Source: an uncultured Mollicutes bacterium (GTDB lineage: Bacteria; Bacillota_I; Bacilli_A; RFN20; CAG-826). Taken from it: DNA of 64,000 bases. Each line of letters opens with the position of its first letter. The first letter of the stretch is position 1. The stretch is taken from the NCBI GenBank assembly GCA_900539595.1, contig UQCQ01000001.1:251284-315283 (forward strand), written 5' to 3'. The translations under genes and the position numbers were made by a program. The notes below the pieces were generated by a model. That model did no database searches. It was given only the letters and a program-made list of their open reading frames with translations, and had not been told where the DNA came from. Shown piece after piece: positions 1 through 64,000 of the stretch.

Positions 1-1346
1 ATGTTAGTAACGCCCGTGATGTACATGAGAAGACGGTCAAAGCCGATACCGAAACCAGAGTGGATGCATCCGCCCCATTTACGGAGGTTCAGATACCATT
101 CAAGCCCCTTCTCGTTGCCGATGGCTTCCATCTTCTTTTTCAAAATATCATAACGTTCCTCGCGTTGGGAACCTCCGATGATTTCTCCTTCTCCAGGAAC
201 GAGGCAGTCGCACGCGGCAACCGTCTTGCCATCATCGTTCTCACGCATATAGAACGCTTTGATTTCTTTGGGATAGTTAATCAGGAACATCGGTCCTTTA
301 ACCACTTGTTCCGTTAGATAACGTTCGTGTTCGGATTGCAAATCCATGCCCCATTCGATGTTATTGTTATCGAATTTGTGGCCGTTTTTCACTGCTTCTT
401 GGAGGAGTTTAATACCCTCGGTGTATTCCATTCGGGTAAACGGAGTAGCTAAAACGTGGTTGAGTTTATCGAGCAAACCCGGCGCGATCATGGAATTGAA
501 GAAAGCCATTTCGTCGGGGCATTTCTCTAGCGCGTAACGAATAAGGTATTTAATGGATTCTTCCATCAAATCCATGTCGTCTTCGAGGTCAGCAAACGCA
601 ATTTCGGGTTCAATCATCCAGAACTCACTTGCGTGACGTGGGGTATTCGATTTCTCAGCACGGAAGGTCGGACCAAAGGTATAAACGTCGCGGAACGCCA
701 TGGCAAACGCTTCAACGTGGAGCTGTCCCGAAACAGTCAAAGAGGCACGACGACCAAAGAAGTCTGTGTCGCTGAGTTTCCCTTTTGCATCAGGAGTCAT
801 CAGGGTGAAAACTTGTCCGGCTCCCTCGGCATCATTGACAGTAATTTCAGGGGTATGAACATAAACGAATCCTTTGCTTTGGAAGAATTCATGAACGCCC
901 AAAGCCAAGACAGAACGAAGACGATAAAGAGCCGTGAAGGTGTTTGTACGCGGTCTTAAATAAGCTTCATCACGCAAATATTCAAACGAGTGTCTTTTCT
1001 TTTGGAGAGGGTAATCAGATGCGCAGTCGCCAAGCACTTCAAAAGAATTGATGTGCATTTCAAATGGTTGCTTCATTTCAGGCGTCATATGAATAACGCC
1101 GCGAACACCAAGAGTAGTCCCCGTTAGAACATGGGAAAGAACATCGGCGTTTGGAATCTCGTTGTTATAGACGAGTTGAATGTTTTTAAAGCAGGTTCCA
1201 TCGTTCAAAGAAATAAAACCAATGGACCCATTATCACGATTGGTTCTAACCCACCCTTCGATAAGAATTTCGCCAATTTTTTCTAAGTCTTCCTTGGCAG
1301 AGAAGCGAGAATACAATTCTCGAACAGTAATTGCTTTCGGTTGCAT
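1..1346 (-). CDS. asnS: Asparagine--tRNA ligase. The N-terminus is at 1346; the C-terminal end runs off the window start.
   Basis: Minus-strand translation from the ATG at 1346-1344 gives MQPKAITVRELYSRF...GQLHVEAFAMAFRDVYTFGPTFRAEKSNT, a typical class II AsnRS N-terminal OB domain and catalytic core. The plus-strand ORFs at 60-959 are antisense artefacts. Confidence 0.85.
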   Translation of the reverse strand, partial: MQPKAITVRELYSRFSAKEDLEKIGEILIEGWVRTNRDNGSIGFISLNDGTCFKNIQLVYNNEIPNADVLSHVLTGTTLGVRGVIHMTPEMKQPFEMHINSFEVLGDCASDYPLQKKRHSFEYLRDEAYLRPRTNTFTALYRLRSVLALGVHEFFQSKGFVYVHTPEITVNDAEGAGQVFTLMTPDAKGKLSDTDFFGRRASLTVSGQLHVEAFAMAFRDVYTFGPTFRAEKSNTPRHASEFWMIEPEIAFADLEDDMDLMEESIKYLIRYALEKCPDEMAFFNSMIAPGLLDKLNHVLATPFTRMEYTEGIKLLQEAVKNGHKFDNNNIEWGMDLQSEHERYLTEQVVKGPMFLINYPKEIKAFYMRENDDGKTVAACDCLVPGEGEIIGGSQREERYDILKKKMEAIGNEKGLEWYLNLRKWGGCIHSGFGIGFDRLLMYITGVTN

Positions 1347-1549
1347 ACCCTATAAGTTTATCTTGTTTTCGATAGTTGTGAACGAACTTTTAAGGCTTCT
1401 TTCCATCTAATTTTTACATTTTTGGTTTTTCTTGATTAAAGGAAGGCGGAACATATCGTTATATATTTCGGAGATGTGCATTAAATTATTTTGTGTTTAT
1501 CGTTTATTTTCTCTTGTTCACCGTTTTTGTGAACGTTATATTTATTTCG

Positions 1550-2497
1550 ATGAATAAATCTTTTTTAGAAAAGTTTAACTTACTGTATATTCCTCAAGGA
1601 ATTTCATTTCGGCACGACGACAAAAAAGAAGAGATTTCGATCACCGTTAAAGGGTTTTCCACAAATTATTTTCAGTACCAATACGCAACAAACGCCGAGC
1701 CACGTTTTTTACAAACGAGTGCAGAAAACAAACCGACGATTGTCTTTTCCAAAAAAGTAACTAAAGTAGCTGCCAAAAGAATCGCTGAAAACGGCAACTT
1801 CTACTTCGATCTTCAAGGCAATTACGAAATTAAAATCGGCGCCAAATGGATTCGTCATCGGATGCCAGATGTTGCCCCTGCCTCGAATGCACCTGTTTCT
1901 ACCTATTTTCGATGCACTAGCGAACAAGCAAGCCGTATTTTGGAAATCATCGCCCGCAGCCCCAATCTTATTTCGGCTCGAGATATTCAATCCATGGCAG
2001 GAACTAGTCTAGGTCTCGTTGGGAGAATCGCTCATTGCCTCGTGGAAAATGGGTATTTAAGCGTCTCTAGGAATGGATATTTTTCCGATAAACAGCAAAA
2101 AATACGCCTTTTAAACGATTGGAGAAGAGAATTTCAGGATACTCTTAAGGAATTGCCTTATATTAACTGTATTTCACTATTTTCCCTCGAAGAAATCATC
2201 GAGCAAATCAACGAAAAAAAGGTAAGTCTGTTAATCGGAGGTGACTACGTTTGGGACCAAGATTCCCACGCTCACAACTTGGTGTTGCTGTGTCCAACCG
2301 GAGATTTTCAGTCCATCGTCAAGGATCTGCCGATCCTAGAAAGCGAAGAAAAGGGCGATATAACGATTTTTCAATGTCCTACGTTAAATTGCTGGTCCGC
2401 TCAGCAAAACGGCGTCTGTAACGACTTATATGGTTTTTTAACGGGAACGAAAAAAGCCGAGGATTGTCTCGCTCGGCTTTTATACCCAGAAAATTAG
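1550..2497 (+). CDS. Hypothetical protein with a central winged-helix HTH (possibly AbiEi-like). An alternative GTG start lies at 1493.
   Basis: The long ORF has a region resembling a wHTH DNA-binding domain (EQASRILEIIARSPNLISARDIQSMAGTSLGLVGRIAHCLVENGYLSVSRNGYF) and no recognisable catalytic motifs. The region before 1550 is AT-rich and promoter-like, with no clear SD. Confidence 0.45.
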   Translation: MNKSFLEKFNLLYIPQGISFRHDDKKEEISITVKGFSTNYFQYQYATNAEPRFLQTSAENKPTIVFSKKVTKVAAKRIAENGNFYFDLQGNYEIKIGAKWIRHRMPDVAPASNAPVSTYFRCTSEQASRILEIIARSPNLISARDIQSMAGTSLGLVGRIAHCLVENGYLSVSRNGYFSDKQQKIRLLNDWRREFQDTLKELPYINCISLFSLEEIIEQINEKKVSLLIGGDYVWDQDSHAHNLVLLCPTGDFQSIVKDLPILESEEKGDITIFQCPTLNCWSAQQNGVCNDLYGFLTGTKKAEDCLARLLYPEN

Positions 2498-3513
2498 TTT
2501 TTAAAATCCATCCAGTGGTCGATTTTCCAGTTGGGATCCACGCCTAAGTTCAAGGGAGCGAAGACTTTCATTTCGTACAGCTTTTCGGCGACTTTCGCGA
2601 TCATCGCGGCGTTATCCGTCGTGCACCAAAGTGGTGGAATGATCAACTCAATGCCAGTGCCTGCAAGTTTTTCTTTCATTTGTGCACGTAAATACGAATT
2701 GGCAGAAACTCCACCAGCCAAAATCACTTGCTTAACATTGAAATCTTTAGCGGCCATCAACGATTTTTCTACAATCATGCCGATGGCAACATCTTGGAAT
2801 GAACGGGCCATATCATCGACACTAACAGGAGTTCCCTTCATTTTTAGGCTATTAACGAGGTTAATCACGCTTGTTTTTAAGCCCGAGTAGGAGAAATCGT
2901 ATTTTCCGTCCGGAGAAGCAGGCACCGGAAGGTGGTAAGAATGGGTACCGAGTTTTGCGTGTTGATCGATTGGCAATCCACCGGGATAGGGAAGGCCTAA
3001 CACACGAGCCACTTTGTCGTAGCATTCTCCAACCGCGTCGTCTTTGGTTTCACCTACAATAGTGAAATCCATATGGTCTTTCATAATAACCAACTCGGTA
3101 TTGCCGCCACTAACAACCACGCAAAGTAACGGGAAATGGAATTCGCCCGCATATTCGTTGGCGTAAATGTGTCCTGCCAAATGGTGAACAGGGATTAACG
3201 GCTTTTTATAAAGCATGGCCAGCGTTTTTGCCGCCTGTAAGCCAACATGCAAACAGCCAATAAGCCCAGGCCCGCGAGTAACGGCAAAGGCATCGATATC
3301 ATCTAAGGTCAATCCTGACTCATTCAAAGCCTGAGTCAAACACACCGTGATATTTTCTGTATGGAGACGGGATGCGATTTCAGGCATGACCCCTCCAAAT
3401 TTCTCATGAACGGCAATCTGGGTTGCGACAACATTGGAAAGCAATTTTCCGTTGTCCGTGATTGCCACAGCCGTCTCATCACAAGACGACTCAATTGCAA
3501 GAATCTTAGCCAT
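2494..3513 (-). CDS. tsaD: tRNA N6-adenosine threonylcarbamoyltransferase TsaD (Kae1/Gcp family).
   Basis: MAKILAIESSCDETAVAI...GVSANSYLR matches the conserved TsaD N-terminus and actin-like fold motifs. It overlaps the upstream tsaB-rimI stop by 8 nt. Confidence 0.9.
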   Translation of the reverse strand: MAKILAIESSCDETAVAITDNGKLLSNVVATQIAVHEKFGGVMPEIASRLHTENITVCLTQALNESGLTLDDIDAFAVTRGPGLIGCLHVGLQAAKTLAMLYKKPLIPVHHLAGHIYANEYAGEFHFPLLCVVVSGGNTELVIMKDHMDFTIVGETKDDAVGECYDKVARVLGLPYPGGLPIDQHAKLGTHSYHLPVPASPDGKYDFSYSGLKTSVINLVNSLKMKGTPVSVDDMARSFQDVAIGMIVEKSLMAAKDFNVKQVILAGGVSANSYLRAQMKEKLAGTGIELIIPPLWCTTDNAAMIAKVAEKLYEMKVFAPLNLGVDPNWKIDHWMDFKN

Positions 3514-4558
3514 TGATCAACGACCTCACCATATACACCGCGTCTTCCCCGTCATCGTAATAAGCATGCTTGGTTGTGACAGGTTCAAACTTATGTCTTT
3601 TATAGAATTTTTGAGCACGAACATTGGATACGCGAACTTCCAAAGTCGCATATTCCACAGGGTCGGATTTCGATTCACAATCCTTCAGCATTTGGCCGAT
3701 AAGGCGATTGCCAATTCCTTTGGATCTGAAGTTTTCTTTGACAGCAATTTGAGCAATCGTACAAGAGTTAAAAGTGATGTAGAAATCAATCATCCCAACA
3801 ACCTCGTTATCCACGACGGCGCAATAAAGATAAGCAACAGGATTTTCGTTCATTTCGAATAGAAGCGCTTCACGACCATAAGGATGTTTGAAAGCTTCCT
3901 GTTCAATGGCAAGAACCGCCTCGACATCGCTAGGCATCATTTTACGGACAACGGTCTTGAATCGACCTTCATCATAATCATCTTTCAGATAGATGGGACG
4001 AGCGCCGAGAGGCTCTTCGCAACGATATTCAGGTTTTGCAAAGTAAGCCAAGTTAGAAATAACGGGGTTTTGCAAGGATTCAAGACCTAAATAAGCCACG
4101 TCCCCACAAACGGAATAATCGGGATGTTGGTGAATGAAATCCATGACTTCTGCGTTAGTTTTAATGCAGTCTTGCACGTTTTTTTCACTATTGTATACAG
4201 CAAAATAGGACCGTTTCCCTCTCGCGTTCATCAAGCAGATGGATGGATGTCCAATTTGTTGCAAAACCTCAAGGGAACTAACTAAATAGAGAGGAATGTT
4301 AAGGGCAAAAGAAATGGTTTTTGCAATCGTTAATGCGATGCGAACACCCGTATAAGAACCCGGTCCTTTTGAGGCTACAACACCATCGATATCTTCTTTT
4401 TTAATGGCGAGTTTCGACATCAATTTGTCGATTTCATCCACCATGAATTCGCTTTGTTTTTGCCACGCTTCATAGACGATAGATCCAAGAATTTCCTCGT
4501 CTTTAGCAAACCCAACAGCAAGGTTTTTATCACTAGAATCAAGCAAGAGATTGAGCAT
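3506..4558 (-). CDS. tsaB-rimI: Fusion protein. The N-terminal half is TsaB (YeaZ-like t6A partner). The C-terminal half is a RimI-type GNAT N-acetyltransferase.
   Basis: The N-terminus MLNLLLDSSDKNLAVGF...SKGPGSYTGVRIALTIAK is TsaB-like. The C-terminal ~150 aa (MMPSDVEAVLAIEQEAF...QIAVKENFRSKGIGNRLI...YKRHKF) carry GNAT motifs. Gene order tsaE - tsaB/rimI - tsaD matches the Firmicutes ydiBCDE cluster. Confidence 0.8.
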   Translation of the reverse strand: MLNLLLDSSDKNLAVGFAKDEEILGSIVYEAWQKQSEFMVDEIDKLMSKLAIKKEDIDGVVASKGPGSYTGVRIALTIAKTISFALNIPLYLVSSLEVLQQIGHPSICLMNARGKRSYFAVYNSEKNVQDCIKTNAEVMDFIHQHPDYSVCGDVAYLGLESLQNPVISNLAYFAKPEYRCEEPLGARPIYLKDDYDEGRFKTVVRKMMPSDVEAVLAIEQEAFKHPYGREALLFEMNENPVAYLYCAVVDNEVVGMIDFYITFNSCTIAQIAVKENFRSKGIGNRLIGQMLKDCESKSDPVEYATLEVRVSNVRAQKFYKRHKFEPVTTKHAYYDDGEDAVYMVRSLING

Positions 4559-5024
4559 CGGTTTTCTCCTTTAACTCTTTCAGGAAATTGTCAAATCGTT
4601 GACAATTACTTTCTAAGGTAATTTGACGATTATCGTCGCCTTCGTTTTTGATGCAAATCGAAAGACGTTCCTCCGGCAAAAGCGGCTCAATATATATCGG
4701 CCATTCAATGAGACATGCCCCATCGCCTTCAATGTATTCATCCAAACCAATTTCAATGTTTTGCCCTTCCAAGCGATAGGCATCGATATGGTAAAGAGGA
4801 ATGCGTCCGTGGAAGTAACATTTCATGATGTTGAAAGTGGGGCTGATGACATCTTCCTTCACGCCAAGCCCTTCAGCGACTCCGCCCGTGAAGGTCGTTT
4901 TTCCTGCGCCTAAATCCCCTTCTAGCAAGAGGACATCCCCTGGTTCCAAAAGAGGGGCGATTGTCTTCCCCAAGGAACGGGTTTCCATTTTGTTTTTTGT
5001 TTTAAATATCAGTTTCATACCCAT
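4539..5024 (-). CDS. tsaE: tRNA threonylcarbamoyladenosine biosynthesis ATPase TsaE. The exact start is uncertain; M13 at 4988 is possible.
   Basis: Walker A motif GDLGAGKTTF and a YjeE-like length. An extended -10 (TGTATAAT) lies just upstream of 5024. Confidence 0.8.
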   Translation of the reverse strand: MGMKLIFKTKNKMETRSLGKTIAPLLEPGDVLLLEGDLGAGKTTFTGGVAEGLGVKEDVISPTFNIMKCYFHGRIPLYHIDAYRLEGQNIEIGLDEYIEGDGACLIEWPIYIEPLLPEERLSICIKNEGDDNRQITLESNCQRFDNFLKELKEKTDAQSLA

Positions 5025-5075
5025 AAACCGCGGTGATTATACACCCTTTGAACAACACCGAAAGAAAAGCAAGAA

Positions 5076-5642
5076 CTAGACGTGGCGTTTTGGCGTCAAA
5101 ACTGGAAGATTTTCACTCAAAAATTTCTGATATAGGCACTCGATTTCCGAATCGATGAATGGGAAATTGCGATGGTCGATCATTTCTTTAACCTGCGACA
5201 TCGATTTTTCAATAGCCATGGATAAATCCTTGGGGTAGCCGTAAGTTTGGATGTGGCGGGCGTATTCGTTCTCGTCGAGGGTACGTTCCACGCCGTCTGG
5301 ATAGAGTTTTACGTCCAAGTCGTAATCGATGTATTTCAAAAATCCATTATCGTAAAGGGTCGGAGAAGCAATATTGACGTAATAGCAAATTCCCTTGCCC
5401 TCTTTGAACATGGCAATCACATTCATCCAACGTTTTTTATAAAGAAGGAAAATCGCGTTCTCCTTCGTCATCCATTTACGCCCATCGCTTTCCGTGACAA
5501 GGCTGGCTTTAGATGCCAAAGCCCAGTATTCGTCGGTTTCTTCCACCAAATAAGCCGGCGACCATTGCCGATGCAATTTGCCGTCATGTTTGTACGCCTG
5601 GACTTTAATCCAGCGCGCGAATCTCGGATCAATTTCGTTCAT
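5076..5642 (-). CDS. DUF402-family protein (nucleoside tri/diphosphatase Ntdp/FomD-like).
   Basis: MNEIDPRFARWIKVQAYKHDGKLHRQW... resembles DUF402/Ntdp N-terminal conservation; about 188 aa. Confidence 0.55.
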   Translation of the reverse strand: MNEIDPRFARWIKVQAYKHDGKLHRQWSPAYLVEETDEYWALASKASLVTESDGRKWMTKENAIFLLYKKRWMNVIAMFKEGKGICYYVNIASPTLYDNGFLKYIDYDLDVKLYPDGVERTLDENEYARHIQTYGYPKDLSMAIEKSMSQVKEMIDHRNFPFIDSEIECLYQKFLSENLPVLTPKRHV

Positions 5643-5720
5643 AAAGTATACCTAGCCAAGGTGAATATCACCTTACTCGCTATGAATTATAACGCATAAA
5701 CCGCCTTTGTATTTGTAGAT

Positions 5721-5748
5721 AATAAAAAAGCCATCCATTAAGGATGGC
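5721..5748 (-). terminator. Rho-independent terminator downstream of the membrane-protein gene.
   Basis: Hairpin GCCATCCTTAATGGATGGC followed by TTTTTTATT on the minus strand. Confidence 0.5.
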
Positions 5749-5759
5749 GAGAGAACGGT

Positions 5760-6896
5760 TTAGTCCCGATCAATCTTGGAGATGCACTCCGCGATTTCGA
5801 GAAAGAGCTTCATTTGGGGTTTATAGGCTTCGACGTAACCAGGATTAAAGGGTTTATCGTTAGGAAGAACCATCAACGTGTCCTCGTATCCCAAGGCCAT
5901 GTAGGTTTTACCCGGTTGGATGGAGATTGCGACGTCAACCAAGAGTTTGGAAGTATGGATTTGTTTTAACAGCGATTCCAATTCTGGAGTAATGAAACGA
6001 CGATTTTCTTTCGCTCCATAGATGGCGTATTGCTTGTTTTTGGAGAGTTGGTTGAGTTCAGGAAGAACTAGAGGCGGCAATGCTCTCTTATTGCCCCGGA
6101 AATAAATGACTAACCCGCCCTCAGACAAGGGAAGAGAATTGGTGGAACGAAGATATTTGCCAACAAAAACAGTTTGGAGGGCTTTAGCGGTATCTTTTTG
6201 GGCTGCCATGTCGCACAAAGAGCATTCCACACCTTGATACGTGAAAGTGATGTTATCGCGGCTTCCAATATGCTTGGCTCCTGGATAGAGTCCGCAAGCT
6301 TCCACTTCGGACGCATCGATTTTCGCATCGATGTCTCCGTGGACATTTTCAACGGGAAGGCCATCGAAAACATAGTCGTTCACATTCGAATAATAGGAAT
6401 TGAAATAGGCGCTGATTTGGGCCCGGTTCTTTTTTCTTTGGAAGATGCCGTAAATCGCGATTCCAGCGATGCCGACCCCCGCGCAAATGGCGGCGACGAT
6501 CAAGGTCCACTTCGATTTCTCCTTTTCATCTTGGATCACGAAATAGGGAATAATGTATCCCACAACAATCGCGACCAAGGTTCCAATGGAAATGGCGATC
6601 TTGCCCGTGTTCCATTTCTTGTATTCGTGATGCCAGAGAATGCGGGCGTCTTCGATGTTCTTCAAACGGGGATCGCTATATTGATAGGTTGCCGCGTCTT
6701 TGATTTCATCTTCCGGCTGAGGTTCCGGTTCTTCTTCCGGCTCGGGTTCGGGTTCCGGTTCGGTTTTTTCTTCTACGACCGGTGCAGGTTTTTTGGCGTC
6801 GACAAATTCGTCATTGCCGTAAATATCTTCCTTTTCCAGCGGAACAGCCGTCTCGACTTTTTCTTCGGGGGTTTCTATTTTCTTTTCGTCTTCCAT
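5760..6896 (-). CDS. Hypothetical membrane protein. It has an acidic Glu/Pro-rich N-terminus, two TM helices and a C-terminal globular domain.
   Basis: The N-terminus is EPEPEPEPEEEPEPQPEDE low complexity. There are two hydrophobic helices (IAISIGTLVAIVVGYIIPYFV, LIVAAICAGVGIAGIAIYGIF). The C-terminal ~230 aa domain contains Cys (GVECSLCD). No assignable family. Confidence 0.6.
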   Translation of the reverse strand: MEDEKKIETPEEKVETAVPLEKEDIYGNDEFVDAKKPAPVVEEKTEPEPEPEPEEEPEPQPEDEIKDAATYQYSDPRLKNIEDARILWHHEYKKWNTGKIAISIGTLVAIVVGYIIPYFVIQDEKEKSKWTLIVAAICAGVGIAGIAIYGIFQRKKNRAQISAYFNSYYSNVNDYVFDGLPVENVHGDIDAKIDASEVEACGLYPGAKHIGSRDNITFTYQGVECSLCDMAAQKDTAKALQTVFVGKYLRSTNSLPLSEGGLVIYFRGNKRALPPLVLPELNQLSKNKQYAIYGAKENRRFITPELESLLKQIHTSKLLVDVAISIQPGKTYMALGYEDTLMVLPNDKPFNPGYVEAYKPQMKLFLEIAECISKIDRD

Positions 6897-7050
6897 ATTT
6901 TTTCCTCGATAACCACGGAATTATAAAACAAATGGGCCAAGCACCCTATGAAAATGCGTAAACAAAACTTTTTCTTCACACCCTATTCTCCCCAAAACGA
7001 AAAAGAAGCCTCCATAGAAGCTCCTTTTCCGGTTAAGGGGATGAATGCGA

Positions 7051-8106
7051 TTATAGGGATTTACGAGCAGGGAACGAGGCGTTGACCTTGACTAATGGGC
7101 CATAGATTGCCATCAAAACCGCCAAAGCAAGTATTCCACTCAAAGATATATAACCCACGTTGTAAATTAATGCCGCAACGAAAGTAGTGTTATAAATGAG
7201 GATTGAGGAAACGGTGCCGCCCACAAAACGAACAAAGGTCGATAAAACACCGGCAAGAAGCAAGAACGCTTCCCCTTTGAAGTTGTATCCCTTTTGGTTT
7301 TGACCAAAGATGAAGGGACGGAAGAAACCCATCACAGCTACCGAGCCGAAACCAATCAAATAGTCAAACGGATAGCAGGCAAAGCCGTAGCCGTCGGTTA
7401 AGCAGGTGAGTAAGCCAAAGAGGATACCGCCACAGATAAGCCCAGAAGCCGGCCCACGACGTAAAGCAATAATCATCAAGGGAAGCATTTGGAAATTGAC
7501 GGATCCTTGGACTTGGATAGGAAGTTTAATAAAATTCAAGCCAAAGGCCATGGCAATCAAAATACCATTTTCGGCAATTTCGCCTACGCTAATAGGCCGC
7601 CTTTGATAAGGGGTGATCGTTGACGCGCCAGCAGCCAAGACGGTAAAGAGAATCGAAAACGCACAACCCCACGAGATATCAACACTATGATAGTTTTCAA
7701 TTTCTGCACTATTGTTGGCAAAGAATTCGCGGGAAAGGAACAAGAAGCAGAAAGCCACAAGGAAGGAAAGGGCGCTGCCAATCATCAAATTTTCTTTTCC
7801 TTTTTCGCCGCGGACAAGGAATCCGGCGATAATGGGGAGAACGATGCCAACAAAAAGTAAATCAAGCGTCACCCACATCGTCCAATCAAAGGTGAAGCCG
7901 TTACGGAAATAGTCGATGAGGGTGACAGCGTATTTGGTCTCCGTATCACCCACCTCGGTCTTATAGGTCACAACAGGGCCTAGCAAGAACAAAATAGCAA
8001 TAATGCCAAAGGCGGAAGCAAAAACAAACGACCATTGAGAGAAGAAATGTTGGACCTTCTCACGAATGGGGTTTTCTTCCGTCGAATTGACGACATTGGA
8101 ATCCAT
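7051..8106 (-). CDS. thiT: Energy-coupled thiamine transporter S-component ThiT (C-terminal half) with an additional ~160 aa N-terminal polytopic domain.
   Basis: The C-terminal region LPLMIIALRRGPASGLICGGILFGLLTCLTDGYGF...MGFFRP matches the ThiT signature (LRRG..GL..G). A TPP riboswitch lies immediately upstream. The start is chosen at MDSNVV, 7 nt after AGGAGG. Confidence 0.7.
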   Translation of the reverse strand: MDSNVVNSTEENPIREKVQHFFSQWSFVFASAFGIIAILFLLGPVVTYKTEVGDTETKYAVTLIDYFRNGFTFDWTMWVTLDLLFVGIVLPIIAGFLVRGEKGKENLMIGSALSFLVAFCFLFLSREFFANNSAEIENYHSVDISWGCAFSILFTVLAAGASTITPYQRRPISVGEIAENGILIAMAFGLNFIKLPIQVQGSVNFQMLPLMIIALRRGPASGLICGGILFGLLTCLTDGYGFACYPFDYLIGFGSVAVMGFFRPFIFGQNQKGYNFKGEAFLLLAGVLSTFVRFVGGTVSSILIYNTTFVAALIYNVGYISLSGILALAVLMAIYGPLVKVNASFPARKSL

Positions 8107-8147
8107 TAAAAAATCCTCCTGGATACACAAACCGCACCCAAAGAGGC

Positions 8148-8262
8148 CTAACGCTAGTTCCTTCCTACGCCAGCATTACCTGGATCAGGTGCGCCGTCGA
8201 ACCGGATCACGGTTCCTCTCAGCCGACTAATACTGGCCAGCTCCGGATAAGCAAAGTCTAGT
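8148..8262 (-). promoter_or_regulatory. TPP (THI-box) riboswitch.
   Basis: The minus-strand sequence carries the THI-box core ...GGCTGAGAGGAACCGTGATCCGGTTCGACGGCGCACCTGATCCAGGTAATGCTGGCGTAGGAAGG.... This includes CUGAGA, a P3 stem-loop and ACCUGAUCYRGNUAAUGCYRGCGUAGGRA. An AGGAGG RBS follows, for thiT. Confidence 0.8.
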
Positions 8263-8928
8263 CTATTCAATTTTCCAGTCAATAGGGGAAACGCCTCCCT
8301 TTTCCAAAATGGCGTTGCATTCGGAGAAGAGATGACGGTTGAACCATCCGCCCCGATTCGCCGATAACGGAGAAGGGTGAACCGCGGTCAGATAAGCGTG
8401 CTTAGGGTTATGGATAAATGGGATGTATCTTTTGGCAAATGAACCCCACAGCATAAAGACAATAGGCTGGTCTAATTCATCCAAATACACCATGACGTCC
8501 TTGATGAATTTCTCATATTCGACTCGATTATGGCTTAATGGTTGACCGGCGCGAACCGTTAAATAGGCATTCAAAAGGAGCACTCCCTGTCTTGCCCAAG
8601 GAGTTAAATCTCCATTATTTCGATTCATCTTGATACCCAAATCGTTCTCGATTTCTTTGTAGATGTTGACCAAAGAAGGTGGGGGCTCGATGCCTTTAGG
8701 CACCGAAAAGGAAAGCCCCATGGCTTGGCCAGGGTTATGGTAAGGGTCTTGGCCAATGATCACGACTTTCAAATCCTTGGGGGAGGTTAAACGGAACGCT
8801 TGAAACACCAAATCCCGAGGAGGGTAAATCGTATGAGACGCGTATTCGTCCTCCAAAAACGCGTGCAGGGACGCGGAGTAAGGTTCTTCTTTTACTCGTT
8901 CAAATAAATCTTTCCATTCATTCATCAT
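8263..8928 (-). CDS. ung: Uracil-DNA glycosylase.
   Basis: MMNEWKDLFERVKEEPYSASLHAFLEDEYASHTIYPPRDLVFQAFRLT...GQDPYHNPGQAMGLSFSV...HPSPLSA shows the UNG family motifs. The upstream part of the 293-aa ORF overlaps the divergent GT4 gene and is rejected. Confidence 0.85.
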   Translation of the reverse strand: MMNEWKDLFERVKEEPYSASLHAFLEDEYASHTIYPPRDLVFQAFRLTSPKDLKVVIIGQDPYHNPGQAMGLSFSVPKGIEPPPSLVNIYKEIENDLGIKMNRNNGDLTPWARQGVLLLNAYLTVRAGQPLSHNRVEYEKFIKDVMVYLDELDQPIVFMLWGSFAKRYIPFIHNPKHAYLTAVHPSPLSANRGGWFNRHLFSECNAILEKGGVSPIDWKIE

Positions 8929-8955
8929 CGAAAGGATTATAAAGGCTTTCTCTGT

Positions 8956-10083
8956 TTGTGGCATAATGGTGCTGTGAAGGTTTTTTGGCTTTTCAATCAT
9001 CCCGCGCCTTATAAAGTCGATTTTTTTAATGCGCTCGGGCAATATTGCGACCTCGATGTTCTTTTTGAACGTAGCAGCGAAAAAGGAAGAAACTCCATCT
9101 TTTATAGCGAAAAGCCCCTTCGCTTCACCGCTCACGTCGCCCATTCCATTTATTTAGGAGGAGTCGATAATTACACGACCGCTCCCATTTCGTATTTAAA
9201 GAAAAATCGCTACGACATCATCGTCCTGAATGGATGGCGAACCCTTACGGAACAAAAAACGATTCGTTATTGTCAAAAGAAGGGGATCCCCTACCTGTTT
9301 TACATCAACGGCGGCATCTTAAACGAGAACGAGCCTCGGTGGCTTAAGAAGCTCAAAACCCGTTGCATCTCCGGGGCAACCGCATACCTTTGTCCGGACA
9401 AGACCAGTGCCAAATATCTTCGTTATTATGGGGCAGATCCCAACGCGATAACCATTTATCCCTATTCTTCCATTTTCCAGCGTCAGGTTCTTCCCCACGT
9501 TTTGAGCAAGGAAGAAAAAGAAGAAATTCGCAAAGAATTGGGACTAGAAGGCAGGCACATCTACATCAGTTCTGGCCAATTCATCGAAAGGAAGAATTTC
9601 GAAGAATTAATCCGTCTGTGGGCCAAAATGCCTCAAGAAGACACCCTTTATATCACGGGAGAAGGCCCATTAAGAAAAAAATACGAACGGATGAGAAAAC
9701 AAATTGGAGAAAAGAATTTCCATTTGCTCCCCTATCAGCCACACAGCAAGTTGTTCCGCCTTTTCCAAGCCTGTGACGGTTTTGTTTTTCTGTCCAAATA
9801 CGATATCTACGGGCACGTCATCAACGAAGCCTTGTCTCAAGGGCTGCCCGTAGTCGCAGGAGATAATATCAACGCCGCCAAGCACCTGATTGAAAACGGA
9901 AAGAATGGATACGTATTGCCTCTAAGCGACCGAGAAGGGATCTTAAACGCCATGCAGGAGATTCTCAAACCTTCCTTTGCCGAAGAAGCCTTGAAAACAG
10001 CCAGCGTCAACACGATCGATAAGTCCGCGGAATTCCATTTTCATTATCTCGAGCAATATCTCAAGGAGCACCCGCTTCCATGA
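8956..10083 (+). CDS. Glycosyltransferase family 4 (group 1).
   Basis: The C-terminal GT4 motif is FVFLSKYDIYGHVINEALSQGLPVVAGDNINAAKHLIENGKNGYVLP. TTG start (in-frame GTG at 8977). Confidence 0.75.
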   Translation: MWHNGAVKVFWLFNHPAPYKVDFFNALGQYCDLDVLFERSSEKGRNSIFYSEKPLRFTAHVAHSIYLGGVDNYTTAPISYLKKNRYDIIVLNGWRTLTEQKTIRYCQKKGIPYLFYINGGILNENEPRWLKKLKTRCISGATAYLCPDKTSAKYLRYYGADPNAITIYPYSSIFQRQVLPHVLSKEEKEEIRKELGLEGRHIYISSGQFIERKNFEELIRLWAKMPQEDTLYITGEGPLRKKYERMRKQIGEKNFHLLPYQPHSKLFRLFQACDGFVFLSKYDIYGHVINEALSQGLPVVAGDNINAAKHLIENGKNGYVLPLSDREGILNAMQEILKPSFAEEALKTASVNTIDKSAEFHFHYLEQYLKEHPLP

Positions 10084-11231
10084 ATATCGCCTATTTAACC
10101 ACATCCTTGCCCGATGACGTTTTTAACTTACTCGTCTCCGCAAGCCCTATTAAGCCCAATCCCGCGGGGCAAAATTTTCATGCTAAAGCCATTCGTTCCT
10201 TGGCTCTTGCGGGTGCCCATATCGATGTTTATTCGATGATCCCCATCCCGGGATATGTAGAATCCAATGAGATTGTTTTTTCGGAAAATCTCACTTATCA
10301 CCTCATGAATCGATACACGTCCCGCCTGAAAAACAAAATATCCCTCGTTTCGCACATCGTAAAAGCCATTGAATCCACGTGGGATAAAATCCCCGACATC
10401 CTCCTTTATGATTCCTTGAACCTCACTTTGTCCACGGTAGCCATGCGCCTAAAAAAAGCCCATAAGCTTCCTGTTGTTGCTTTCTTAACGGATGATCCCG
10501 TTAATTTATCCAGCACATCGGATTTCTATCAAAAACAGGTGATTAAGGTCTCGCAGAATGCCGATGGCTATATCGCCTTGACCGAAGGGCTTGTTCGCCG
10601 TTTTCATTCAAGCGAAATCCCATCCCTTCGTCTCTTGGGGTTTGTCGATTCCGTAAAACGATATAATCGCCCCGTATCCCAACCTTACGACTATTATGGC
10701 GGGGCCCTATTTGAAAAGGACATTTCAATGGCTTTACTTTACGCCTATTCCAAAGCCAAACCCCGCACCGAGCTTTTCATCGCCGGGCACGGCCCCTTGG
10801 ATACGACGATCAAAACGTTCGCACGATCGAATCCTCGAATTCATTTTTTGGGTCAGATCCCCAAAGAAACCCATTATGCCTATGTGCAGAACGCGAATAT
10901 CACCTGGAATCCGCGTACTTATCGGAAAAGTTTAGATGAGGTCTCCGTCCCTTCCAAAGTTTTGGAATATCTTGCTTATTCCCCTTGCATCGTCTCTTCC
11001 TATAGTCAAAGTATCGACGAAGAATTTCATTCCAACATCAACTGGCTAAGCAAAAAAGAACTAACGGGGTCCCCCAATATCGAGGAATTCTTTAAAAATC
11101 ACTTAAGCGAGCAAGGGGATTGGAAAGACTTAATTCCCAACCAGGCTCAGGAAAAAATCCTCCGCGAACTTGGCCCGCTTTGTAGCGGCGAAAAGATGCT
11201 TGCTTTCCTTCAAGGACTTTTAAGTCGGTAA
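10080..11231 (+). CDS. Putative glycosyltransferase (GT4-like, divergent).
   Basis: 4-nt ATGA overlap with the upstream GT4 gene. The C-terminal region (PSKVLEYLAYSPCIVSS) resembles the GT4 EX7E region. Weak overall. Confidence 0.5.
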   Translation: MNIAYLTTSLPDDVFNLLVSASPIKPNPAGQNFHAKAIRSLALAGAHIDVYSMIPIPGYVESNEIVFSENLTYHLMNRYTSRLKNKISLVSHIVKAIESTWDKIPDILLYDSLNLTLSTVAMRLKKAHKLPVVAFLTDDPVNLSSTSDFYQKQVIKVSQNADGYIALTEGLVRRFHSSEIPSLRLLGFVDSVKRYNRPVSQPYDYYGGALFEKDISMALLYAYSKAKPRTELFIAGHGPLDTTIKTFARSNPRIHFLGQIPKETHYAYVQNANITWNPRTYRKSLDEVSVPSKVLEYLAYSPCIVSSYSQSIDEEFHSNINWLSKKELTGSPNIEEFFKNHLSEQGDWKDLIPNQAQEKILRELGPLCSGEKMLAFLQGLLSR

Positions 11232-11236
11232 TCACT

Positions 11237-12811
11237 ATGGCAACGAGCATCGCAAAGAAAACCGCGCCTTCTAACGTCCGCGCTAACGTCGTCATTAATT
11301 TAATTCGCACCTTGACGATGACGATTCTGTCGTTCATCACTTTCCCTTATGTCACCCGTGCATTGGGCGATCAAGTTTTTGGTCTTTATACCTGGGCAAA
11401 TACCTTTGTTTACTACTTCTTGATTTTGGCCAAAATCTCCATCCCCAATGTCGCGATCCGCGAATGTTCGAAAGTTCGAGACGACCCCGAGAAATTCTCT
11501 CACTTAGCTCAACAGTTCTTTTTGTTGCAAGGCATCACCACTCTCATCAGTTTTATCTTCATGACAAGCTTGGTTTTTTCCGTCCCTTCTTTGTCGGAAA
11601 ATAGCGGGCTCATTTTCCTCTTATCCCTTAATTTCCTTACCGGCGTTTTCTCCTTTGAATGGATTTATATCGCCTTGGAAAAACATTTCTACATCACAGT
11701 CCGTTCCATCACCCTTTTAGCCTTGGGCGCTTTGATGACTTTTGTTTTCATCAAAGCAGGGGCCTCCTACCCCGATTCGGAAGGGGGGCAGGTGAATCTT
11801 GCAATGAACGAGGTTCATATCTACGCCTTAATCACGGTCTCCACCACGATATTCACTTCCTTAGTTAATGTCTTGGTTTTGCCTCGATACGTCTCTTTTA
11901 AGAAGACGGCCCCTTATTCCTTCAAAGGTTTTGTGAAGCCATTATTAGTCCTCTTTGCAGTATCCGCCGCTCTCACTTTGTACAATCAAACCGATGAATT
12001 CATTCTCGGATTTTTAGATCCAAGCAAAGCTTCCGTCGGAGCTTATTCTGTCGGAGTGAAGGGGGTAGATATCGTTATCACGTTAATCACCTCCCTGTAC
12101 GCCGTTTTCATGCCGCGGGCCTCCTACTATTACGAAAAAGAGAACAAGGTCTTCTATCAAAACCTCATCGTCTATTCCTTCAATATCACCTTCTTTATCG
12201 CCATTCCCGCGATTGCAACCATGACGACGCTTTCGGGGCCCATCACCTCGCTAATTTCCGGCTCATCCGCTTCCGGCCAATATCAAGACGGAGCTTGGGT
12301 TTTAGTCGCCTTGTCTTGTATGATGCTTACCTATTCCATCGGAGATAACATCTACACGGAAATCTTTATCCCCGCCAAGCAAGAAGGCAAATACCTTTAT
12401 GCGATGCTAATTGGCGTCGTTCTCAATATCGGGCTTTCCTTCCTCTTTGCCTATTTTGTTTTCCCCATCCATCCTGCAATTGGGGTGGCCATCGCTACAG
12501 GGGGGACGGATATTCTGCTTTTGGCCTACCTCATTCGTTCCAGTTGGAAATGGAGCAAAAAAGCAATCTTCAATTGGAACAATCTGAAGATTTGTAGCCT
12601 TGGGGTCATGATTGCCGTCTTCACGTTGCTGTTAAAACCTGTTTTAGCCAAGGCCCTTCCTTTTTCTAGCGGTACCTGGCAGCATGAATTATCCTTGCTT
12701 TTAAGCCTTGTTGGCATGGACGCCGTCATTTATATCGGCGGACTCGTTTTATGCAAAGAACGCTTGGTTTGCAGCGTTTTCCGGAAAAAGAAAGAAGAGA
12801 ATCATGAGTAA
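11237..12811 (+). CDS. wzx: Oligosaccharide flippase (Wzx/MOP superfamily polysaccharide biosynthesis protein).
   Basis: 524 aa with about 12-14 TM helices and an N-terminus typical of PST-family flippases (NVVINLIRTLTMTILSFITFPYVTRALG). Confidence 0.75.
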   Translation: MATSIAKKTAPSNVRANVVINLIRTLTMTILSFITFPYVTRALGDQVFGLYTWANTFVYYFLILAKISIPNVAIRECSKVRDDPEKFSHLAQQFFLLQGITTLISFIFMTSLVFSVPSLSENSGLIFLLSLNFLTGVFSFEWIYIALEKHFYITVRSITLLALGALMTFVFIKAGASYPDSEGGQVNLAMNEVHIYALITVSTTIFTSLVNVLVLPRYVSFKKTAPYSFKGFVKPLLVLFAVSAALTLYNQTDEFILGFLDPSKASVGAYSVGVKGVDIVITLITSLYAVFMPRASYYYEKENKVFYQNLIVYSFNITFFIAIPAIATMTTLSGPITSLISGSSASGQYQDGAWVLVALSCMMLTYSIGDNIYTEIFIPAKQEGKYLYAMLIGVVLNIGLSFLFAYFVFPIHPAIGVAIATGGTDILLLAYLIRSSWKWSKKAIFNWNNLKICSLGVMIAVFTLLLKPVLAKALPFSSGTWQHELSLLLSLVGMDAVIYIGGLVLCKERLVCSVFRKKKEENHE

Positions 12812-13712
12812 TCCCAATCTACATGAAAACAAATTCAAGCGGGCGATCGCCGTCTCTTTGCGCGGTTTGATTAAAGTCATCAGCCCCACCTCTTACGTCA
12901 AATTGCAGTATCGTTACATCACTCACCATAAATGCAATCTCAAAAACCCGAAACGTTACACGGAGAAATTGCAGTACTTACGCCTATACGTCTATCCAAA
13001 ATGGAAGGAAGTATCCGAATGCGCAGACCGCGTCGCCGTGCGGAACTACGTGGCTAAAAAGGGATTCAAGGATATCTTGATCCCTAGTTTTGGCTCTTAT
13101 GCGCATTTTGACGACATCCCCTTTGACACCTTGCCAAATTCCTTTGTTTTAAAGTGCTCCCATGCTTCGGGTTTCAACATCATCGTCCGCGACAAATCGC
13201 AGCTTAACAAAGAAGAGGCCCGAAAGAAAATGGAAAAATGGCTATCGACGGACTACGGCAAGAAAACCGTGGAACGCCACTATAGCTCCATCCCTCCCCG
13301 CATCCTTGTAGAAGGGTTTATCGGAGACGAAGAACATCTCCCCACCGAATATAAAATCCACGTTTATAACGGCAAGGCCAAAAACCTCTATGTCGTCACA
13401 GGAAGAGGTGAAGATATTCGTTATACTGAACTCTATACGGACTGGACTCCCTTTGATGGCAGCCAGTTTAACGGATGGAAAAAAGCGGATGTTTGCCCCC
13501 CTAGGCCAGATAATTTCGATGAAATGATTCGTATCGCAGAGGCATTATGTGCCCCTTTCCCCTTTGTCCGTTGTGACCTTTATTCCGTCCGTGGAAAAAT
13601 CTATTTTGGGGAAATGACCTTTACCCCTGCAAAAGGAACCTTGATTCTCGACGATGATTCTTGCGATGAACTCATCGGGGAATGGCTGGATATCCGTCCT
13701 TATCAAAAATAG
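12804..13712 (+). CDS. ATP-grasp fold amidoligase (TupA-like teichuronopeptide-type).
   Basis: MSNPNLHENKFKRAIAVSLRGL... resembles the ATP-grasp_TupA family, with a C-terminal ...VRCDLYSVRGKIYFGEMTFTPAKG region. Its start overlaps the wzx stop. Confidence 0.6.
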   Translation: MSNPNLHENKFKRAIAVSLRGLIKVISPTSYVKLQYRYITHHKCNLKNPKRYTEKLQYLRLYVYPKWKEVSECADRVAVRNYVAKKGFKDILIPSFGSYAHFDDIPFDTLPNSFVLKCSHASGFNIIVRDKSQLNKEEARKKMEKWLSTDYGKKTVERHYSSIPPRILVEGFIGDEEHLPTEYKIHVYNGKAKNLYVVTGRGEDIRYTELYTDWTPFDGSQFNGWKKADVCPPRPDNFDEMIRIAEALCAPFPFVRCDLYSVRGKIYFGEMTFTPAKGTLILDDDSCDELIGEWLDIRPYQK

Positions 13713-13715
13713 AAA

Positions 13716-14648
13716 TTAAGCCCAAGAACTATCGGGGAAGAAGACTTCAAGCAAAGCAAGGCCAATGTGGTAGGTGCTTTCCTCGTCGAAATCCGCGCTG
13801 GCACCAAATGGATCGTCATGGAGGCGATAGCTCATCGACATACCAATCGTCCCTCTAGGATCGTAGCCAACATCATCAAAATAGAAACCAACTAACGAGG
13901 TGAATTCGCTGGAATAGTTCGCCTGCAATTTCACTTCCGGCAAAAAGAAGCCTGAGGATTCGATCGTTTTTCCATCGGCCATATATTTGTAGAAGCTAAC
14001 ATAGATATCAAAACTGACGACACGCCCGCCCATTTCCCCCAAGGTGTCGCTTGCTCCGCGAGCAGAAAAGGCAAAATAAGACCCTCCTTGCATCGTCACG
14101 GGGAAGCGGGTTCCGTATCCGCTTTGGTCTAACAAAACAAGGGAGTAGGAACTCCAGGCATTGCATTTAATCTGGCCGTTATAGAGTTTAGAAAGATAGC
14201 CTTTGGAAAAAGCAGAATGATAACGCGTTAATTTCTTGGTTTGACCGTAAACCTTGCCAATTAAAGAGGAATTATCCACCCATTGACCAACCGGTCCCGG
14301 GACTATGTCTTCCCCAAAAGGCGTCTCATCTCCCTTTAACGTCCACGTTAAATCAGTATCCCCGTCTTTAAATCCTTCCGGATGCCATTTCTTGGCCTGC
14401 CGAAGCCCAAAGCAGTCACGAGGCTCCTCGTAATTCCCCGAGCCATTGAAATAGCCGTCTTGGCCATGGGAAACGGTTTTAAAAGTCGAGTGGTCCTTTT
14501 CCTGAATGCCCGCATCCCACTTGTTATAACGGTTCTCCGTCATAACCGGTTGGATATAGGCGTCCCCCGGATAAAGTTCGGAAGTGTCCGCGCAGGAACA
14601 TAAAGCCACGATGGCAACGCCTGCTAGTAAGAAATGGAATTTACGCAT
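13716..14648 (-). CDS. Lipoprotein of unknown function.
   Basis: Signal peptide MRKFHFLLAGVAIVALCSCADTS with a lipobox Cys. A GGAGG RBS lies 8 nt upstream. No known domain. Translationally coupled to the upstream Wzy-like gene. Confidence 0.6.
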   Translation of the reverse strand: MRKFHFLLAGVAIVALCSCADTSELYPGDAYIQPVMTENRYNKWDAGIQEKDHSTFKTVSHGQDGYFNGSGNYEEPRDCFGLRQAKKWHPEGFKDGDTDLTWTLKGDETPFGEDIVPGPVGQWVDNSSLIGKVYGQTKKLTRYHSAFSKGYLSKLYNGQIKCNAWSSYSLVLLDQSGYGTRFPVTMQGGSYFAFSARGASDTLGEMGGRVVSFDIYVSFYKYMADGKTIESSGFFLPEVKLQANYSSEFTSLVGFYFDDVGYDPRGTIGMSMSYRLHDDPFGASADFDEESTYHIGLALLEVFFPDSSWA

Positions 14649-16056
14649 GGATGGTGGCCTCCTTCTTTTCGGAGAACGTGGGCGAATAGAGGTATCCGCC
14701 GATGGCAAGTAAACCAAATATCAACGGGCTTCTCGTTACAGGCACGAACCCGCTCGCGTGACGGAAGGGAAGTTCATCGCTATAGAAGGTGAGATAGATA
14801 AACGCGGCGAAAAGGATACCCATAAAGACCCCCTGTACCGCGTGGTTTTCGTTTTCTTTCCGTAATGCAAAGTAATAATGACGAATGGCAAGGAACAAAA
14901 CGACAAGGTAAGCGGCAAAACCCAAAAGCCCATTTTCATAAAGGACATTGATTTCAAAACACCTCGTCAAATGAACCCCGCTAGAAAGATCAAAGCCAAA
15001 TAGGAGGGTCTTAAAGGAAATCCCCGTCGTACCACGGTTGTAATAACCACCATAGAAAATATCTTGGATAGCCAAACGAATCCGTCCAAAGAAGGAGGTA
15101 TCGCTAGCCAGGGAAAGCGAAATCCGTGGAATTCCCGCATTCAGCAAAATATCGTTAGAAGCATCCGCGAAGAACAAAACAACCAAGGCCAGTACGCAGA
15201 CCATCAGGAAAATCCAAATACCAAGGGCAACCGCATTGGCTGCTTTTCCTTTCCAAAGCATAAACAAACGGACCATGCCCATGGCAAAATAGACGAGGAA
15301 CAAAAGGATGAGGACCCTCTTTAAGGGGATAAAAGCTAAATCCAGAACGCCAACAAGGGCAAAACCCGCAAGGATTAAGAAATTCCGAAGGTTCTTTTTG
15401 GGATTCATCCAAAATAAACCAATCCCCGATGCCCCAAGCAAAAATGCCGAGGTCTTTCCATAAGCCATGGAGCATTCTACCAGCGAAAATCCGTTGAGGG
15501 TCTTGGTTTCGCTAGCAATGGGGAAAACAACTCCATCAAAATAATAAACTTGCCCTGAATAACGTTTCGCATAGAAAAACCCATAACGGCTTAATCCGTA
15601 AACGCCACTAATTAAGGTGAGGAGAGCAAGGCCACATAGCACGCCAAAGACAACATATTCCCCTTTCAGCGAAGGGATATTTTTCAAACAGAAGCCAAGG
15701 AGAAAAAAGCCAACAAATCCAATGATTTGAAGGAGATTTTGCAAGATTGCCAAAACAACATTGCCAGAATAATAACGGAGCCAGAAAGACGAAAAGCCAA
15801 GCAGCAAAGCCAAAACCCCAACCGGAATCAAACGGATCAAAATCTTTTTTTGCTGTTGCTTGGAATAGGCTTTTTGAACGAAGGGGAATGCCATCACGGC
15901 GATGAGAGCTCCAAAAATCCGAAGAACGGATATCCCCGTCAATCCTGCGAAGCCAAAGAACACAAGCGCAATGATTTCAATCCCCAAAAAGGAAAGAACC
16001 GTATCGTAACGTTGGAGGAAACTATCGTTTTCCTCAATTGTTTTTTCTTTTTCCAT
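14641..16056 (-). CDS. O-antigen ligase/polymerase-like polytopic membrane protein (Wzy/WaaL family). The alternative start at 16074 is the start of the track ORF.
   Basis: About 12 TM helices with a large periplasmic loop near the C-terminal third, typical of the O-antigen ligase family. Sits in the glycan cluster. Confidence 0.6.
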   Translation of the reverse strand: MEKEKTIEENDSFLQRYDTVLSFLGIEIIALVFFGFAGLTGISVLRIFGALIAVMAFPFVQKAYSKQQQKKILIRLIPVGVLALLLGFSSFWLRYYSGNVVLAILQNLLQIIGFVGFFLLGFCLKNIPSLKGEYVVFGVLCGLALLTLISGVYGLSRYGFFYAKRYSGQVYYFDGVVFPIASETKTLNGFSLVECSMAYGKTSAFLLGASGIGLFWMNPKKNLRNFLILAGFALVGVLDLAFIPLKRVLILLFLVYFAMGMVRLFMLWKGKAANAVALGIWIFLMVCVLALVVLFFADASNDILLNAGIPRISLSLASDTSFFGRIRLAIQDIFYGGYYNRGTTGISFKTLLFGFDLSSGVHLTRCFEINVLYENGLLGFAAYLVVLFLAIRHYYFALRKENENHAVQGVFMGILFAAFIYLTFYSDELPFRHASGFVPVTRSPLIFGLLAIGGYLYSPTFSEKKEATIHA

Positions 16057-16057
16057 A

Positions 16058-16999
16058 TTACCAGTATGCACCATTTTCCACTTTCTTAAAACCTTCCACC
16101 TTTTTGGTGGGGTGAATCCAATTTTCGTTCACATATTGGGAAACGTGGCTTCGATTTTCCCATCTTCTACCCATAATTCCAAACAAGGTGGAGGTGGCTC
16201 CTCCTGTTTGAATCCCTTGCTTCCCAAGCGACTTGGCATAAAGGGCTAAGAAGCTGCCATACGCCCCTGCCCCAACAAGCAAAACATCAAAATCCGTTTC
16301 CTTCATTTGGGCTTCCATTTTTTCTAGTTCATCGAAAAAGGAGGGGGACGTGGGTGTAGCATCCGCGAATGTAAGGGGGGCTTCAATCACTTGCAAGTCC
16401 ATCTCTGGGAGGATATCGCTACCTTTTGGGAAAAGGCTTTGTCTCTTCTGGTATTGCGACAGGATATCTTCTTTAAAAGGGCTGATGACAAGAACTTTCT
16501 TTCCTTTTAAATGAGTCGTCCAATCTCCGTGCAGCGGCTCCATCCCTTCATAAAGAATCGGGAAGGATTTCGGGCAATAATATCTGGCAAAATAGTCTTC
16601 CATGTGAAGTCCAGAAATCCCTAGAAAGTCCACTTCCTGAAGCAAAGGGAACAAAACATCGCCATATCGCTTTAACGATTCTTCATCCGTTGGAAAATAG
16701 CCCGCGTTGTTTTTAATCGAATAACGGACGGATTCTTTGTATTTCTTCTTCCACCCCAATTTGATTTTCTCATGATTGTTCAAGCAGGATAGTTCCACCG
16801 CCCCAAAACGGATAGCGGAGAAGGGTTTAGAAGAATCCAAAGCGTCTTTTAACGTTTGGTTCGTCGATTCTAAACCTAATGCCTTGCCACGAAAGTGTTT
16901 CGTAGAAGGTTTGATATGGAAAAGTCGATACCCCAAAACCTTGGGGGTATTCTTCAAAAAATACAGTACATAGCTAAACCGTCTTTTCCAAAGTTTCAC
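16058..16999 (-). CDS. Putative glycosyltransferase-like protein (possibly GT-D/DUF1792-like). GTG start.
   Basis: 313 aa soluble protein with a Rossmann-like segment DFDVLLVGAGAYGSFLALYAKSLGKQGIQTGG. Assigned by context within the glycan locus; the family call is tentative. Confidence 0.4.
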   Translation of the reverse strand: MKLWKRRFSYVLYFLKNTPKVLGYRLFHIKPSTKHFRGKALGLESTNQTLKDALDSSKPFSAIRFGAVELSCLNNHEKIKLGWKKKYKESVRYSIKNNAGYFPTDEESLKRYGDVLFPLLQEVDFLGISGLHMEDYFARYYCPKSFPILYEGMEPLHGDWTTHLKGKKVLVISPFKEDILSQYQKRQSLFPKGSDILPEMDLQVIEAPLTFADATPTSPSFFDELEKMEAQMKETDFDVLLVGAGAYGSFLALYAKSLGKQGIQTGGATSTLFGIMGRRWENRSHVSQYVNENWIHPTKKVEGFKKVENGAYW

Positions 17000-17058
17000 G
17001 AGAATGATTATAGCGTAGACCCACCCTTATAAAGAAGGGTGAGCAACAAAACATTCTC

Positions 17059-17430
17059 TTATTCGCCCGAATAATTTGGGTCTTCGGAACGAAGGTGTCT
17101 TAAGAAGGCGGTTCCGATGAGTCCAAAAACCATCAAAATAGCGAAAACAAAAGCCACGGCAAAGCCAATCCACATGGCCACAAAAGAAGTCTGAGCCAGC
17201 GTGCCTTGGGAGTAAAGGATCCAAAAACATAGCCCCGCGGCAAGACCTAAAAATAACCCCGGCAAGGCAAAACGATAGCAAATCATCGTAAACCTCGTCC
17301 AGAAACGGATGGAATTTTCATGTTCCCCCTGCGGTTTCTTGGGTTTCTTTTGTTTTCTTTCGACGTCCTTCTTCTCGCTGACGACTTCAATTTCTTTGGC
17401 TTCGAATTCACTCATGAAGCCCATTATCAT
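17059..17430 (-). CDS. Small hypothetical membrane protein.
   Basis: A Lys-rich N-terminus followed by two TM helices. No SD. Confidence 0.35.
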   Translation of the reverse strand: MIMGFMSEFEAKEIEVVSEKKDVERKQKKPKKPQGEHENSIRFWTRFTMICYRFALPGLFLGLAAGLCFWILYSQGTLAQTSFVAMWIGFAVAFVFAILMVFGLIGTAFLRHLRSEDPNYSGE

Positions 17431-17542
17431 GGCCAAGCAAGAAAACTACAAGTAACTTGCGTCATCCTTCCGCGTCATAAAGAGCGCACACACCCCTTCA
17501 TCCCCCTTAAACCAAAAAAGAGGCGGGCGCCTCTTTTTCTCG

Positions 17543-18700
17543 TTAAGCTTTCTTTTGTTTGGCAAGATAAGCAGCCAAGGCTGCCTCTTGTTCATGAGCA
17601 CGTTTAAATGCCTTTTGCTGTTTTTCAATAAATTTGCGATTCTCAAAATAATCAAGACCCATAGCTCTTCTAGCGCGAAGGGCAATGGAAGCAGCTTTGG
17701 CTTCCGCTTTTTGGCTGCCTTGTTCCAAAATCGCATACACGTCCTCGATATGTTCTTCCCAATGATGGCGGCGAACACGCATGGGCTCCAAGGTGTCGTT
17801 AAGGACAGCGAGCAAGAATTTCTTCACCATGACGTCGCCGACCCCACCTTTGCAGTAAGCGGCTTCTAATTCTTCCAAAGACTTAAAGCCAATGGGGAAT
17901 TTTTCGAAGTGTTCCGGTTTGGCGAAAGCTTCCAAATAGATAAAGACGGTGTTTCCTTCTAGGTGTCCCGGGTCTTCGGGACGGAGGTGCAAAGGATCGG
18001 TATACATCGACATGACCTTCCTCTCCACGGTCTTGGCATCGTCAGAAAGATAGATGCAATTGCCTAAGCTCTTGCTCATCTTCGCCTTGCCATCGGTTCC
18101 CGGCAGGCGCATAGAGGCTTTGGTTTCCGGAAGTAAGATTTTTGCTTCTTGGAAAACCGGCTTGAAGGTCGAATTAAATTTACGGGCAATTTCATTAGCT
18201 TGCTCAATCATCGGCTCTTGATCTTCTCCCGCAGGTACCACTGTGGTCCCAAACATCAAGATATCCGCCGCCTGAGAAATCGGATAGGTCAAGAACCCAA
18301 CGGGAATCGATTCCCCGAAGGAACGCATGGAGAGCTCGCTTTTGACCGTGGGGTTACGAATTAAACGAGAATAGGTAACGAGGTCCGAGAAATAGCAGGT
18401 GAATTCATGGAGTTCGGGGACGCGAGATTGAACAAAAATCGTCACCTTTTCCGGATCGATGCCCGCGCTTAAATAATCGAGAGCAACCTCAATCAGGTTA
18501 TCACGAACTTTTTGGATGTTTCCCGCATTATCCGTTAAGGCTTGAGTATCGGCGATCATGATGTACATTTCATCAAACCCGCCTTGGTTTTGCAGTTCCA
18601 CGCGGCGGCGTAAGCTGCCCACATAATGTCCGATATGTAACCTGCCGGTTGGGCGATCTCCCGTCAACATAATCGACGGTATTTTTTTCTCTTCTTCCAT
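17543..18700 (-). CDS. trpS: Tryptophan--tRNA ligase, with a ~55 aa C-terminal helical extension.
   Basis: GRLHIGHY (HIGH) and KMSKS motifs. GAGGT RBS 6 nt upstream of ATG. Confidence 0.9.
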   Translation of the reverse strand: MEEEKKIPSIMLTGDRPTGRLHIGHYVGSLRRRVELQNQGGFDEMYIMIADTQALTDNAGNIQKVRDNLIEVALDYLSAGIDPEKVTIFVQSRVPELHEFTCYFSDLVTYSRLIRNPTVKSELSMRSFGESIPVGFLTYPISQAADILMFGTTVVPAGEDQEPMIEQANEIARKFNSTFKPVFQEAKILLPETKASMRLPGTDGKAKMSKSLGNCIYLSDDAKTVERKVMSMYTDPLHLRPEDPGHLEGNTVFIYLEAFAKPEHFEKFPIGFKSLEELEAAYCKGGVGDVMVKKFLLAVLNDTLEPMRVRRHHWEEHIEDVYAILEQGSQKAEAKAASIALRARRAMGLDYFENRKFIEKQQKAFKRAHEQEAALAAYLAKQKKA

Positions 18701-18818
18701 AAATTACCTCAGCGATGAAAAGTTTAGCACGCTTCCGCTTCTTGTGGGTGCTTATCCCTGCCTTTTTTCTTCGCCTCAAGAAAAGAAGGTGTGTAAAATA
18801 ATCCCAAAGGGAAGAATT

Positions 18819-19262
18819 ATGAGAAAATTTGAAATCGCCAAAGGATTTGAAAACGAAAACGTCATTTTGCCACGTCGCACGACCGCTTCTAGCGCCGGAT
18901 ATGATTTCCGCACGCTGGAAACCAAGGATATTCAGCCAGGAGAAACGGTTTTAGTTCATACCGGCGTGAAAGCCGCGATGAACTCCAATGAAGTTCTTTT
19001 GATTTATATCCGCAGTTCCATCGGCTACAAAAGAGGCCTCGAACTAGCAAACGCTGTCGCCGTCATCGACGCGGATTATTATGGCAACCCCGATAACGAT
19101 GGAGAAATCATGCTTGCCCTACGCTGTGCAGGAAATAAACCCGCCCACGTGGAAGCGGGTGAAAGAATCGCTCAAGGTTTATTTACCCCTTATTTGGTTG
19201 TCGACGATGATGAGGCAACCGGCGAACGCACCGGTGGGTATGGTTCTACCGGAAAAAATTAA
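18819..19262 (+). CDS. dut: dUTP diphosphatase.
   Basis: MRKFEIAKGFENENVILPRRTTASSAGYDF...AVIDADYYGNPDNDGEIMLAL...GERTGGYGSTGK shows the dUTPase motifs. Confidence 0.85.
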   Translation: MRKFEIAKGFENENVILPRRTTASSAGYDFRTLETKDIQPGETVLVHTGVKAAMNSNEVLLIYIRSSIGYKRGLELANAVAVIDADYYGNPDNDGEIMLALRCAGNKPAHVEAGERIAQGLFTPYLVVDDDEATGERTGGYGSTGKN

Positions 19263-20155
19263 TCTTCTTTGTCGACTTTTTCTGAAATAGGGCGGCCGTT
19301 CTCGTCATAGTTGTCGGCCGCTTTTTTCTTGGTGTTAGGATCAATCAAAATCATTTTCTTCAAACCATGAAGAACTTTGCTTGGCTCTTTCGGCTTAGCA
19401 AGTTCTTCTTTTAGCTTGTCCGGCAACCGGGAATAGAAGTCCGCTTTGGCTTTCCTCCGAACTGCTTTGCCGTCTTCTTGGAGTTTTTCGTAACGGGCCG
19501 TGATGCCGGATTCCCTCGCGAATTTAGATATTTTGGCAAAGATTCCCGCGGAGGTCCAAAGGTCTACGACGATAACCCCGTAAACTAAGCCCATCAAGAA
19601 GATAAATCCAAAGTGGGCGGCCGTTCCTCCGGTCGTAGATCCAAACATATAACCATAAGCAATATCCGCGGCCTTATACACGAAGGGATGAACCCCATAG
19701 TAATAAATCGTTCCCGCGGCAAACCAAATGACGCTGAAAACAGGGCAAATGATGCCGAGGATATTTCCGCGCATATTCGAGTAATCCCATAAGCGGACTT
19801 TAAAGCCCTTCACGAAAACCAAACCGGCGATGAATTCGAGCACCAACATCCCAAGCCCCATGGTCGCGATAGGGATCAGGTCCACGACCGTCGGGGCAGA
19901 GGCATAACCTAACCCCATGAAATCACCCGGGTTATACATCCGCCAATCGGCCGGCAAATTCTTTTCAAAAACGATGCAAATCGTAAACATTAAGATGATT
20001 CCAAACCCATACAAGGGCAGCCATGGTCCTTTCATGAATCCCGGATTCACCCATTTCTTCGCCGTGAAAAAGCGGCGGAACAATACCTCGCACAGGTAAC
20101 CTAGCATCGAGCCAACTAGGAACAGGAACAAATAGAGCAAGAACGTTTTCATCAT
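19259..20155 (-). CDS. Polytopic membrane protein (possibly a CmpB/DUF1113-type putative ABC-transporter permease).
   Basis: MMKTFLLYLFLFLVGSMLGYLCEVLFRRF... with 5-6 TM helices and a charged C-terminal tail. Confidence 0.45.
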   Translation of the reverse strand: MMKTFLLYLFLFLVGSMLGYLCEVLFRRFFTAKKWVNPGFMKGPWLPLYGFGIILMFTICIVFEKNLPADWRMYNPGDFMGLGYASAPTVVDLIPIATMGLGMLVLEFIAGLVFVKGFKVRLWDYSNMRGNILGIICPVFSVIWFAAGTIYYYGVHPFVYKAADIAYGYMFGSTTGGTAAHFGFIFLMGLVYGVIVVDLWTSAGIFAKISKFARESGITARYEKLQEDGKAVRRKAKADFYSRLPDKLKEELAKPKEPSKVLHGLKKMILIDPNTKKKAADNYDENGRPISEKVDKED

Positions 20156-20261
20156 GTTGATCCCTCGTTTCTTTCCTGTTTACTATAAGTGCTTCTTTCT
20201 CATTAGGGAACTATGAAAAAAGAGGAGATCGCCCCCTCTTTTAGATGGCAGTTTCCCTCGT

Positions 20262-20747
20262 TTATTCCCCTTTATAAAGGAAATAACGTCCATCTGCTTT
20301 AATAACGCGAACTTCTTCGACGTTGGAATCCAAGGTTAGTTTTTGGCCATCCCGTTGATAGGTTTCCCCTTCGTAGGTGATGTTAACGAATGCCGGTTCA
20401 ACTTTGGTGATGTAATACGCTTTCTTGTTCTTATCGTCGATGACCACAGAGAAGGGCTTAATCTCTTCCGTGCCAAAGATCGTCAGCTCGTCCCCTTCTA
20501 TTTCTCCATAGGCGTTATAAGCCCCGTTGATAAGGGCGGTGCTAAATTTAGTAATGGAGAAAGAACGATGGGCTTTGTTCCACGCGCTTTCGATGTGGGT
20601 TTCTAGCATGGCGTCGCTTGCGCCTTTCTTAACGCCTTTCCACCATTTTCCGAAAGAACTCTCTTTCTTGTCTTGGGCCTTATCGTCTTGCTTCTGGTCT
20701 TTCTCGTCGACAACCTCTGCATCAATCACTTCTTTTTCATCTGCCAT
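20262..20747 (-). CDS. Hypothetical protein.
   Basis: Start chosen at MADEKEV, 9 nt downstream of AAGGAGG. Acidic/Lys-rich N-terminus. No known domain. Confidence 0.5.
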   Translation of the reverse strand: MADEKEVIDAEVVDEKDQKQDDKAQDKKESSFGKWWKGVKKGASDAMLETHIESAWNKAHRSFSITKFSTALINGAYNAYGEIEGDELTIFGTEEIKPFSVVIDDKNKKAYYITKVEPAFVNITYEGETYQRDGQKLTLDSNVEEVRVIKADGRYFLYKGE

Positions 20748-20810
20748 AAATGCAAACCTCCTTTTACTCATTGTAGAACGTTTTAAGCAAAGAAAAAGCG
20801 GTCAATTTAA

Positions 20811-20856
20811 GGAATTAGAAGTTCTAGAAGTGAACTAGAAGTAACTAGAAGTAAAC
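20811..20856. repeat. Direct repeat array: four copies of (A)ACTAGAAGT at helical (9-11 bp) spacing.
   Basis: ttAGAAGTtcTAGAAGTgaacTAGAAGTaacTAGAAGTaaac. It lies 65-105 bp upstream of the hypothetical gene start at 20747. Confidence 0.6.
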
Positions 20857-20920
20857 TGTTCAAAATTTTGAATTGTTCCCAATTTACAGCCTTTTTTAAC
20901 CAACGCCTGAAATTTAAACA

Positions 20921-20945
20921 CAAAAAAGGCCGGCGATTGCCGACC
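20921..20945 (-). terminator. Rho-independent terminator after tRNA-Ala.
   Basis: GGTCGGCAATCGCCGGCC hairpin plus TTTTTTG on the minus strand. Confidence 0.5.
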
Positions 20946-20958
20946 CATGTGTTTTAGT

Positions 20959-21034
20959 TGGTGGACCTTGTCGGGATCGAACCGATGACCTCCTCCATGC
21001 CATGGAGGCGCTCTCCCAGCTGAGCTAAAGGCCC
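20959..21034 (-). tRNA. tRNA-Ala (anticodon GGC).
   Basis: GGGCCTTTAGCTCAGCTGGGAGAGCGCCTCCATGGCATGGAGGAGGTCATCGGTTCGATCCCGACAAGGTCCACCA. G3:U70 pair, anticodon loop AUGGCAU, encoded CCA. Confidence 0.85.
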
Positions 21035-21160
21035 ACATACGCTTTTCAGCGCGTTTCAAATAATAGGAATTCAAAGAGGGCTTGTCAACGGTTTTTGATA
21101 AGATGGGGTATGGAAATTAACGAAATCGGTGTTATATTACCTAGGCCAAAAGGAAAACCT

Positions 21161-21487
21161 ATGAAAAAATTACTCTTCTGCATCCTTGATTCGACGCCGA
21201 AATCCCAAGAACTGCTCCGCACCCTTTCCAAGGAAGGCTATAACGGAACCGTCATGAATACCGTTGGAATGCACCATGTTTTGCCGAAGCTCAACGGAGG
21301 GACCGCGATTAGCTTATCGACGATGGTTGAGGATGAGCCAAGAGGAAATTTGACTTTATTCATCATCATCGAAGAAGAGGAAATGCCCAAACTCCAAGAA
21401 CGCATTCGCGAACTGACCAATAATTTCGAAGATATTAAAGGCGGCATGTTCGGATTGCCTCTAGAATCCTTCGAAGGAACGTTCTAA
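21161..21487 (+). CDS. Small PII-fold signalling protein (DUF970/DarA-like candidate c-di-AMP receptor).
   Basis: MKKLLFCILDSTPKSQELLRTLSKEGYNGTVMNTVGM...ISLSTMVEDE matches the length and pattern of DarA/PstA. AAGGAA RBS 7 nt upstream. Confidence 0.45.
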   Translation: MKKLLFCILDSTPKSQELLRTLSKEGYNGTVMNTVGMHHVLPKLNGGTAISLSTMVEDEPRGNLTLFIIIEEEEMPKLQERIRELTNNFEDIKGGMFGLPLESFEGTF

Positions 21488-21503
21488 TCCCAATCATCAA
21501 ATA

Positions 21504-21529
21504 AAGCGGAGTGATCCGCTTTTCTTTTT
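21504..21529 (+). terminator. Rho-independent terminator.
   Basis: AAGCGGAgtgaTCCGCTT followed by TTTCTTTTT. Confidence 0.55.
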
Positions 21530-21830
21530 GGTTTGGGAAGCGGAATCGGTTTAGAAAAATGGAAAGCATCAGGAGAATAATAAAGGCATATCAACGCATA
21601 TAGGCTTTTTACGGTTAAATGGAGATATTCTCTTTTTAAGCATTCCACAGCATCCCCCACAAGCAAAAATAAATAACGGGCAATTGGCCGAAAATCAAAG
21701 TGAATTTCTCTTCCATTTTTCTCCTTTTTTGTTAGGTTTGTTAGGTTTTTATAAACCGGAAGATCATCAATAGTAAAAACGAAAAAATTAAAGGCTGGTA
21801 AAGACGCAAAAGTCATAAGTAGCAGCCTAA

Positions 21831-21858
21831 AGAAAAACCCTGCCGCAAACAGGCAGGG
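21831..21858 (-). terminator. Rho-independent terminator after tRNA-Arg.
   Basis: CCCTGCCTGTTTGCGGCAGGG plus TTTTTCT on the minus strand. Confidence 0.55.
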
Positions 21859-21872
21859 CATTCAAGCTGTTG

Positions 21873-21949
21873 TGGCGTCCCCGAGGCGATTCGAACGCCT
21901 GACCCCTTCCTTAGGAGGGAAGTGCTCTATCCAGCTGAGCTACGGAGAC
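21873..21949 (-). tRNA. tRNA-Arg (anticodon CCT).
   Basis: GTCTCCGTAGCTCAGCTGGATAGAGCACTTCCCTCCTAAGGAAGGGGTCAGGCGTTCGAATCGCCTCGGGGACGCCA. Anticodon loop CUCCUAA. Confidence 0.85.
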
Positions 21950-22072
21950 ACGAGGCTTATTCTAATACATTCGCCTGTATCGAGAAAGCACGCCTTTGCT
22001 CCTATTTCTTCACCAAGCGAACATAAAAAGAAGCATCGCTCCTCAAAAAAGGCCCAACGCTTCTTCTTTGGA

Positions 22073-22669
22073 TTATAAGTTGAAGAAATTGGCTCGGGTT
22101 CCGTTGCGACTTAAAGATGCATTTTCCACAAAGATTTTAAGTTGATAGACGCCGTCAGTTGCTTCGTAACGAATATCAAAAGACCAAACTGCATTCTGTT
22201 TCAAATAACGGTCTTCTAGCTCGGTATCGCGGACATAATAGAACGTATAACGGGCAGAAGGGTTCGTGGAATAGCATTCATTCATCGCGGCAGGGACAAT
22301 CCGATAGTACGTCGTGCTGTAATCGGCGGAAAGAGCCATGAGTTTTTCTTTCCCAAACTGCGAAGCGTAGTTCGTGGAGAAATAGGAATAATAGGCTTGC
22401 GCGTTCGTTTCAAGAATCGCTTGATCCTCGCAAACTTGGCTGAAGGAATAGCCGCCATTAAACCAACTGACGCTAGTAGAGATTTCTCCCGTGCATCCCG
22501 TGGGGCAAGTTAAACCCGATAAGCCAAACTTGGCCAATTCTTCTTCCGTAAACCACGCCGAGGAATCATGTTGTTCCGCAGGAGTCTCTATCGGCGTATC
22601 CCCGCCCCCGCAGGATACTAAGCCTAAACTAGCAAGTCCAAGAAGCACCATCGTCATTTGTTTTCTCAT
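22073..22669 (-). CDS. Lipoprotein of unknown function.
   Basis: MRKQMTMVLLGLASLGLVSCGGG lipobox. Cys-rich N-terminal segment. No known domain. Confidence 0.55.
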   Translation of the reverse strand: MRKQMTMVLLGLASLGLVSCGGGDTPIETPAEQHDSSAWFTEEELAKFGLSGLTCPTGCTGEISTSVSWFNGGYSFSQVCEDQAILETNAQAYYSYFSTNYASQFGKEKLMALSADYSTTYYRIVPAAMNECYSTNPSARYTFYYVRDTELEDRYLKQNAVWSFDIRYEATDGVYQLKIFVENASLSRNGTRANFFNL

Positions 22670-22778
22670 TTTCCAAACACCAGCGAAAAATTATATCATG
22701 CGGACAAAATCGGAAAATTTTTTAAGCTCGAAAAGATTCTCATTTTTTGAGAAGATGAATTTGAAAAAAATACACGAA

Positions 22779-24263
22779 TTAAGGCCGATCGACCCGCCCC
22801 ATATAAAGAGGGAGGTCATTTCGATCGCGAATCACGTAAAGGAAGGGGGAATCCAGGTCAAAGGCTAGTCCGGTTATGGTGGGAGCCGCGGCCCCCGCCC
22901 CAATCCCAGACCATGTGATTGTTTTGGCCGTCGTTCCGCTTTCGTCCCAAAAAATGTGGTTCTTCTGCTTCGTTTCTTGGATATAAAGGGGGTCACCGTT
23001 CGATATTCCCGTTAACGGAGAAAGATCCCGCGAATACAAAGTTCCTAACCCCATGGAGGAAAAGAGGTCTTTAAACGATAAGGAACAATCCGCCTGGAAA
23101 CGGGGGAGAGCGACGTCGATGATAAATTGTGTGGTTTCTTCCCCGTGAATCGTCGCCACATATTTTTTCGATTCGTCTTCGACAAGAAAATTGGTTTTTT
23201 TGGCAATGGAAGCGATGTCCCCTCCCCTTTCTTTTGGAGTAATAAACTGCATGGAATATCCGCCTCCATAAGAAAGACGGAAGGAAAAATAATCCCCATA
23301 GTCATAAGCAGACCCCAAAAAGGAATGATGCATAAAGGGAACGACATAAGCTTCTCCAGAAGAGGGGTAGAAATTCTGTTTTTGCGTCTTGGAACCATCA
23401 AATCCCCAAGAGCCAAAGAAGTCCACCGTATTGAAAAGGAAGGCACGCGTATATTCGTCTACGAGAAAATCTTGGCTAGAAAGCACGTTTTGATTCACTT
23501 TCGAATTGACGATATCCACCATGAGATTGATGTCTTTGGCTTTCTCTAAATCCAACGAATAAGCCTCGCAATAAATGGAGGTCAAATAGTCTAAATAAGA
23601 ATCCTGAAACGTTTCTTTATGGTCCAAAAAGAACAATTGGTTCATTTCCACGTGGCTGGACCCTTCTTTCCCAGGATCGCGGTTGGACAGGAAGGCAGGT
23701 AGGAAGTTGGATTCCCTAGAAGAGGAATTTAAATGCAAAACTTCGTCCATTTTGGAAGAAAGAGAAGAATTCTTCACCCCATGTGAAAGGATATCGAGAT
23801 GGAGATACGCGCTTAAAGGACTGAAAAAGGTGTTATCCTCCTTGTTCAATCCCAAATAGGCTTCGTAAGAAAAATCACTCACCGCGTTTTGATAGTCTTT
23901 GCTCACCGGGCGAAGTTCCGAACCGCCAGGATATTCAAACGAATTCATGCGGCGGAACGTATCTTCGCGAATTTGTTGCTGCTCATGAAGAGAATAATTC
24001 CGCTGAACAGGATGATAATTGTTTTTGGTTTTAAAGCCTGCGATTAAAAATCCCGCCAAAGGAACGAGCGCCACCAAAGCAGCCGTCGCGGCCAAACTAA
24101 TCCCCGCAACTTTTGCCGCCGTTTTTCCATAATTAACATAAGGGCGTGCTTTCCCCGGGTTCTTCGGTTCGATTCCTGCTTTTTCTTTTAATAATCGCGA
24201 TTCATCCTGGAAAGAAAGTTTTTCCTCCACGGTGCATTTCAGGTTCTTCTTCCATTTTTTCAT
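22779..24263 (-). CDS. Membrane-anchored serpin-family protein. It has a short cytoplasmic N-terminus, one TM helix and an extracytoplasmic serpin domain. Putative anti-sigma factor.
   Basis: Serpin features include an N-terminal FFSPLSAYLHLDILSHG block. The C-terminal hinge/RCL and shutter region is DESGTTAKTITWSGIGAGAAAPTITGLAFDLDSPFLYVIRD...PLYMGRV. The TM helix is AAKVAGISLAATAALVALVPLAGFLIAGF. ATGA overlap with the upstream ECF sigma gene. Confidence 0.7.
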   Translation of the reverse strand: MKKWKKNLKCTVEEKLSFQDESRLLKEKAGIEPKNPGKARPYVNYGKTAAKVAGISLAATAALVALVPLAGFLIAGFKTKNNYHPVQRNYSLHEQQQIREDTFRRMNSFEYPGGSELRPVSKDYQNAVSDFSYEAYLGLNKEDNTFFSPLSAYLHLDILSHGVKNSSLSSKMDEVLHLNSSSRESNFLPAFLSNRDPGKEGSSHVEMNQLFFLDHKETFQDSYLDYLTSIYCEAYSLDLEKAKDINLMVDIVNSKVNQNVLSSQDFLVDEYTRAFLFNTVDFFGSWGFDGSKTQKQNFYPSSGEAYVVPFMHHSFLGSAYDYGDYFSFRLSYGGGYSMQFITPKERGGDIASIAKKTNFLVEDESKKYVATIHGEETTQFIIDVALPRFQADCSLSFKDLFSSMGLGTLYSRDLSPLTGISNGDPLYIQETKQKNHIFWDESGTTAKTITWSGIGAGAAAPTITGLAFDLDSPFLYVIRDRNDLPLYMGRVDRP

Positions 24264-24757
24264 GGCCGGTACTCCTTTAAAGAAGCCTTCGATTTTTCTC
24301 TCGCTCTTTTATAAATTCCGCGAGCACTGCTAGAAGAAGACAATTGATTCAAAGAGGCGATTTCTTTGAAACTCAGCTCAAAATACGCCCGTTCAATCAA
24401 GACATGGAATTCCAGCGGAGAAAGAAGATTCTCTAATTCTTCCCATAAGGTGGAATAAGAGGAATTAGACCCCCTGTCCTCTGTTAATTCCTCGCAAGAG
24501 GGGCTTTTTCTTAAGTCGTCTAGGGCAAGATTTTTAGCAATGGAACATAGCCAAGACACGAAAGACACGTCTTTGGAATAAGACGAATTCCATGCCTTCA
24601 GATAAGTTTCCATTACGATTTCCTGTGCCCTTCCTTCGTTACGAAGAATGGAAAAGGCGACGTATTTCAAAAGACGAGACGTCGCGTAATAAACGCCTTC
24701 TACGCATCGTTCGTTCTTTTGAAAGAAGCCACGTATGGCTTGGGAATCAATCTTCAT
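24260..24757 (-). CDS. ECF-type RNA polymerase sigma factor (sigma-70 regions 2 and 4).
   Basis: 165 aa. Region 2 (YLKAWNS...) and region 4 HTH (LSPLEFHVLIERAYFELSFKEIASLNQLSSSSSARGIYKRAREK). Confidence 0.75.
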   Translation of the reverse strand: MKIDSQAIRGFFQKNERCVEGVYYATSRLLKYVAFSILRNEGRAQEIVMETYLKAWNSSYSKDVSFVSWLCSIAKNLALDDLRKSPSCEELTEDRGSNSSYSTLWEELENLLSPLEFHVLIERAYFELSFKEIASLNQLSSSSSARGIYKRAREKSKASLKEYRP

Positions 24758-24825
24758 AGGCCTCCACTTATGTAACGAAGAAAAGGAGCAAAACGTTCGA
24801 AAAAATTATAAATTTCCTTTTGCAA

Positions 24826-24853
24826 AGAAAAAAGGCAGCCTTTTCGGTTGCCT
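24826..24853 (-). terminator. Probable terminator after tRNA-Pro.
   Basis: Imperfect hairpin GGCAACCgaaaaGGCTGCC plus TTTTTTCTTT on the minus strand. Confidence 0.4.
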
Positions 24854-24865
24854 TCAATGCTTAAG

Positions 24866-24942
24866 TGGTCGGAACGGCGGGGTTCGAACCCGCGACCTCC
24901 TGGTCCCGAACCAGGCGCACTACCAAGCTGTGCTACGTCCCG
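24866..24942 (-). tRNA. tRNA-Pro (anticodon CGG).
   Basis: CGGGACGTAGCACAGCTTGGTAGTGCGCCTGGTTCGGGACCAGGAGGTCGCGGGTTCGAACCCCGCCGTTCCGACCA. C1:G72 pair, typical of bacterial tRNA-Pro. Confidence 0.85.
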
Positions 24943-25040
24943 TTGCAAACCAAAGATTTGGCGCGAGGGTGATTATATCCCTAGCCAAAGGATAATTCAA
25001 ACAGGGAAATATCGGAATACCCCCTGTTTGAAAGATATCC

Positions 25041-28000
25041 TTAGAATAAAGTTAATTGATTCGATTCGCTTAAGTCCTTCAAAGCCCCTAATTTGTCGAG
25101 GTCTGCGACGTTGGTAGACGATAGTTTCGTCTCTTTTAATAGCTGCTCTTTGGAGAGGAACGGCCTGCCCTGCAGGCGCTTTCTCGCCTCTACGACCGTC
25201 TTGCCCGCGGATTCACCAAGGCCATCGATGACGATGAAAGGTGGAATTAAACACTTGTTCTTTTCATCAACGACGAACATCTTCGAATCGCTGCGGTACA
25301 AGTCAATATTGGCGATATGGAAGCCGCGTTCATAAAGTTCAAGGCAGACGAGGAGCGTCTTTAACTGGTTGGCTTCCTTGTTCGATAACGGGTTCTGACG
25401 GTTATCTTTCCTCGCGCGAAGGGCTTCGATTTTGGCGATAATCGCATCTTCGCCTGCAATCATGGTTTCGATATCGTAGGCGTCACTACGGACGGAGAAG
25501 AAAACCGCGTAGAACTGCAAAGGATAATAGAGTTTGAAGTAAGCGACGCGGACTGCCATCATGACGTAAGCCGTCGCGTGGCCACGCGGGAAGAGGTATT
25601 GAATCTTGCGGCAGGAATCGATGTACCATTCCGGGACGTTATGGGCGCGCATCGCCGGGACATAGATATCTTCCTTCTTTTGGAAAAGGCCATGGCCGTG
25701 ACGAACGTCTTCCATAATCTTAAATGCCATCTGGGGTTCCAAACCCTGAAGAATCAAATACGACATAATATCGTCACGGCATCCGATGACGCCGTTGATG
25801 TCGGTTGTTCCGCTTAAAACCAAGTCTTCGGCGTTACCCTGCCAAACGTTCGTCCCGTGGCTTAAGCCAGAGATGATTAACAAGTCGTTAAACGTCTTGG
25901 GCTTAGCTTCATCTAACATTCGCTGGGCTAGATCGGTGCCGAATTCCGGTAGAGCACTGGCCCCTGTGACGGAATTGAGATAATTACGGTGCAAATGCAA
26001 TTCACGGGGCGAAGTAAACAAGGAAAGAACTTTCGGATCATTCATTGGAATGTCTTCGATTTTCACGCCCGTTAAATCACGGTAATAACGCATGGCCATG
26101 GGGTCGACGTGTCCCAAAATATCGAATTTGAGAATTTCATCGTGCATGGAATGGAAGTCGTAGTGGGTGGTCAGCCAATCCGAATGCAAGTCGTTAGCAG
26201 GATGCTGAACGGCGGTGAAGTTATAAACCGACATATTGGAAGGAACGACGACGATACCGCCCGGGTGTTGACCGGTTGTGCGTTTAACACCTTGGCATTT
26301 GGAAGCCAAATAGGCGATATAGGTGGGGCTAACATCCTCCACGCTACGTCCGCTTCCATCCCGGGCAAAAAGGTCTTCAAAATAACCGCGAACATAACCA
26401 TATGCCGTCTTCTCAGCAACGGTTTCAATCGTGCCGGCACGGAAGACGTTGCGCGGTCCTAGCAGGAGTCGAGTGTAGTTATGGGCTTTATGCTGACTTT
26501 CATCCTCGAAGTTCAAGTCGATATCCGGGACTTTATCCGCGGCGAACCCCAGGAAGGTTTCAAACGGAATGTTTTGACCGTTTTGAACCAAGGGGGTTCC
26601 GCATTTGGGACAGACTTTATTCGGCAAATCAAAGCCCGATTTGTATCCCTTCTTCAGGAAATCAACGCCATCTTCGTCTTTAAAGGTCAAATAATGGCAA
26701 TGGGGGCATTGATAATGAGGAGGCAACGCGTTGACCTCGGTGATATCGGCCATCGTCGCAGCAAAAGAGGAACCGACGGATCCACGGCTGCCAACGATGT
26801 AATGCTCGGGCTCATCATTTGCCATCTTAATGAGCTTATGGGCGATAAAATAGGTAACGGCATAGCCGTGCCCAATGATACCTTCTAACTCACGGTCTAG
26901 ACGCTTTCGAACAAAATCGACTGCTTCCAAGACTTTGGGATCGTCATCGAAGGTGTAGTCATAACGCGCATGGAAATTGCCTTCGCAGAGGTCGCGAAGC
27001 TGACCTGCGGAGTTCGGCAAGTTTTCATTCGGAGGGAAGACGTCGTGGGAAATCGGGGTAATGTGGTCTTCGATTTGATCGGCGACCCAATTGGAGTTCT
27101 TGATGACGTATTCTTCCGCTTCTTCTTTAGGAAGCCATTGTTCAAAACTTTCTAGCATCTCCGCCGTGGAACGGAAATGCTGATCGGGGTTCGCAAATGG
27201 CTTGTAATGGGAACGAGTAGGTGGGTTCAAAGGATGAGCGCCACCTCCAATAGCTTTCGCGTTGATATAAACATCGCGGAGGATTTTATCCTCGGGATTC
27301 ACGTAATGGCAGTCACCCGTTGCAACAACCGGCTTGCCCGCGAGTTTCGCGGCCTTGACGATATCGTGCAGCACTTCCAACAGGTGTTCTTTCGAGGCAA
27401 TACGTTCCATATCCAACAAATAGCTATAGTTTTCTAATGGCTGGATTTCGATGTAATCATAGAACTTCATCGCATCGACTAAGACGTCGAGGTTACGGGT
27501 TAAGGCAATTTCAAAGATTTCGCTGTTAAAGCATCCGCTGCCCACCAGCATGTTCTTTCGATACACCTCAATCAATCGGCGCGGGGTCTTGGGGACACGG
27601 CCTAGATAAGTCGTATGGCCTTGGGTGACGATTTTATAAATGTCGTCCATGCCCTGGGTGTTCTTGGCCAAAACCACCATATGGTATTCGCGGATGTTCC
27701 GGCAGAAGGCATTGAACGCCTCTTTCATATCCGTTAAGTGTTGGAAAAGAACGGGCTTTTTGGAAAGGTCCGGATCATTAGGATCGGGGTCATAAGCCAA
27801 ACGTTTATATTCCTGGTGGGCCTCTTCAAACGAATGGAATTCGAGTTGGATGTCATCCTTGGGGTATTGAAGGTGCCAGAACGGCATGAACTTATTCATG
27901 GCACGGGTAAAGCGAGCGTAGTTCCCTTCATCCGCCGTATCGCGTTCCACGTCTTCAATATCGGGCAATTCCACCTGGAGGTTGCCTAAATCTTCATGGG

Positions 28001-29816
28001 TGAAGCCAGGATAGAGGTGGTTTAAGCGGCGAACCATTTCCTGCCAGCCTTCATTCAGGGCGTTGGCGTCGTAATCCGCACGGTGAGCATCCCCTTCATC
28101 GTAAACGTTAAGTCCTAAGTTGCGAAGCATGGCGCCTTCGTTATGACGGCCAGCCTTCGGGAAGAAATAGTGGGACAAAGGAAGGGTATCGATAATCGGA
28201 TTCTTTAATGGGGGCAATCCCTCCCGTTCCAAGGCGGCGTTAACAAAGCCAATATCGAAAGTCGCGTTATGGGCAACCAAGACGTTATCGCCAAGGAATT
28301 CCATAATCTTAGGAAGGACCTCATGGATGGTCGGCTTATCCGCGAGCATCTCGTCGGTGATGTGGTTGACGGAGCTTGAGCCAATCGGCATCGGCATCTC
28401 TGGATTGATCAAGGTGTCGAAACGTTGAATGACTTGGCCGCCCTCCACGATGACGCCACCAAATTCGACCAAGCGGTCATAACGGGCGCTTAAGCCCGTA
28501 GTTTCGGTATCGAATACGCAATAACGGGCTTTGGATAATTGCTGTTTGCTCGGATTGAAGATGATCGACTGCTCCATGTCGAACATGTAAAGTTCGCAAC
28601 CGTAGATGATCTTCAAAGGGTTGTTCTTGTCTTTATCTCTTGCGCTTTGAGCAGCAGGGAAGGACTGCACGACTCCATGGTCGGTCACCGCGATCGCTTT
28701 CATCCCCATGTGTTTGGCCAATTTGTAATACTGGCTAAAATCGGGTATGGCGTCCATCGTGGACATGTTCGTGTGCAAATGGAGTTCGACGCGTTTCTCC
28801 GGCAAATTCGGGTCATCGTCGCGCATCGGCAAGGGAGGCAATTCATCAATGAAATGCGCGCGAATCGTCTTTTGATGCGAATAGGTATCAATATCAATCG
28901 CCCCGCGAACGCGAAGACGGTCGCCGACTTTGATTCCATCGATTTTCTCATCGGGAATTTTGGATCCGCCAAAGCAGCGGATGGAGATCGCGTTGCTGGG
29001 GTCACCCAAAGAGAACGTCCCCATCTTGCTTCCTTTTTTCGTGATGCGGGTGTCGGCTTCAAAAACTTCGCCGCAGAAATCGACGTTGCATAGACCAAGG
29101 TGATAGATTTCATCAATCTTCTCGGCGATCTTGTAATTGCCGATCTTATTGAGCCTTTGACGGTTTCTTTCTTCCATCATCACCTTGAGGTTTTCTTCCT
29201 TTTGACGGAGCAATTCCTCTTCCCCAATATCGACGGCTTTCTTGAAATCTTCTTGGATTAATTCTTCTCCGCCGAGAACAATAGGCTCATCCACGGGGGA
29301 CGTGGATGCGTTTTCTTCCGTTTTAGACGGCAAATCTTCTTCTTTTTTGGCTTCCTTTTCCTCGGGTTTTTTCGTTTTGACGGAACGCTTTCCTTTGATT
29401 TTGGGGTAGCCCGCGAAATTCAATAAGTCTTCAAAATCTTGAAATTCTTTTTCATCTTGTTCGCGACTATCTTCATCAAAATAAGCATAGACGCCACCCT
29501 CTTCTTCCTTTAAAGCAATCGTTCTCGGGAAATGGATGTGGCAGAACGTATAGTCATGGAAAAATAGAATCACGTCATCCGGAGAAATTTCATCCACATA
29601 AGAAAATCGGATGGAATAGGGGTAACGGACCGTCTCCGCAAGCGCAGTCATGAATTCTTCCAGCAAAGGAAGGGACCATGGGGTTTGTTTTTCGATGAAC
29701 ATCATGATTTCTTCCCGCCGATTGGGATTGCGGCCGAGCATCGTGAAGCGCATATCAAAACGATCGATTTCAAACAAACCGAGAGACGTTAAGAATTTTT
29801 GCATTTTAGGCTGCAT
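25041..29816 (-). CDS. polC: DNA polymerase III PolC-type (alpha subunit, Gram-positive type), 1591 aa.
   Basis: N-terminal domain, OB domain, split PHP, DEDDh exonuclease (VFDTETTG...HNATFDIGF) and the polymerase core are all recognisable. A Lys/Glu-rich linker insertion lies near aa 110-200. Confidence 0.95.
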   Translation of the reverse strand: MQPKMQKFLTSLGLFEIDRFDMRFTMLGRNPNRREEIMMFIEKQTPWSLPLLEEFMTALAETVRYPYSIRFSYVDEISPDDVILFFHDYTFCHIHFPRTIALKEEEGGVYAYFDEDSREQDEKEFQDFEDLLNFAGYPKIKGKRSVKTKKPEEKEAKKEEDLPSKTEENASTSPVDEPIVLGGEELIQEDFKKAVDIGEEELLRQKEENLKVMMEERNRQRLNKIGNYKIAEKIDEIYHLGLCNVDFCGEVFEADTRITKKGSKMGTFSLGDPSNAISIRCFGGSKIPDEKIDGIKVGDRLRVRGAIDIDTYSHQKTIRAHFIDELPPLPMRDDDPNLPEKRVELHLHTNMSTMDAIPDFSQYYKLAKHMGMKAIAVTDHGVVQSFPAAQSARDKDKNNPLKIIYGCELYMFDMEQSIIFNPSKQQLSKARYCVFDTETTGLSARYDRLVEFGGVIVEGGQVIQRFDTLINPEMPMPIGSSSVNHITDEMLADKPTIHEVLPKIMEFLGDNVLVAHNATFDIGFVNAALEREGLPPLKNPIIDTLPLSHYFFPKAGRHNEGAMLRNLGLNVYDEGDAHRADYDANALNEGWQEMVRRLNHLYPGFTHEDLGNLQVELPDIEDVERDTADEGNYARFTRAMNKFMPFWHLQYPKDDIQLEFHSFEEAHQEYKRLAYDPDPNDPDLSKKPVLFQHLTDMKEAFNAFCRNIREYHMVVLAKNTQGMDDIYKIVTQGHTTYLGRVPKTPRRLIEVYRKNMLVGSGCFNSEIFEIALTRNLDVLVDAMKFYDYIEIQPLENYSYLLDMERIASKEHLLEVLHDIVKAAKLAGKPVVATGDCHYVNPEDKILRDVYINAKAIGGGAHPLNPPTRSHYKPFANPDQHFRSTAEMLESFEQWLPKEEAEEYVIKNSNWVADQIEDHITPISHDVFPPNENLPNSAGQLRDLCEGNFHARYDYTFDDDPKVLEAVDFVRKRLDRELEGIIGHGYAVTYFIAHKLIKMANDEPEHYIVGSRGSVGSSFAATMADITEVNALPPHYQCPHCHYLTFKDEDGVDFLKKGYKSGFDLPNKVCPKCGTPLVQNGQNIPFETFLGFAADKVPDIDLNFEDESQHKAHNYTRLLLGPRNVFRAGTIETVAEKTAYGYVRGYFEDLFARDGSGRSVEDVSPTYIAYLASKCQGVKRTTGQHPGGIVVVPSNMSVYNFTAVQHPANDLHSDWLTTHYDFHSMHDEILKFDILGHVDPMAMRYYRDLTGVKIEDIPMNDPKVLSLFTSPRELHLHRNYLNSVTGASALPEFGTDLAQRMLDEAKPKTFNDLLIISGLSHGTNVWQGNAEDLVLSGTTDINGVIGCRDDIMSYLILQGLEPQMAFKIMEDVRHGHGLFQKKEDIYVPAMRAHNVPEWYIDSCRKIQYLFPRGHATAYVMMAVRVAYFKLYYPLQFYAVFFSVRSDAYDIETMIAGEDAIIAKIEALRARKDNRQNPLSNKEANQLKTLLVCLELYERGFHIANIDLYRSDSKMFVVDEKNKCLIPPFIVIDGLGESAGKTVVEARKRLQGRPFLSKEQLLKETKLSSTNVADLDKLGALKDLSESNQLTLF

Positions 29817-29827
29817 GGCAAACCCTC

Positions 29828-31249
29828 TTAAAACAAGCCGACGATATCTTTAATCGTAACGGCAATCATAAGACCAAACAACAAAACAAAGCCAATCGCA
29901 GAAACAATTCCCTGCACTTTTTGCGGCATCTTTTTCTTCGTGATTGCTTCTACGGCAGTTACCACGAGCTGCCACCCATCTAATCCAGGGAAGGGCAATA
30001 AATTGAAGAACGCCAGGTTAATGGAAAGCAAGCCAGCAAAATAGAAGATATGGCCCGCTCCACCCATGGCTTCGATTTGAGGCAAAGCCGCAGTCATGCC
30101 GACAAGGCCCGACATGTTTTTAAAACCATCGCTTGTAAACAAGGACGCAAAGCCTTTCACAATCGCTCCGCAAGCTTCCGGAACGTCTTTGGCCCACTGT
30201 TTCCAGGACCCGGTCCAACCGTTCCATTCCTTCAAAATAGCAACTTTCGCCCCTTCGGATTGAAGTTTCTTCCCCTGGTAAGTCACGCGGACTTTCGTAT
30301 CGATGCGATGGTTCCAGTAGGCATTCGAATAAGCGGATTCCGTTTCGCTTTCTTTTCCCGCTTTGGGGCCGCTTAAACGTAAATCAAGTTCAAAATAAGT
30401 TCCTTCCACGGAGAAGGAGAATGATTTGTCTTTGCCCCCTTCTACGCTTAAATCGGGAAGATGCTCGATGCCAACGGCCTTTTGGGCATCGGTGATGGAA
30501 GCATCCAAAGAAGAATCCACGGGATAAAGGCGGATCGAAGGTCCTAAATCATGTTCCTTGATTAACGTTTCCGGATAATAAATCGCCACATATTGGTAAC
30601 CTTCGTTATAAGGCCTCCCGTCTTTCGTGAATAAGGTGACATCGCTATCGACGATGCGGTAGCTCATGCCATTCAAGTTATACTCAGAAACCGTCAAATA
30701 ATAATCAGAAGGAGAAAGCTCTGCCTGTTTCTCCGATTCCACCTTTTCTAACAGGGAGCCTTCATAAGACATGGGCACGCTATCCACGGTTAAAGATTCC
30801 GCCTGCGCTCCCGGGGCAGCAACATAAGACACCGTTCCGCCATATCCCACGTAATAATTGGGGAAGGCAACGTCGGAAATATAAATTAAAACCAAGCCCA
30901 AGATGAAATTGACCGTAACTCCAGCTACAAGCACCAAACACTTTTTCCATTTGGCAATCGCATTCAAAGAACGGTCGGGAGAAGGCTCGACTTCACCATC
31001 GGGCACCGCCCCTTCTTCTCCGTACATGGATACATATCCGCCCAAAGGAATCGCGCGCAACGAAAAATAGGTTTCTTTCCCTTCTTTTCTTTTATGCAAA
31101 ATCGCAGGTCCAAAGCCAATGGAATATTCAAAGCAATACACCTTGAAGAGCTTTGCCATCCCCAAATGCCCTGCTTCATGCAAGGAAATCAATAATCCAA
31201 GAATGACGATGATGATGAAGATATTAAGAAGAATCATGTACCAGGCCAT
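29828..31249 (-). CDS. rseP: RIP metalloprotease RseP (site-2 protease).
   Basis: HEAGHLGMAKLF (HExxH) in the first TM. A PDZ-containing periplasmic insert. A C-terminal LDG motif (GLDGWQL). Start MAWYM, with GGAGG 8 nt upstream. Confidence 0.85.
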   Translation of the reverse strand: MAWYMILLNIFIIIVILGLLISLHEAGHLGMAKLFKVYCFEYSIGFGPAILHKRKEGKETYFSLRAIPLGGYVSMYGEEGAVPDGEVEPSPDRSLNAIAKWKKCLVLVAGVTVNFILGLVLIYISDVAFPNYYVGYGGTVSYVAAPGAQAESLTVDSVPMSYEGSLLEKVESEKQAELSPSDYYLTVSEYNLNGMSYRIVDSDVTLFTKDGRPYNEGYQYVAIYYPETLIKEHDLGPSIRLYPVDSSLDASITDAQKAVGIEHLPDLSVEGGKDKSFSFSVEGTYFELDLRLSGPKAGKESETESAYSNAYWNHRIDTKVRVTYQGKKLQSEGAKVAILKEWNGWTGSWKQWAKDVPEACGAIVKGFASLFTSDGFKNMSGLVGMTAALPQIEAMGGAGHIFYFAGLLSINLAFFNLLPFPGLDGWQLVVTAVEAITKKKMPQKVQGIVSAIGFVLLFGLMIAVTIKDIVGLF

Positions 31250-31253
31250 AGGG

Positions 31254-32402
31254 TTAACCTCCAATTTGTTGTTCCACGAATGCGCGAGATGCTTTATCGG
31301 CTTCTTGCATTTCTAAATAAGTAGGATGAGCGGTGCAAGGCAAGACGTCAACGGCTTGCTTCACCAATTTTTCTATCGAAAGGAAGGGGATACGGTGGGC
31401 GAGGAAAGCATAAACCGCCGCCTCATTCGCCCCGTTTAGCACCGCGCGGCTTGTTCCGCCTTTTTCAAATGCCTTCAAGGCAATTCCCGGCGCGGGGTAA
31501 CGTTCCGCGTCAAAGGGATGGAAATGATAGGGCCGCAGTTCTTCCAAGGATCCTACATGTTCTAAAGAGAAATTCACGTTGGATTCATATAAGGCATAGG
31601 CGATGGGGCCATGCATATCGGGCTCAGACACATCCGCGAGCAGCGTTCCATCTTTTAAGCGAAGCAAAGAATGGACGTGGCTTTCATCGTGGAGAATAAT
31701 TTTGGTCTTTTCTAACGGGAAATCGAAGAGAACCTTAGCTTCTAGAACCTCGAACCCCTTATTCATCATGGTTGCCGAATCAATCGTGATTTTGGCCCCC
31801 ATGTTCCAAGTGGGATGATGAAGGGCTTCTTCTGGGGTCACATTGGTTAATTCTTCTCGCTTTTTCGTTCGGAAGGAACCCCCGCTCCCCGTAATCCAAA
31901 TTTCATCCACGTCTTCTCGTTGAACCCGAGAAAGCAATTTGGCAATCGCCACATGCTCAGAATCAATGGGATAGATTTTTCCTTTTCCTTGAGCAATTAA
32001 ATCGCGAATCAAATCTCCGCCGACGACCAAGGATTCCTTGTTCGCCAAACAAAGAATTTTGTTTTCTTCTAGGCTGCATAAACTAGGGGCAAGACCCGCA
32101 AACCCAACCAAAGCGTTTACGACCATGTCGCAGCCACATTCCCGAATCAAGCAAAGCAATCCTTCCTCCCCGTAATACCAATGGAGATTAGGATAGGAAC
32201 GGGAATATCGTTCATAATCCTTCTCTTCCTGGACGCAGAGGAATTTCACGGAAGGGAAATCATGGAGAATGGAAGGAATCTTTTGAACTTGATGGCCCAC
32301 GGAAAATCCCACTAACCTAAAATGCCCCGCATCGTTGCGGAGAACATCCAAACTTTGCGTTCCAATGGAGCCACTGGCCCCTAAAAGACAAACTTTCCTC
32401 AT
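31254..32402 (-). CDS. dxr: 1-deoxy-D-xylulose 5-phosphate reductoisomerase.
   Basis: MRKVCLLGASGSIGTQSLDV... is the Dxr N-terminus. ATGA overlap with the cdsA stop. Confidence 0.9.
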   Translation of the reverse strand: MRKVCLLGASGSIGTQSLDVLRNDAGHFRLVGFSVGHQVQKIPSILHDFPSVKFLCVQEEKDYERYSRSYPNLHWYYGEEGLLCLIRECGCDMVVNALVGFAGLAPSLCSLEENKILCLANKESLVVGGDLIRDLIAQGKGKIYPIDSEHVAIAKLLSRVQREDVDEIWITGSGGSFRTKKREELTNVTPEEALHHPTWNMGAKITIDSATMMNKGFEVLEAKVLFDFPLEKTKIILHDESHVHSLLRLKDGTLLADVSEPDMHGPIAYALYESNVNFSLEHVGSLEELRPYHFHPFDAERYPAPGIALKAFEKGGTSRAVLNGANEAAVYAFLAHRIPFLSIEKLVKQAVDVLPCTAHPTYLEMQEADKASRAFVEQQIGG

Positions 32403-33508
32403 CGGAAGAAATTCCATCCATTCACCGTGAAGACGGCAAAAATCGACGCGTAAATCATGCAGAAGAGCAAAGAGTCCGCGCGATCCAATACACCCCCGTG
32501 GGCGCCGAGCACATGGCTATAATCCTTAAAGCCGTAATAACGTTTAATCATGGAAAACGTAAAATCGCCAAGGTTGGCAACTGGGGGCAACGTCAAACTC
32601 AAAATCAGCGGCATCCACCATTGACCGCTCGTTCCAAATATCTTCATGGAAGGCAACGCTTCCGCCCCATTCACATCGCAAATCATCAAGAAAGCAAAGC
32701 CAACGAGGGCTCCGCCAATCACACCGCCAACGAATCCTTCCCAGGTCTTATTGGGGGAAATGCGGGGGGACATATGGTGTTTGCCAAATAGCATCCCCAC
32801 AAAATAAGCGAACGTATCATTCATGTAGGTGGTCAAGACAATGAAAACAAAGAAGATCAAGGACTTCCAATATTTAAACATTGGGGAAGTTAGAATCTCT
32901 CCTTTTTGCGCTTCCGTAAGCACCTTGTCGTTAAAAACCATCGCATAAGGCACATAACGGCAGAAAAGAATCGCCTGAAAGCCAAGACCAATGATGAAAG
33001 TCATCGTGAAGAAATAGGTAACGTCTTGCCACGTGAAATCTTCATGAAGAATGGCGAAAAGAGCGTAAATGCCAAAGCAAGCCGCGATGCCATACCAAGA
33101 AACCCACGGCTGGGTAAAGTGGTTTTGAAGGCTCGGATACCAACTAGGTGCTTCAATCGAAGGCATGGTGGATTCGTCAAACATCGCTTTCTTTTCGAGA
33201 TAGGCGAGATAACTAGAGACATTGGATTTAATAACAAACCAGAACGTAAAGGCATAGATGGCAATGTAAGTGAAAACCCAGATGTACCATTTATATTTCT
33301 TTTGGGGAGCCTTAAGGACTTCGTAGGCCGCTATGCCCAAAAATACGGCGACAAAAGCAAACCAATACCAGCTACCTAAAATAATGCAGGGTAAGGCAAT
33401 GGCAATCAGGATCGCCGCAACAATAATGCGGTTCCCCATGCTTTTCTTTTTCTTTTCATCCAAAGGATTGATCTCAATGTGATGATGAGGTTTCTTCTCT
33501 TCACTCAT
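32399..33508 (-). CDS. cdsA: Phosphatidate cytidylyltransferase, with an N-terminal extension.
   Basis: Polytopic. C-terminal CdsA signature ...SMIKRYYGFKDYSHVLGAHGGVLDRADSLLF. Confidence 0.85.
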   Translation of the reverse strand: MSEEKKPHHHIEINPLDEKKKKSMGNRIIVAAILIAIALPCIILGSWYWFAFVAVFLGIAAYEVLKAPQKKYKWYIWVFTYIAIYAFTFWFVIKSNVSSYLAYLEKKAMFDESTMPSIEAPSWYPSLQNHFTQPWVSWYGIAACFGIYALFAILHEDFTWQDVTYFFTMTFIIGLGFQAILFCRYVPYAMVFNDKVLTEAQKGEILTSPMFKYWKSLIFFVFIVLTTYMNDTFAYFVGMLFGKHHMSPRISPNKTWEGFVGGVIGGALVGFAFLMICDVNGAEALPSMKIFGTSGQWWMPLILSLTLPPVANLGDFTFSMIKRYYGFKDYSHVLGAHGGVLDRADSLLFCMIYASIFAVFTVNGWNFFR

Positions 33509-34235
33509 TTTTTAACCCTCCATATCGTCTTGAACGGGCGTTAAATTCTTTAAGGCAATCTACAAAATCGTCATGACGGAAATCCGGCCACTTCGTCGAG
33601 GTGAACACAAATTCCGCATAGGCATTTTCGTAAAGCATGAAATTGGATAAGCGTTCTTCTCCCGAGGTGCGAATCATTAAGTCCACATCAGGGAGACCAG
33701 CCGTATAAAGGTAACTCTTAAACGTTTCCTCCGTTAAGTCCTCTAGATTCTTCTTTCCTTCCATGACGTCGCGCGCAAAGGCTTTAGATGCGCGGACAAT
33801 CTCGTCGCGACCGCCGTAATTAAGGCACACGTTGATCACCCAGCTATCATTGTTTTTCGTCCGTTCCACCGCTTGAAGGCACACTTCACGAGTTTGGGGA
33901 CGAATGCGACTTAAATCGCCGGAAATCATGATTTTGGTTCCAACTGAATCCAAATAATCGATTTCTTTCTGAAAGAATTCCTCAAGATAATCCATCAAAT
34001 GATCGATTTCTTCTTGGGGGCGATTCCAGTTTTCCGTAGAGAAGGCGTAGAAACTCATGACACGAATATTAAATTCGCGGCACGTTTCAAAGATTTCAAT
34101 GATGCGCTTGCACGCTTCGTGATGGCCAAAATGGCGAGCTAATCCCCGTTGTTTGGCCCAACGTCCATTCCCATCCATGATGAAGGCGACGTGGTCACAT
34201 TTTTTCGTTAGTTGAAATCCTTCTTTTTTTGCCAT
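33501..34235 (-). CDS. uppS: Isoprenyl transferase (undecaprenyl-diphosphate synthase).
   Basis: HVAFIMDGNGRWAKQRGL...ENWNRP...RTSGE.RLSNF motifs. Start at MAKKEGF; the upstream in-frame extension contains a TATAAT box. Confidence 0.85.
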   Translation of the reverse strand: MAKKEGFQLTKKCDHVAFIMDGNGRWAKQRGLARHFGHHEACKRIIEIFETCREFNIRVMSFYAFSTENWNRPQEEIDHLMDYLEEFFQKEIDYLDSVGTKIMISGDLSRIRPQTREVCLQAVERTKNNDSWVINVCLNYGGRDEIVRASKAFARDVMEGKKNLEDLTEETFKSYLYTAGLPDVDLMIRTSGEERLSNFMLYENAYAEFVFTSTKWPDFRHDDFVDCLKEFNARSRRYGGLKNE

Positions 34236-34318
34236 TGGAAGAATTATAAACGAGGAATCACAAGCGTGCATTAAAAAGGCAGGGCTATGCCCTGCCACAA
34301 AGGTTCAAAAAGAGGGAT

Positions 34319-34864
34319 TTAGATTGAAAGGATTTCGTCTTGTTTTTCTTTGACCATCGATTCAATGGTTTTGTTGACGGCATCCACTTCTTTTTGGAGG
34401 TCTTCTTCCACGCGGTCGCGATAATCATCCGACATGGAATCGTCGTCTTTTAGCATCGACAAGGTGTCGCGACGGACGTTACGGACGGCAACTTTGGCTT
34501 CTTCGCCAAGAGCTTTGGCCTTTTTGGCGATGTCTTTGCGGGTTTCTTCCGTCAAGGGAGCCACGACAATGCGAATGCCATCGGCTTCAATTTGCGGGTT
34601 CACGCCAAGGTTAGCGGCAGCAATGCCGGCGGCAATGCTTTTAATATCTTCGCGAGAATAGGGGCGAATGTAGAGCTGACGGGGTTCGGGACGGCTGATT
34701 TGGCAGAGGTCAACAATTGCCATGCGGTCCCCATAATAATCGCACATCACTCCGTTGAGCATCGCGGGGTTCGCTTGTCCCGAGCGAAGCTTATCCATCC
34801 CAACGCCTAAGTTTTTAACGGCTTTTTCAAATTCGCCTTTGGCTTCCATTACATATGCATCCAT
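34319..34864 (-). CDS. frr: Ribosome recycling factor.
   Basis: 181 aa, typical Frr sequence. Conserved position in the pyrH-frr operon. Confidence 0.9.
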   Translation of the reverse strand: MDAYVMEAKGEFEKAVKNLGVGMDKLRSGQANPAMLNGVMCDYYGDRMAIVDLCQISRPEPRQLYIRPYSREDIKSIAAGIAAANLGVNPQIEADGIRIVVAPLTEETRKDIAKKAKALGEEAKVAVRNVRRDTLSMLKDDDSMSDDYRDRVEEDLQKEVDAVNKTIESMVKEKQDEILSI

Positions 34865-34904
34865 GTTTCAGTTCTCCTTTATCTATGGTTTCTTATGAAT
34901 GATT

Positions 34905-35627
34905 CTATTCATCAATGACGGTCGTGCCAACCTTTTCTCCCATCAAAACCTTTTTGAAGGCTGCGGGGTCGTCCATCGAGAAGACGCGGATGGCAACGTG
35001 TTTTCCTTCTAGCATCGCTGCGGCGGACAAATCCATAATCGCGAGTTTGCGGGAAATCATCTCGGCTAAGCTAATTTGATCAATCTTTTTGGCATTCGGG
35101 TTTTTGCGCGGATCCGCGTCATAAACGCCATCCACTCCGTTTTTAGCCATAAGAATGGCATCTGCCCCCACTTCCAAGGCGCGGAGAGCAGCGCAGCTAT
35201 CCGTCGTGCAGTAGGGATTGCCCGTTCCTCCCCCGAAGATGACAACGATGCCATCATCTAAGTGAGCAATGGCTTTTCTGCGATAATAAGGTTCGCAAAC
35301 TTGGGGAATATTGATGGCCGACATCACGCGGCAAGGCAATCCTTTTTCCTCGATGGCGCTTTGGATGGCCAAGGCGTTAATCACGGTGCCAAGCATTCCC
35401 ATGTAATCGGCAGTCGAGGGCTCGATGCCGATTTTATCCGCAAGGCGTCCTCTCCAAATGTTTCCGGCTCCAACAACGATGCCGACGTCTACGCCAAGGG
35501 AGCGGATCATCTTGACCGTGTTGGCGATTGTCAGCAACTTCTCGTGGTCTAAAATCGTACTGTCTTTGTTATCCGCCAAAGCCTCGCCAGAAAGCTTGAG
35601 GATAACGCGTTTATAAATGGGTTCCAT
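34905..35627 (-). CDS. pyrH: UMP kinase.
   Basis: RVILKLSGEAL...GGGTGNPY...DGVYDADP motifs. Confidence 0.9.
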   Translation of the reverse strand: MEPIYKRVILKLSGEALADNKDSTILDHEKLLTIANTVKMIRSLGVDVGIVVGAGNIWRGRLADKIGIEPSTADYMGMLGTVINALAIQSAIEEKGLPCRVMSAINIPQVCEPYYRRKAIAHLDDGIVVIFGGGTGNPYCTTDSCAALRALEVGADAILMAKNGVDGVYDADPRKNPNAKKIDQISLAEMISRKLAIMDLSAAAMLEGKHVAIRVFSMDDPAAFKKVLMGEKVGTTVIDE

Positions 35628-35685
35628 AACTTCGATATTCTAATCAAATGAAACGCCCTTGAAAAGGAAAGAACCTATCGACAAT

Positions 35686-35711
35686 GAAAAAGCCCCCGCA
35701 TTGTTGCGGGG
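35686..35711 (-). terminator. Rho-independent terminator after tsf.
   Basis: CCCCGCAACAATGCGGGG plus GCTTTTTC on the minus strand. Confidence 0.5.
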
Positions 35712-35733
35712 ACCTGGTTTATTTAGACGTTAA

Positions 35734-36585
35734 TTAGTCTTCTTTGGCCGATTTGTCGACACCTTCGCCAACGAGGTAGCGAACGAAGGTAACAACTTTG
35801 GCACCCTTTTCCTTCAAGAATTGGGAGACAAGGAGTTTTCCGTCCGGATCCAAGGCGTAGGGCTTGGCTTCCAAGCAGTTTTCGCCGAGGCGGGAATCCA
35901 CTTTGCGTTGGGCAATCATGGCTTTGACGTTCTCGGGCTTGCTGGCAAGTTTCGGATCTTCGGCAACTTCCTTTTGAGCGATGGCGAGTTCACGTTCGCG
36001 GTCCGCAGCGGGAACATCGGCAAGGGTCAAATATTCCGGAGCGGCGGAGGCGATGGTCATGGCAATGCCACGGTTCGCTTCGCCGAGGTCTTTGGAGAGA
36101 ACCGCAAGAGCAGCGATCTTGCCGCCCATGTGGATATAGCTTCCGAAGGCTTCGCCATCCTTGAGTTCAAGGAAGGCATAGCGGCGGAGAAGGAATTTTT
36201 CGCCCATGGCGATGGTCGCTTCCGCGAAGAGATCCTTCGTGGCTTCTTGGGCTTCTTCCAAGGTTTTGCAGCCTTTGGCGAAGAGTTCGTCCATCACTTT
36301 GGCCGTGAATTCGTGGAATTTGTCAGAAGAGGAAACAAAGTCGGTTTCGCAGTTGATTTCAGCAACGACGGCCTTTCCTTCGCCGGTCTTGACGAGGGCA
36401 AGTCCTTCTGCAGCAACGCGGCCAGCCTTCTTAGCGGCTTTGGCGATGCCTTTTTCGCGGAGGATATCGATCGCTTTTTCGATATCGGCGTCCGCTTCGA
36501 TGAGGGCTTCCTTGCAGTTCATGAGACCCGCGCCAGTGCGGTCACGGAGCTCTTTGATTTGATCAATGGTAACTTTGGCAGCCAT
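35734..36585 (-). CDS. tsf: Elongation factor Ts.
   Basis: MAAKVTIDQIKELRDRTGAGLMNCKEAL... is the UBA-like N-terminus plus dimerisation core. TAATG overlap with rpsB. Confidence 0.9.
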   Translation of the reverse strand: MAAKVTIDQIKELRDRTGAGLMNCKEALIEADADIEKAIDILREKGIAKAAKKAGRVAAEGLALVKTGEGKAVVAEINCETDFVSSSDKFHEFTAKVMDELFAKGCKTLEEAQEATKDLFAEATIAMGEKFLLRRYAFLELKDGEAFGSYIHMGGKIAALAVLSKDLGEANRGIAMTIASAAPEYLTLADVPAADRERELAIAQKEVAEDPKLASKPENVKAMIAQRKVDSRLGENCLEAKPYALDPDGKLLVSQFLKEKGAKVVTFVRYLVGEGVDKSAKED

Positions 36586-37616
36586 TATTTGCTCTCCTTG
36601 GCTTCTTCAGCAGGGGCAGCACCAGCAGCGGTTTTGGCTTGTTCCGCGCGACGGGCTTGGAAACGAGCTTCGCGTTCAGCACGCATCTTGGCAAAGCGTT
36701 CTTCACGGGCTTTGCGGGCGGCGCGGAGAGCTTGGCGATGTTGTTCGGCGGCGATATCAGCAACACGGATGGCATCAGCCATGGTGGATTCGGGTCCTTC
36801 GTCCTTCACATAGGCGAATTCAGTGACACCGGCACGGGCTTCGACGACAGCGTCGGCGAGGACACCAACAATCAATTTGATGGCGCTGGTGGCGTCGTTG
36901 TTGGTCGGAATGGGGAAGTCGACGAGTTCAGGATCATCGCTGGTATCGCAGAGAGCGAAGACCGGGATGTTGAGCTTGCGAGCTTCAAGAGCAGCGTTCT
37001 TTTCGAGGGTCGGATCCGCGAGGACGATGGCCTGCGGAAGGCGACGCATTTCTTTCAAACCGCCAAGGTTCTTGTCGAGTTTGGCGTATTCTTTGCGAAG
37101 AAGAGCAACTTCCTTCTTGGGGAGTTTGTCCCAGGATCCGTCCGCTTGGGCGGTATCGAGGTCGCGGAGACGCTTAATGCGAGCCGCGATGGTGCGCCAG
37201 TTGGTGAGAGTGCCGCCGAGCCAGCGGTTGATGATGTAGAACGATCCAGAACGAACCGCTTCGTCGATGACGATTTGTTGGGCTTGGGCTTTGGTTCCGA
37301 CAAAGAGAACTTTTCCGCCAGCTTCAACGATGGCCTTCAAAGCGTTATAGGCAAGGATGGTGCGTTCGACCGTTTTGTTCAAGTCGATGAGGTAGATGCC
37401 GTTGCGGGCGCCGTAGATGAAACGGCCCATCTTCGGGTTCCAACGACGGGTTTGATGTCCGAAGTGAACTCCGTTTTCCAAGCACTTCTTGATCGTGATG
37501 ATCGGGGCGTTGGGATCGTGGAAGACTTCCGCCATATCAGCGGTTTCCACGGGTTTGGCTTCTTCAGCCGGTGCGACCGCTTCGGCGACCGCTTCCTGTT
37601 TGATTTCGTCACTCAT
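36585..37616 (-). CDS. rpsB: 30S ribosomal protein S2, with ~40 aa N-terminal and ~60 aa C-terminal extensions.
   Basis: The core is LENGVHFGHQTRRWNPKMGRFIYGARNGIYLIDL. GGAGG RBS 9 nt upstream of MSDEIK. The C-terminal tail is Ala/Arg/Glu/Lys-rich. Confidence 0.9.
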   Translation of the reverse strand: MSDEIKQEAVAEAVAPAEEAKPVETADMAEVFHDPNAPIITIKKCLENGVHFGHQTRRWNPKMGRFIYGARNGIYLIDLNKTVERTILAYNALKAIVEAGGKVLFVGTKAQAQQIVIDEAVRSGSFYIINRWLGGTLTNWRTIAARIKRLRDLDTAQADGSWDKLPKKEVALLRKEYAKLDKNLGGLKEMRRLPQAIVLADPTLEKNAALEARKLNIPVFALCDTSDDPELVDFPIPTNNDATSAIKLIVGVLADAVVEARAGVTEFAYVKDEGPESTMADAIRVADIAAEQHRQALRAARKAREERFAKMRAEREARFQARRAEQAKTAAGAAPAEEAKESK

Positions 37617-37793
37617 TTTGGTGACCTCCATTTGTTTATGCCTCCCTCGCTTCGAACCACTGACCACCAAACCCATTTTTAAGCCTGCTTCGGCCGGGAA
37701 GGAACACGGCGTGGAATCCGCGGGGTGCGTTTAGCCGTCAAAAAGACAGCGCGTGGATTATATCCCTTGCGTATAGGCGTATGCAAGAACGAA

Positions 37794-38756
37794 TTACCGA
37801 GAGGAACCGCCGCCGCGCTTTTCACCCGTCCGTTTTGGGAAGAATTGTTCGTACTGCTTCTTCATGTCTTCCGTCGTCAAATGGGTGTATACCTGCGTCG
37901 TATTGATGCTTTCGTGGCCCAGAAGTTCTTGAATTAAGCGCAAATCGGCACCGTTTTCCAAAAGATGGGTGGCAAAAGAATGTCGCAACTCGTGAGGATG
38001 AAGATCCAACGATAACCCCGTTATTTCTTCCACGTGATGCAAAATGTATTCAAGCCCGCGAACCGTAAGGGTTCCGCCTTGGGCACTAAGGAAAAAACTT
38101 TTGGGTCTTTGATGAGACACGGCAGGAGTCCATTTGGCAAGCAAATCAGGGCGCAATTCGCTGTAATAACGTTTCATCCATTTCATCGCGTTGATTCCAA
38201 ACGGAACCATGCGGTACTTCTTTCCTTTGCCGTAAACGCGAATCATGCGATTGCCATAATCGATGGATGAAGGCTCGAAATGAACGAGCTCTGAAGCGCG
38301 CATTCCCGAAGCATAAAGCAACTCTAAAATGGCTTGATCTCGCACCATCAAAGGGTCATCTCGTTTGGCATTTTCCTCTAACAATTTGTTCACTTGGTCC
38401 AAAAAGAGGGCATGGGGGTATTTGATTTCGGCCCTTGGAGCCTTTACATCACGAAAGGGATTTTTCGTAAAATGAGCCGCATCATGGATGCGCTGGTAGT
38501 CATAAAAAGAACGCAACGCGGAAAGGCGTCTTGCTAATGTTCTCTTCGATTCTCCTTTGGAGAGTTGGTCTTGGAGAAACATCAAAATCGTCATTTCCTC
38601 TACTTCGAAAATCGGAACTCCGATGGATTCCGAATAATCAAAAAAGGATGTGATGTCCCTCTCGTAATTGCCAATGGTATTGGGAGAATAATTTCGAGAG
38701 AAAAGAAGGTACTGGCTATAGGGCTGGAGTAATTCTTTCCACTTATTCTCGGCCAT
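37794..38756 (-). CDS. xerC: Tyrosine recombinase XerC/XerD family (CodV-like).
   Basis: The C-terminal catalytic region is HELRHSFATHLLENGADLRLIQELLGHESINTTQVYTHL. Sits in the conserved topA-trmFO-xerC context. Confidence 0.8.
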   Translation of the reverse strand: MAENKWKELLQPYSQYLLFSRNYSPNTIGNYERDITSFFDYSESIGVPIFEVEEMTILMFLQDQLSKGESKRTLARRLSALRSFYDYQRIHDAAHFTKNPFRDVKAPRAEIKYPHALFLDQVNKLLEENAKRDDPLMVRDQAILELLYASGMRASELVHFEPSSIDYGNRMIRVYGKGKKYRMVPFGINAMKWMKRYYSELRPDLLAKWTPAVSHQRPKSFFLSAQGGTLTVRGLEYILHHVEEITGLSLDLHPHELRHSFATHLLENGADLRLIQELLGHESINTTQVYTHLTTEDMKKQYEQFFPKRTGEKRGGGSSR

Positions 38757-40044
38757 GATCCTCGATTTCCTCTACAAAAGATTGTATCGCTTTTAAAGAG
38801 GATTGGATGCAGGCATCGCGGTTTTCTTTTCTTGCCCCTGGGATTAACGCCCAGTTCGCATTCATCGGTTGAAAATATTTGCCTTCAGCGTGAAGGAGAT
38901 AACTAATTAGGCCGCCATAAATCGTTTCACGGGGGATTTTGACGAAGGGTTTCCCCTCCAATCTTCTGGAAGCGTGAATGGCGCATAAAATACCCATGGC
39001 CGCGCTTTCTACATACCCTTCTACGCCAGAAAGCTGTCCAGCAACAAAGACGGAAGGATGAGTTTTGAGGGATAAGTCATTTTGCAAAACACGGGGGGCA
39101 TCGATATAAGAATTGCGGTGCATTAATCCATATCGCAGGAATTCAGCGTGCTCCAATCCGGGAATCATGGAGAAAACGCGTTTTTGTTCCGGGTAGGTCA
39201 AATTGGTTTGAAATCCCACGATGTTGTAGTAATCGCCAAGTTTAGTATCTTGACGTAATTGAACCACGGCATAGGGCTTAGGATGTTCCGGCGTTTCTAA
39301 GCCAAAAGGTTTTAATGGCCCGTGTCGCAACGTCTCTCCCCCACGGCTAGCAATGACCTCCACAGGAAGGCAGCCTTCAAAATAATGGGTGTCAAACTCG
39401 TGAAGCAATGCTTTTTGGGCGCCAAGCAATTCGCGGACTAACGCATAGTACTCGTCTTTGGTGAAAGGGCAATTGATATAGGACCCGTCATCTTGGTCAT
39501 AACGGGATTTGAAATAGGCTTTGGAAAAATCGATGCTCGACTTCTTAACAATCGGAGCGGACGCATCGAAAAACGAAAGATTCTTTTGACCGATTTTTTG
39601 GCTCAAATCTTCCAAAAGAGCGGGTGACGTAAGGGGCCCCGTGGCTAAAATTGTCAGAATTCCATCATCAGGAAGCGAAGTCACTTCTTCGCGATGGACA
39701 TGCAAATTTGGGAACGAGTTCAATTTATCCGTGATATAACGAGCGAATAACTCTCTGTCCACTCCTAACGCATTGCCAGAAGGCACTTCGGAAGCATCGG
39801 AGGCTTCCATCATCAAGGATCCCAAATGACGCATTTCCTCTTTCAAAAGACCGCAGGCATTTGTTAATTGTTTGGATTTGAGGGAATTGGAGCAAACGAG
39901 TTCGCCGAAAAGATCCGTCTCATGGGCTCCATCCGAGTAAGACGGGCGTGCTTCGAAAAGATGGACGTCATATCCTTTTTTCAGCAAATAATAGGCGGCT
40001 TCTGCTCCCGCTAACCCACCGCCAATAACGCGAATTTCAGCCAA
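38743..40044 (-). CDS. trmFO: Methylenetetrahydrofolate--tRNA-(uracil54-C5)-methyltransferase TrmFO (Gid).
   Basis: FAD-binding N-terminus AEIRVIGGGLAGAEAAYYL. TTG start with GGAG 8 nt upstream. Longer in-frame extensions would overlap topA. Confidence 0.85.
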   Translation of the reverse strand: MAEIRVIGGGLAGAEAAYYLLKKGYDVHLFEARPSYSDGAHETDLFGELVCSNSLKSKQLTNACGLLKEEMRHLGSLMMEASDASEVPSGNALGVDRELFARYITDKLNSFPNLHVHREEVTSLPDDGILTILATGPLTSPALLEDLSQKIGQKNLSFFDASAPIVKKSSIDFSKAYFKSRYDQDDGSYINCPFTKDEYYALVRELLGAQKALLHEFDTHYFEGCLPVEVIASRGGETLRHGPLKPFGLETPEHPKPYAVVQLRQDTKLGDYYNIVGFQTNLTYPEQKRVFSMIPGLEHAEFLRYGLMHRNSYIDAPRVLQNDLSLKTHPSVFVAGQLSGVEGYVESAAMGILCAIHASRRLEGKPFVKIPRETIYGGLISYLLHAEGKYFQPMNANWALIPGARKENRDACIQSSLKAIQSFVEEIEDHGRE

Positions 40045-40049
40045 TGGGG

Positions 40050-42209
40050 CTACTCCTTTTTCGAATCGTCCGACGCTTTCTTGTCGATCCATTCGTGATA
40101 ATGGCAACGTGGGAAATTGGTGCAGCCCAAGAACTTTGCCTTTTTGCCTTGTTTCACAACGAGGTGACCCGTTTTGCATTTGGGACACGGTTTCACGTAA
40201 TCCGTCTCGGTATAAGTCGCTTTTTCCTTCGGCTTGGTTTCCTTGCCATCTAAGCTACGGGTATAACGGCAATTGGGGAAATTGGAACACCCAATGAATT
40301 CTTCCCCTTTTTTGTTTTTCTTAACCACAAGAGGGGATCCACATTCTGGGCAAACTTCTCCTGTTGGCTTATCGTCGGGTTTGTCCTTCTTGATGTAATG
40401 GCAGGCAGGAAAATTGGAGCAGCCGATGAATTTTTGTCCCTTGCGATTGCGTTTCACGACCAAAGGATGACCGCATTCCGGACATAGCTCCCCCGTTTCT
40501 TCCGGGGGTTCCTTCCGCATTTCATCGCGAACCTTTTCATAATTTTCGTTGAATGGTTGATAGAAGGCATTCATCGTATCTAAGAACGACTCTTTACCCT
40601 CTTCGACTTCATCCAACGTGCTTTCCATTTTGGCGGTATAAGAAGTCGAAACAACATCGGGGAAGAATTTTTTCAAAACCGCGACGGTTTTCTTTCCATC
40701 TTCTGTCGGAGTTAAAACGCCGCGATTGCTCGAGACATACTTCCGTTTCAATAAGGTCTCAATCGTCGTCGCATAGGTAGACGGGCGACCAATGCCTTTT
40801 TCTTCCATCGCTTTGACGATCGAAGCTTCGTTATAAGAGGGTTCCGGCTTGGTGAATTTCTGTTCCGATTTGATTTTGGATTTGGGCAAGTTGTCGCCTT
40901 CGTTGATTTCTGGAAGCAGCAAGGTATCGTCTTCGTCGAATTCCCCATAAAGCACTTCGAAGCCTTTAAAGAGGGTACGTACCCCCTTCAACGAGAATTC
41001 AAGACCATTTCCAACAAGGCTCACATTCGTCGATTCGATGCGTTTGGGGGCCATGAGTGAAGCCATGGCGCGGCAATAAATCAAACGATAGAGTTTGGCT
41101 TCTTCTGGAGAAACGTATTTCGCGACCATGTCCGGGGTGCGGTGAGTGCCTGTTGGGCGGATTGCTTCGTGAGCATCTTGGATGTTCTCGCCTTTTTTGC
41201 CAGCGCGCATCGTTCCCACATATTCTTCGCCATACGTTTCCTTGATGAAAGGGACGGCGTGGCGCGTATAGAATTCCGGGCTAATACGGGTAGAATCGGT
41301 ACGCATATAGGTGATCAAACCAACATGTTCCCCCGCGATATCCATACCTTCGTACAAACGTTGGGCAACCGCTTGGGTCCTGGCGTTGGAGAAATGGTAT
41401 TTGGTATAGGCTTCCTGTTGCATGGACGAAGTCGTAAACGGCGGTTTCGCCGCGATGGTTTTGGGCGATTTCGTCACGCTTTGGACGGAAAGCATATCCG
41501 GAATACGGGCACAAAGAGCATCCGCTTCTTCTTTGGTATGGCATTCGAAGGGCTTGCCATCCACTTTCACAAGGCTGGCCTTGTAGTCTTTTCCTCCGAT
41601 GCGCACCATCACGTCGATCGTCCAATATTCTTCTGGGTGGAAGGCATCAATTTCCGCTTGGCGATCCACAATCATGGAGAGGGTCGCCGATTGAACGCGA
41701 CCCGCCGATTGAACGCCAACATTCTTTTGGAGCAAAGAGGAGACGCGGAAACCAATGATGCGGTCTTCCATGCGTCGCGCCTCTTGAGCGCGAACCAGGT
41801 TGACATCAATATGAGAAGGGTTTTCCAAAGCCGCTAAAATCGCGGGCTTGGTGATTTCTTGGAAACGGAGACGCGTGGTAGTATCCACGGGTAATTTCAA
41901 AACCTGGGCCAAGTGCCAGGAAATCGCTTCTCCTTCGCGGTCAGGGTCGGTTGCAAGCAGAACTTCATCCGCTTTTTTGGAAGTAGCTTGTAGTTCGGCA
42001 ACGATTTTTCCTTTTTTTGGAGAGATAACATAATCTGGTTTGAATCCATCGGCCACATCAATGCCTAAGCCACCTTTCCCACGGGTAGAAAGGTCGCGAA
42101 TATGGCCTTGGCTAGCCATAACTTGGTAATCCGCGCCAAGGTAGCGGCGGATGGTTTCACATTTTTTCGGTGACTCAACAATAACTAATTTCATAAAGAA
42201 ACGTGGCAA
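40050..42209 (-). CDS. topA: DNA topoisomerase I, with three C-terminal zinc-ribbon repeats.
   Basis: The Toprim N-terminus is MKLVIVESPKK, with a type IA core. The C-terminus has 3x CPxCG...GCSNFPxC ribbons. Confidence 0.9.
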   Translation of the reverse strand: MPRFFMKLVIVESPKKCETIRRYLGADYQVMASQGHIRDLSTRGKGGLGIDVADGFKPDYVISPKKGKIVAELQATSKKADEVLLATDPDREGEAISWHLAQVLKLPVDTTTRLRFQEITKPAILAALENPSHIDVNLVRAQEARRMEDRIIGFRVSSLLQKNVGVQSAGRVQSATLSMIVDRQAEIDAFHPEEYWTIDVMVRIGGKDYKASLVKVDGKPFECHTKEEADALCARIPDMLSVQSVTKSPKTIAAKPPFTTSSMQQEAYTKYHFSNARTQAVAQRLYEGMDIAGEHVGLITYMRTDSTRISPEFYTRHAVPFIKETYGEEYVGTMRAGKKGENIQDAHEAIRPTGTHRTPDMVAKYVSPEEAKLYRLIYCRAMASLMAPKRIESTNVSLVGNGLEFSLKGVRTLFKGFEVLYGEFDEDDTLLLPEINEGDNLPKSKIKSEQKFTKPEPSYNEASIVKAMEEKGIGRPSTYATTIETLLKRKYVSSNRGVLTPTEDGKKTVAVLKKFFPDVVSTSYTAKMESTLDEVEEGKESFLDTMNAFYQPFNENYEKVRDEMRKEPPEETGELCPECGHPLVVKRNRKGQKFIGCSNFPACHYIKKDKPDDKPTGEVCPECGSPLVVKKNKKGEEFIGCSNFPNCRYTRSLDGKETKPKEKATYTETDYVKPCPKCKTGHLVVKQGKKAKFLGCTNFPRCHYHEWIDKKASDDSKKE

Positions 42210-42298
42210 TGATAGAAACGCCTCGAAGGGTTGTCAAACGACCTGCAACCCCAAAAACCCCATATAAATAAATATGTTATTTATAAGAAAAAGGAAAA

Positions 42299-43105
42299 TT
42301 ATTTTTCTTCATCCTCATCCTCCGCTTTTTGATACCCGAAGTTCATCATATCCATAATGTCGTCCGCGGTCTCCGCTAAAGTCGCCCCATCTGCAATTAA
42401 ATGGTTGTTCATGGTGCCATCCGTCGCCCGGAATGGCAAAACCGCCACATCTCGATTAAGGTCCAGGGCATGGGCCACCGTAACAATGGTACCGCTGTGG
42501 GCGTGAGCTTCTCCAATGAAAACGACGCTTCCTAATGCGGCTAATATTCGGTTTCTGCACGGAAAATGATCCGCTTTAGGCGCAACCCCCTCTGGATATT
42601 CGGTCATGAGAAGGCCCTCTTTAGCAATGCGGTCCTGGAGATCACGGTTTTCGGATGGGTAGTGGTAATCGAGCCCATTTCCCAAAACGGCAACGGCCTT
42701 CCCATAAGGGGCCGCAGCCCTTAAGGCCGCCCCATCAATTCCTTTTGCTAGGCCCGAAACAATCGTAATCCCCCGTTTTGCCAACTCCTCGGCGATCTCG
42801 CCTACCCTCTTTATCGCATATTCGCTCGCCATCCTGCTCCCCACAATCGTGCAGCATTTGCGATAGTCGCGAATCAAGTCCAGGTTCCCTTCATAAAACA
42901 TACAAATGGGCGGGAAGTGACACTCATGAAAGCTTTTCGGATAACAAGGGTCTACGATCGTAAAAGCCTTCGATTTCAAGCTTTTGTTCGTCTCCTCCAC
43001 CTCCTCCAAAGAGAAGGGGCGTTTCTCTCGAATAATATCGAGCATGGCTTTGGCATCCCCTTTCGTTTTGGTGGCAATATGGATTAATAATTGATTAGCG
43101 CGCAT
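42299..43105 (-). CDS. dprA: DNA processing protein DprA (Smf), short form.
   Basis: Rossmann-like DprA core: CCTIVGSRMASEYA...GLAKGIDGAALRAA...VVFIGEAHAHSGTIVTVAHALDLNRDVAVLP. Confidence 0.8.
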   Translation of the reverse strand: MRANQLLIHIATKTKGDAKAMLDIIREKRPFSLEEVEETNKSLKSKAFTIVDPCYPKSFHECHFPPICMFYEGNLDLIRDYRKCCTIVGSRMASEYAIKRVGEIAEELAKRGITIVSGLAKGIDGAALRAAAPYGKAVAVLGNGLDYHYPSENRDLQDRIAKEGLLMTEYPEGVAPKADHFPCRNRILAALGSVVFIGEAHAHSGTIVTVAHALDLNRDVAVLPFRATDGTMNNHLIADGATLAETADDIMDMMNFGYQKAEDEDEEK

Positions 43106-43201
43106 AAAAATCTCCTACACCTGTATTAGAAGGTTGGAAAAAGAAAAACGTGTCGAAATCTTTACAATTCGATTTTCTTAGTTATTTTTAATAACTACTT
43201 T

Positions 43202-43822
43202 TTAAAACAACGTGAGCTGACTTTGATAGAATTTAGCAACCGGGGCGTAGGTTTTCCGATGCACTCCTTCGATAGGACCATATTCTTCCAATTCCTGCAT
43301 ATGCAGTTTCGTTCCATATCCTTTATGCACGGAAAAATGGAACTGGGGATATTGTTTTTCCAGTTCGCACATATAACGATCACGCGTGACTTTCGCTAGA
43401 ATCGAAGCAGCGGCAATATTCAAGGCCTGAGCGTCCCCTTTGATGATGGGAATTACCTTCTTGGGGAATCCAGGAAGGGGCATCGCATCGGTCAGAACCA
43501 GTTGATAATCCACTTGGAGTTGGCTTAAAGCGAGCTTCATGCATTTTTGCGTCGCGGCATAAATATTGAGTTCATCAATCTCTTCCGCGGAAACCATCGC
43601 GATGCCATAGGCTAACGCGTGGTCTTTGATCACATCAAAAAGCTCTTGGCGTTTCTTATCCGTAAGTTTTTTGGAATCGTCGATCATCGTATTTTTGTAA
43701 TTCTTCGGAAAGATGACCGCAGCGGCACACACCGGACCTGCCAAAGGGCCACGTCCCGCTTCATCTACCCCAGCGATGGCTGTGATTTCGTCGCTATAAT
43801 ACTGTCTTTCAAATTTAAGCAC
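43202..43822 (-). CDS. rnhB: Ribonuclease HII.
   Basis: IAGVDEAGRGPLAGPVCAAAVI is the catalytic motif. Confidence 0.9.
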   Translation of the reverse strand: MLKFERQYYSDEITAIAGVDEAGRGPLAGPVCAAAVIFPKNYKNTMIDDSKKLTDKKRQELFDVIKDHALAYGIAMVSAEEIDELNIYAATQKCMKLALSQLQVDYQLVLTDAMPLPGFPKKVIPIIKGDAQALNIAAASILAKVTRDRYMCELEKQYPQFHFSVHKGYGTKLHMQELEEYGPIEGVHRKTYAPVAKFYQSQLTLF

Positions 43823-44672
43823 AGGGACGCTCCAAGGAAAGACGACCCAAAACGCCGTCTTTGAATTCCTTCACCAAAAGATAGGCTGCCTTATCAATGG
43901 AAGGCTGAGATCCATCCAAAAGCAATCGTCTTTGTGCGATTCGAACAAGAATTGAATCGTTATCCATCGAAGCGATGTTTTCCACTCCAAAACGGGAAAA
44001 GAGCGAGGAGGGGTATGCGACTTTCAAGAAATCGAGAAGAGAATAACTGAGTTCAAGCGTCGGCAAAACTTCTTCTTTCATCGTCCCTAGAAGCGCCAAA
44101 CGAACGGCTTGTTCGCGAGTTGGATAGCTCATTGGTAAAATACCCGGAGTATCTAAAAGAACAAAATCCGCGTTAAGTTTTATCCACTGAGCGGCACGAG
44201 TAACGCAGGCTTTGTTTCCCACCTTGGCTTTCTTCTTTTCCGCCAAGTTATTGATTAAAGTACTTTTTCCTACGTTAGGAATTCCCACAATCATGACGCG
44301 AATCGGTTGAGGCATCATGCCACGCTTCTTTTCTTTCTCGCGCTTTTTGCTAACAAGCGGTTCCGCCGCTTTGGATAGCAAGGAAACGAAACGATCCTTT
44401 TTGAGATTGCCTGAGATAGCGTCTTGTCCCTGAGAAGCAAAATATTGAATCCAGCCTTCCGTCACGGCAGGATCTGCGTAATCGCTTTTAGAAAGAAGCA
44501 ACAAAATAGGCTTTTGACCGGCTAGGCCTTTTAAAAGTGGGTTTCTCGAACTTAAAGGAGCTCGGCCGTCCACGATTTCAACGATGAGATCCACGGATTT
44601 GACATAGCCCTGCATTGCGTCCAACGCCTTCGACATATGTCCCGGAAAATAATGAATGTTTTGTTGCCCCAT
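43815..44672 (-). CDS. rbgA: Ribosome biogenesis GTPase A (YlqF/RbgA).
   Basis: Circularly permuted GTPase. FPGHMSKA. G1 motif GIPNVGKSTLIN after the G4 region. Confidence 0.85.
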   Translation of the reverse strand: MGQQNIHYFPGHMSKALDAMQGYVKSVDLIVEIVDGRAPLSSRNPLLKGLAGQKPILLLLSKSDYADPAVTEGWIQYFASQGQDAISGNLKKDRFVSLLSKAAEPLVSKKREKEKKRGMMPQPIRVMIVGIPNVGKSTLINNLAEKKKAKVGNKACVTRAAQWIKLNADFVLLDTPGILPMSYPTREQAVRLALLGTMKEEVLPTLELSYSLLDFLKVAYPSSLFSRFGVENIASMDNDSILVRIAQRRLLLDGSQPSIDKAAYLLVKEFKDGVLGRLSLERPCA

Positions 44673-44675
44673 AAT

Positions 44676-45638
44676 TTAATGCTGATCCAAATGAATATAA
44701 TCCCACGGCCACCACGATAATCCTAGCGAAAAATTCGCCTTCAAAGTGGCGTCTGGCTGTACGGTCAGTTTCCGTTGTGAGGTGATGACATAAGCTTTGC
44801 CAATCACCATAAAATCTTCAATCGGGCCCTTTTCACGAGAGTCCATGGAATGCCCGGTTCCCCCACGGTTATCGCCCATCAAGAAATATTCATTGTCCTT
44901 AAGTTCCCATGTTTTGGAGCGAACTCCGCCAACTAATTGAGCAACTGGATACACGTGGCCATTCACTTTCGGGAAATCCGACTCATCATAAAGGGGTTTT
45001 AGCACGGTAGAATTCCCTTCTTTGTCCGTAATCGTTGTCTTACCCCAAGCCGTGTTGTAATTCTCATCGTAAGTCGAAACGTAGGCTTTGGGCTGATCTC
45101 CAACAAATTCAAAACGTCCGCCGGCATCTTCTCCACGCGTGACCACTTCAAAAGTTAGGGTTTCCCCAGGCATCCCGATTAATCTTTTGATTTTTGGAGA
45201 TGTTTTTTCCTTTAGAACATGTCTCTCTCCATCAAAGGAATAATCTTCCGAATAATAGGCGACAACAATATCGTAACGGGAAAGCGAACCCCTCCAATTC
45301 CCCTTGTTTCCAACTTTGGCATAACCATAATCCACAATATCCCCATCGATGCTAGAGGTATCGTTCCAGGTTAACGGGCGGTAGCCACCTGTCGTCTTTC
45401 TTTTTCCATCCGCGTTAAGCGTAGGAAACATAGACATCCCATTCACATAGAAGGGCTCATTGAATGTCCAATTTAAATAAGCAAGGTTTGCACACACTAA
45501 GCACGCCGAAACAACCATAAGGCCAGTCACCACGTCAATAACAACGCGCCACCAACGAACCTTCTTCTTCTTTTCCAAGGCAGTTCGGGGGCCGCGAAGT
45601 CGTTGTCTTTCCATTTCTTCAGTCGGCATAGGCTTCAA
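44676..45638 (-). CDS. lepB: Signal peptidase I (long form, with an N-terminal extension).
   Basis: Catalytic Ser box GMSMFPTL. The C-terminal box is GDNRGGTGHSMDSRE. Confidence 0.8.
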   Translation of the reverse strand: MKPMPTEEMERQRLRGPRTALEKKKKVRWWRVVIDVVTGLMVVSACLVCANLAYLNWTFNEPFYVNGMSMFPTLNADGKRKTTGGYRPLTWNDTSSIDGDIVDYGYAKVGNKGNWRGSLSRYDIVVAYYSEDYSFDGERHVLKEKTSPKIKRLIGMPGETLTFEVVTRGEDAGGRFEFVGDQPKAYVSTYDENYNTAWGKTTITDKEGNSTVLKPLYDESDFPKVNGHVYPVAQLVGGVRSKTWELKDNEYFLMGDNRGGTGHSMDSREKGPIEDFMVIGKAYVITSQRKLTVQPDATLKANFSLGLSWWPWDYIHLDQH

Positions 45639-45673
45639 TTATAGGGTTTCGATTTCACGGGGGCAACGCGCAC

Positions 45674-45702
45674 GAAAAAAAGAAAACCCAGGTTTCCCTG
45701 GG
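45674..45702 (-). terminator. Rho-independent terminator after rplS.
   Basis: CCCAGGGAAACCTGGG plus TTTTCTTTTTTTCG on the minus strand. Confidence 0.5.
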
Positions 45703-45727
45703 CTCGTCACTTGTATTGAAGACTGGC

Positions 45728-46075
45728 TTACTTTCTTTCTTTGATACGGGCAGCCTTGCCAGAAAGCTTGCGCATATAGGTGATCTTGTTGCGGCGGACC
45801 TTGCCGTGTTTGACGACTTCGATTGATGCAATCGAGGGTGCATTCACGGGGAAGGTGCGCTCAACGCCGATTCCCGAGGAGATCTTGCGGACAGTGAAGG
45901 TCGCGGAGACCCCAGAGCCACGACGTTGCATGACAACGCCTTCGAAGACCTGGTTACGTTCCTTCTTGTTCTCGATGATGCGGACGTAGACCTTGATGGT
46001 GTCGCCGCTACGGAACGAAGGAATATCCGTGCGAAGCTGACGGGCGGTGATCTCTTTAACAAGATTGTTATTCAT
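45728..46075 (-). CDS. rplS: 50S ribosomal protein L19.
   Basis: [33 protein letters not shown]... Start chosen 7 nt after GGAGG. Confidence 0.9.
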
Positions 46076-46285
46076 GATCATTCCTCCTTGAGCATTTAGG
46101 TTTCTCTTCAGGTTCATTCATCCGTGACGGGGATCAGCGGAGCCTGCGTATCGTGTTTCCACGCGTTAGGTATCATACTCAAGTGCAAGGGGTATGACAA
46201 GGAAAAATAAACGATGTTAAGTAAAACTACTTGACAGGCCTTTTTCATACGGCTAAATTATCCACCGAAAAAAGGAGAAAGACTT

Positions 46286-46558
46286 ATGGTTAAAATCAGA
46301 TTGACCCGCATCGGACGTCACGAAGATCCCTTCTACCGCATCGTTGCCGCGGATTCCCATTTCGCCAGAGATGGCCGCATCATCGAACAAATCGGAACCT
46401 ATGATCCCGCGGAAGGCGAAGACAAAGCCATCATCAACGAAGAGCTCGCTCTTAAGTGGCTTAACAACGGCGCCGTTCCTTCGGATACTGTCCGTGCCAT
46501 GTTTGCCCGCAAGGGAATCATGACCAAATTTGCCGAAAGCAAGAAGGCCAAGAAGTAA
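46286..46558 (+). CDS. rpsP: 30S ribosomal protein S16.
   Basis: [24 protein letters not shown]... is the canonical S16. Confidence 0.9.
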
Positions 46559-46845
46559 TGGATCGCGACTACGAAGCCATCCTTCACCCAGTGATCGATC
46601 CCCTCGTTCACAATCCTGAGGCCATTCTTATCCGCGAGCTTCCGGGCTCCACGGATCGGGACGCGACCGTCATGATTTACGCGGACGACGACGACACCGC
46701 TCGACTGATTGGCAAACACGGCGTTGTGGCCAACGCCCTTCGTGAGGCGATTGGGATTGCTGGCAAAGCCGACAATTCGAATCAGCACATCCATTTGAAG
46801 TTTAAGAGCTTCAGCGAAGACGAAAAACAGGACGGCGAGAAGTAA
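46558..46845 (+). CDS. KH-domain RNA-binding protein (YlqC-like).
   Basis: Conserved position between rpsP and rimM. The GxxG-like KH core is LIGKHGVVANALREAIGIAG. Confidence 0.75.
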   Translation: MDRDYEAILHPVIDPLVHNPEAILIRELPGSTDRDATVMIYADDDDTARLIGKHGVVANALREAIGIAGKADNSNQHIHLKFKSFSEDEKQDGEK

Positions 46846-46863
46846 TTCCCGCCGTTTCTTTTT

Positions 46864-47373
46864 ATGGAAAAAATTACTGTTGCCCATTTTACAAAAACCT
46901 TTGGACTCAAGGGAGAAATCCGCGCCTATTCGATGACCGATTTCCCTGCGGAACGCTTCCAAATCGGACGTCATTTTTTTGCCGTAAATTCTCGAACCAA
47001 AGAGGAGAAAGAATTGACATTAAAAAGTGTGCGGCCACAAGGCCCACTTTACGTCTTCTCTTTTGAAGAAGTTCCTTCCATTGAGGAATCCGAACTCTTG
47101 CAGGGATGGGACCTTACCATGGACAAAGAAGAAGCCACTTTGCCCGAAGGCATGTACCGCTTATCCGATTTAATCGGCTGCAAAATCGTCGATGAAGAAT
47201 CCCATGAACTGGGCGTTGTTATCGACGTATTAAGCAATGCACCTACCAAAAACCTCAAGATTAAAAAACCAGATGGAAAGTGCTTCTATTGCCCTTTCAT
47301 TGACGAATTTGTTCCAACGGTTGATCTCAACGAAAAAACGATAACGATTCACGTGGTTGAGGGGTTGTTATGA
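46864..47373 (+). CDS. rimM: Ribosome maturation factor RimM.
   Basis: MEKITVAHFTKTFGLKGEIRAYSMTDFPAERF... plus a PRC barrel C-terminus. Conserved context. Confidence 0.85.
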   Translation: MEKITVAHFTKTFGLKGEIRAYSMTDFPAERFQIGRHFFAVNSRTKEEKELTLKSVRPQGPLYVFSFEEVPSIEESELLQGWDLTMDKEEATLPEGMYRLSDLIGCKIVDEESHELGVVIDVLSNAPTKNLKIKKPDGKCFYCPFIDEFVPTVDLNEKTITIHVVEGLL

Positions 47374-48143
47374 ACATTACCATCCTCACTCTTTTCCCTG
47401 AAATGTTTGATGGGTTCCAAACGAACTCCATCATGAAACGCGCTTTGGGGAAGGGGGTTGCTACAATCAAAGTCGTTAATATCCGTGATTACACGAAGGA
47501 CAAATACGGCCGCACGGACACCCCACCCATTGGGGGAGGCGCCGGCTTAATTGAAAAATGCCAACCCATCGTGGATGCTTTACGGGCGAACCGTCAGGAA
47601 AATAGCCACGTCATCTTGATGTCTCCGCGAGGCAAGACCTATAACGAACCGATGGCCAAGCGTTTTGCCACCCTGGATGATCTCGTCATCATTTGTGGGC
47701 ATTACGAAGGTATCGACGAACGGGTCAATGCTTATTGCGATGAGCTCGTTTCCATTGGAGATTACGTCCTTACCGGCGGCGAAATCCCTGCGATGGCGAT
47801 TTCCGATAGCATCATCCGTCTTTTAGATGGAGCCATCACCGCGGATAGTTTGACCGACGAATCCTTCAACGATAATTTGTTGGAATATCCCCAATACACC
47901 GAACCTTATGAATTCGAGGGCCAAAAAGTCCCGGATATCCTTTATTCGGGGAATCACACCGCCATCGATAAGTGGCGGAGAAAACAAAGCCTTCTGTTAA
48001 CCAGGGAGCACCGGCCTGATATCTTCGAAAAAGTTGCCTTGTCCAAGCAAGATAAAAAATTGCTCGCGGAAAGCGAATCGGATGAAACCCCGCAATGGGA
48101 AAAGGCCGCTTTGGAAAAAGGCAAAAAATTCATTCACCATTGA
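47370..48143 (+). CDS. trmD: tRNA (guanine37-N1)-methyltransferase.
   Basis: MNITILTLFPEMFDGF...DDLVIICGHYEGIDERV...DYVLTGGEIPAMA shows the SPOUT TrmD motifs. Confidence 0.9.
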   Translation: MNITILTLFPEMFDGFQTNSIMKRALGKGVATIKVVNIRDYTKDKYGRTDTPPIGGGAGLIEKCQPIVDALRANRQENSHVILMSPRGKTYNEPMAKRFATLDDLVIICGHYEGIDERVNAYCDELVSIGDYVLTGGEIPAMAISDSIIRLLDGAITADSLTDESFNDNLLEYPQYTEPYEFEGQKVPDILYSGNHTAIDKWRRKQSLLLTREHRPDIFEKVALSKQDKKLLAESESDETPQWEKAALEKGKKFIHH

Positions 48144-48184
48144 CGCGGTATCCCGCGTCTTTTCTTTTTGCGCTACAATTAGAT

Positions 48185-49006
48185 ATGCAAATTAAAAACA
48201 GTTTCCTTTCCGTTACCGCCTCTTCTCTTGGTGGAGAACTCACTTCCGTCCAACTTTTTGGGCAAGAACTTCTTTATCAAAAGGAGGGGACGTGGAAATT
48301 CCAAGACCATATCCTTTTTCCTGTGATCGGTTCCGCAGATCGCTATAGTTGCAAAGGCCAAACCCATTCCACCAGCCGCCACGGCTTTGCCCGCAATAGC
48401 GATTTCTTTCCCCATCAAGAAAACGAAGAACAAATGAGTTTTTCCTTAAAGGAAAACACGGAGAGCCTTCGTTTGTATCCTTACCACTTCTCCTTTATCG
48501 AAGCCTTCATTTTGGAAGAAGAAACCTTGCTTCGTCGTTATGAAATTACCAATACCGGCGATGAAACTCTCCCTTTTGCTACCGGAAGTCATCCTGCGTT
48601 TTACTGCGAATATGGAAAAGCGAAATTAACCCTTCCTGAGCACTTCCTCTATTTCACGGAACCTCTAGACGGCTCCACCATGAAAGAATATCCAAAGGGA
48701 GGAGAAATCACCCTTACCAAAGATTTCTTATTAGGAATGGATACCTTAATCCTCCCCACCCCCGAAGCCCCCATTGTTTTAGACACGGGAAGGGACATTA
48801 GAATCGAATTCCAATACGCTTCGCCCTATATCGCCATTTGGACTCCTAAAAGCGACGAGGATGCCTTTCTATGCGTAGAGCCTTGGTGGGGGTTACCGCA
48901 AACAACTAAAGATCCCGATGAATTAATAGACCGGCCGTTTCTTACTCAACTAGATCCCAAAGAAAAAAGAATTGTCGAAGATCGAATTCGCTTCAGTTTG
49001 CTGTAA
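48185..49006 (+). CDS. Aldose 1-epimerase (galactose mutarotase-like) family protein.
   Basis: About 270 aa beta-sandwich-type protein with a conserved HGF (TSRHGFARNSDF) and E/D-rich C-terminal motifs (CVEPWWG). Confidence 0.55.
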   Translation: MQIKNSFLSVTASSLGGELTSVQLFGQELLYQKEGTWKFQDHILFPVIGSADRYSCKGQTHSTSRHGFARNSDFFPHQENEEQMSFSLKENTESLRLYPYHFSFIEAFILEEETLLRRYEITNTGDETLPFATGSHPAFYCEYGKAKLTLPEHFLYFTEPLDGSTMKEYPKGGEITLTKDFLLGMDTLILPTPEAPIVLDTGRDIRIEFQYASPYIAIWTPKSDEDAFLCVEPWWGLPQTTKDPDELIDRPFLTQLDPKEKRIVEDRIRFSLL

Positions 49007-49009
49007 CAG

Positions 49010-49039
49010 AAAAAGGATGGGCGATCGCCCATCCTTATT
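49010..49039. terminator. Bidirectional rho-independent terminator between the convergent genes.
   Basis: Perfect palindrome GGATGGGCGATCGCCCATCC flanked by AAAAA and TTATT. Confidence 0.55.
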
Positions 49040-49054
49040 GGTTTAGCAAAACCG

Positions 49055-49726
49055 TTAGTTTGCGAAAAAATCTTTTTTCTCCGCAGCTTCGCGGATTTCT
49101 TGACTGACCGTGAAGGGGATGCGGGTCGTATATTTGGCTTTCGCGGCAACGATGCGATAGGTCGGCCATTGATAGATCAAGGTGTTCCAAGATTGGACCG
49201 TATCGTTATAAGCTTCGCGCGCAGCGGTGATTTCCTGCTGGGTGTAGGCGTTTTGCTGCATCGCGGTTTGGATATCCGCGTGGGCGCGGAGATCCGGATA
49301 GGCTTCTAGAGCAACGTTGATGGTTCTTTCAGCCGCAGCGAGTTTGTTCGCGACTTCGCCACGTTCGGCATCGGAGAAATTTCCGCTGCGATATTTGGCG
49401 ATTTCCGCAAACGTCGTCTTGTCGAGTTCGATGGATTTGTTGAGCAAGCTGGCAGTGTTGGTCAAAATCGTGACGCGGTTTTGCAGATAGTTATCAATGG
49501 TAGACGCGTCATGTTGAATCTTTTGCTGCATTTGCTGCAAGTGAGAACGGGCTTTGATTTTCATAACGGCGAAGACGATGCCCGGGATAATGCCCAAAAT
49601 CCAGAGAATCACCTGGAAGAACGTGCTGCGCCAGTCGACGGTAACGGTTAATTGCTTATCGATAACGTGGACGTCACGGCCTTCTTCACGAATCGGATCT
49701 TTTGTTTCATCTAGTTCATTTGCCAT
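49055..49726 (-). CDS. lemA: LemA family protein.
   Basis: N-terminal TM helix (FFQVILWILGIIPGIVFAV), then a helical domain with LemA-like conservation (ATEKQIDL-type region ...NRVTILTNTASLLNKSIELDKTTFAEI...YNDTVQSWNTLI). Confidence 0.75.
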   Translation of the reverse strand: MANELDETKDPIREEGRDVHVIDKQLTVTVDWRSTFFQVILWILGIIPGIVFAVMKIKARSHLQQMQQKIQHDASTIDNYLQNRVTILTNTASLLNKSIELDKTTFAEIAKYRSGNFSDAERGEVANKLAAAERTINVALEAYPDLRAHADIQTAMQQNAYTQQEITAAREAYNDTVQSWNTLIYQWPTYRIVAAKAKYTTRIPFTVSQEIREAAEKKDFFAN

Positions 49727-49762
49727 AAGTAATTTATCCTCCTAGATAGACGTAATTATAAA

Positions 49763-51601
49763 TTATTTTTGAGTCTTGTCATCTTGAAAGGCGGCAGCGA
49801 TTTTTTCAGACAATCCCGGGCAATTTTCATCCAAGGAGAATCCATAGCAATATAAGCCGCGTTCATAATGCCCTTGTCGTCCTCCGACAATATCGCGGAT
49901 GACGCTTTGGATCTTCTCAGCGTAGCTCTTTTGGGTTCCGCCAACGGGAGCCACTTCCATCCCCATTTCCTTTTCCACTAAATCGTATTGGATCCAGCGA
50001 ACGGGAACCTGATGGATATTGCCGTCTCCGCCGAGTTTAGGAACGTAATCCACTTGGGGAGTCGTCTTAAAGGATAAGCAATGGATGGCGAGGCGGTCCC
50101 CCATCCCTGATTTATTTCCCTTGCTAACCTTGAGAATCAAGGGTAAATCAGGGTCTGCTTCTTCCGGGCGGAAGAATTCGGGATCCATGCCATTAGCCAT
50201 AACCTCATGTTCATAGTTAGAAAGGTTGTAAGGCATGTTCTCATAGATGAATTCCATGGGTTTATAAGTTTGATACAAAGGAACGGAAATAATGGGGCAA
50301 AGGTCGAAATAAAGGTTACGAATAAAGGTATCGCAGTAGTCCACGAACTTCTTTTTGGCATCTTTTAAATCATAGTTACGGAAAATCACGGGGTTCGCGC
50401 TGTAATCAAACGCCTGGCTATGGCCGGAAGAAATAGAATTGAGCATGCCATCCTTCACTTGGACAAAGTCATCGCCGAACGGTTCGGGATTCGTTAACAA
50501 ATCGAGGATGTTTTTCTGGGCAAGCGGAGTATAGAGCAAACGGAATTCCACTTCATTATCGCGGTCGTCCGCTCCAAAAAGGGCGTCGAATTTATCGTTG
50601 CCCATTTTGGTGAAATTCGTTTTGGGGTCATCGTCGAGCAAATCGTCTTTTTCTTTCTTGGTCAGTTCTTTGGAACGTTTCTTCACGAAACGGGCCAAGG
50701 ATTTGTCATCTCCGCATTGTCCGCTAGGAACGCGGGAGAAATGCAAATGGGGCGCAGCTTCATTGCCATAAATCAAACGAGTGGCATATTCGTATTGGGG
50801 GGCTTCATGATAAACCGTCGCCGTCAACGTCTCCGAGTGGTGTTGCGTATGGGTTCCGTCTTTATCGCTATAAGTCGTCGTCCACGTAATCACGATGGAC
50901 CCCGTATAGGCCTTATCGATGATTTCTTCGGAAACGTCTTTTTCCAAAACGAAGGGGTTCCCTTGGATATGGCCGGACAAAACACCCACGCAGGAAGTGG
51001 TATCCCCCAGGCTTTCCGGCATGCCGAATTTCTGTACGAGATAAGCAAATCGACTCGCGGAGAAATAAGGATCCAAATCCAAAATCGGGGTCGTTTTCTT
51101 CATGATGGAACAGGGGATGTTCCAATCGTAAGAACGGTTTAAAACTTCCAAATCCTGATAGCAAAGGTCCAATAGCTGTTGGGATTTTTGCTGCATGGCT
51201 GCAATTTGTTCGTTCAAACCCGTGATTACTTTATTCAGAACTTTGACCACATAAACAATCAAAGCGATACCACCAGCGAGGAAAACTAGGCCAATAAGAG
51301 GCATCCACCAACCCATATGGAATAGGATGCAGAAAATGACGGCGGCGATGAAGCAAAGGACGATAGCGAAAATAATAAAACCGCGTTGGACTTTCTTGCT
51401 CGAAGCTTTGTTTTGAATATTTTCTAGGTGCTCTAGAGATTTTTTGTAGTCTTTGACGTGATTGGCATTAGCAGGTCCATCAACCTCCGATTGCTTCACT
51501 AATTCATCGAAAAAGGCTTCCGCCTGTGCGTGATATTGCTGTTTTAAGGATTGTTCATAGAATTTGCGCGGCTCGTAAATCGGATTCGCGTTTTCTGCCA
51601 T
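49763..51601 (-). CDS. Hypothetical 612-aa membrane protein (two TM helices near the N-terminus) directly upstream of lemA.
   Basis: TM helices are GFIIFAIVLCFIAAVIFCILF and MPLIGLVFLAGGIALIVYVV, followed by a large globular region of ~480 aa. No assignable family. Confidence 0.55.
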   Translation of the reverse strand: MAENANPIYEPRKFYEQSLKQQYHAQAEAFFDELVKQSEVDGPANANHVKDYKKSLEHLENIQNKASSKKVQRGFIIFAIVLCFIAAVIFCILFHMGWWMPLIGLVFLAGGIALIVYVVKVLNKVITGLNEQIAAMQQKSQQLLDLCYQDLEVLNRSYDWNIPCSIMKKTTPILDLDPYFSASRFAYLVQKFGMPESLGDTTSCVGVLSGHIQGNPFVLEKDVSEEIIDKAYTGSIVITWTTTYSDKDGTHTQHHSETLTATVYHEAPQYEYATRLIYGNEAAPHLHFSRVPSGQCGDDKSLARFVKKRSKELTKKEKDDLLDDDPKTNFTKMGNDKFDALFGADDRDNEVEFRLLYTPLAQKNILDLLTNPEPFGDDFVQVKDGMLNSISSGHSQAFDYSANPVIFRNYDLKDAKKKFVDYCDTFIRNLYFDLCPIISVPLYQTYKPMEFIYENMPYNLSNYEHEVMANGMDPEFFRPEEADPDLPLILKVSKGNKSGMGDRLAIHCLSFKTTPQVDYVPKLGGDGNIHQVPVRWIQYDLVEKEMGMEVAPVGGTQKSYAEKIQSVIRDIVGGRQGHYERGLYCYGFSLDENCPGLSEKIAAAFQDDKTQK

Positions 51602-51606
51602 AAGCG

Positions 51607-52953
51607 TTACCTTCCCCAGGGCATATTGCCTCCGCGAGGCATTTTCCCAGATTTTTGATATTGCTTCATCTGCTTCATCATCTCTTTGGACTGCTCGTAT
51701 TTCCGTAAAACACGATTGATGTCCGCGTTGGTTTTCCCCGAACCCTTGGCAATGCGATTCTTGTGGGAATAACGGAGAATCTCAGGGTGTTTTCTTTCGT
51801 AAGGCGTCATCGAGTCAATGATGGCTTCGAAGGTTTTCATCTCCTTTTCAGCCTGGGCTTGCTGCTCATCGCTGATTTTCGGCATGCCCGGAATCAATTT
51901 GGCGATGGCCTTCATGGAACCCAGCTTTTGGACTTGCTTCATTTGACGGAGCATATCTTCCAAGGTGAAGTTGCCATCCAGCATCTTCCTAGCATCTTTT
52001 TCCGCCTGTTTCTCATCGATTTGCTCTTTGGCTTTTTCAACGAGGGTGACCACGTCTCCCATTCCAAGGATGCGGTCGGCCATGCGATCGGGATAGAAGA
52101 TTTCCATATCCGTGATCTTTTCGCCCACACCGGCAAACTTAATCGGCAAGCCCGTTAAGTATTTGATGGATAAAGCGGCACCGCCACGGGCATCGCCATC
52201 CAAACGAGACATGATGACTCCGGTTAGATGGAGTTCTTTGTTAAAGGCATTCGCCACGTTCACCGCGTCTTGTCCTGCGGCGGCGTCCACTAAAAGCAAT
52301 CCTTCTTCCGGATGAATTTCGTGGTTGATGCGACGGAGTTCTTCCATGAGGCCTTCATCGATTTGCAAACGGCCCGCGGTATCCAAAATCAAGACATCGT
52401 AATGTTCTTCCAAGGCTTTTTTCTTGGCTTGGATGGCGATATCCACCGGATTGACCTTGTTCCCAAGGGAGAAGAAATCCGCGCCCGTTTTGCTAACGAC
52501 AGCCTGTAACTGTTCGATGGCTCCTGGACGGTAAATATCCAAAGCAGCCACCAAAACCTTCTTGCCCTCTTTTTGGTGCATGAGATAGGCTAATTTACCA
52601 GCGGTCGTGGTTTTGCCGGTACCTTGGAGACCAAGAAGCAAAATAGAGGTTAAGCCATTCGCGTTATATTGAATGCCCGTTTGATCCGCGCCCAAAAGTT
52701 CTTGAATCTCATCGTGGACGATTTTAACGACCATCTGAGACGGATTGACCTTGTTATAGACATCTTGGCCTAGCGCCTTCTCTTTGACGTCATTGGTAAA
52801 GGCTTTGACGACTTTGAAGTTCACGTCGGCTTCTAATAAGGCGACGCGAATCTCTTTCAGCATGTCGTCCATGTTCTTTTCGGTTAATTGGGTGTTGCCC
52901 CGCATCTTCTTGAAGATGTTGCTGAAGCGGTCGCCCAGTGATTCAAATGCCAT
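51607..52953 (-). CDS. ffh: Signal recognition particle protein Ffh.
   Basis: N domain, G domain (GLQGTGKTTTAGKLA) and a Met-rich M domain C-terminus. Confidence 0.9.
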   Translation of the reverse strand: MAFESLGDRFSNIFKKMRGNTQLTEKNMDDMLKEIRVALLEADVNFKVVKAFTNDVKEKALGQDVYNKVNPSQMVVKIVHDEIQELLGADQTGIQYNANGLTSILLLGLQGTGKTTTAGKLAYLMHQKEGKKVLVAALDIYRPGAIEQLQAVVSKTGADFFSLGNKVNPVDIAIQAKKKALEEHYDVLILDTAGRLQIDEGLMEELRRINHEIHPEEGLLLVDAAAGQDAVNVANAFNKELHLTGVIMSRLDGDARGGAALSIKYLTGLPIKFAGVGEKITDMEIFYPDRMADRILGMGDVVTLVEKAKEQIDEKQAEKDARKMLDGNFTLEDMLRQMKQVQKLGSMKAIAKLIPGMPKISDEQQAQAEKEMKTFEAIIDSMTPYERKHPEILRYSHKNRIAKGSGKTNADINRVLRKYEQSKEMMKQMKQYQKSGKMPRGGNMPWGR

Positions 52954-53275
52954 GAATGATGTCCTCCGTTAATGTTTGGTAAGCGGCAGCATCGGCGTTA
53001 GAGGTGGATAGATCCTCATAACGCTTTTGCCACTCCTTTTTCTTTTTGATCAAGCCAAGGCGCTTTTCAAATTCCTCCAGCTTGTTGACGGCTTTGGCGA
53101 CCGCATCGCTGACGCCCGCCCTTGTGATTCCCGATTCCTCGGCGATTTCGCCAAAACTTAAATCGCAACGGTAATAGGCATCGAGAGTTTGTTTTTGCCG
53201 TTCCGTCAATAACGGCTCATAGGATTCGAGAAGCTCCAAGACGCGTTCTCGACTCGCCAAGGATGCTTCAATCAT
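52943..53275 (-). CDS. ylxM: YlxM/UPF0122 putative DNA-binding protein.
   Basis: 110 aa. Conserved position upstream of ffh. A sigma-70 region-4-like HTH ([21 protein letters not shown]). Confidence 0.75.
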
Positions 53276-54263
53276 GCTCGGTGTCCCCTAAAAGCAAGCC
53301 ATATAAGTATTTATCCAAGTCGAATTCTTGCAAGTCTTCCATCCCTTCGCCTAAACCGATGAAACGGACGGGAACTCCTAATTCATCGCGAATCGACAAG
53401 ATGATCCCGCCCTTTGACGTTCCATCCATTTTGGTGATCACGATGCCCGTGATATCTGTCACTTCTTTAAAAGCTTTGGCCTGAAGCACGCCATTTTGGC
53501 CCGTGGTAGCATCCACCACCAAGAAAGACTCGTGGGGCGCCCCTTCGATTTCTCGGGATAAAACACGATGAATTTTCGATAATTCCTGCATTAAATTTGC
53601 TTTGGTTTGTAATCTTCCCGCAGTATCCATGATCATCAAATCAATGTGATGATCTTTCGCATACTTCGCTCCGTCATAGGCAACGGAAGCAGGATCCCCA
53701 TCCGGTTTCCCTGTGATGATGGGGCAGCCCAAACGGTCCGCCCAAACTCTTAACTGTTCCACCGCTCCCGCGCGGAAAGTATCCCCCGCAACGAGCAAAA
53801 CGCTTTTTCCCTGGTGAAGATAGCGATAAGCCAGTTTGGCAATCGAGGTCGTTTTGCCAACGCCATTGACTCCGCAAACTAGCAATACCGTCGGTCCTTC
53901 TTTTTGGAAACGGATTTCGTTTTCGATGGAATCCCCTTTGGTCGCATAACCCACGAACATTTCATCCACGAGCATTTCGTTGATGGTTTTGGGATCGCTC
54001 ACGCCTTCTTTGGAGGCTTTATCCAGCAATTCCTCACATAGGCGAATGGAAAGTTCCACGCCCACATCACTTTCAATGAGGATTTCTTCTAATTCCTCAA
54101 AATACTCTGGATTGATTTTGGCATACCGCTTGCTTAGTTCATCCAAGCGAGAAGCAAAATTCTTCCTACTTTTTTCGAGCCCTTTTTGATAAGTGGAAAC
54201 CGAAGGCTCCGTTTCTGGTTTCTTTTTGGAAAATTTATTCTTTAAAAAGGAAAATAATCCCAT
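53268..54263 (-). CDS. ftsY: Signal recognition particle receptor FtsY.
   Basis: NG domain with [20 protein letters not shown] and TKMDGT motifs. Confidence 0.9.
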
Positions 54264-54272
54264 ACGTCTCTC

Positions 54273-55001
54273 CTAATTCTTGGGGATGCTTAATTTATGC
54301 AAAGCATCTTTGGCCGCTTCCACTTCCGCGAGTTTGGTATTGCTGCCCTCCCCGCGTCCGAGTTCCATTCCATCAAAGAAAACAGCGGCCACCACATGGG
54401 TATTCTGCGCCGTTCCGTCTTTTTGCAGAACTTTATAAACAATCGAAACCGCTCCATCGGCCTGCAAATGATGCTGCAATTCGCTCTTGGGGTCTAATTC
54501 AATTTTGGCATCTTGGACCCTTTTGAAGAACAAATCATGCAAAAAACGATAGGTAAACGTCATCCCTTGGTCCAAATACATGGCACCGATAAACGATTCG
54601 AAAACATTTTCGTACAGGGCTTTTTCCGCCTTGGACATCGCTCCACCGCCCATCGAGTTGCTGGAGGCAAAATTGTTGCCGACGCGAATATATTCGTCGA
54701 GCCCCAAGAAAAGGCATAGCGAAGCTTCCGACTGCGATTGAACCAATTGGTTTTTGATTTGGGTCAATCCGCCTTCATCCATTTCGGGGTGAAGACGATA
54801 ACAAAGATCGGCGACCACCGCACCAACAATCGCGTCGCCCAAAAACTCTAAGCGCTCATAATCCACGTGTTTGGTTCCCGCGCTGGCGTTGCAGGAAGGG
54901 TGGGTAAAAGCCAGGGTATAGAGTTCTTCGTTGCGAGGAAGAATACCGAAGCGATGAAACAATTTAAAATACGGAGATGACATAACGATGTCATTATACA
55001 A
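54273..55001 (-). CDS. rnc: Ribonuclease III.
   Basis: ERLEFLGDAIV catalytic signature plus a C-terminal dsRBD. Confidence 0.9.
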   Translation of the reverse strand: MYNDIVMSSPYFKLFHRFGILPRNEELYTLAFTHPSCNASAGTKHVDYERLEFLGDAIVGAVVADLCYRLHPEMDEGGLTQIKNQLVQSQSEASLCLFLGLDEYIRVGNNFASSNSMGGGAMSKAEKALYENVFESFIGAMYLDQGMTFTYRFLHDLFFKRVQDAKIELDPKSELQHHLQADGAVSIVYKVLQKDGTAQNTHVVAAVFFDGMELGRGEGSNTKLAEVEAAKDALHKLSIPKN

Positions 55002-55017
55002 GAAAGATCGCGTTTGG

Positions 55018-57021
55018 TTAGGCTAGAGAAATGCCTTGGCTCATTTTATAGGCCCGTTCTAATAGCGGACGGAGTTCTTTTTCGTCACGATGGGCAAAGA
55101 TTTCTACCGCATCGTCTCGAGCACATTCAAACATTTTGAAGTCCGTGACGATATTGGCGAAATGGAAATCTGGCAGCCCCGATTGCTTGACTCCCGCTAA
55201 TTCCCCCGGCCCACGACGTTTCAAATCTTCTTCCGCAATTTTAAATCCGTCCTCCGTATCCACCAGCACTTTTAATTTATCCAAATCCTCTTGGATAGAA
55301 TGGCCGTAAACCAAGTAGCAAACGGAAGGGCTGCCGTCTCGCCCGATGCGGCCACGAAGCTGATGCAAGCTGGACAAAGCGAAATGGGTCGGCTCATAGA
55401 TAATCATGAGATTGGCCGCTTTCACGTCGATTCCCACTTCGATAACCGACGTGGATATCAGGATGGGGGTTTCCCCATTTTTAAAATCCTCGATGGCTTT
55501 TGCTTTTTCTTCCGAATTCATTTGGCCATGCAGCAAACCCACTAAACCAGGATAAGCGGATTCATAACGGTGATAAACGGATAAAACCGAGGAATCCTCC
55601 TCTTCGCCCCCTTCGATTTGCGGGGCCACGACATAAACGCGGTGCCCACTGGTAAGGGAGGCGGCAATCCGTTTTTTCATCTCCATGGAATCCGGCTTAA
55701 CAATTTTGGTCGTTACTTCTCTTTCCCTTGCTGGGAAAGAAGACAAAATGGAAACGTCCAAATCTCCATACAACGTTAACGACAGGGTACGGGGGATCGG
55801 AGTAGCCGACATCAGCAAAACATCCGCATGTTCCCCTTTATCCGCCAAAGCAGCCCGTTGATTCACGCCGAATTTATGCTGTTCGTCCATCACCACAAAC
55901 CCCAAATTGGCATAATGGACTTTTTCTGCGAATAACGCGTGAGTCCCCACAATGATGTCCACTTCTCCTTTTTGGCAGTTTTCTAGCATCTCGCGATGCT
56001 CTTTCGCCGAGAGCCCACCAACCAAAAGGCCTACCCGTATCCCTTCTTTTTGAAAAAGGGACTGCAAAGTTTCGTAATGCTGCCTCGCCAAAGAATCCGT
56101 AGGAGCCAGCAACGCCCCTTGTTCTCCACGAAGGTAATTCCCATATAGCATCAATGCGGCCACCAACGTTTTTCCTGTACCAACGTCTCCTTGGAGAAGT
56201 CGATACATCAACCGATTGGAATTCATATCCTCCAGTCCGTCTCTTAACGCCTTTTTCTGGTCATCGGTAAGAGGGAAGGGCAGGGAGCGGATAAAATCCC
56301 CGACCCTTCTAAAATCGATGGTTTTTCTGCTTTGACGGACTAAAGCCTTATTTTGGGAGCGAATCCATTGGTTCTTCAAACTGAAAAGCAGGGCTTCTTC
56401 GTATTTGAGAAGGCGCGTCCCCTGCCGCACATCTTCCATCGACGAGGGGAAGTGGCAGAGGGCATAAGCTTCTTGGCGAGAGACCAACCGGTATTTTTGG
56501 CGGAGATAAGGGGGCAAAAAATCAGGAAGAGACTCCTTCTCTGCTTCTAGCGCCTTCTTCACAAGCTGACGCCAAGAATGTTCGGGGTAATCTTTGGGCA
56601 AACTATAAATGGGGACGATGGAATCTTCCGGTTTGATAATGCCTTTTCGAAGCAAAATCAAATTCAAGCAATGGCCGTTTCGATCGTAACTTCCTTGTAA
56701 GGAATAAAGACTATCCAGTTCCACGTTCCCCGCTAAATAGGGACGGTTCCAGGCTTCAATGGCGAAATCCCGATGTGTTTTTTCTTCGCGAAAATAAAAC
56801 TTGGCCACGGAGGATCGCTGAAATTTTTGCACACGCGGCTTGGTCAGAATTCTGCCAAGGAGAACAACCTTTTGTTTGTCTTCTAGAAAAGAGAGGCATT
56901 TTGAATCCGTATAGGTGAAGTTATCGTAACGGCGGGGAAGATGGCCAAGAACATCCAAATAAGAATGGATGCCCATGTTCTGCAGCATTTCTTCTAGTCG
57001 AGGAGAAGTCGTTAGTTTCAT
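55018..57021 (-). CDS. recG: ATP-dependent DNA helicase RecG.
   Basis: Wedge domain and SF2 helicase motifs: GDVGTGKT, DEQHKFGV, TATPIPRT, QLRGRIGR. Confidence 0.9.
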   Translation of the reverse strand: MKLTTSPRLEEMLQNMGIHSYLDVLGHLPRRYDNFTYTDSKCLSFLEDKQKVVLLGRILTKPRVQKFQRSSVAKFYFREEKTHRDFAIEAWNRPYLAGNVELDSLYSLQGSYDRNGHCLNLILLRKGIIKPEDSIVPIYSLPKDYPEHSWRQLVKKALEAEKESLPDFLPPYLRQKYRLVSRQEAYALCHFPSSMEDVRQGTRLLKYEEALLFSLKNQWIRSQNKALVRQSRKTIDFRRVGDFIRSLPFPLTDDQKKALRDGLEDMNSNRLMYRLLQGDVGTGKTLVAALMLYGNYLRGEQGALLAPTDSLARQHYETLQSLFQKEGIRVGLLVGGLSAKEHREMLENCQKGEVDIIVGTHALFAEKVHYANLGFVVMDEQHKFGVNQRAALADKGEHADVLLMSATPIPRTLSLTLYGDLDVSILSSFPAREREVTTKIVKPDSMEMKKRIAASLTSGHRVYVVAPQIEGGEEEDSSVLSVYHRYESAYPGLVGLLHGQMNSEEKAKAIEDFKNGETPILISTSVIEVGIDVKAANLMIIYEPTHFALSSLHQLRGRIGRDGSPSVCYLVYGHSIQEDLDKLKVLVDTEDGFKIAEEDLKRRGPGELAGVKQSGLPDFHFANIVTDFKMFECARDDAVEIFAHRDEKELRPLLERAYKMSQGISLA

Positions 57022-59111
57022 GCCGCTTTTTCCCCTTCCTTCTCTTCTTTTTTATGTCGGTAATTCCAAGCAGTTGGAACCACATATAGGGCGACGCACC
57101 CCACCAAACCCACAAAAAACAAAGGAACGCCAACGCGATAAGAAGTTAAGCCCACCCATTTCAAAGAGGCCTGGTATGTTCCTTTCTTGAGGTTAAAGCT
57201 CACAAGGCCGTCCACATAGATGCCCTTCACTTGATAAGAAGAATCTCCGCTTAACACCATTTCATACCCTTCGTAATAGAATTGGGGCAATTGAACCAAA
57301 GCGGTATCCGAAGAGATGACCACATCGAAAGTAGCTTCCGGGCTATGAAGGGAAGTAATAGTCAAAGACCCCGATCCTTCTAGAAACGCCGGAGCTAGGT
57401 AATTTTCCATTCCCCACCGATAAGGGCTATTCCCGTAAATTTGTTTTCGAATCGTGGGATAAAGGGAGGTGGAATATTCGCTACGATAGTCGCTTTGACG
57501 GAAAACCATCGGGACATATTCGTTTTGGGAGCCTTGTTTTTTGGTGGATTGCACCAAGGATATGCTCGGTTCTGGTCCCCCATTTTGCCCCGAATAAGAA
57601 ACAAAACGCTTATCAATGGGACCCATGCAGGAAAGGAAGCTTAAAGCAAATAACATGGCTAAGCCCCCTTGGACGTATTTCTTTTGGGCAAAGGGACGAG
57701 TAGCCAAGGCCACGATTATCACGGCAAGGAACAAAGTCAGGCCCCAGAACCGCCACGCGAATTGGGCAGTATAGAATAGGGATGGCATGGAATACCAAAC
57801 ATCCCCGACAAACATCAAGATAAAACAGGCCACGAAGAGGACTAAGAGCCAATAAAAAGAAGGGTCTTTGGTCTCCTCTTCGATTTCTCGTCTTGCCATC
57901 TCTCGATCCCATTTTTCTTCTTTGGAGGTGCCAATTAAAAATAATGCGATGGAAAAAATAGGAGCAATCAAGAACATCTCCGCCCTTTTGGTTAGACAAA
58001 GGCAAAACAAGGAAACGCCCGCGGACAAATAAGCCCCCAAGAACGGGCGATTCTTTTTCCCTAAAAAACAAAGCAGGAAAACGCCCAAGGCTCCAAAGAA
58101 ACCAAAATTAACGTAATCCAACACCCAACTAAGCCAAGATTCACCGCTGATGTTGGGGAAGTGATATTGCTCTGGAACCAAGTGTTCAATCCAATCAGGA
58201 CGTAAAAATCCGCTGAATTGGTCGCTATAACCCGTCGACCACGCCAAATGTTCGGCATTGATCCACATGAGTTGATTATCGCTGATGTTATAAAGTCCCG
58301 AATTCTTGTAATGCATCATTGGGAAGAAATAGAAACTAATCAAACAAAAAACCAAAACTACGGAGCAAGCCGTTAAGATAATCGCCTGCTTGTTATGGAA
58401 TGCGGGAAGAAGCCCCCTGTAGTTCAAAAGCAAATAAATCAAAGCGGCGATGATAAAACTCATCGACGTAAAGGGGTGGCATAAAACCATGCATGAAACG
58501 CCAAAAACGCAGGATAAGAAAGACTGGGGGCGAAAATCCCCATGCCCCAGGTTATAAACACCCAAGAAAAGTAGCGGAGCGAAGCTTAAAGCAAAAGCCT
58601 CAGGGTAAGCCGCGCGATACAAAACACAATTGATGCGATAGGGAGAAAAAATAAGGCAAAGGGCAAGCATTAAGGCACACAAATCGTTCTTGCAGAGCTT
58701 CTTCCCCAGCCAATACATCCATATCCCCATGAGGTAGGTCATGGATACGGTTAGAATTTTCCAGCTCCAATTAATGGAAATGAAAGGAAAAATCACATGA
58801 AGGAGGGCCACCATTTCATGGCTTAATCCCCCGTAAAACAAATAAGTGCCAAGTCCTAAATTCCCCATCAAGGTATGGGAAGGGGTGATGCCAAAGAATC
58901 CGTTTTTCCACCCCTCAGCCAAATCCCAAGCCCAAATTCGATGCCAAAGGGAATCATCTCCCGAAGGAAAATCCATTCCGGAACGGAAATAAATCGCAAA
59001 AGGAATAAAACTAGCAAAAAGCAGTAATAAATAGGGAAATACACGCGAAAAGAAGGCTTCGAGAGTGGCTTCATTTCCTATCGATTTCAGTCGCTTCTTC
59101 CCTTGAATCAT
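57018..59111 (-). CDS. Large polytopic membrane protein, a GT-C-like putative glycosyltransferase (YfhO/PMT-like).
   Basis: 697 aa with more than 12 TM helices. The first extracytoplasmic loop carries a DD motif (FPSGDDSLWHR), as in GT-C enzymes. ATGA overlap with the recG stop. Confidence 0.4.
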   Translation of the reverse strand: MIQGKKRLKSIGNEATLEAFFSRVFPYLLLLFASFIPFAIYFRSGMDFPSGDDSLWHRIWAWDLAEGWKNGFFGITPSHTLMGNLGLGTYLFYGGLSHEMVALLHVIFPFISINWSWKILTVSMTYLMGIWMYWLGKKLCKNDLCALMLALCLIFSPYRINCVLYRAAYPEAFALSFAPLLFLGVYNLGHGDFRPQSFLSCVFGVSCMVLCHPFTSMSFIIAALIYLLLNYRGLLPAFHNKQAIILTACSVVLVFCLISFYFFPMMHYKNSGLYNISDNQLMWINAEHLAWSTGYSDQFSGFLRPDWIEHLVPEQYHFPNISGESWLSWVLDYVNFGFFGALGVFLLCFLGKKNRPFLGAYLSAGVSLFCLCLTKRAEMFLIAPIFSIALFLIGTSKEEKWDREMARREIEEETKDPSFYWLLVLFVACFILMFVGDVWYSMPSLFYTAQFAWRFWGLTLFLAVIIVALATRPFAQKKYVQGGLAMLFALSFLSCMGPIDKRFVSYSGQNGGPEPSISLVQSTKKQGSQNEYVPMVFRQSDYRSEYSTSLYPTIRKQIYGNSPYRWGMENYLAPAFLEGSGSLTITSLHSPEATFDVVISSDTALVQLPQFYYEGYEMVLSGDSSYQVKGIYVDGLVSFNLKKGTYQASLKWVGLTSYRVGVPLFFVGLVGCVALYVVPTAWNYRHKKEEKEGEKAA

Positions 59112-59167
59112 CCTCTTATTTTAGGCTTGGACCCTATAAAAGAAAAGCGGGCTTAGCCCGCTTGAAG

Positions 59168-60889
59168 TTATTCAATTCCAACGAGGAAGGAATAGACTGG
59201 CTGATCACCGCGCTTCACGTCGATTTCTAAATCATCGCCGTATTTTTCACTGAGAACCTCTGCCACTTTGCTTTCTTCTTCGCTTGTGACGTCTTTGCCA
59301 ATGATAACCGTCACCATCGAGGCGTCATCGTCAACCAAGGAATCCACAAGATCCGTCAAAGCCGTCATTTTGTCTTTGACGCAGGAAACAATGTTTTTGT
59401 CTTGCATCGCCATGTAATAGTCTTTGGTGATGTGCACTCCATCGATGTCCGTATCTTTAATGGCGTAGGTGACCGAGCCGGACTTCACGGTTTTCAAAGC
59501 GCCTTTCATATCTTCTTGAATCGACGGCACTTCTCCTTCCGGATTGAAGTTCATCGCCGAAACAATGCCCTGAGGAATCGTTTTGGACGGGATGACCACC
59601 GCATTAATCCCGCTTCCTTGCATGATTTCGCAAGCTTGAGAGGCCGCTAGAACAATATTGGAGTTATTGGGAAGAATGAAGACGTTGGAAGCATGGGTTT
59701 GCTTGATGGCCCTCACGAAGTCTTCCGTGGAGGGGTTCATCGTTTGCCCACCGCTAACGATAACGTCAACGCCAAGTTCGCGGAAGATTTCATCTAATCC
59801 TTCTCCAGAAGAAACGGAAATCAATCCTAAATCCTTATCCACGCGGATTTCATCCTCTTCTTCCACCTTCTTTTGTTCGCGGGAACGAGCAATGTTGCCA
59901 GCCATATCGGTGGCCTCCGCTCCGTGTTGGATGTTGTTATGCTCTTCCGACATATTCTCAATGGTGATAGAGACGAATTCGCCGAATTGCTGCGCGTAAT
60001 TGAGCATGTTGCCCGGGGTCAAGGTGTGGACGTGAACTTTGATGATATCTTCATCGCGAACCGTGACGAGGGATTTACCGTGTTTTGCCAAGAAACCTTT
60101 GAAATTCTTTTCCAAGAAGGCTTTCTTTCCGTCAACGCCCGGTTTTCCTAAGCGGAGGATGAATTGGGTGCAATAGCCATATCCTTCTTCGTCTTCAGAT
60201 AATTTGGCGCCTGCATAAAGCGGTTCTTCCGTTGGAACGGCGCCGACATCTTCGTTGCGCTCGATGACCTTGCCACGATGGCAAGCCGCATATTCCATGC
60301 CTTCGAGAATGCGGACCAAGCCGGCTCCGCCGCTATCGACGACGCCAACTTCCTTAAGAACAGGAAGCAAATCCGGGGTGTGATCCAAAGAAATACGAGC
60401 TTGTTCCAAGAGATATTTCATTGCATCTTCAATGGAAGTAGAAGAAGAGACGAAACTACGAAGAGCGGCACTCGCTTCGCGAATAACGGTAAGAATGGTG
60501 CCTTCCACCGGCTTCATAACCGCTTTGTAAGCCACTTCTTTCGCGGAAACAAAGCAATCGGATAGTTGAACCGCATTGAGGGTTTCGTGTCCTTTTAAAG
60601 CCACGGAGAAGCCTTTGAAGATTTGGCTGGTGATGACGCCGCTATTTCCGCGGGCTCCCATCAACAAGCCACGGCTGAAACCGCTGCCTAGGGTATAAAG
60701 ATCGTCGTCATCGGGACGATTTTGGATTTCCTTCATGCCGCTGGTCACGGTGAGGTTCATATTCATGCCGGTATCGCCGTCTGGGACCGGGAAAACGTTT
60801 AATTGATTGATTTCGGGGTAGTGATTATAAAGATTATTGGCGCCCGAAATAAACATTTGCTTCAAGAGCGTCGCGTTGATGGTTTTCAT
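59168..60889 (-). CDS. yloV: DAK2 domain fusion protein YloV (DhaL-like plus a C-terminal domain).
   Basis: MKTINATLLKQMFISGANNLYNHYPEINQLNVFPVPDGDTGMNM is the DhaL/DAK2 signature. Conserved pairing with the Asp23 gene. Confidence 0.8.
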   Translation of the reverse strand: MKTINATLLKQMFISGANNLYNHYPEINQLNVFPVPDGDTGMNMNLTVTSGMKEIQNRPDDDDLYTLGSGFSRGLLMGARGNSGVITSQIFKGFSVALKGHETLNAVQLSDCFVSAKEVAYKAVMKPVEGTILTVIREASAALRSFVSSSTSIEDAMKYLLEQARISLDHTPDLLPVLKEVGVVDSGGAGLVRILEGMEYAACHRGKVIERNEDVGAVPTEEPLYAGAKLSEDEEGYGYCTQFILRLGKPGVDGKKAFLEKNFKGFLAKHGKSLVTVRDEDIIKVHVHTLTPGNMLNYAQQFGEFVSITIENMSEEHNNIQHGAEATDMAGNIARSREQKKVEEEDEIRVDKDLGLISVSSGEGLDEIFRELGVDVIVSGGQTMNPSTEDFVRAIKQTHASNVFILPNNSNIVLAASQACEIMQGSGINAVVIPSKTIPQGIVSAMNFNPEGEVPSIQEDMKGALKTVKSGSVTYAIKDTDIDGVHITKDYYMAMQDKNIVSCVKDKMTALTDLVDSLVDDDASMVTVIIGKDVTSEEESKVAEVLSEKYGDDLEIDVKRGDQPVYSFLVGIE

Positions 60890-61254
60890 TCTTCGGGGTT
60901 CTCCTTCACATCTTGAACGTAGACATTAACTGCAGCCAAAGGAATACCAAAGGTCTTTTGAAGCTCGTATTTCACGCGCTTTTGAACTTCGGAAAGCACT
61001 TCGGAGAGTTTCACCCCGTAAACGCCAAAGATATACACACTGATTTCGTATCCTTTTTTGGTTTTGCAGATGCCAACACCTTTGAACCATTCTTCTTCTT
61101 TCAAAAGCGTCGCAACATTATCGACGAGGCTTTTCGACTTCGGGGCCAAGCCAGCAACGCCATAGCAACTGCAAGCGGCGGCACCCGCGACAGAAGCGAT
61201 CGCATCCAAACCGATGTCGATGGCTCCGTACTGCGTTTTCTTACCAATGTTCAT
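60886..61254 (-). CDS. Asp23/Gls24 family envelope stress protein (YloU-like).
   Basis: MNIGKKTQYGAIDIGLDAIASVAGAAA... is the Asp23 fold signature. AGGAA 7 nt upstream. 4-nt overlap with yloV. Confidence 0.8.
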   Translation of the reverse strand: MNIGKKTQYGAIDIGLDAIASVAGAAACSCYGVAGLAPKSKSLVDNVATLLKEEEWFKGVGICKTKKGYEISVYIFGVYGVKLSEVLSEVQKRVKYELQKTFGIPLAAVNVYVQDVKENPEE

Positions 61255-61453
61255 CTTGTTATTCCTGTAAATAGCGTACAAAAGAAGCGGGCATAATACC
61301 CATCGATACTATTATAGTAGAGAGAAAAAAATAATAAAGGGAACATTCTCACCCCACCCCTAAAGGGGTGAAAACGATAGCATGGGTCGCCTCTTTTTAA
61401 AAAAATTAGACGATTCGCTTAAAAACCGCTAAAAAAGTAAGGATAAAATAATA

Positions 61454-61478
61454 GCAAAAAAGGGGCCGAAACGGCCCC
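61454..61478 (-). terminator. Rho-independent terminator of the rRNA operon.
   Basis: GGGGCCGTTTCGGCCCC plus TTTTTTGC on the minus strand, downstream of the 5S rRNA. Confidence 0.6.
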
Positions 61479-61488
61479 GAAAAGAAAA

Positions 61489-61601
<113 letters not shown>

Positions 61602-61719
61602 TTTCCCAGAGAGCCCCTGGTTCCCTGAAAACCGGATACCGAATCGGATCCTTCCGCAACTTGCTTGCAACTACTTGCGCCTGACTCATAGCTCGCTTAA
61701 GCGTTTCGAAAACGCTTGG

Positions 61720-64000
<2,281 letters not shown>

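Follow-up and report, generated by a model that had tools for sequence, protein, structure and literature searches.

Among the major routes of envelope signaling in bacteria are ECF sigma/anti-sigma pairs, whereby the ectodomain of the anti-sigma factor sets what each pair senses. In the window analyzed here, i.e., the whole stretch of 64,000 nucleotides (64 kb), a short ECF-type sigma gene is followed by a gene for a membrane protein that carries a serpin on the outside of the cell. This raises the question of whether a serpin can act as the sensor domain of an anti-sigma factor and, if so, what it would sense. The features of the locus are compiled in Table 1.

Table 1. Features of the sigma–serpin locus, with positions in the window and residue numbers (aa) of the 494-aa protein.
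Feature	Position	Strand	Basis or location
Candidate ECF-type autoregulatory promoter	24772..24798	-	Conserved two-block element upstream of sigma
ECF-type (group 4) sigma gene, 165 aa	24260..24757	-	ORF and profile matches
Membrane-serpin gene, 494 aa	22779..24263	-	ORF and Pfam serpin match
Predicted cytoplasmic N-terminal segment, aa 1–50	24114..24263	-	AlphaFold helices, family consensus
Single TM helix, aa ~54–76	24036..24104	-	Hydropathy maximum
Extracytoplasmic linker (aa 77–91) and juxtamembrane helix/extension (aa 92–121)	23901..24035	-	AlphaFold, motif
Serpin domain, aa 122–494	22782..23900	-	Pfam, AlphaFold, Foldseek
Hinge and reactive-center loop (RCL), aa 441–468	22860..22943	-	Family conservation, AlphaFold
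tRNA-Pro	24866-24942		Upstream of sigma gene
tRNA-Arg	21873-21949		Downstream of serpin gene
Lipoprotein-like ORF, 198 aa	22073-22669		Between serpin gene and tRNA-Arg
M50 site-2 protease (RasP/RseP type)	29828..31264	-	Peptidase_M50, E = 1.2e-46

Organization of the Sigma–Serpin Locus

The junction of the two genes reads CCGGCCATGAAAA, whereby the TGA stop of the sigma gene and the ATG of the following gene share an ATGA, exactly as the first-pass annotation of this DNA had claimed. Both exact proteins were found in public assemblies, where they belong to clusters of 431 and 222 members. As the 90%-identity cluster of the serpin comprises 431 members, the source species of the window is common in human samples. 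The first-pass annotation had also placed the pair between two tRNA genes and had taken this as a sign of an accessory element. Both tRNA genes are indeed present, but the lipoprotein-like ORF intervenes before tRNA-Arg, and the argument for accessory status is weak: a relative with a serpin of just 45% identity keeps the order polC, tRNA-Pro, sigma, serpin, tRNA-Arg, and no anomaly was seen in the GC content. The idea of a tRNA-flanked accessory island was therefore rejected. A similar correction applies to the M50 protease gene, which had been named as a possible site-2 protease about 5 kb away (5.07 kb from the sigma start). It neighbors dxr, cdsA, uppS, and polC in a conserved housekeeping block, and this uppS-cdsA-dxr-rasP-polC neighborhood is absent from the non-syntenic sigma–serpin loci, so that the gene is unlinked to the pair in other lineages and its proximity was rejected as a sign of functional linkage. 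RasP and the tRNA flanks are thus housekeeping synteny outside the sigma–serpin module.

Serpin Domain and Reactive-Center Loop

By profile, fold, and signature, the 494-aa protein belongs to the serpin superfamily. The Pfam family Serpin (PF00079) matches residues 127–494 with E = 9.6e-47 and 160.4 bits (cutoff 27) and is covered from profile position 2 to 370 of 370. AlphaFold modeled the whole protein with a mean pLDDT of 89.4 and a pTM of 0.80, and a Foldseek search against the PDB yielded 415 matches at E ≤ 0.001; all top matches listed are serpins, with a target-normalized TM-score (TMt) of up to ~0.85 and E-values down to 2e-27. Residues 468–478 (FDLDSPFLYVI) fit the C-terminal serpin signature of PROSITE (pattern PS00284). 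The complete serpin fold that had been read from the translation, a fold characterized by three sheets and about 8–9 helices, is hence confirmed. A phmmer search against PDB serpins returned none at the threshold used (E ≤ 1e-20).

The hinge of the window protein comprises E441 (P17), G443 (P15), T444 (P14), and A446 (P12), together with threonine at P10 and P8, but lysine at P11 and isoleucine at P9, and it is followed by a GIGAG/AAAP bait region, in which P1 is predicted near G457–A458. Within the family, P17 is glutamate in 85/88, P15 glycine in 87/88, P14 threonine in 79/88, and P10 serine or threonine in 85/88 members, whereby small residues are found at P12, P10, P8, and P6; a hinge of this composition fits loop insertion. 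P12 is I, A, or V in 35, 25, and 24 of the 88 members, respectively, and most members depart from the canonical inhibitory hinge at P12–P9, with I/V at P12 and K at P11. The RCL positions P5–P1 are variable, with indels across the family. The idea of the RCL as a hypervariable hot spot was rejected, since residues 365–380 are more variable than the RCL, whose entropy (2.79 bits) nevertheless exceeds the mean of the domain (2.33 bits). In the AlphaFold model, residues 443–452 form an inserted strand (pLDDT ~95), residues 454–461 fall below 50, and the best structural matches in Foldseek are latent or cleaved serpins. The model therefore represents a loop-inserted state and shows compatibility with insertion only; should this modeled state be the native one, we would be dealing with a latent serpin or with one that does not inhibit.

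Cytoplasmic Tail, TM Helix, and Juxtamembrane Region

The first-pass annotation had assigned the protein the topology of a single-pass anti-sigma factor. As to layout, this holds true, as there is a tail of about 50 aa, one TM helix, and a large ectodomain, but an anti-sigma domain known to Pfam is missing. AlphaFold predicted two short helices in the tail (aa 2–15 and 22–28, pLDDT 74–83). Residues 1–53 contain 14 K/R and have a net charge of +8, and the family consensus of the tail is M-K-K-[LFW]-K-K-x-[LFIV]-K-x-[DE]-[LYF]-E, in which i, i+4, and i+8 are hydrophobic. Seven N-terminal segments searched against Pfam at E ≤ 10 gave no significant match and no known anti-sigma domain; beyond noise, there was one weak match to DUF3379 over the TM region (E = 0.005, under cutoff). 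The tail did not match the class I ASD/zf-HC2, RskA, RsgI_N, or RsiV_N models and fits no known ASD class, whereby its size (two helices, ~45 aa) is presumably closest to the short class II anti-sigma type.

The modeled TM helix spans aa 45–75, with a hydrophobic core at ~54–76 and a proline in its middle (P68) that is kept in 61/87 family members. An N-in topology is suggested by the N-terminal charge of +8 and by homologues that carry a signal peptide or a lipobox instead. A single TM helix of predicted N-in orientation, a helix-destabilizing residue within it, and an M50 protease encoded in the genome together correspond to the layout of single-pass anti-sigma factors that are controlled by regulated intramembrane proteolysis. 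Outside the membrane, the linker (aa 77–91) is modeled at lower confidence and leads into a helix at aa 92–100, with pLDDT values of 67–76 for residues 71–100 and of 92–95 for residues 101–120. The juxtamembrane motif YSLxE..F..LN.I.YP is conserved in members with the tail (long-N) and in those that have a signal peptide or lipobox only (short-N) alike.

Survey of Related Loci

The architecture is common to ~80 clusters at 50% identity: among the 100 best 50%-identity representatives, 79 combine an N-terminus of 35–61 aa with a TM helix and a serpin domain. They derive from uncultured Bacilli of the human, horse, and ruminant gut, and the metagenomes concerned include human, horse, goat, and other gut samples. 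The neighborhood survey that the first-pass annotation had called for was carried out on 49 non-redundant loci and speaks strongly in favor of the pairing. An ECF sigma gene lies immediately upstream on the same strand in 34 loci, which accounts for every testable long-N member (34/34), whereas all eight short-N members (8/8) are without an adjacent sigma gene. Six loci end at a contig edge and could not be scored, and one locus is exceptional in that it has a low-complexity-tail form without sigma. The cytoplasmic tail thus occurs only in members that adjoin a sigma gene. At the sigma/serpin junctions, 32 of the 34 distances are within -14 to +5 nt, 17 of them being 4-nt overlaps; most junctions are of the ATGA type, and the pair recurs down to ~25% identity. 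Short-N forms appear at ~5 separate places in an NJ tree, and therefore the association of tail and sigma rests on several events. The short-N relatives without sigma look like ordinary exported inhibitors. Because tail and sigma gene occur together in 34/34 loci versus 0/8, we propose that aa 1–50 constitute a putative sigma-binding (anti-sigma) segment.

Sigma Factor and Candidate Promoter

The 165-aa protein qualifies as a predicted ECF (group 4) sigma factor, as it appears to consist of the sigma-2 and sigma-4 domains only and matches an ECF model. Sigma70_r2 (Pfam) was found with E = 1.7e-10 and 41 bits (cutoff 24), the ECF model TIGR02937 with a marginal 43.0 bits (cutoff 42.9), and Sigma70_r4_2 weakly with E = 0.0073 and 16.4 bits, which is under the cutoff of 25.7; an HTH-like stretch (SFKEIA...ARGIYKRAR) was seen by eye. 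The protein could not be assigned to a named ECF group or a characterized orthologue (SigW, V, X, M, and others) with the NCBIfam equivalog models, all of which score far under their cutoffs (SigV: 26 bits, cutoff 190), and its closest sequence relative in the PDB, SigW, is reached at only E = 0.0024. A word-indexed homologue search with the sigma factor gave only four matches, three of them from the same species.

A related sigma factor is encoded at a further locus (L029). It is 32–35% identical, which is inside the spread of the serpin-linked sigma factors, and its gene is joined through an ATGA to that of a protein in which a similarly basic N-terminus and a TM helix are combined with the Pfam domain RsgI_M (E = 1.9e-21). 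Ectodomains are hence exchangeable within this sigma clade. When an HMM built from the cytoplasmic tails was run against all 1,992 ORFs of the fetched loci, it recovered the serpin family only and missed the RsgI_M protein of L029; the likeness between the tails (shared TEKQFK) is thus only suggestive.

The candidate promoter upstream of the sigma gene consists of a -35 element GAAC (24798–24795), a 17-nt spacer, and a -10 element CGTTAC (24777–24772), and stops ~7 nt short of a GGAGG ribosome-binding site (24765–24761). The two-block element is equally placed upstream of sigma in diverged loci. A generalized pattern, defined post hoc, was present in 22/33 loci versus 0.014 expected per 180 nt, and the promoter sequence co-varies with the sigma subgroup. 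With an AAC-type -35 and a CGT-type -10 in front of its own gene, the sigma factor has the features of a putatively autoregulated one. In the 64-kb window, GAACGTTT-N13-CGTT has a single match with 0 mismatches, namely the operon's own site, and copies with 2 mismatches are not above chance (15 seen versus 8.2 ± 3.0 expected). A search for the promoter in front of the short-N serpin genes and the L029 sigma gene gave no consistent result.

Discussion

These data are best explained by an autoregulated two-gene ECF sigma/anti-sigma operon, in which a type II (N-in) membrane protein with a complete serpin as its ectodomain takes the part of the anti-sigma factor, and we consider this reading to be reasonably probable. 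That the two genes adjoin by chance or result from an ORF-calling artefact has the short length of the sigma factor as its sole point in favor and is practically negligible, as the same pair with its junction was seen in 34 non-redundant loci that come from many samples and hosts, and the exact proteins are found in public assemblies in the clusters given above; the survey thus refutes it. It could also be that the sigma factor merely drives the expression of a membrane-tethered protective serpin, with the tail as an anchor or sorting extension and the sigma factor controlled elsewhere. The lack of a recognizable anti-sigma domain in the tail would be in line with this, as would the fact that the only promoter of its type in the window is the operon's own, and a serpin under a dedicated regulator is known from Bifidobacterium. 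However, the strict division between tailed, sigma-linked members and sigma-less short-N members holds independently at several points of the tree, and so tight a translational coupling is what stoichiometric partners typically show. In addition, the 165-aa sigma factor lacks any further regulatory domain, no alternative anti-sigma candidate adjoins it, and the related L029 sigma factor is paired with an RsgI_M anti-sigma protein of the same layout. We therefore regard this explanation as quite improbable.

Non-inhibitory serpins are well known, and the pair might be a sigma/anti-sigma system whose serpin-fold ectodomain is stably loop-inserted. Such an ectodomain might act as a scaffold, as a sensor of a non-protease ligand, or simply as a bulky obstacle to RasP, which an endogenous site-1 protease would have to remove first. 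The confidently inserted hinge of the AlphaFold model and the latent or cleaved serpins among the best PDB matches point in this direction, as do the family's I/V at P12 and K at P11 in place of an Ala-rich P12–P9 and the only moderate variability of the RCL. On the other hand, a structure predictor cannot separate a metastable native state from a relaxed one. Moreover, a near-invariant P17 E, P15 G, and P14 T along with small residues at even-numbered positions of the hinge, as seen here, mark serpins whose loop is inserted on demand, the canonical alanine at P12 is present in the window protein, and the sigma-less relatives with a signal peptide or lipobox resemble ordinary exported inhibitors. 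A non-inhibitory ectodomain appears rather unlikely.

For the sigma/anti-sigma operon with an inhibitory serpin, the following course of events can be envisaged. At rest, the basic two-helix N-terminus of ~50 aa would hold the sigma factor at the membrane, and the exposed serpin would serve as bait and inhibitor for extracellular gut serine proteases, which may be host pancreatic or neutrophil proteases or microbial ones. An attack on the RCL would lead to the irreversible stressed-to-relaxed transition or to a covalent complex. Because RCL cleavage alone cannot detach an N-terminally anchored serpin, an extra site-1 step would be needed: the altered ectodomain would open the juxtamembrane linker/helix to a cut by signal peptidase or by the attacking protease, comparable to the switch by an amphipathic helix in RsiV. 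RasP, the housekeeping M50 protease, would then cleave inside the proline-containing TM helix, and the freed sigma factor would transcribe its own GAAC-N17-CGTT promoter, so that the consumed suicide inhibitor and anti-sigma factor is replaced and serpin consumption is coupled to resupply. The sigma factor is probably released by regulated intramembrane proteolysis. For the step by M50/RasP, the genome itself provides support in that it encodes such a protease, and we infer the resting hold, the bait function, and the site-1 cut, as well as sigma binding, inhibitory activity, the trigger, and the proteolytic cascade. The coupling of RCL attack to sigma release is hypothetical. That the stressed-to-relaxed transition works as a one-shot transmembrane switch, whereby RCL attack destroys the anti-sigma factor and the freed sigma factor resynthesizes the inhibitor, is accordingly put forward as a tentative proposal that may well prove wrong.

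Several known systems share parts of this arrangement. RsiV is both the anti-sigma factor and the receptor for host lysozyme; its site-1 protease is signal peptidase, whose cut is gated by a juxtamembrane amphipathic helix and is followed by RasP (PMC4183432, PMC5014341, PMC6066255). Like SigV/RsiV of B. subtilis, Enterococcus, and Clostridioides, the present pair combines a putatively autoregulated ECF sigma factor with a single-pass N-in putative anti-sigma protein, and the window protein likewise has a conserved juxtamembrane helix, together with a TM proline. However, the ectodomain is a serpin here and an RsiV/DUF4179 fold there, neither the sigma factor nor the N-terminus shows sequence similarity to its counterpart that could be detected, and the presumed ligand is a protease, whose binding would be covalent and irreversible. 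The SigI/RsgI system resembles the pair in its modular design: RsgI binds sigma through a short cytoplasmic N-terminus, which is combined with one TM helix, a juxtamembrane domain, and extracellular sensor modules that can be interchanged, and in L029 a sigma factor related to the serpin-linked ones is coupled to an RsgI_M protein whose basic N-terminus is similar. The window protein, in contrast, matches neither RsgI_N nor RsgI_M, and its sigma factor is a 165-aa ECF type and not a SigI type. With the cascades RseA/DegS/RseP and RsiW/PrsW/RasP, the pair has in common a single-pass anti-sigma protein and an M50 enzyme in the genome, and in these cascades the ectodomain must be removed before the M50 enzyme can act. 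Here, however, the locus has no linked gene for a dedicated site-1 protease, and a protease inhibitor fold takes the place of a protease substrate domain as the ectodomain.

Among the serine proteases inhibited by characterized bacterial serpins are elastase-type enzymes of the host (PMC5127057, PMC8201313, PMC8233489). The siropins, the Bifidobacterium longum serpin, and miropin are exported serpins of host-associated bacteria, being secreted proteins or lipoproteins of gut and oral species, and the members of the present family with a signal peptide or lipobox look like this class. Those proteins, however, lack a cytoplasmic tail and are not sigma-coupled, whereas in the family described here the hinge is divergent (…G-T-x-[AIV]-K-[ST]-…) and an additional N-terminal juxtamembrane helix is present. 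In Bifidobacterium breve, the serpin operon is under a two-component system according to Alvarez-Martin et al. (2012), as cited in PMC8201313. As far as that citation conveys, a dedicated regulator adjoins the serpin gene and serpin expression is autoregulated there as well, but the histidine kinase senses and the serpin is only the output, whereas here the serpin itself would sense.

The first-pass annotation knew of no sigma/anti-sigma pair with a serpin sensor, and in the searchable literature we likewise found no published account of a serpin-bearing pair. The hypothesis is readily testable, as the ectodomain can be assayed on standard proteases and the sigma factor, anti-sigma factor, and promoter could be reconstituted in Bacillus subtilis, a host with a RasP of its own; a working system would also provide a compact protease-responsive genetic switch for synthetic biology. 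The pairing of sigma factor and serpin may constitute an undescribed way to sense and answer protease attack. If this is true, it would be the first serpin that serves as a receptor in bacterial signal transduction, and uncultured Bacilli in the gut of humans and livestock would share a widespread system for the sensing of proteases. Gut bacteria would then detect serine proteases of the host or of competitors directly and by a distinctive mechanism, for example pancreatic proteases or neutrophil elastase, which are raised in IBD, and the cell would answer by restocking an inhibitor that is consumed stoichiometrically.

Gene Pair and Candidate Promoter

Both ORFs were found on the minus strand exactly where the first-pass annotation had placed them, and the junction read directly from the window sequence (CCGGCC-ATGA-AAAA) bears out the overlap it had proposed, since the sigma TGA and the serpin-gene ATG have four bases in common. 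The flanking genes it had mentioned (two tRNA genes, here tRNA-Pro and tRNA-Arg, and an RseP gene, here the M50 gene) are likewise present, whereby a lipoprotein-like ORF has to be added in front of tRNA-Arg. This ORF gave no Pfam or NCBIfam match and is missing at the equivalent position in the syntenic relative L001.

Features of the sigma-serpin locus and of the predicted serpin protein
Feature	Position	Strand	Basis or remark
ECF-type sigma ORF, 165 aa	24260..24757	(-)	ORF call
Serpin protein ORF, 494 aa	22779..24263	(-)	ORF call
Two-block promoter candidate GAACGTTTTGCTCCTTTTCTTCGTTAC (GAAC-N17-CGTT)	24798-24772	(-)	Immediately upstream of sigma, just before the RBS
Hairpin GGCAACC-GAAAA-GGCTGCC, then T-run	24827-24852	(-)	Directly after tRNA-Pro; spotted by eye
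tRNA-Pro	24866-24942		Upstream of the pair
tRNA-Arg	21873-21949		Downstream of the pair
Lipoprotein-like ORF, 198 aa, signal peptide ending LVSC	22073-22669	(-)	Between serpin gene and tRNA-Arg
M50 peptidase (RasP/RseP type)	29828-31264	(-)	
Housekeeping block (polC, M50, dxr, cdsA, uppS, frr)	29828-38756	(-)	Further on, XerC-type recombinase and GIDA-family protein
Two short N-terminal helices	Residues 2-15, 22-28		AlphaFold2 model
Long TM helix	Residues 45-75		AlphaFold2 model
Linker between TM and juxtamembrane helix			AlphaFold2 model, lower confidence
Juxtamembrane helix	Residues 92-100		AlphaFold2 model, confident
Serpin core	Residues 122-494; 22782-23900	(-)	AlphaFold2 model

The sigma protein matched Sigma70_r2 (E=1.7e-10) and barely attained TIGR02937 for the ECF superfamily (43.0 bits at a cutoff of 42.9). 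Region 4 (Sigma70_r4_2, E=0.0073) stayed sub-threshold, every NCBIfam equivalog model scored well under its cutoff, and the closest PDB sequence relative is SigW (E=0.0024). By sequence, the sigma is distant from all characterised ECF sigmas.

The promoter candidate has the classic ECF promoter pattern. Within the 64 kb of the window, GAACGTTT-N13-CGTT is matched perfectly only at the sigma operon's own site, and no second promoter site was found there. Relatives at 30-50% identity, located in unrelated genomic contexts, carry the element at the equivalent place, and in other sigma subgroups it takes different forms, such as CGACAAAA...TTGTTTTAT and CGACGAAAA...TTGTATTAT. A generalised pattern, set post hoc, matches 22 of 33 upstream regions (expectation 0.014 per 180 nt), and the sites that it narrowly misses seem to be variants. 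This co-variation of the promoter with the sigma subgroup is what autoregulation predicts. The hairpin behind tRNA-Pro, which is absent from the output of a consensus scan, looks like a terminator that would insulate the sigma promoter from upstream transcription.

Family Size and Genomic Context

A word-indexed search yielded seven relatives equal in length to the serpin protein, and a profile search covering 1.84 billion representatives yielded about 95 clusters (50% identity) scoring above 250 bits. Among the first 100 representatives, 79 show an N-terminus of 35-61 residues followed by a TM helix and a serpin domain, and 10 have a signal peptide or lipobox only. More distant matches include proteins of 740-1154 aa with two or three serpin-domain stretches in tandem (P0090, P0102, P0104, P0107, P0110, and others). 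The genome matches all derive from MAGs of uncultured gut Bacilli from human (Nepal, Hadza, HGM), horse faeces, and goat rumen, and a metagenome scan, from which 80 loci were kept, has human-gut and pika assemblies among its record names. The exact window proteins are present in NCBI, ENA, and Logan assemblies, and their 90%-identity clusters comprise 431 (serpin) and 222 (sigma) members, none of which carries a name. The sigma-serpin pair thus belongs to a large family and is not a one-off.

The position between two tRNA genes had been taken as a hint that the pair is accessory. However, L001, with a serpin only 45% identical, has its genes in the same order (polC, tRNA-Pro, sigma, serpin, tRNA-Arg), and GC content is unremarkable; the pair was therefore not inserted recently between the two tRNA genes. 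Its contexts differ in lineages further away. The first-pass annotation had further suggested the RseP-type enzyme about 5 kb away as site-2 protease. This holds insofar as the enzyme is encoded in the genome, which makes RasP a reasonable candidate, but its proximity carries no weight: the M50 gene belongs to a frr-uppS-cdsA-dxr-M50-polC block, which we take to be the conserved Firmicute arrangement around rasP, and the sigma-serpin loci of other lineages are not near the M50 block. In the window, proS is absent between the M50 gene and polC, which is unusual.

Predicted Serpin Fold and Inhibitory Potential

The 494-aa protein matches the Pfam serpin profile over its whole length (residues 127-494, E=9.6e-47) and contains the C-terminal signature FDLDSPFLYVI. 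An AlphaFold2 model (m69e2a29f1be0) built from an 88-sequence family alignment reached a mean pLDDT of 89.4 and a pTM of 0.80, and all listed top Foldseek matches in the PDB are serpins, so that the complete serpin fold recognized earlier is confirmed. The best matches are loop-inserted forms, namely latent conserpin (5cdz), latent chains of antithrombin dimers, latent tengpin, and latent PAI-1, as well as cleaved serpin 42Da, vaspin, and CBG. Residues 443-452 (GTTAKTITWS, P15-P6) form a β-strand (pLDDT about 95), and residues 454-461 fall below a pLDDT of 50. We take this to mean that the reactive-centre loop (RCL) lends itself well to insertion as strand 4A. With its confidently inserted hinge, the model looks less like a native serpin than like a latent or cleaved one, which may be a property of the family or a bias of the predictor; it is no proof of a latent native state, because the predictor cannot separate the metastable from the relaxed state.

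Whether the serpin inhibits proteases was judged from hinge and loop. In favor of inhibition, P17 Glu (85/88), P15 Gly (87/88), P14 Thr (79/88), and P10 Ser/Thr (85/88) are conserved among the 88 members, P8 is mainly Thr/Ser and P6 mainly Ser/Ala, and the inward-facing even-numbered positions carry small residues. The P-side loop length, counted from P15, is canonical, which would place P1 near G457 ahead of a semi-conserved S/A-A-A-P, and five additional loop residues sit on the P' side. In the window serpin, P12 is the canonical Ala, and the bait (GIGAG-AAAP) is rich in Ala and Gly, a composition that may match the preference of elastase-type enzymes. Against inhibition, P12 is Ile or Val and P11 is Lys in the majority of members, and the bait region varies only moderately (2.79 bits vs. 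2.33 on average for the domain), with variability peaking at residues 365-380 instead. Thus, the serpin may plausibly be inhibitory.

The N-Terminal Tail Is Associated With the Sigma Gene

A neighbourhood survey was among the checks by which the first-pass annotation had allowed itself to be refuted. For it, ORFs were called in the window and 94 loci, sigma genes being detected by iterated profile search and serpin genes by the family HMM, and collapse at 90% identity left 49 family members. The co-operonic arrangement claimed for the window recurs in all 34 loci with a long basic N-terminus, each with an ECF sigma directly upstream on the same strand, and in none of the eight loci with signal peptide or lipobox only (L003, L010, L026, L028, L029, L036, L048, L058). 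In one locus with a very AT-rich, low-complexity tail (L068), the 301 bp of available sequence contain no sigma ORF, and six members lie at contig edges, where an upstream sigma cannot be scored. At the sigma-linked junctions, 32/34 spacings fall in the range from -14 to +5 nt, with a 4-nt overlap in 17 cases. In a neighbor-joining tree of the serpin domain (no bootstrap, star-like), short forms sit at about five separate positions among long ones, and the tail-sigma link seems to have arisen or been lost on several occasions. Since signal-peptide and lipoprotein relatives exist, the serpin domain should be extracellular. The AT-rich forms (L067, L068, L071), whose tails are low-complexity and Asn/Glu/Lys-rich instead of carrying the basic helix motif, may represent a third architectural class.

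In the window protein, residues 1-53 include 14 Lys/Arg (net charge +8) and precede a hydrophobic stretch (about 54-76). The family consensus of the tail, M-K-K-[LFW]-K-K-x-[LFIV]-K-x-[DE]-[LYF]-E-E-K with a conserved F/D behind it, describes an amphipathic helix whose hydrophobic positions are i, i+4, and i+8. As the tail matches none of the Pfam anti-sigma domains, we infer that it acts as an anti-sigma from four observations: the co-occurrence, the translational coupling, a 165-aa sigma with no other partner or regulatory domain, and a parallel in L029. There, a sigma shares 32-35% identity with the serpin-linked sigmas, inside their own spread, and its gene is joined through ATGA to that of a 444-aa protein. 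This protein has a similarly basic N-terminus (MKRTEKQFKRYMEE...), although the tail similarity is not significant by HMM, and it also contains a TM helix and the Pfam RsgI_M anti-sigma central domain (E=1.9e-21). This sigma clade evidently pairs with putative anti-sigma factors of interchangeable ectodomains. The RsgI_M protein ends in a long coiled-coil-like C-terminus, and on the same contig the sigma/RsgI_M pair (5074-6965, minus strand) lies 2 kb from a signal-peptide-only serpin-family member (2989-4323, plus strand).

Proposed Mechanism

We consider it highly probable that the sigma and the serpin protein form a sigma/anti-sigma pair. That the signal consists in a protease attacking the serpin is a more tentative step, which is about as likely to fail as to hold or slightly more so, and for the combined explanation, a sigma/anti-sigma module with a serpin sensor, we see somewhat more in favor than against. 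The tail would hold the sigma at the membrane, and the exposed serpin would serve as bait for extracellular serine proteases. Cutting the RCL cannot set free a serpin that is held by its N-terminus, and the signal would have to pass via conformational change or complex formation. Our best guess is that the conformational change would make the juxtamembrane linker/helix accessible to signal peptidase or ambient proteases as site-1 enzymes, whereupon RasP would act on the proline-containing TM helix. The freed sigma would re-express the operon, so that a suicide inhibitor consumed one-for-one is replaced.

A close precedent is RsiV, an anti-sigma factor and lysozyme receptor in which a juxtamembrane amphipathic helix gates signal-peptidase cleavage (PMC4183432; PMC5014341; PMC6066255). 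In Bifidobacterium breve, to go by a title cited in PMC8201313, a two-component system mediates the autoregulation of serpin expression, whereas here the serpin protein would combine sensor and effector in one protein. A serpin superfamily phylogeny sorts some prokaryotic serpins as "membrane anchored" and leaves sigma factors unmentioned, as the main text of the ECF re-classification paper does serpins. Full-text searches for serpin with anti-sigma or ECF sigma gave nothing relevant, in agreement with the first-pass annotation, which knew of no described pair of this kind. The module of ECF sigma and single-pass anti-sigma factor is known as such; a serpin as its sensor domain would be unprecedented.
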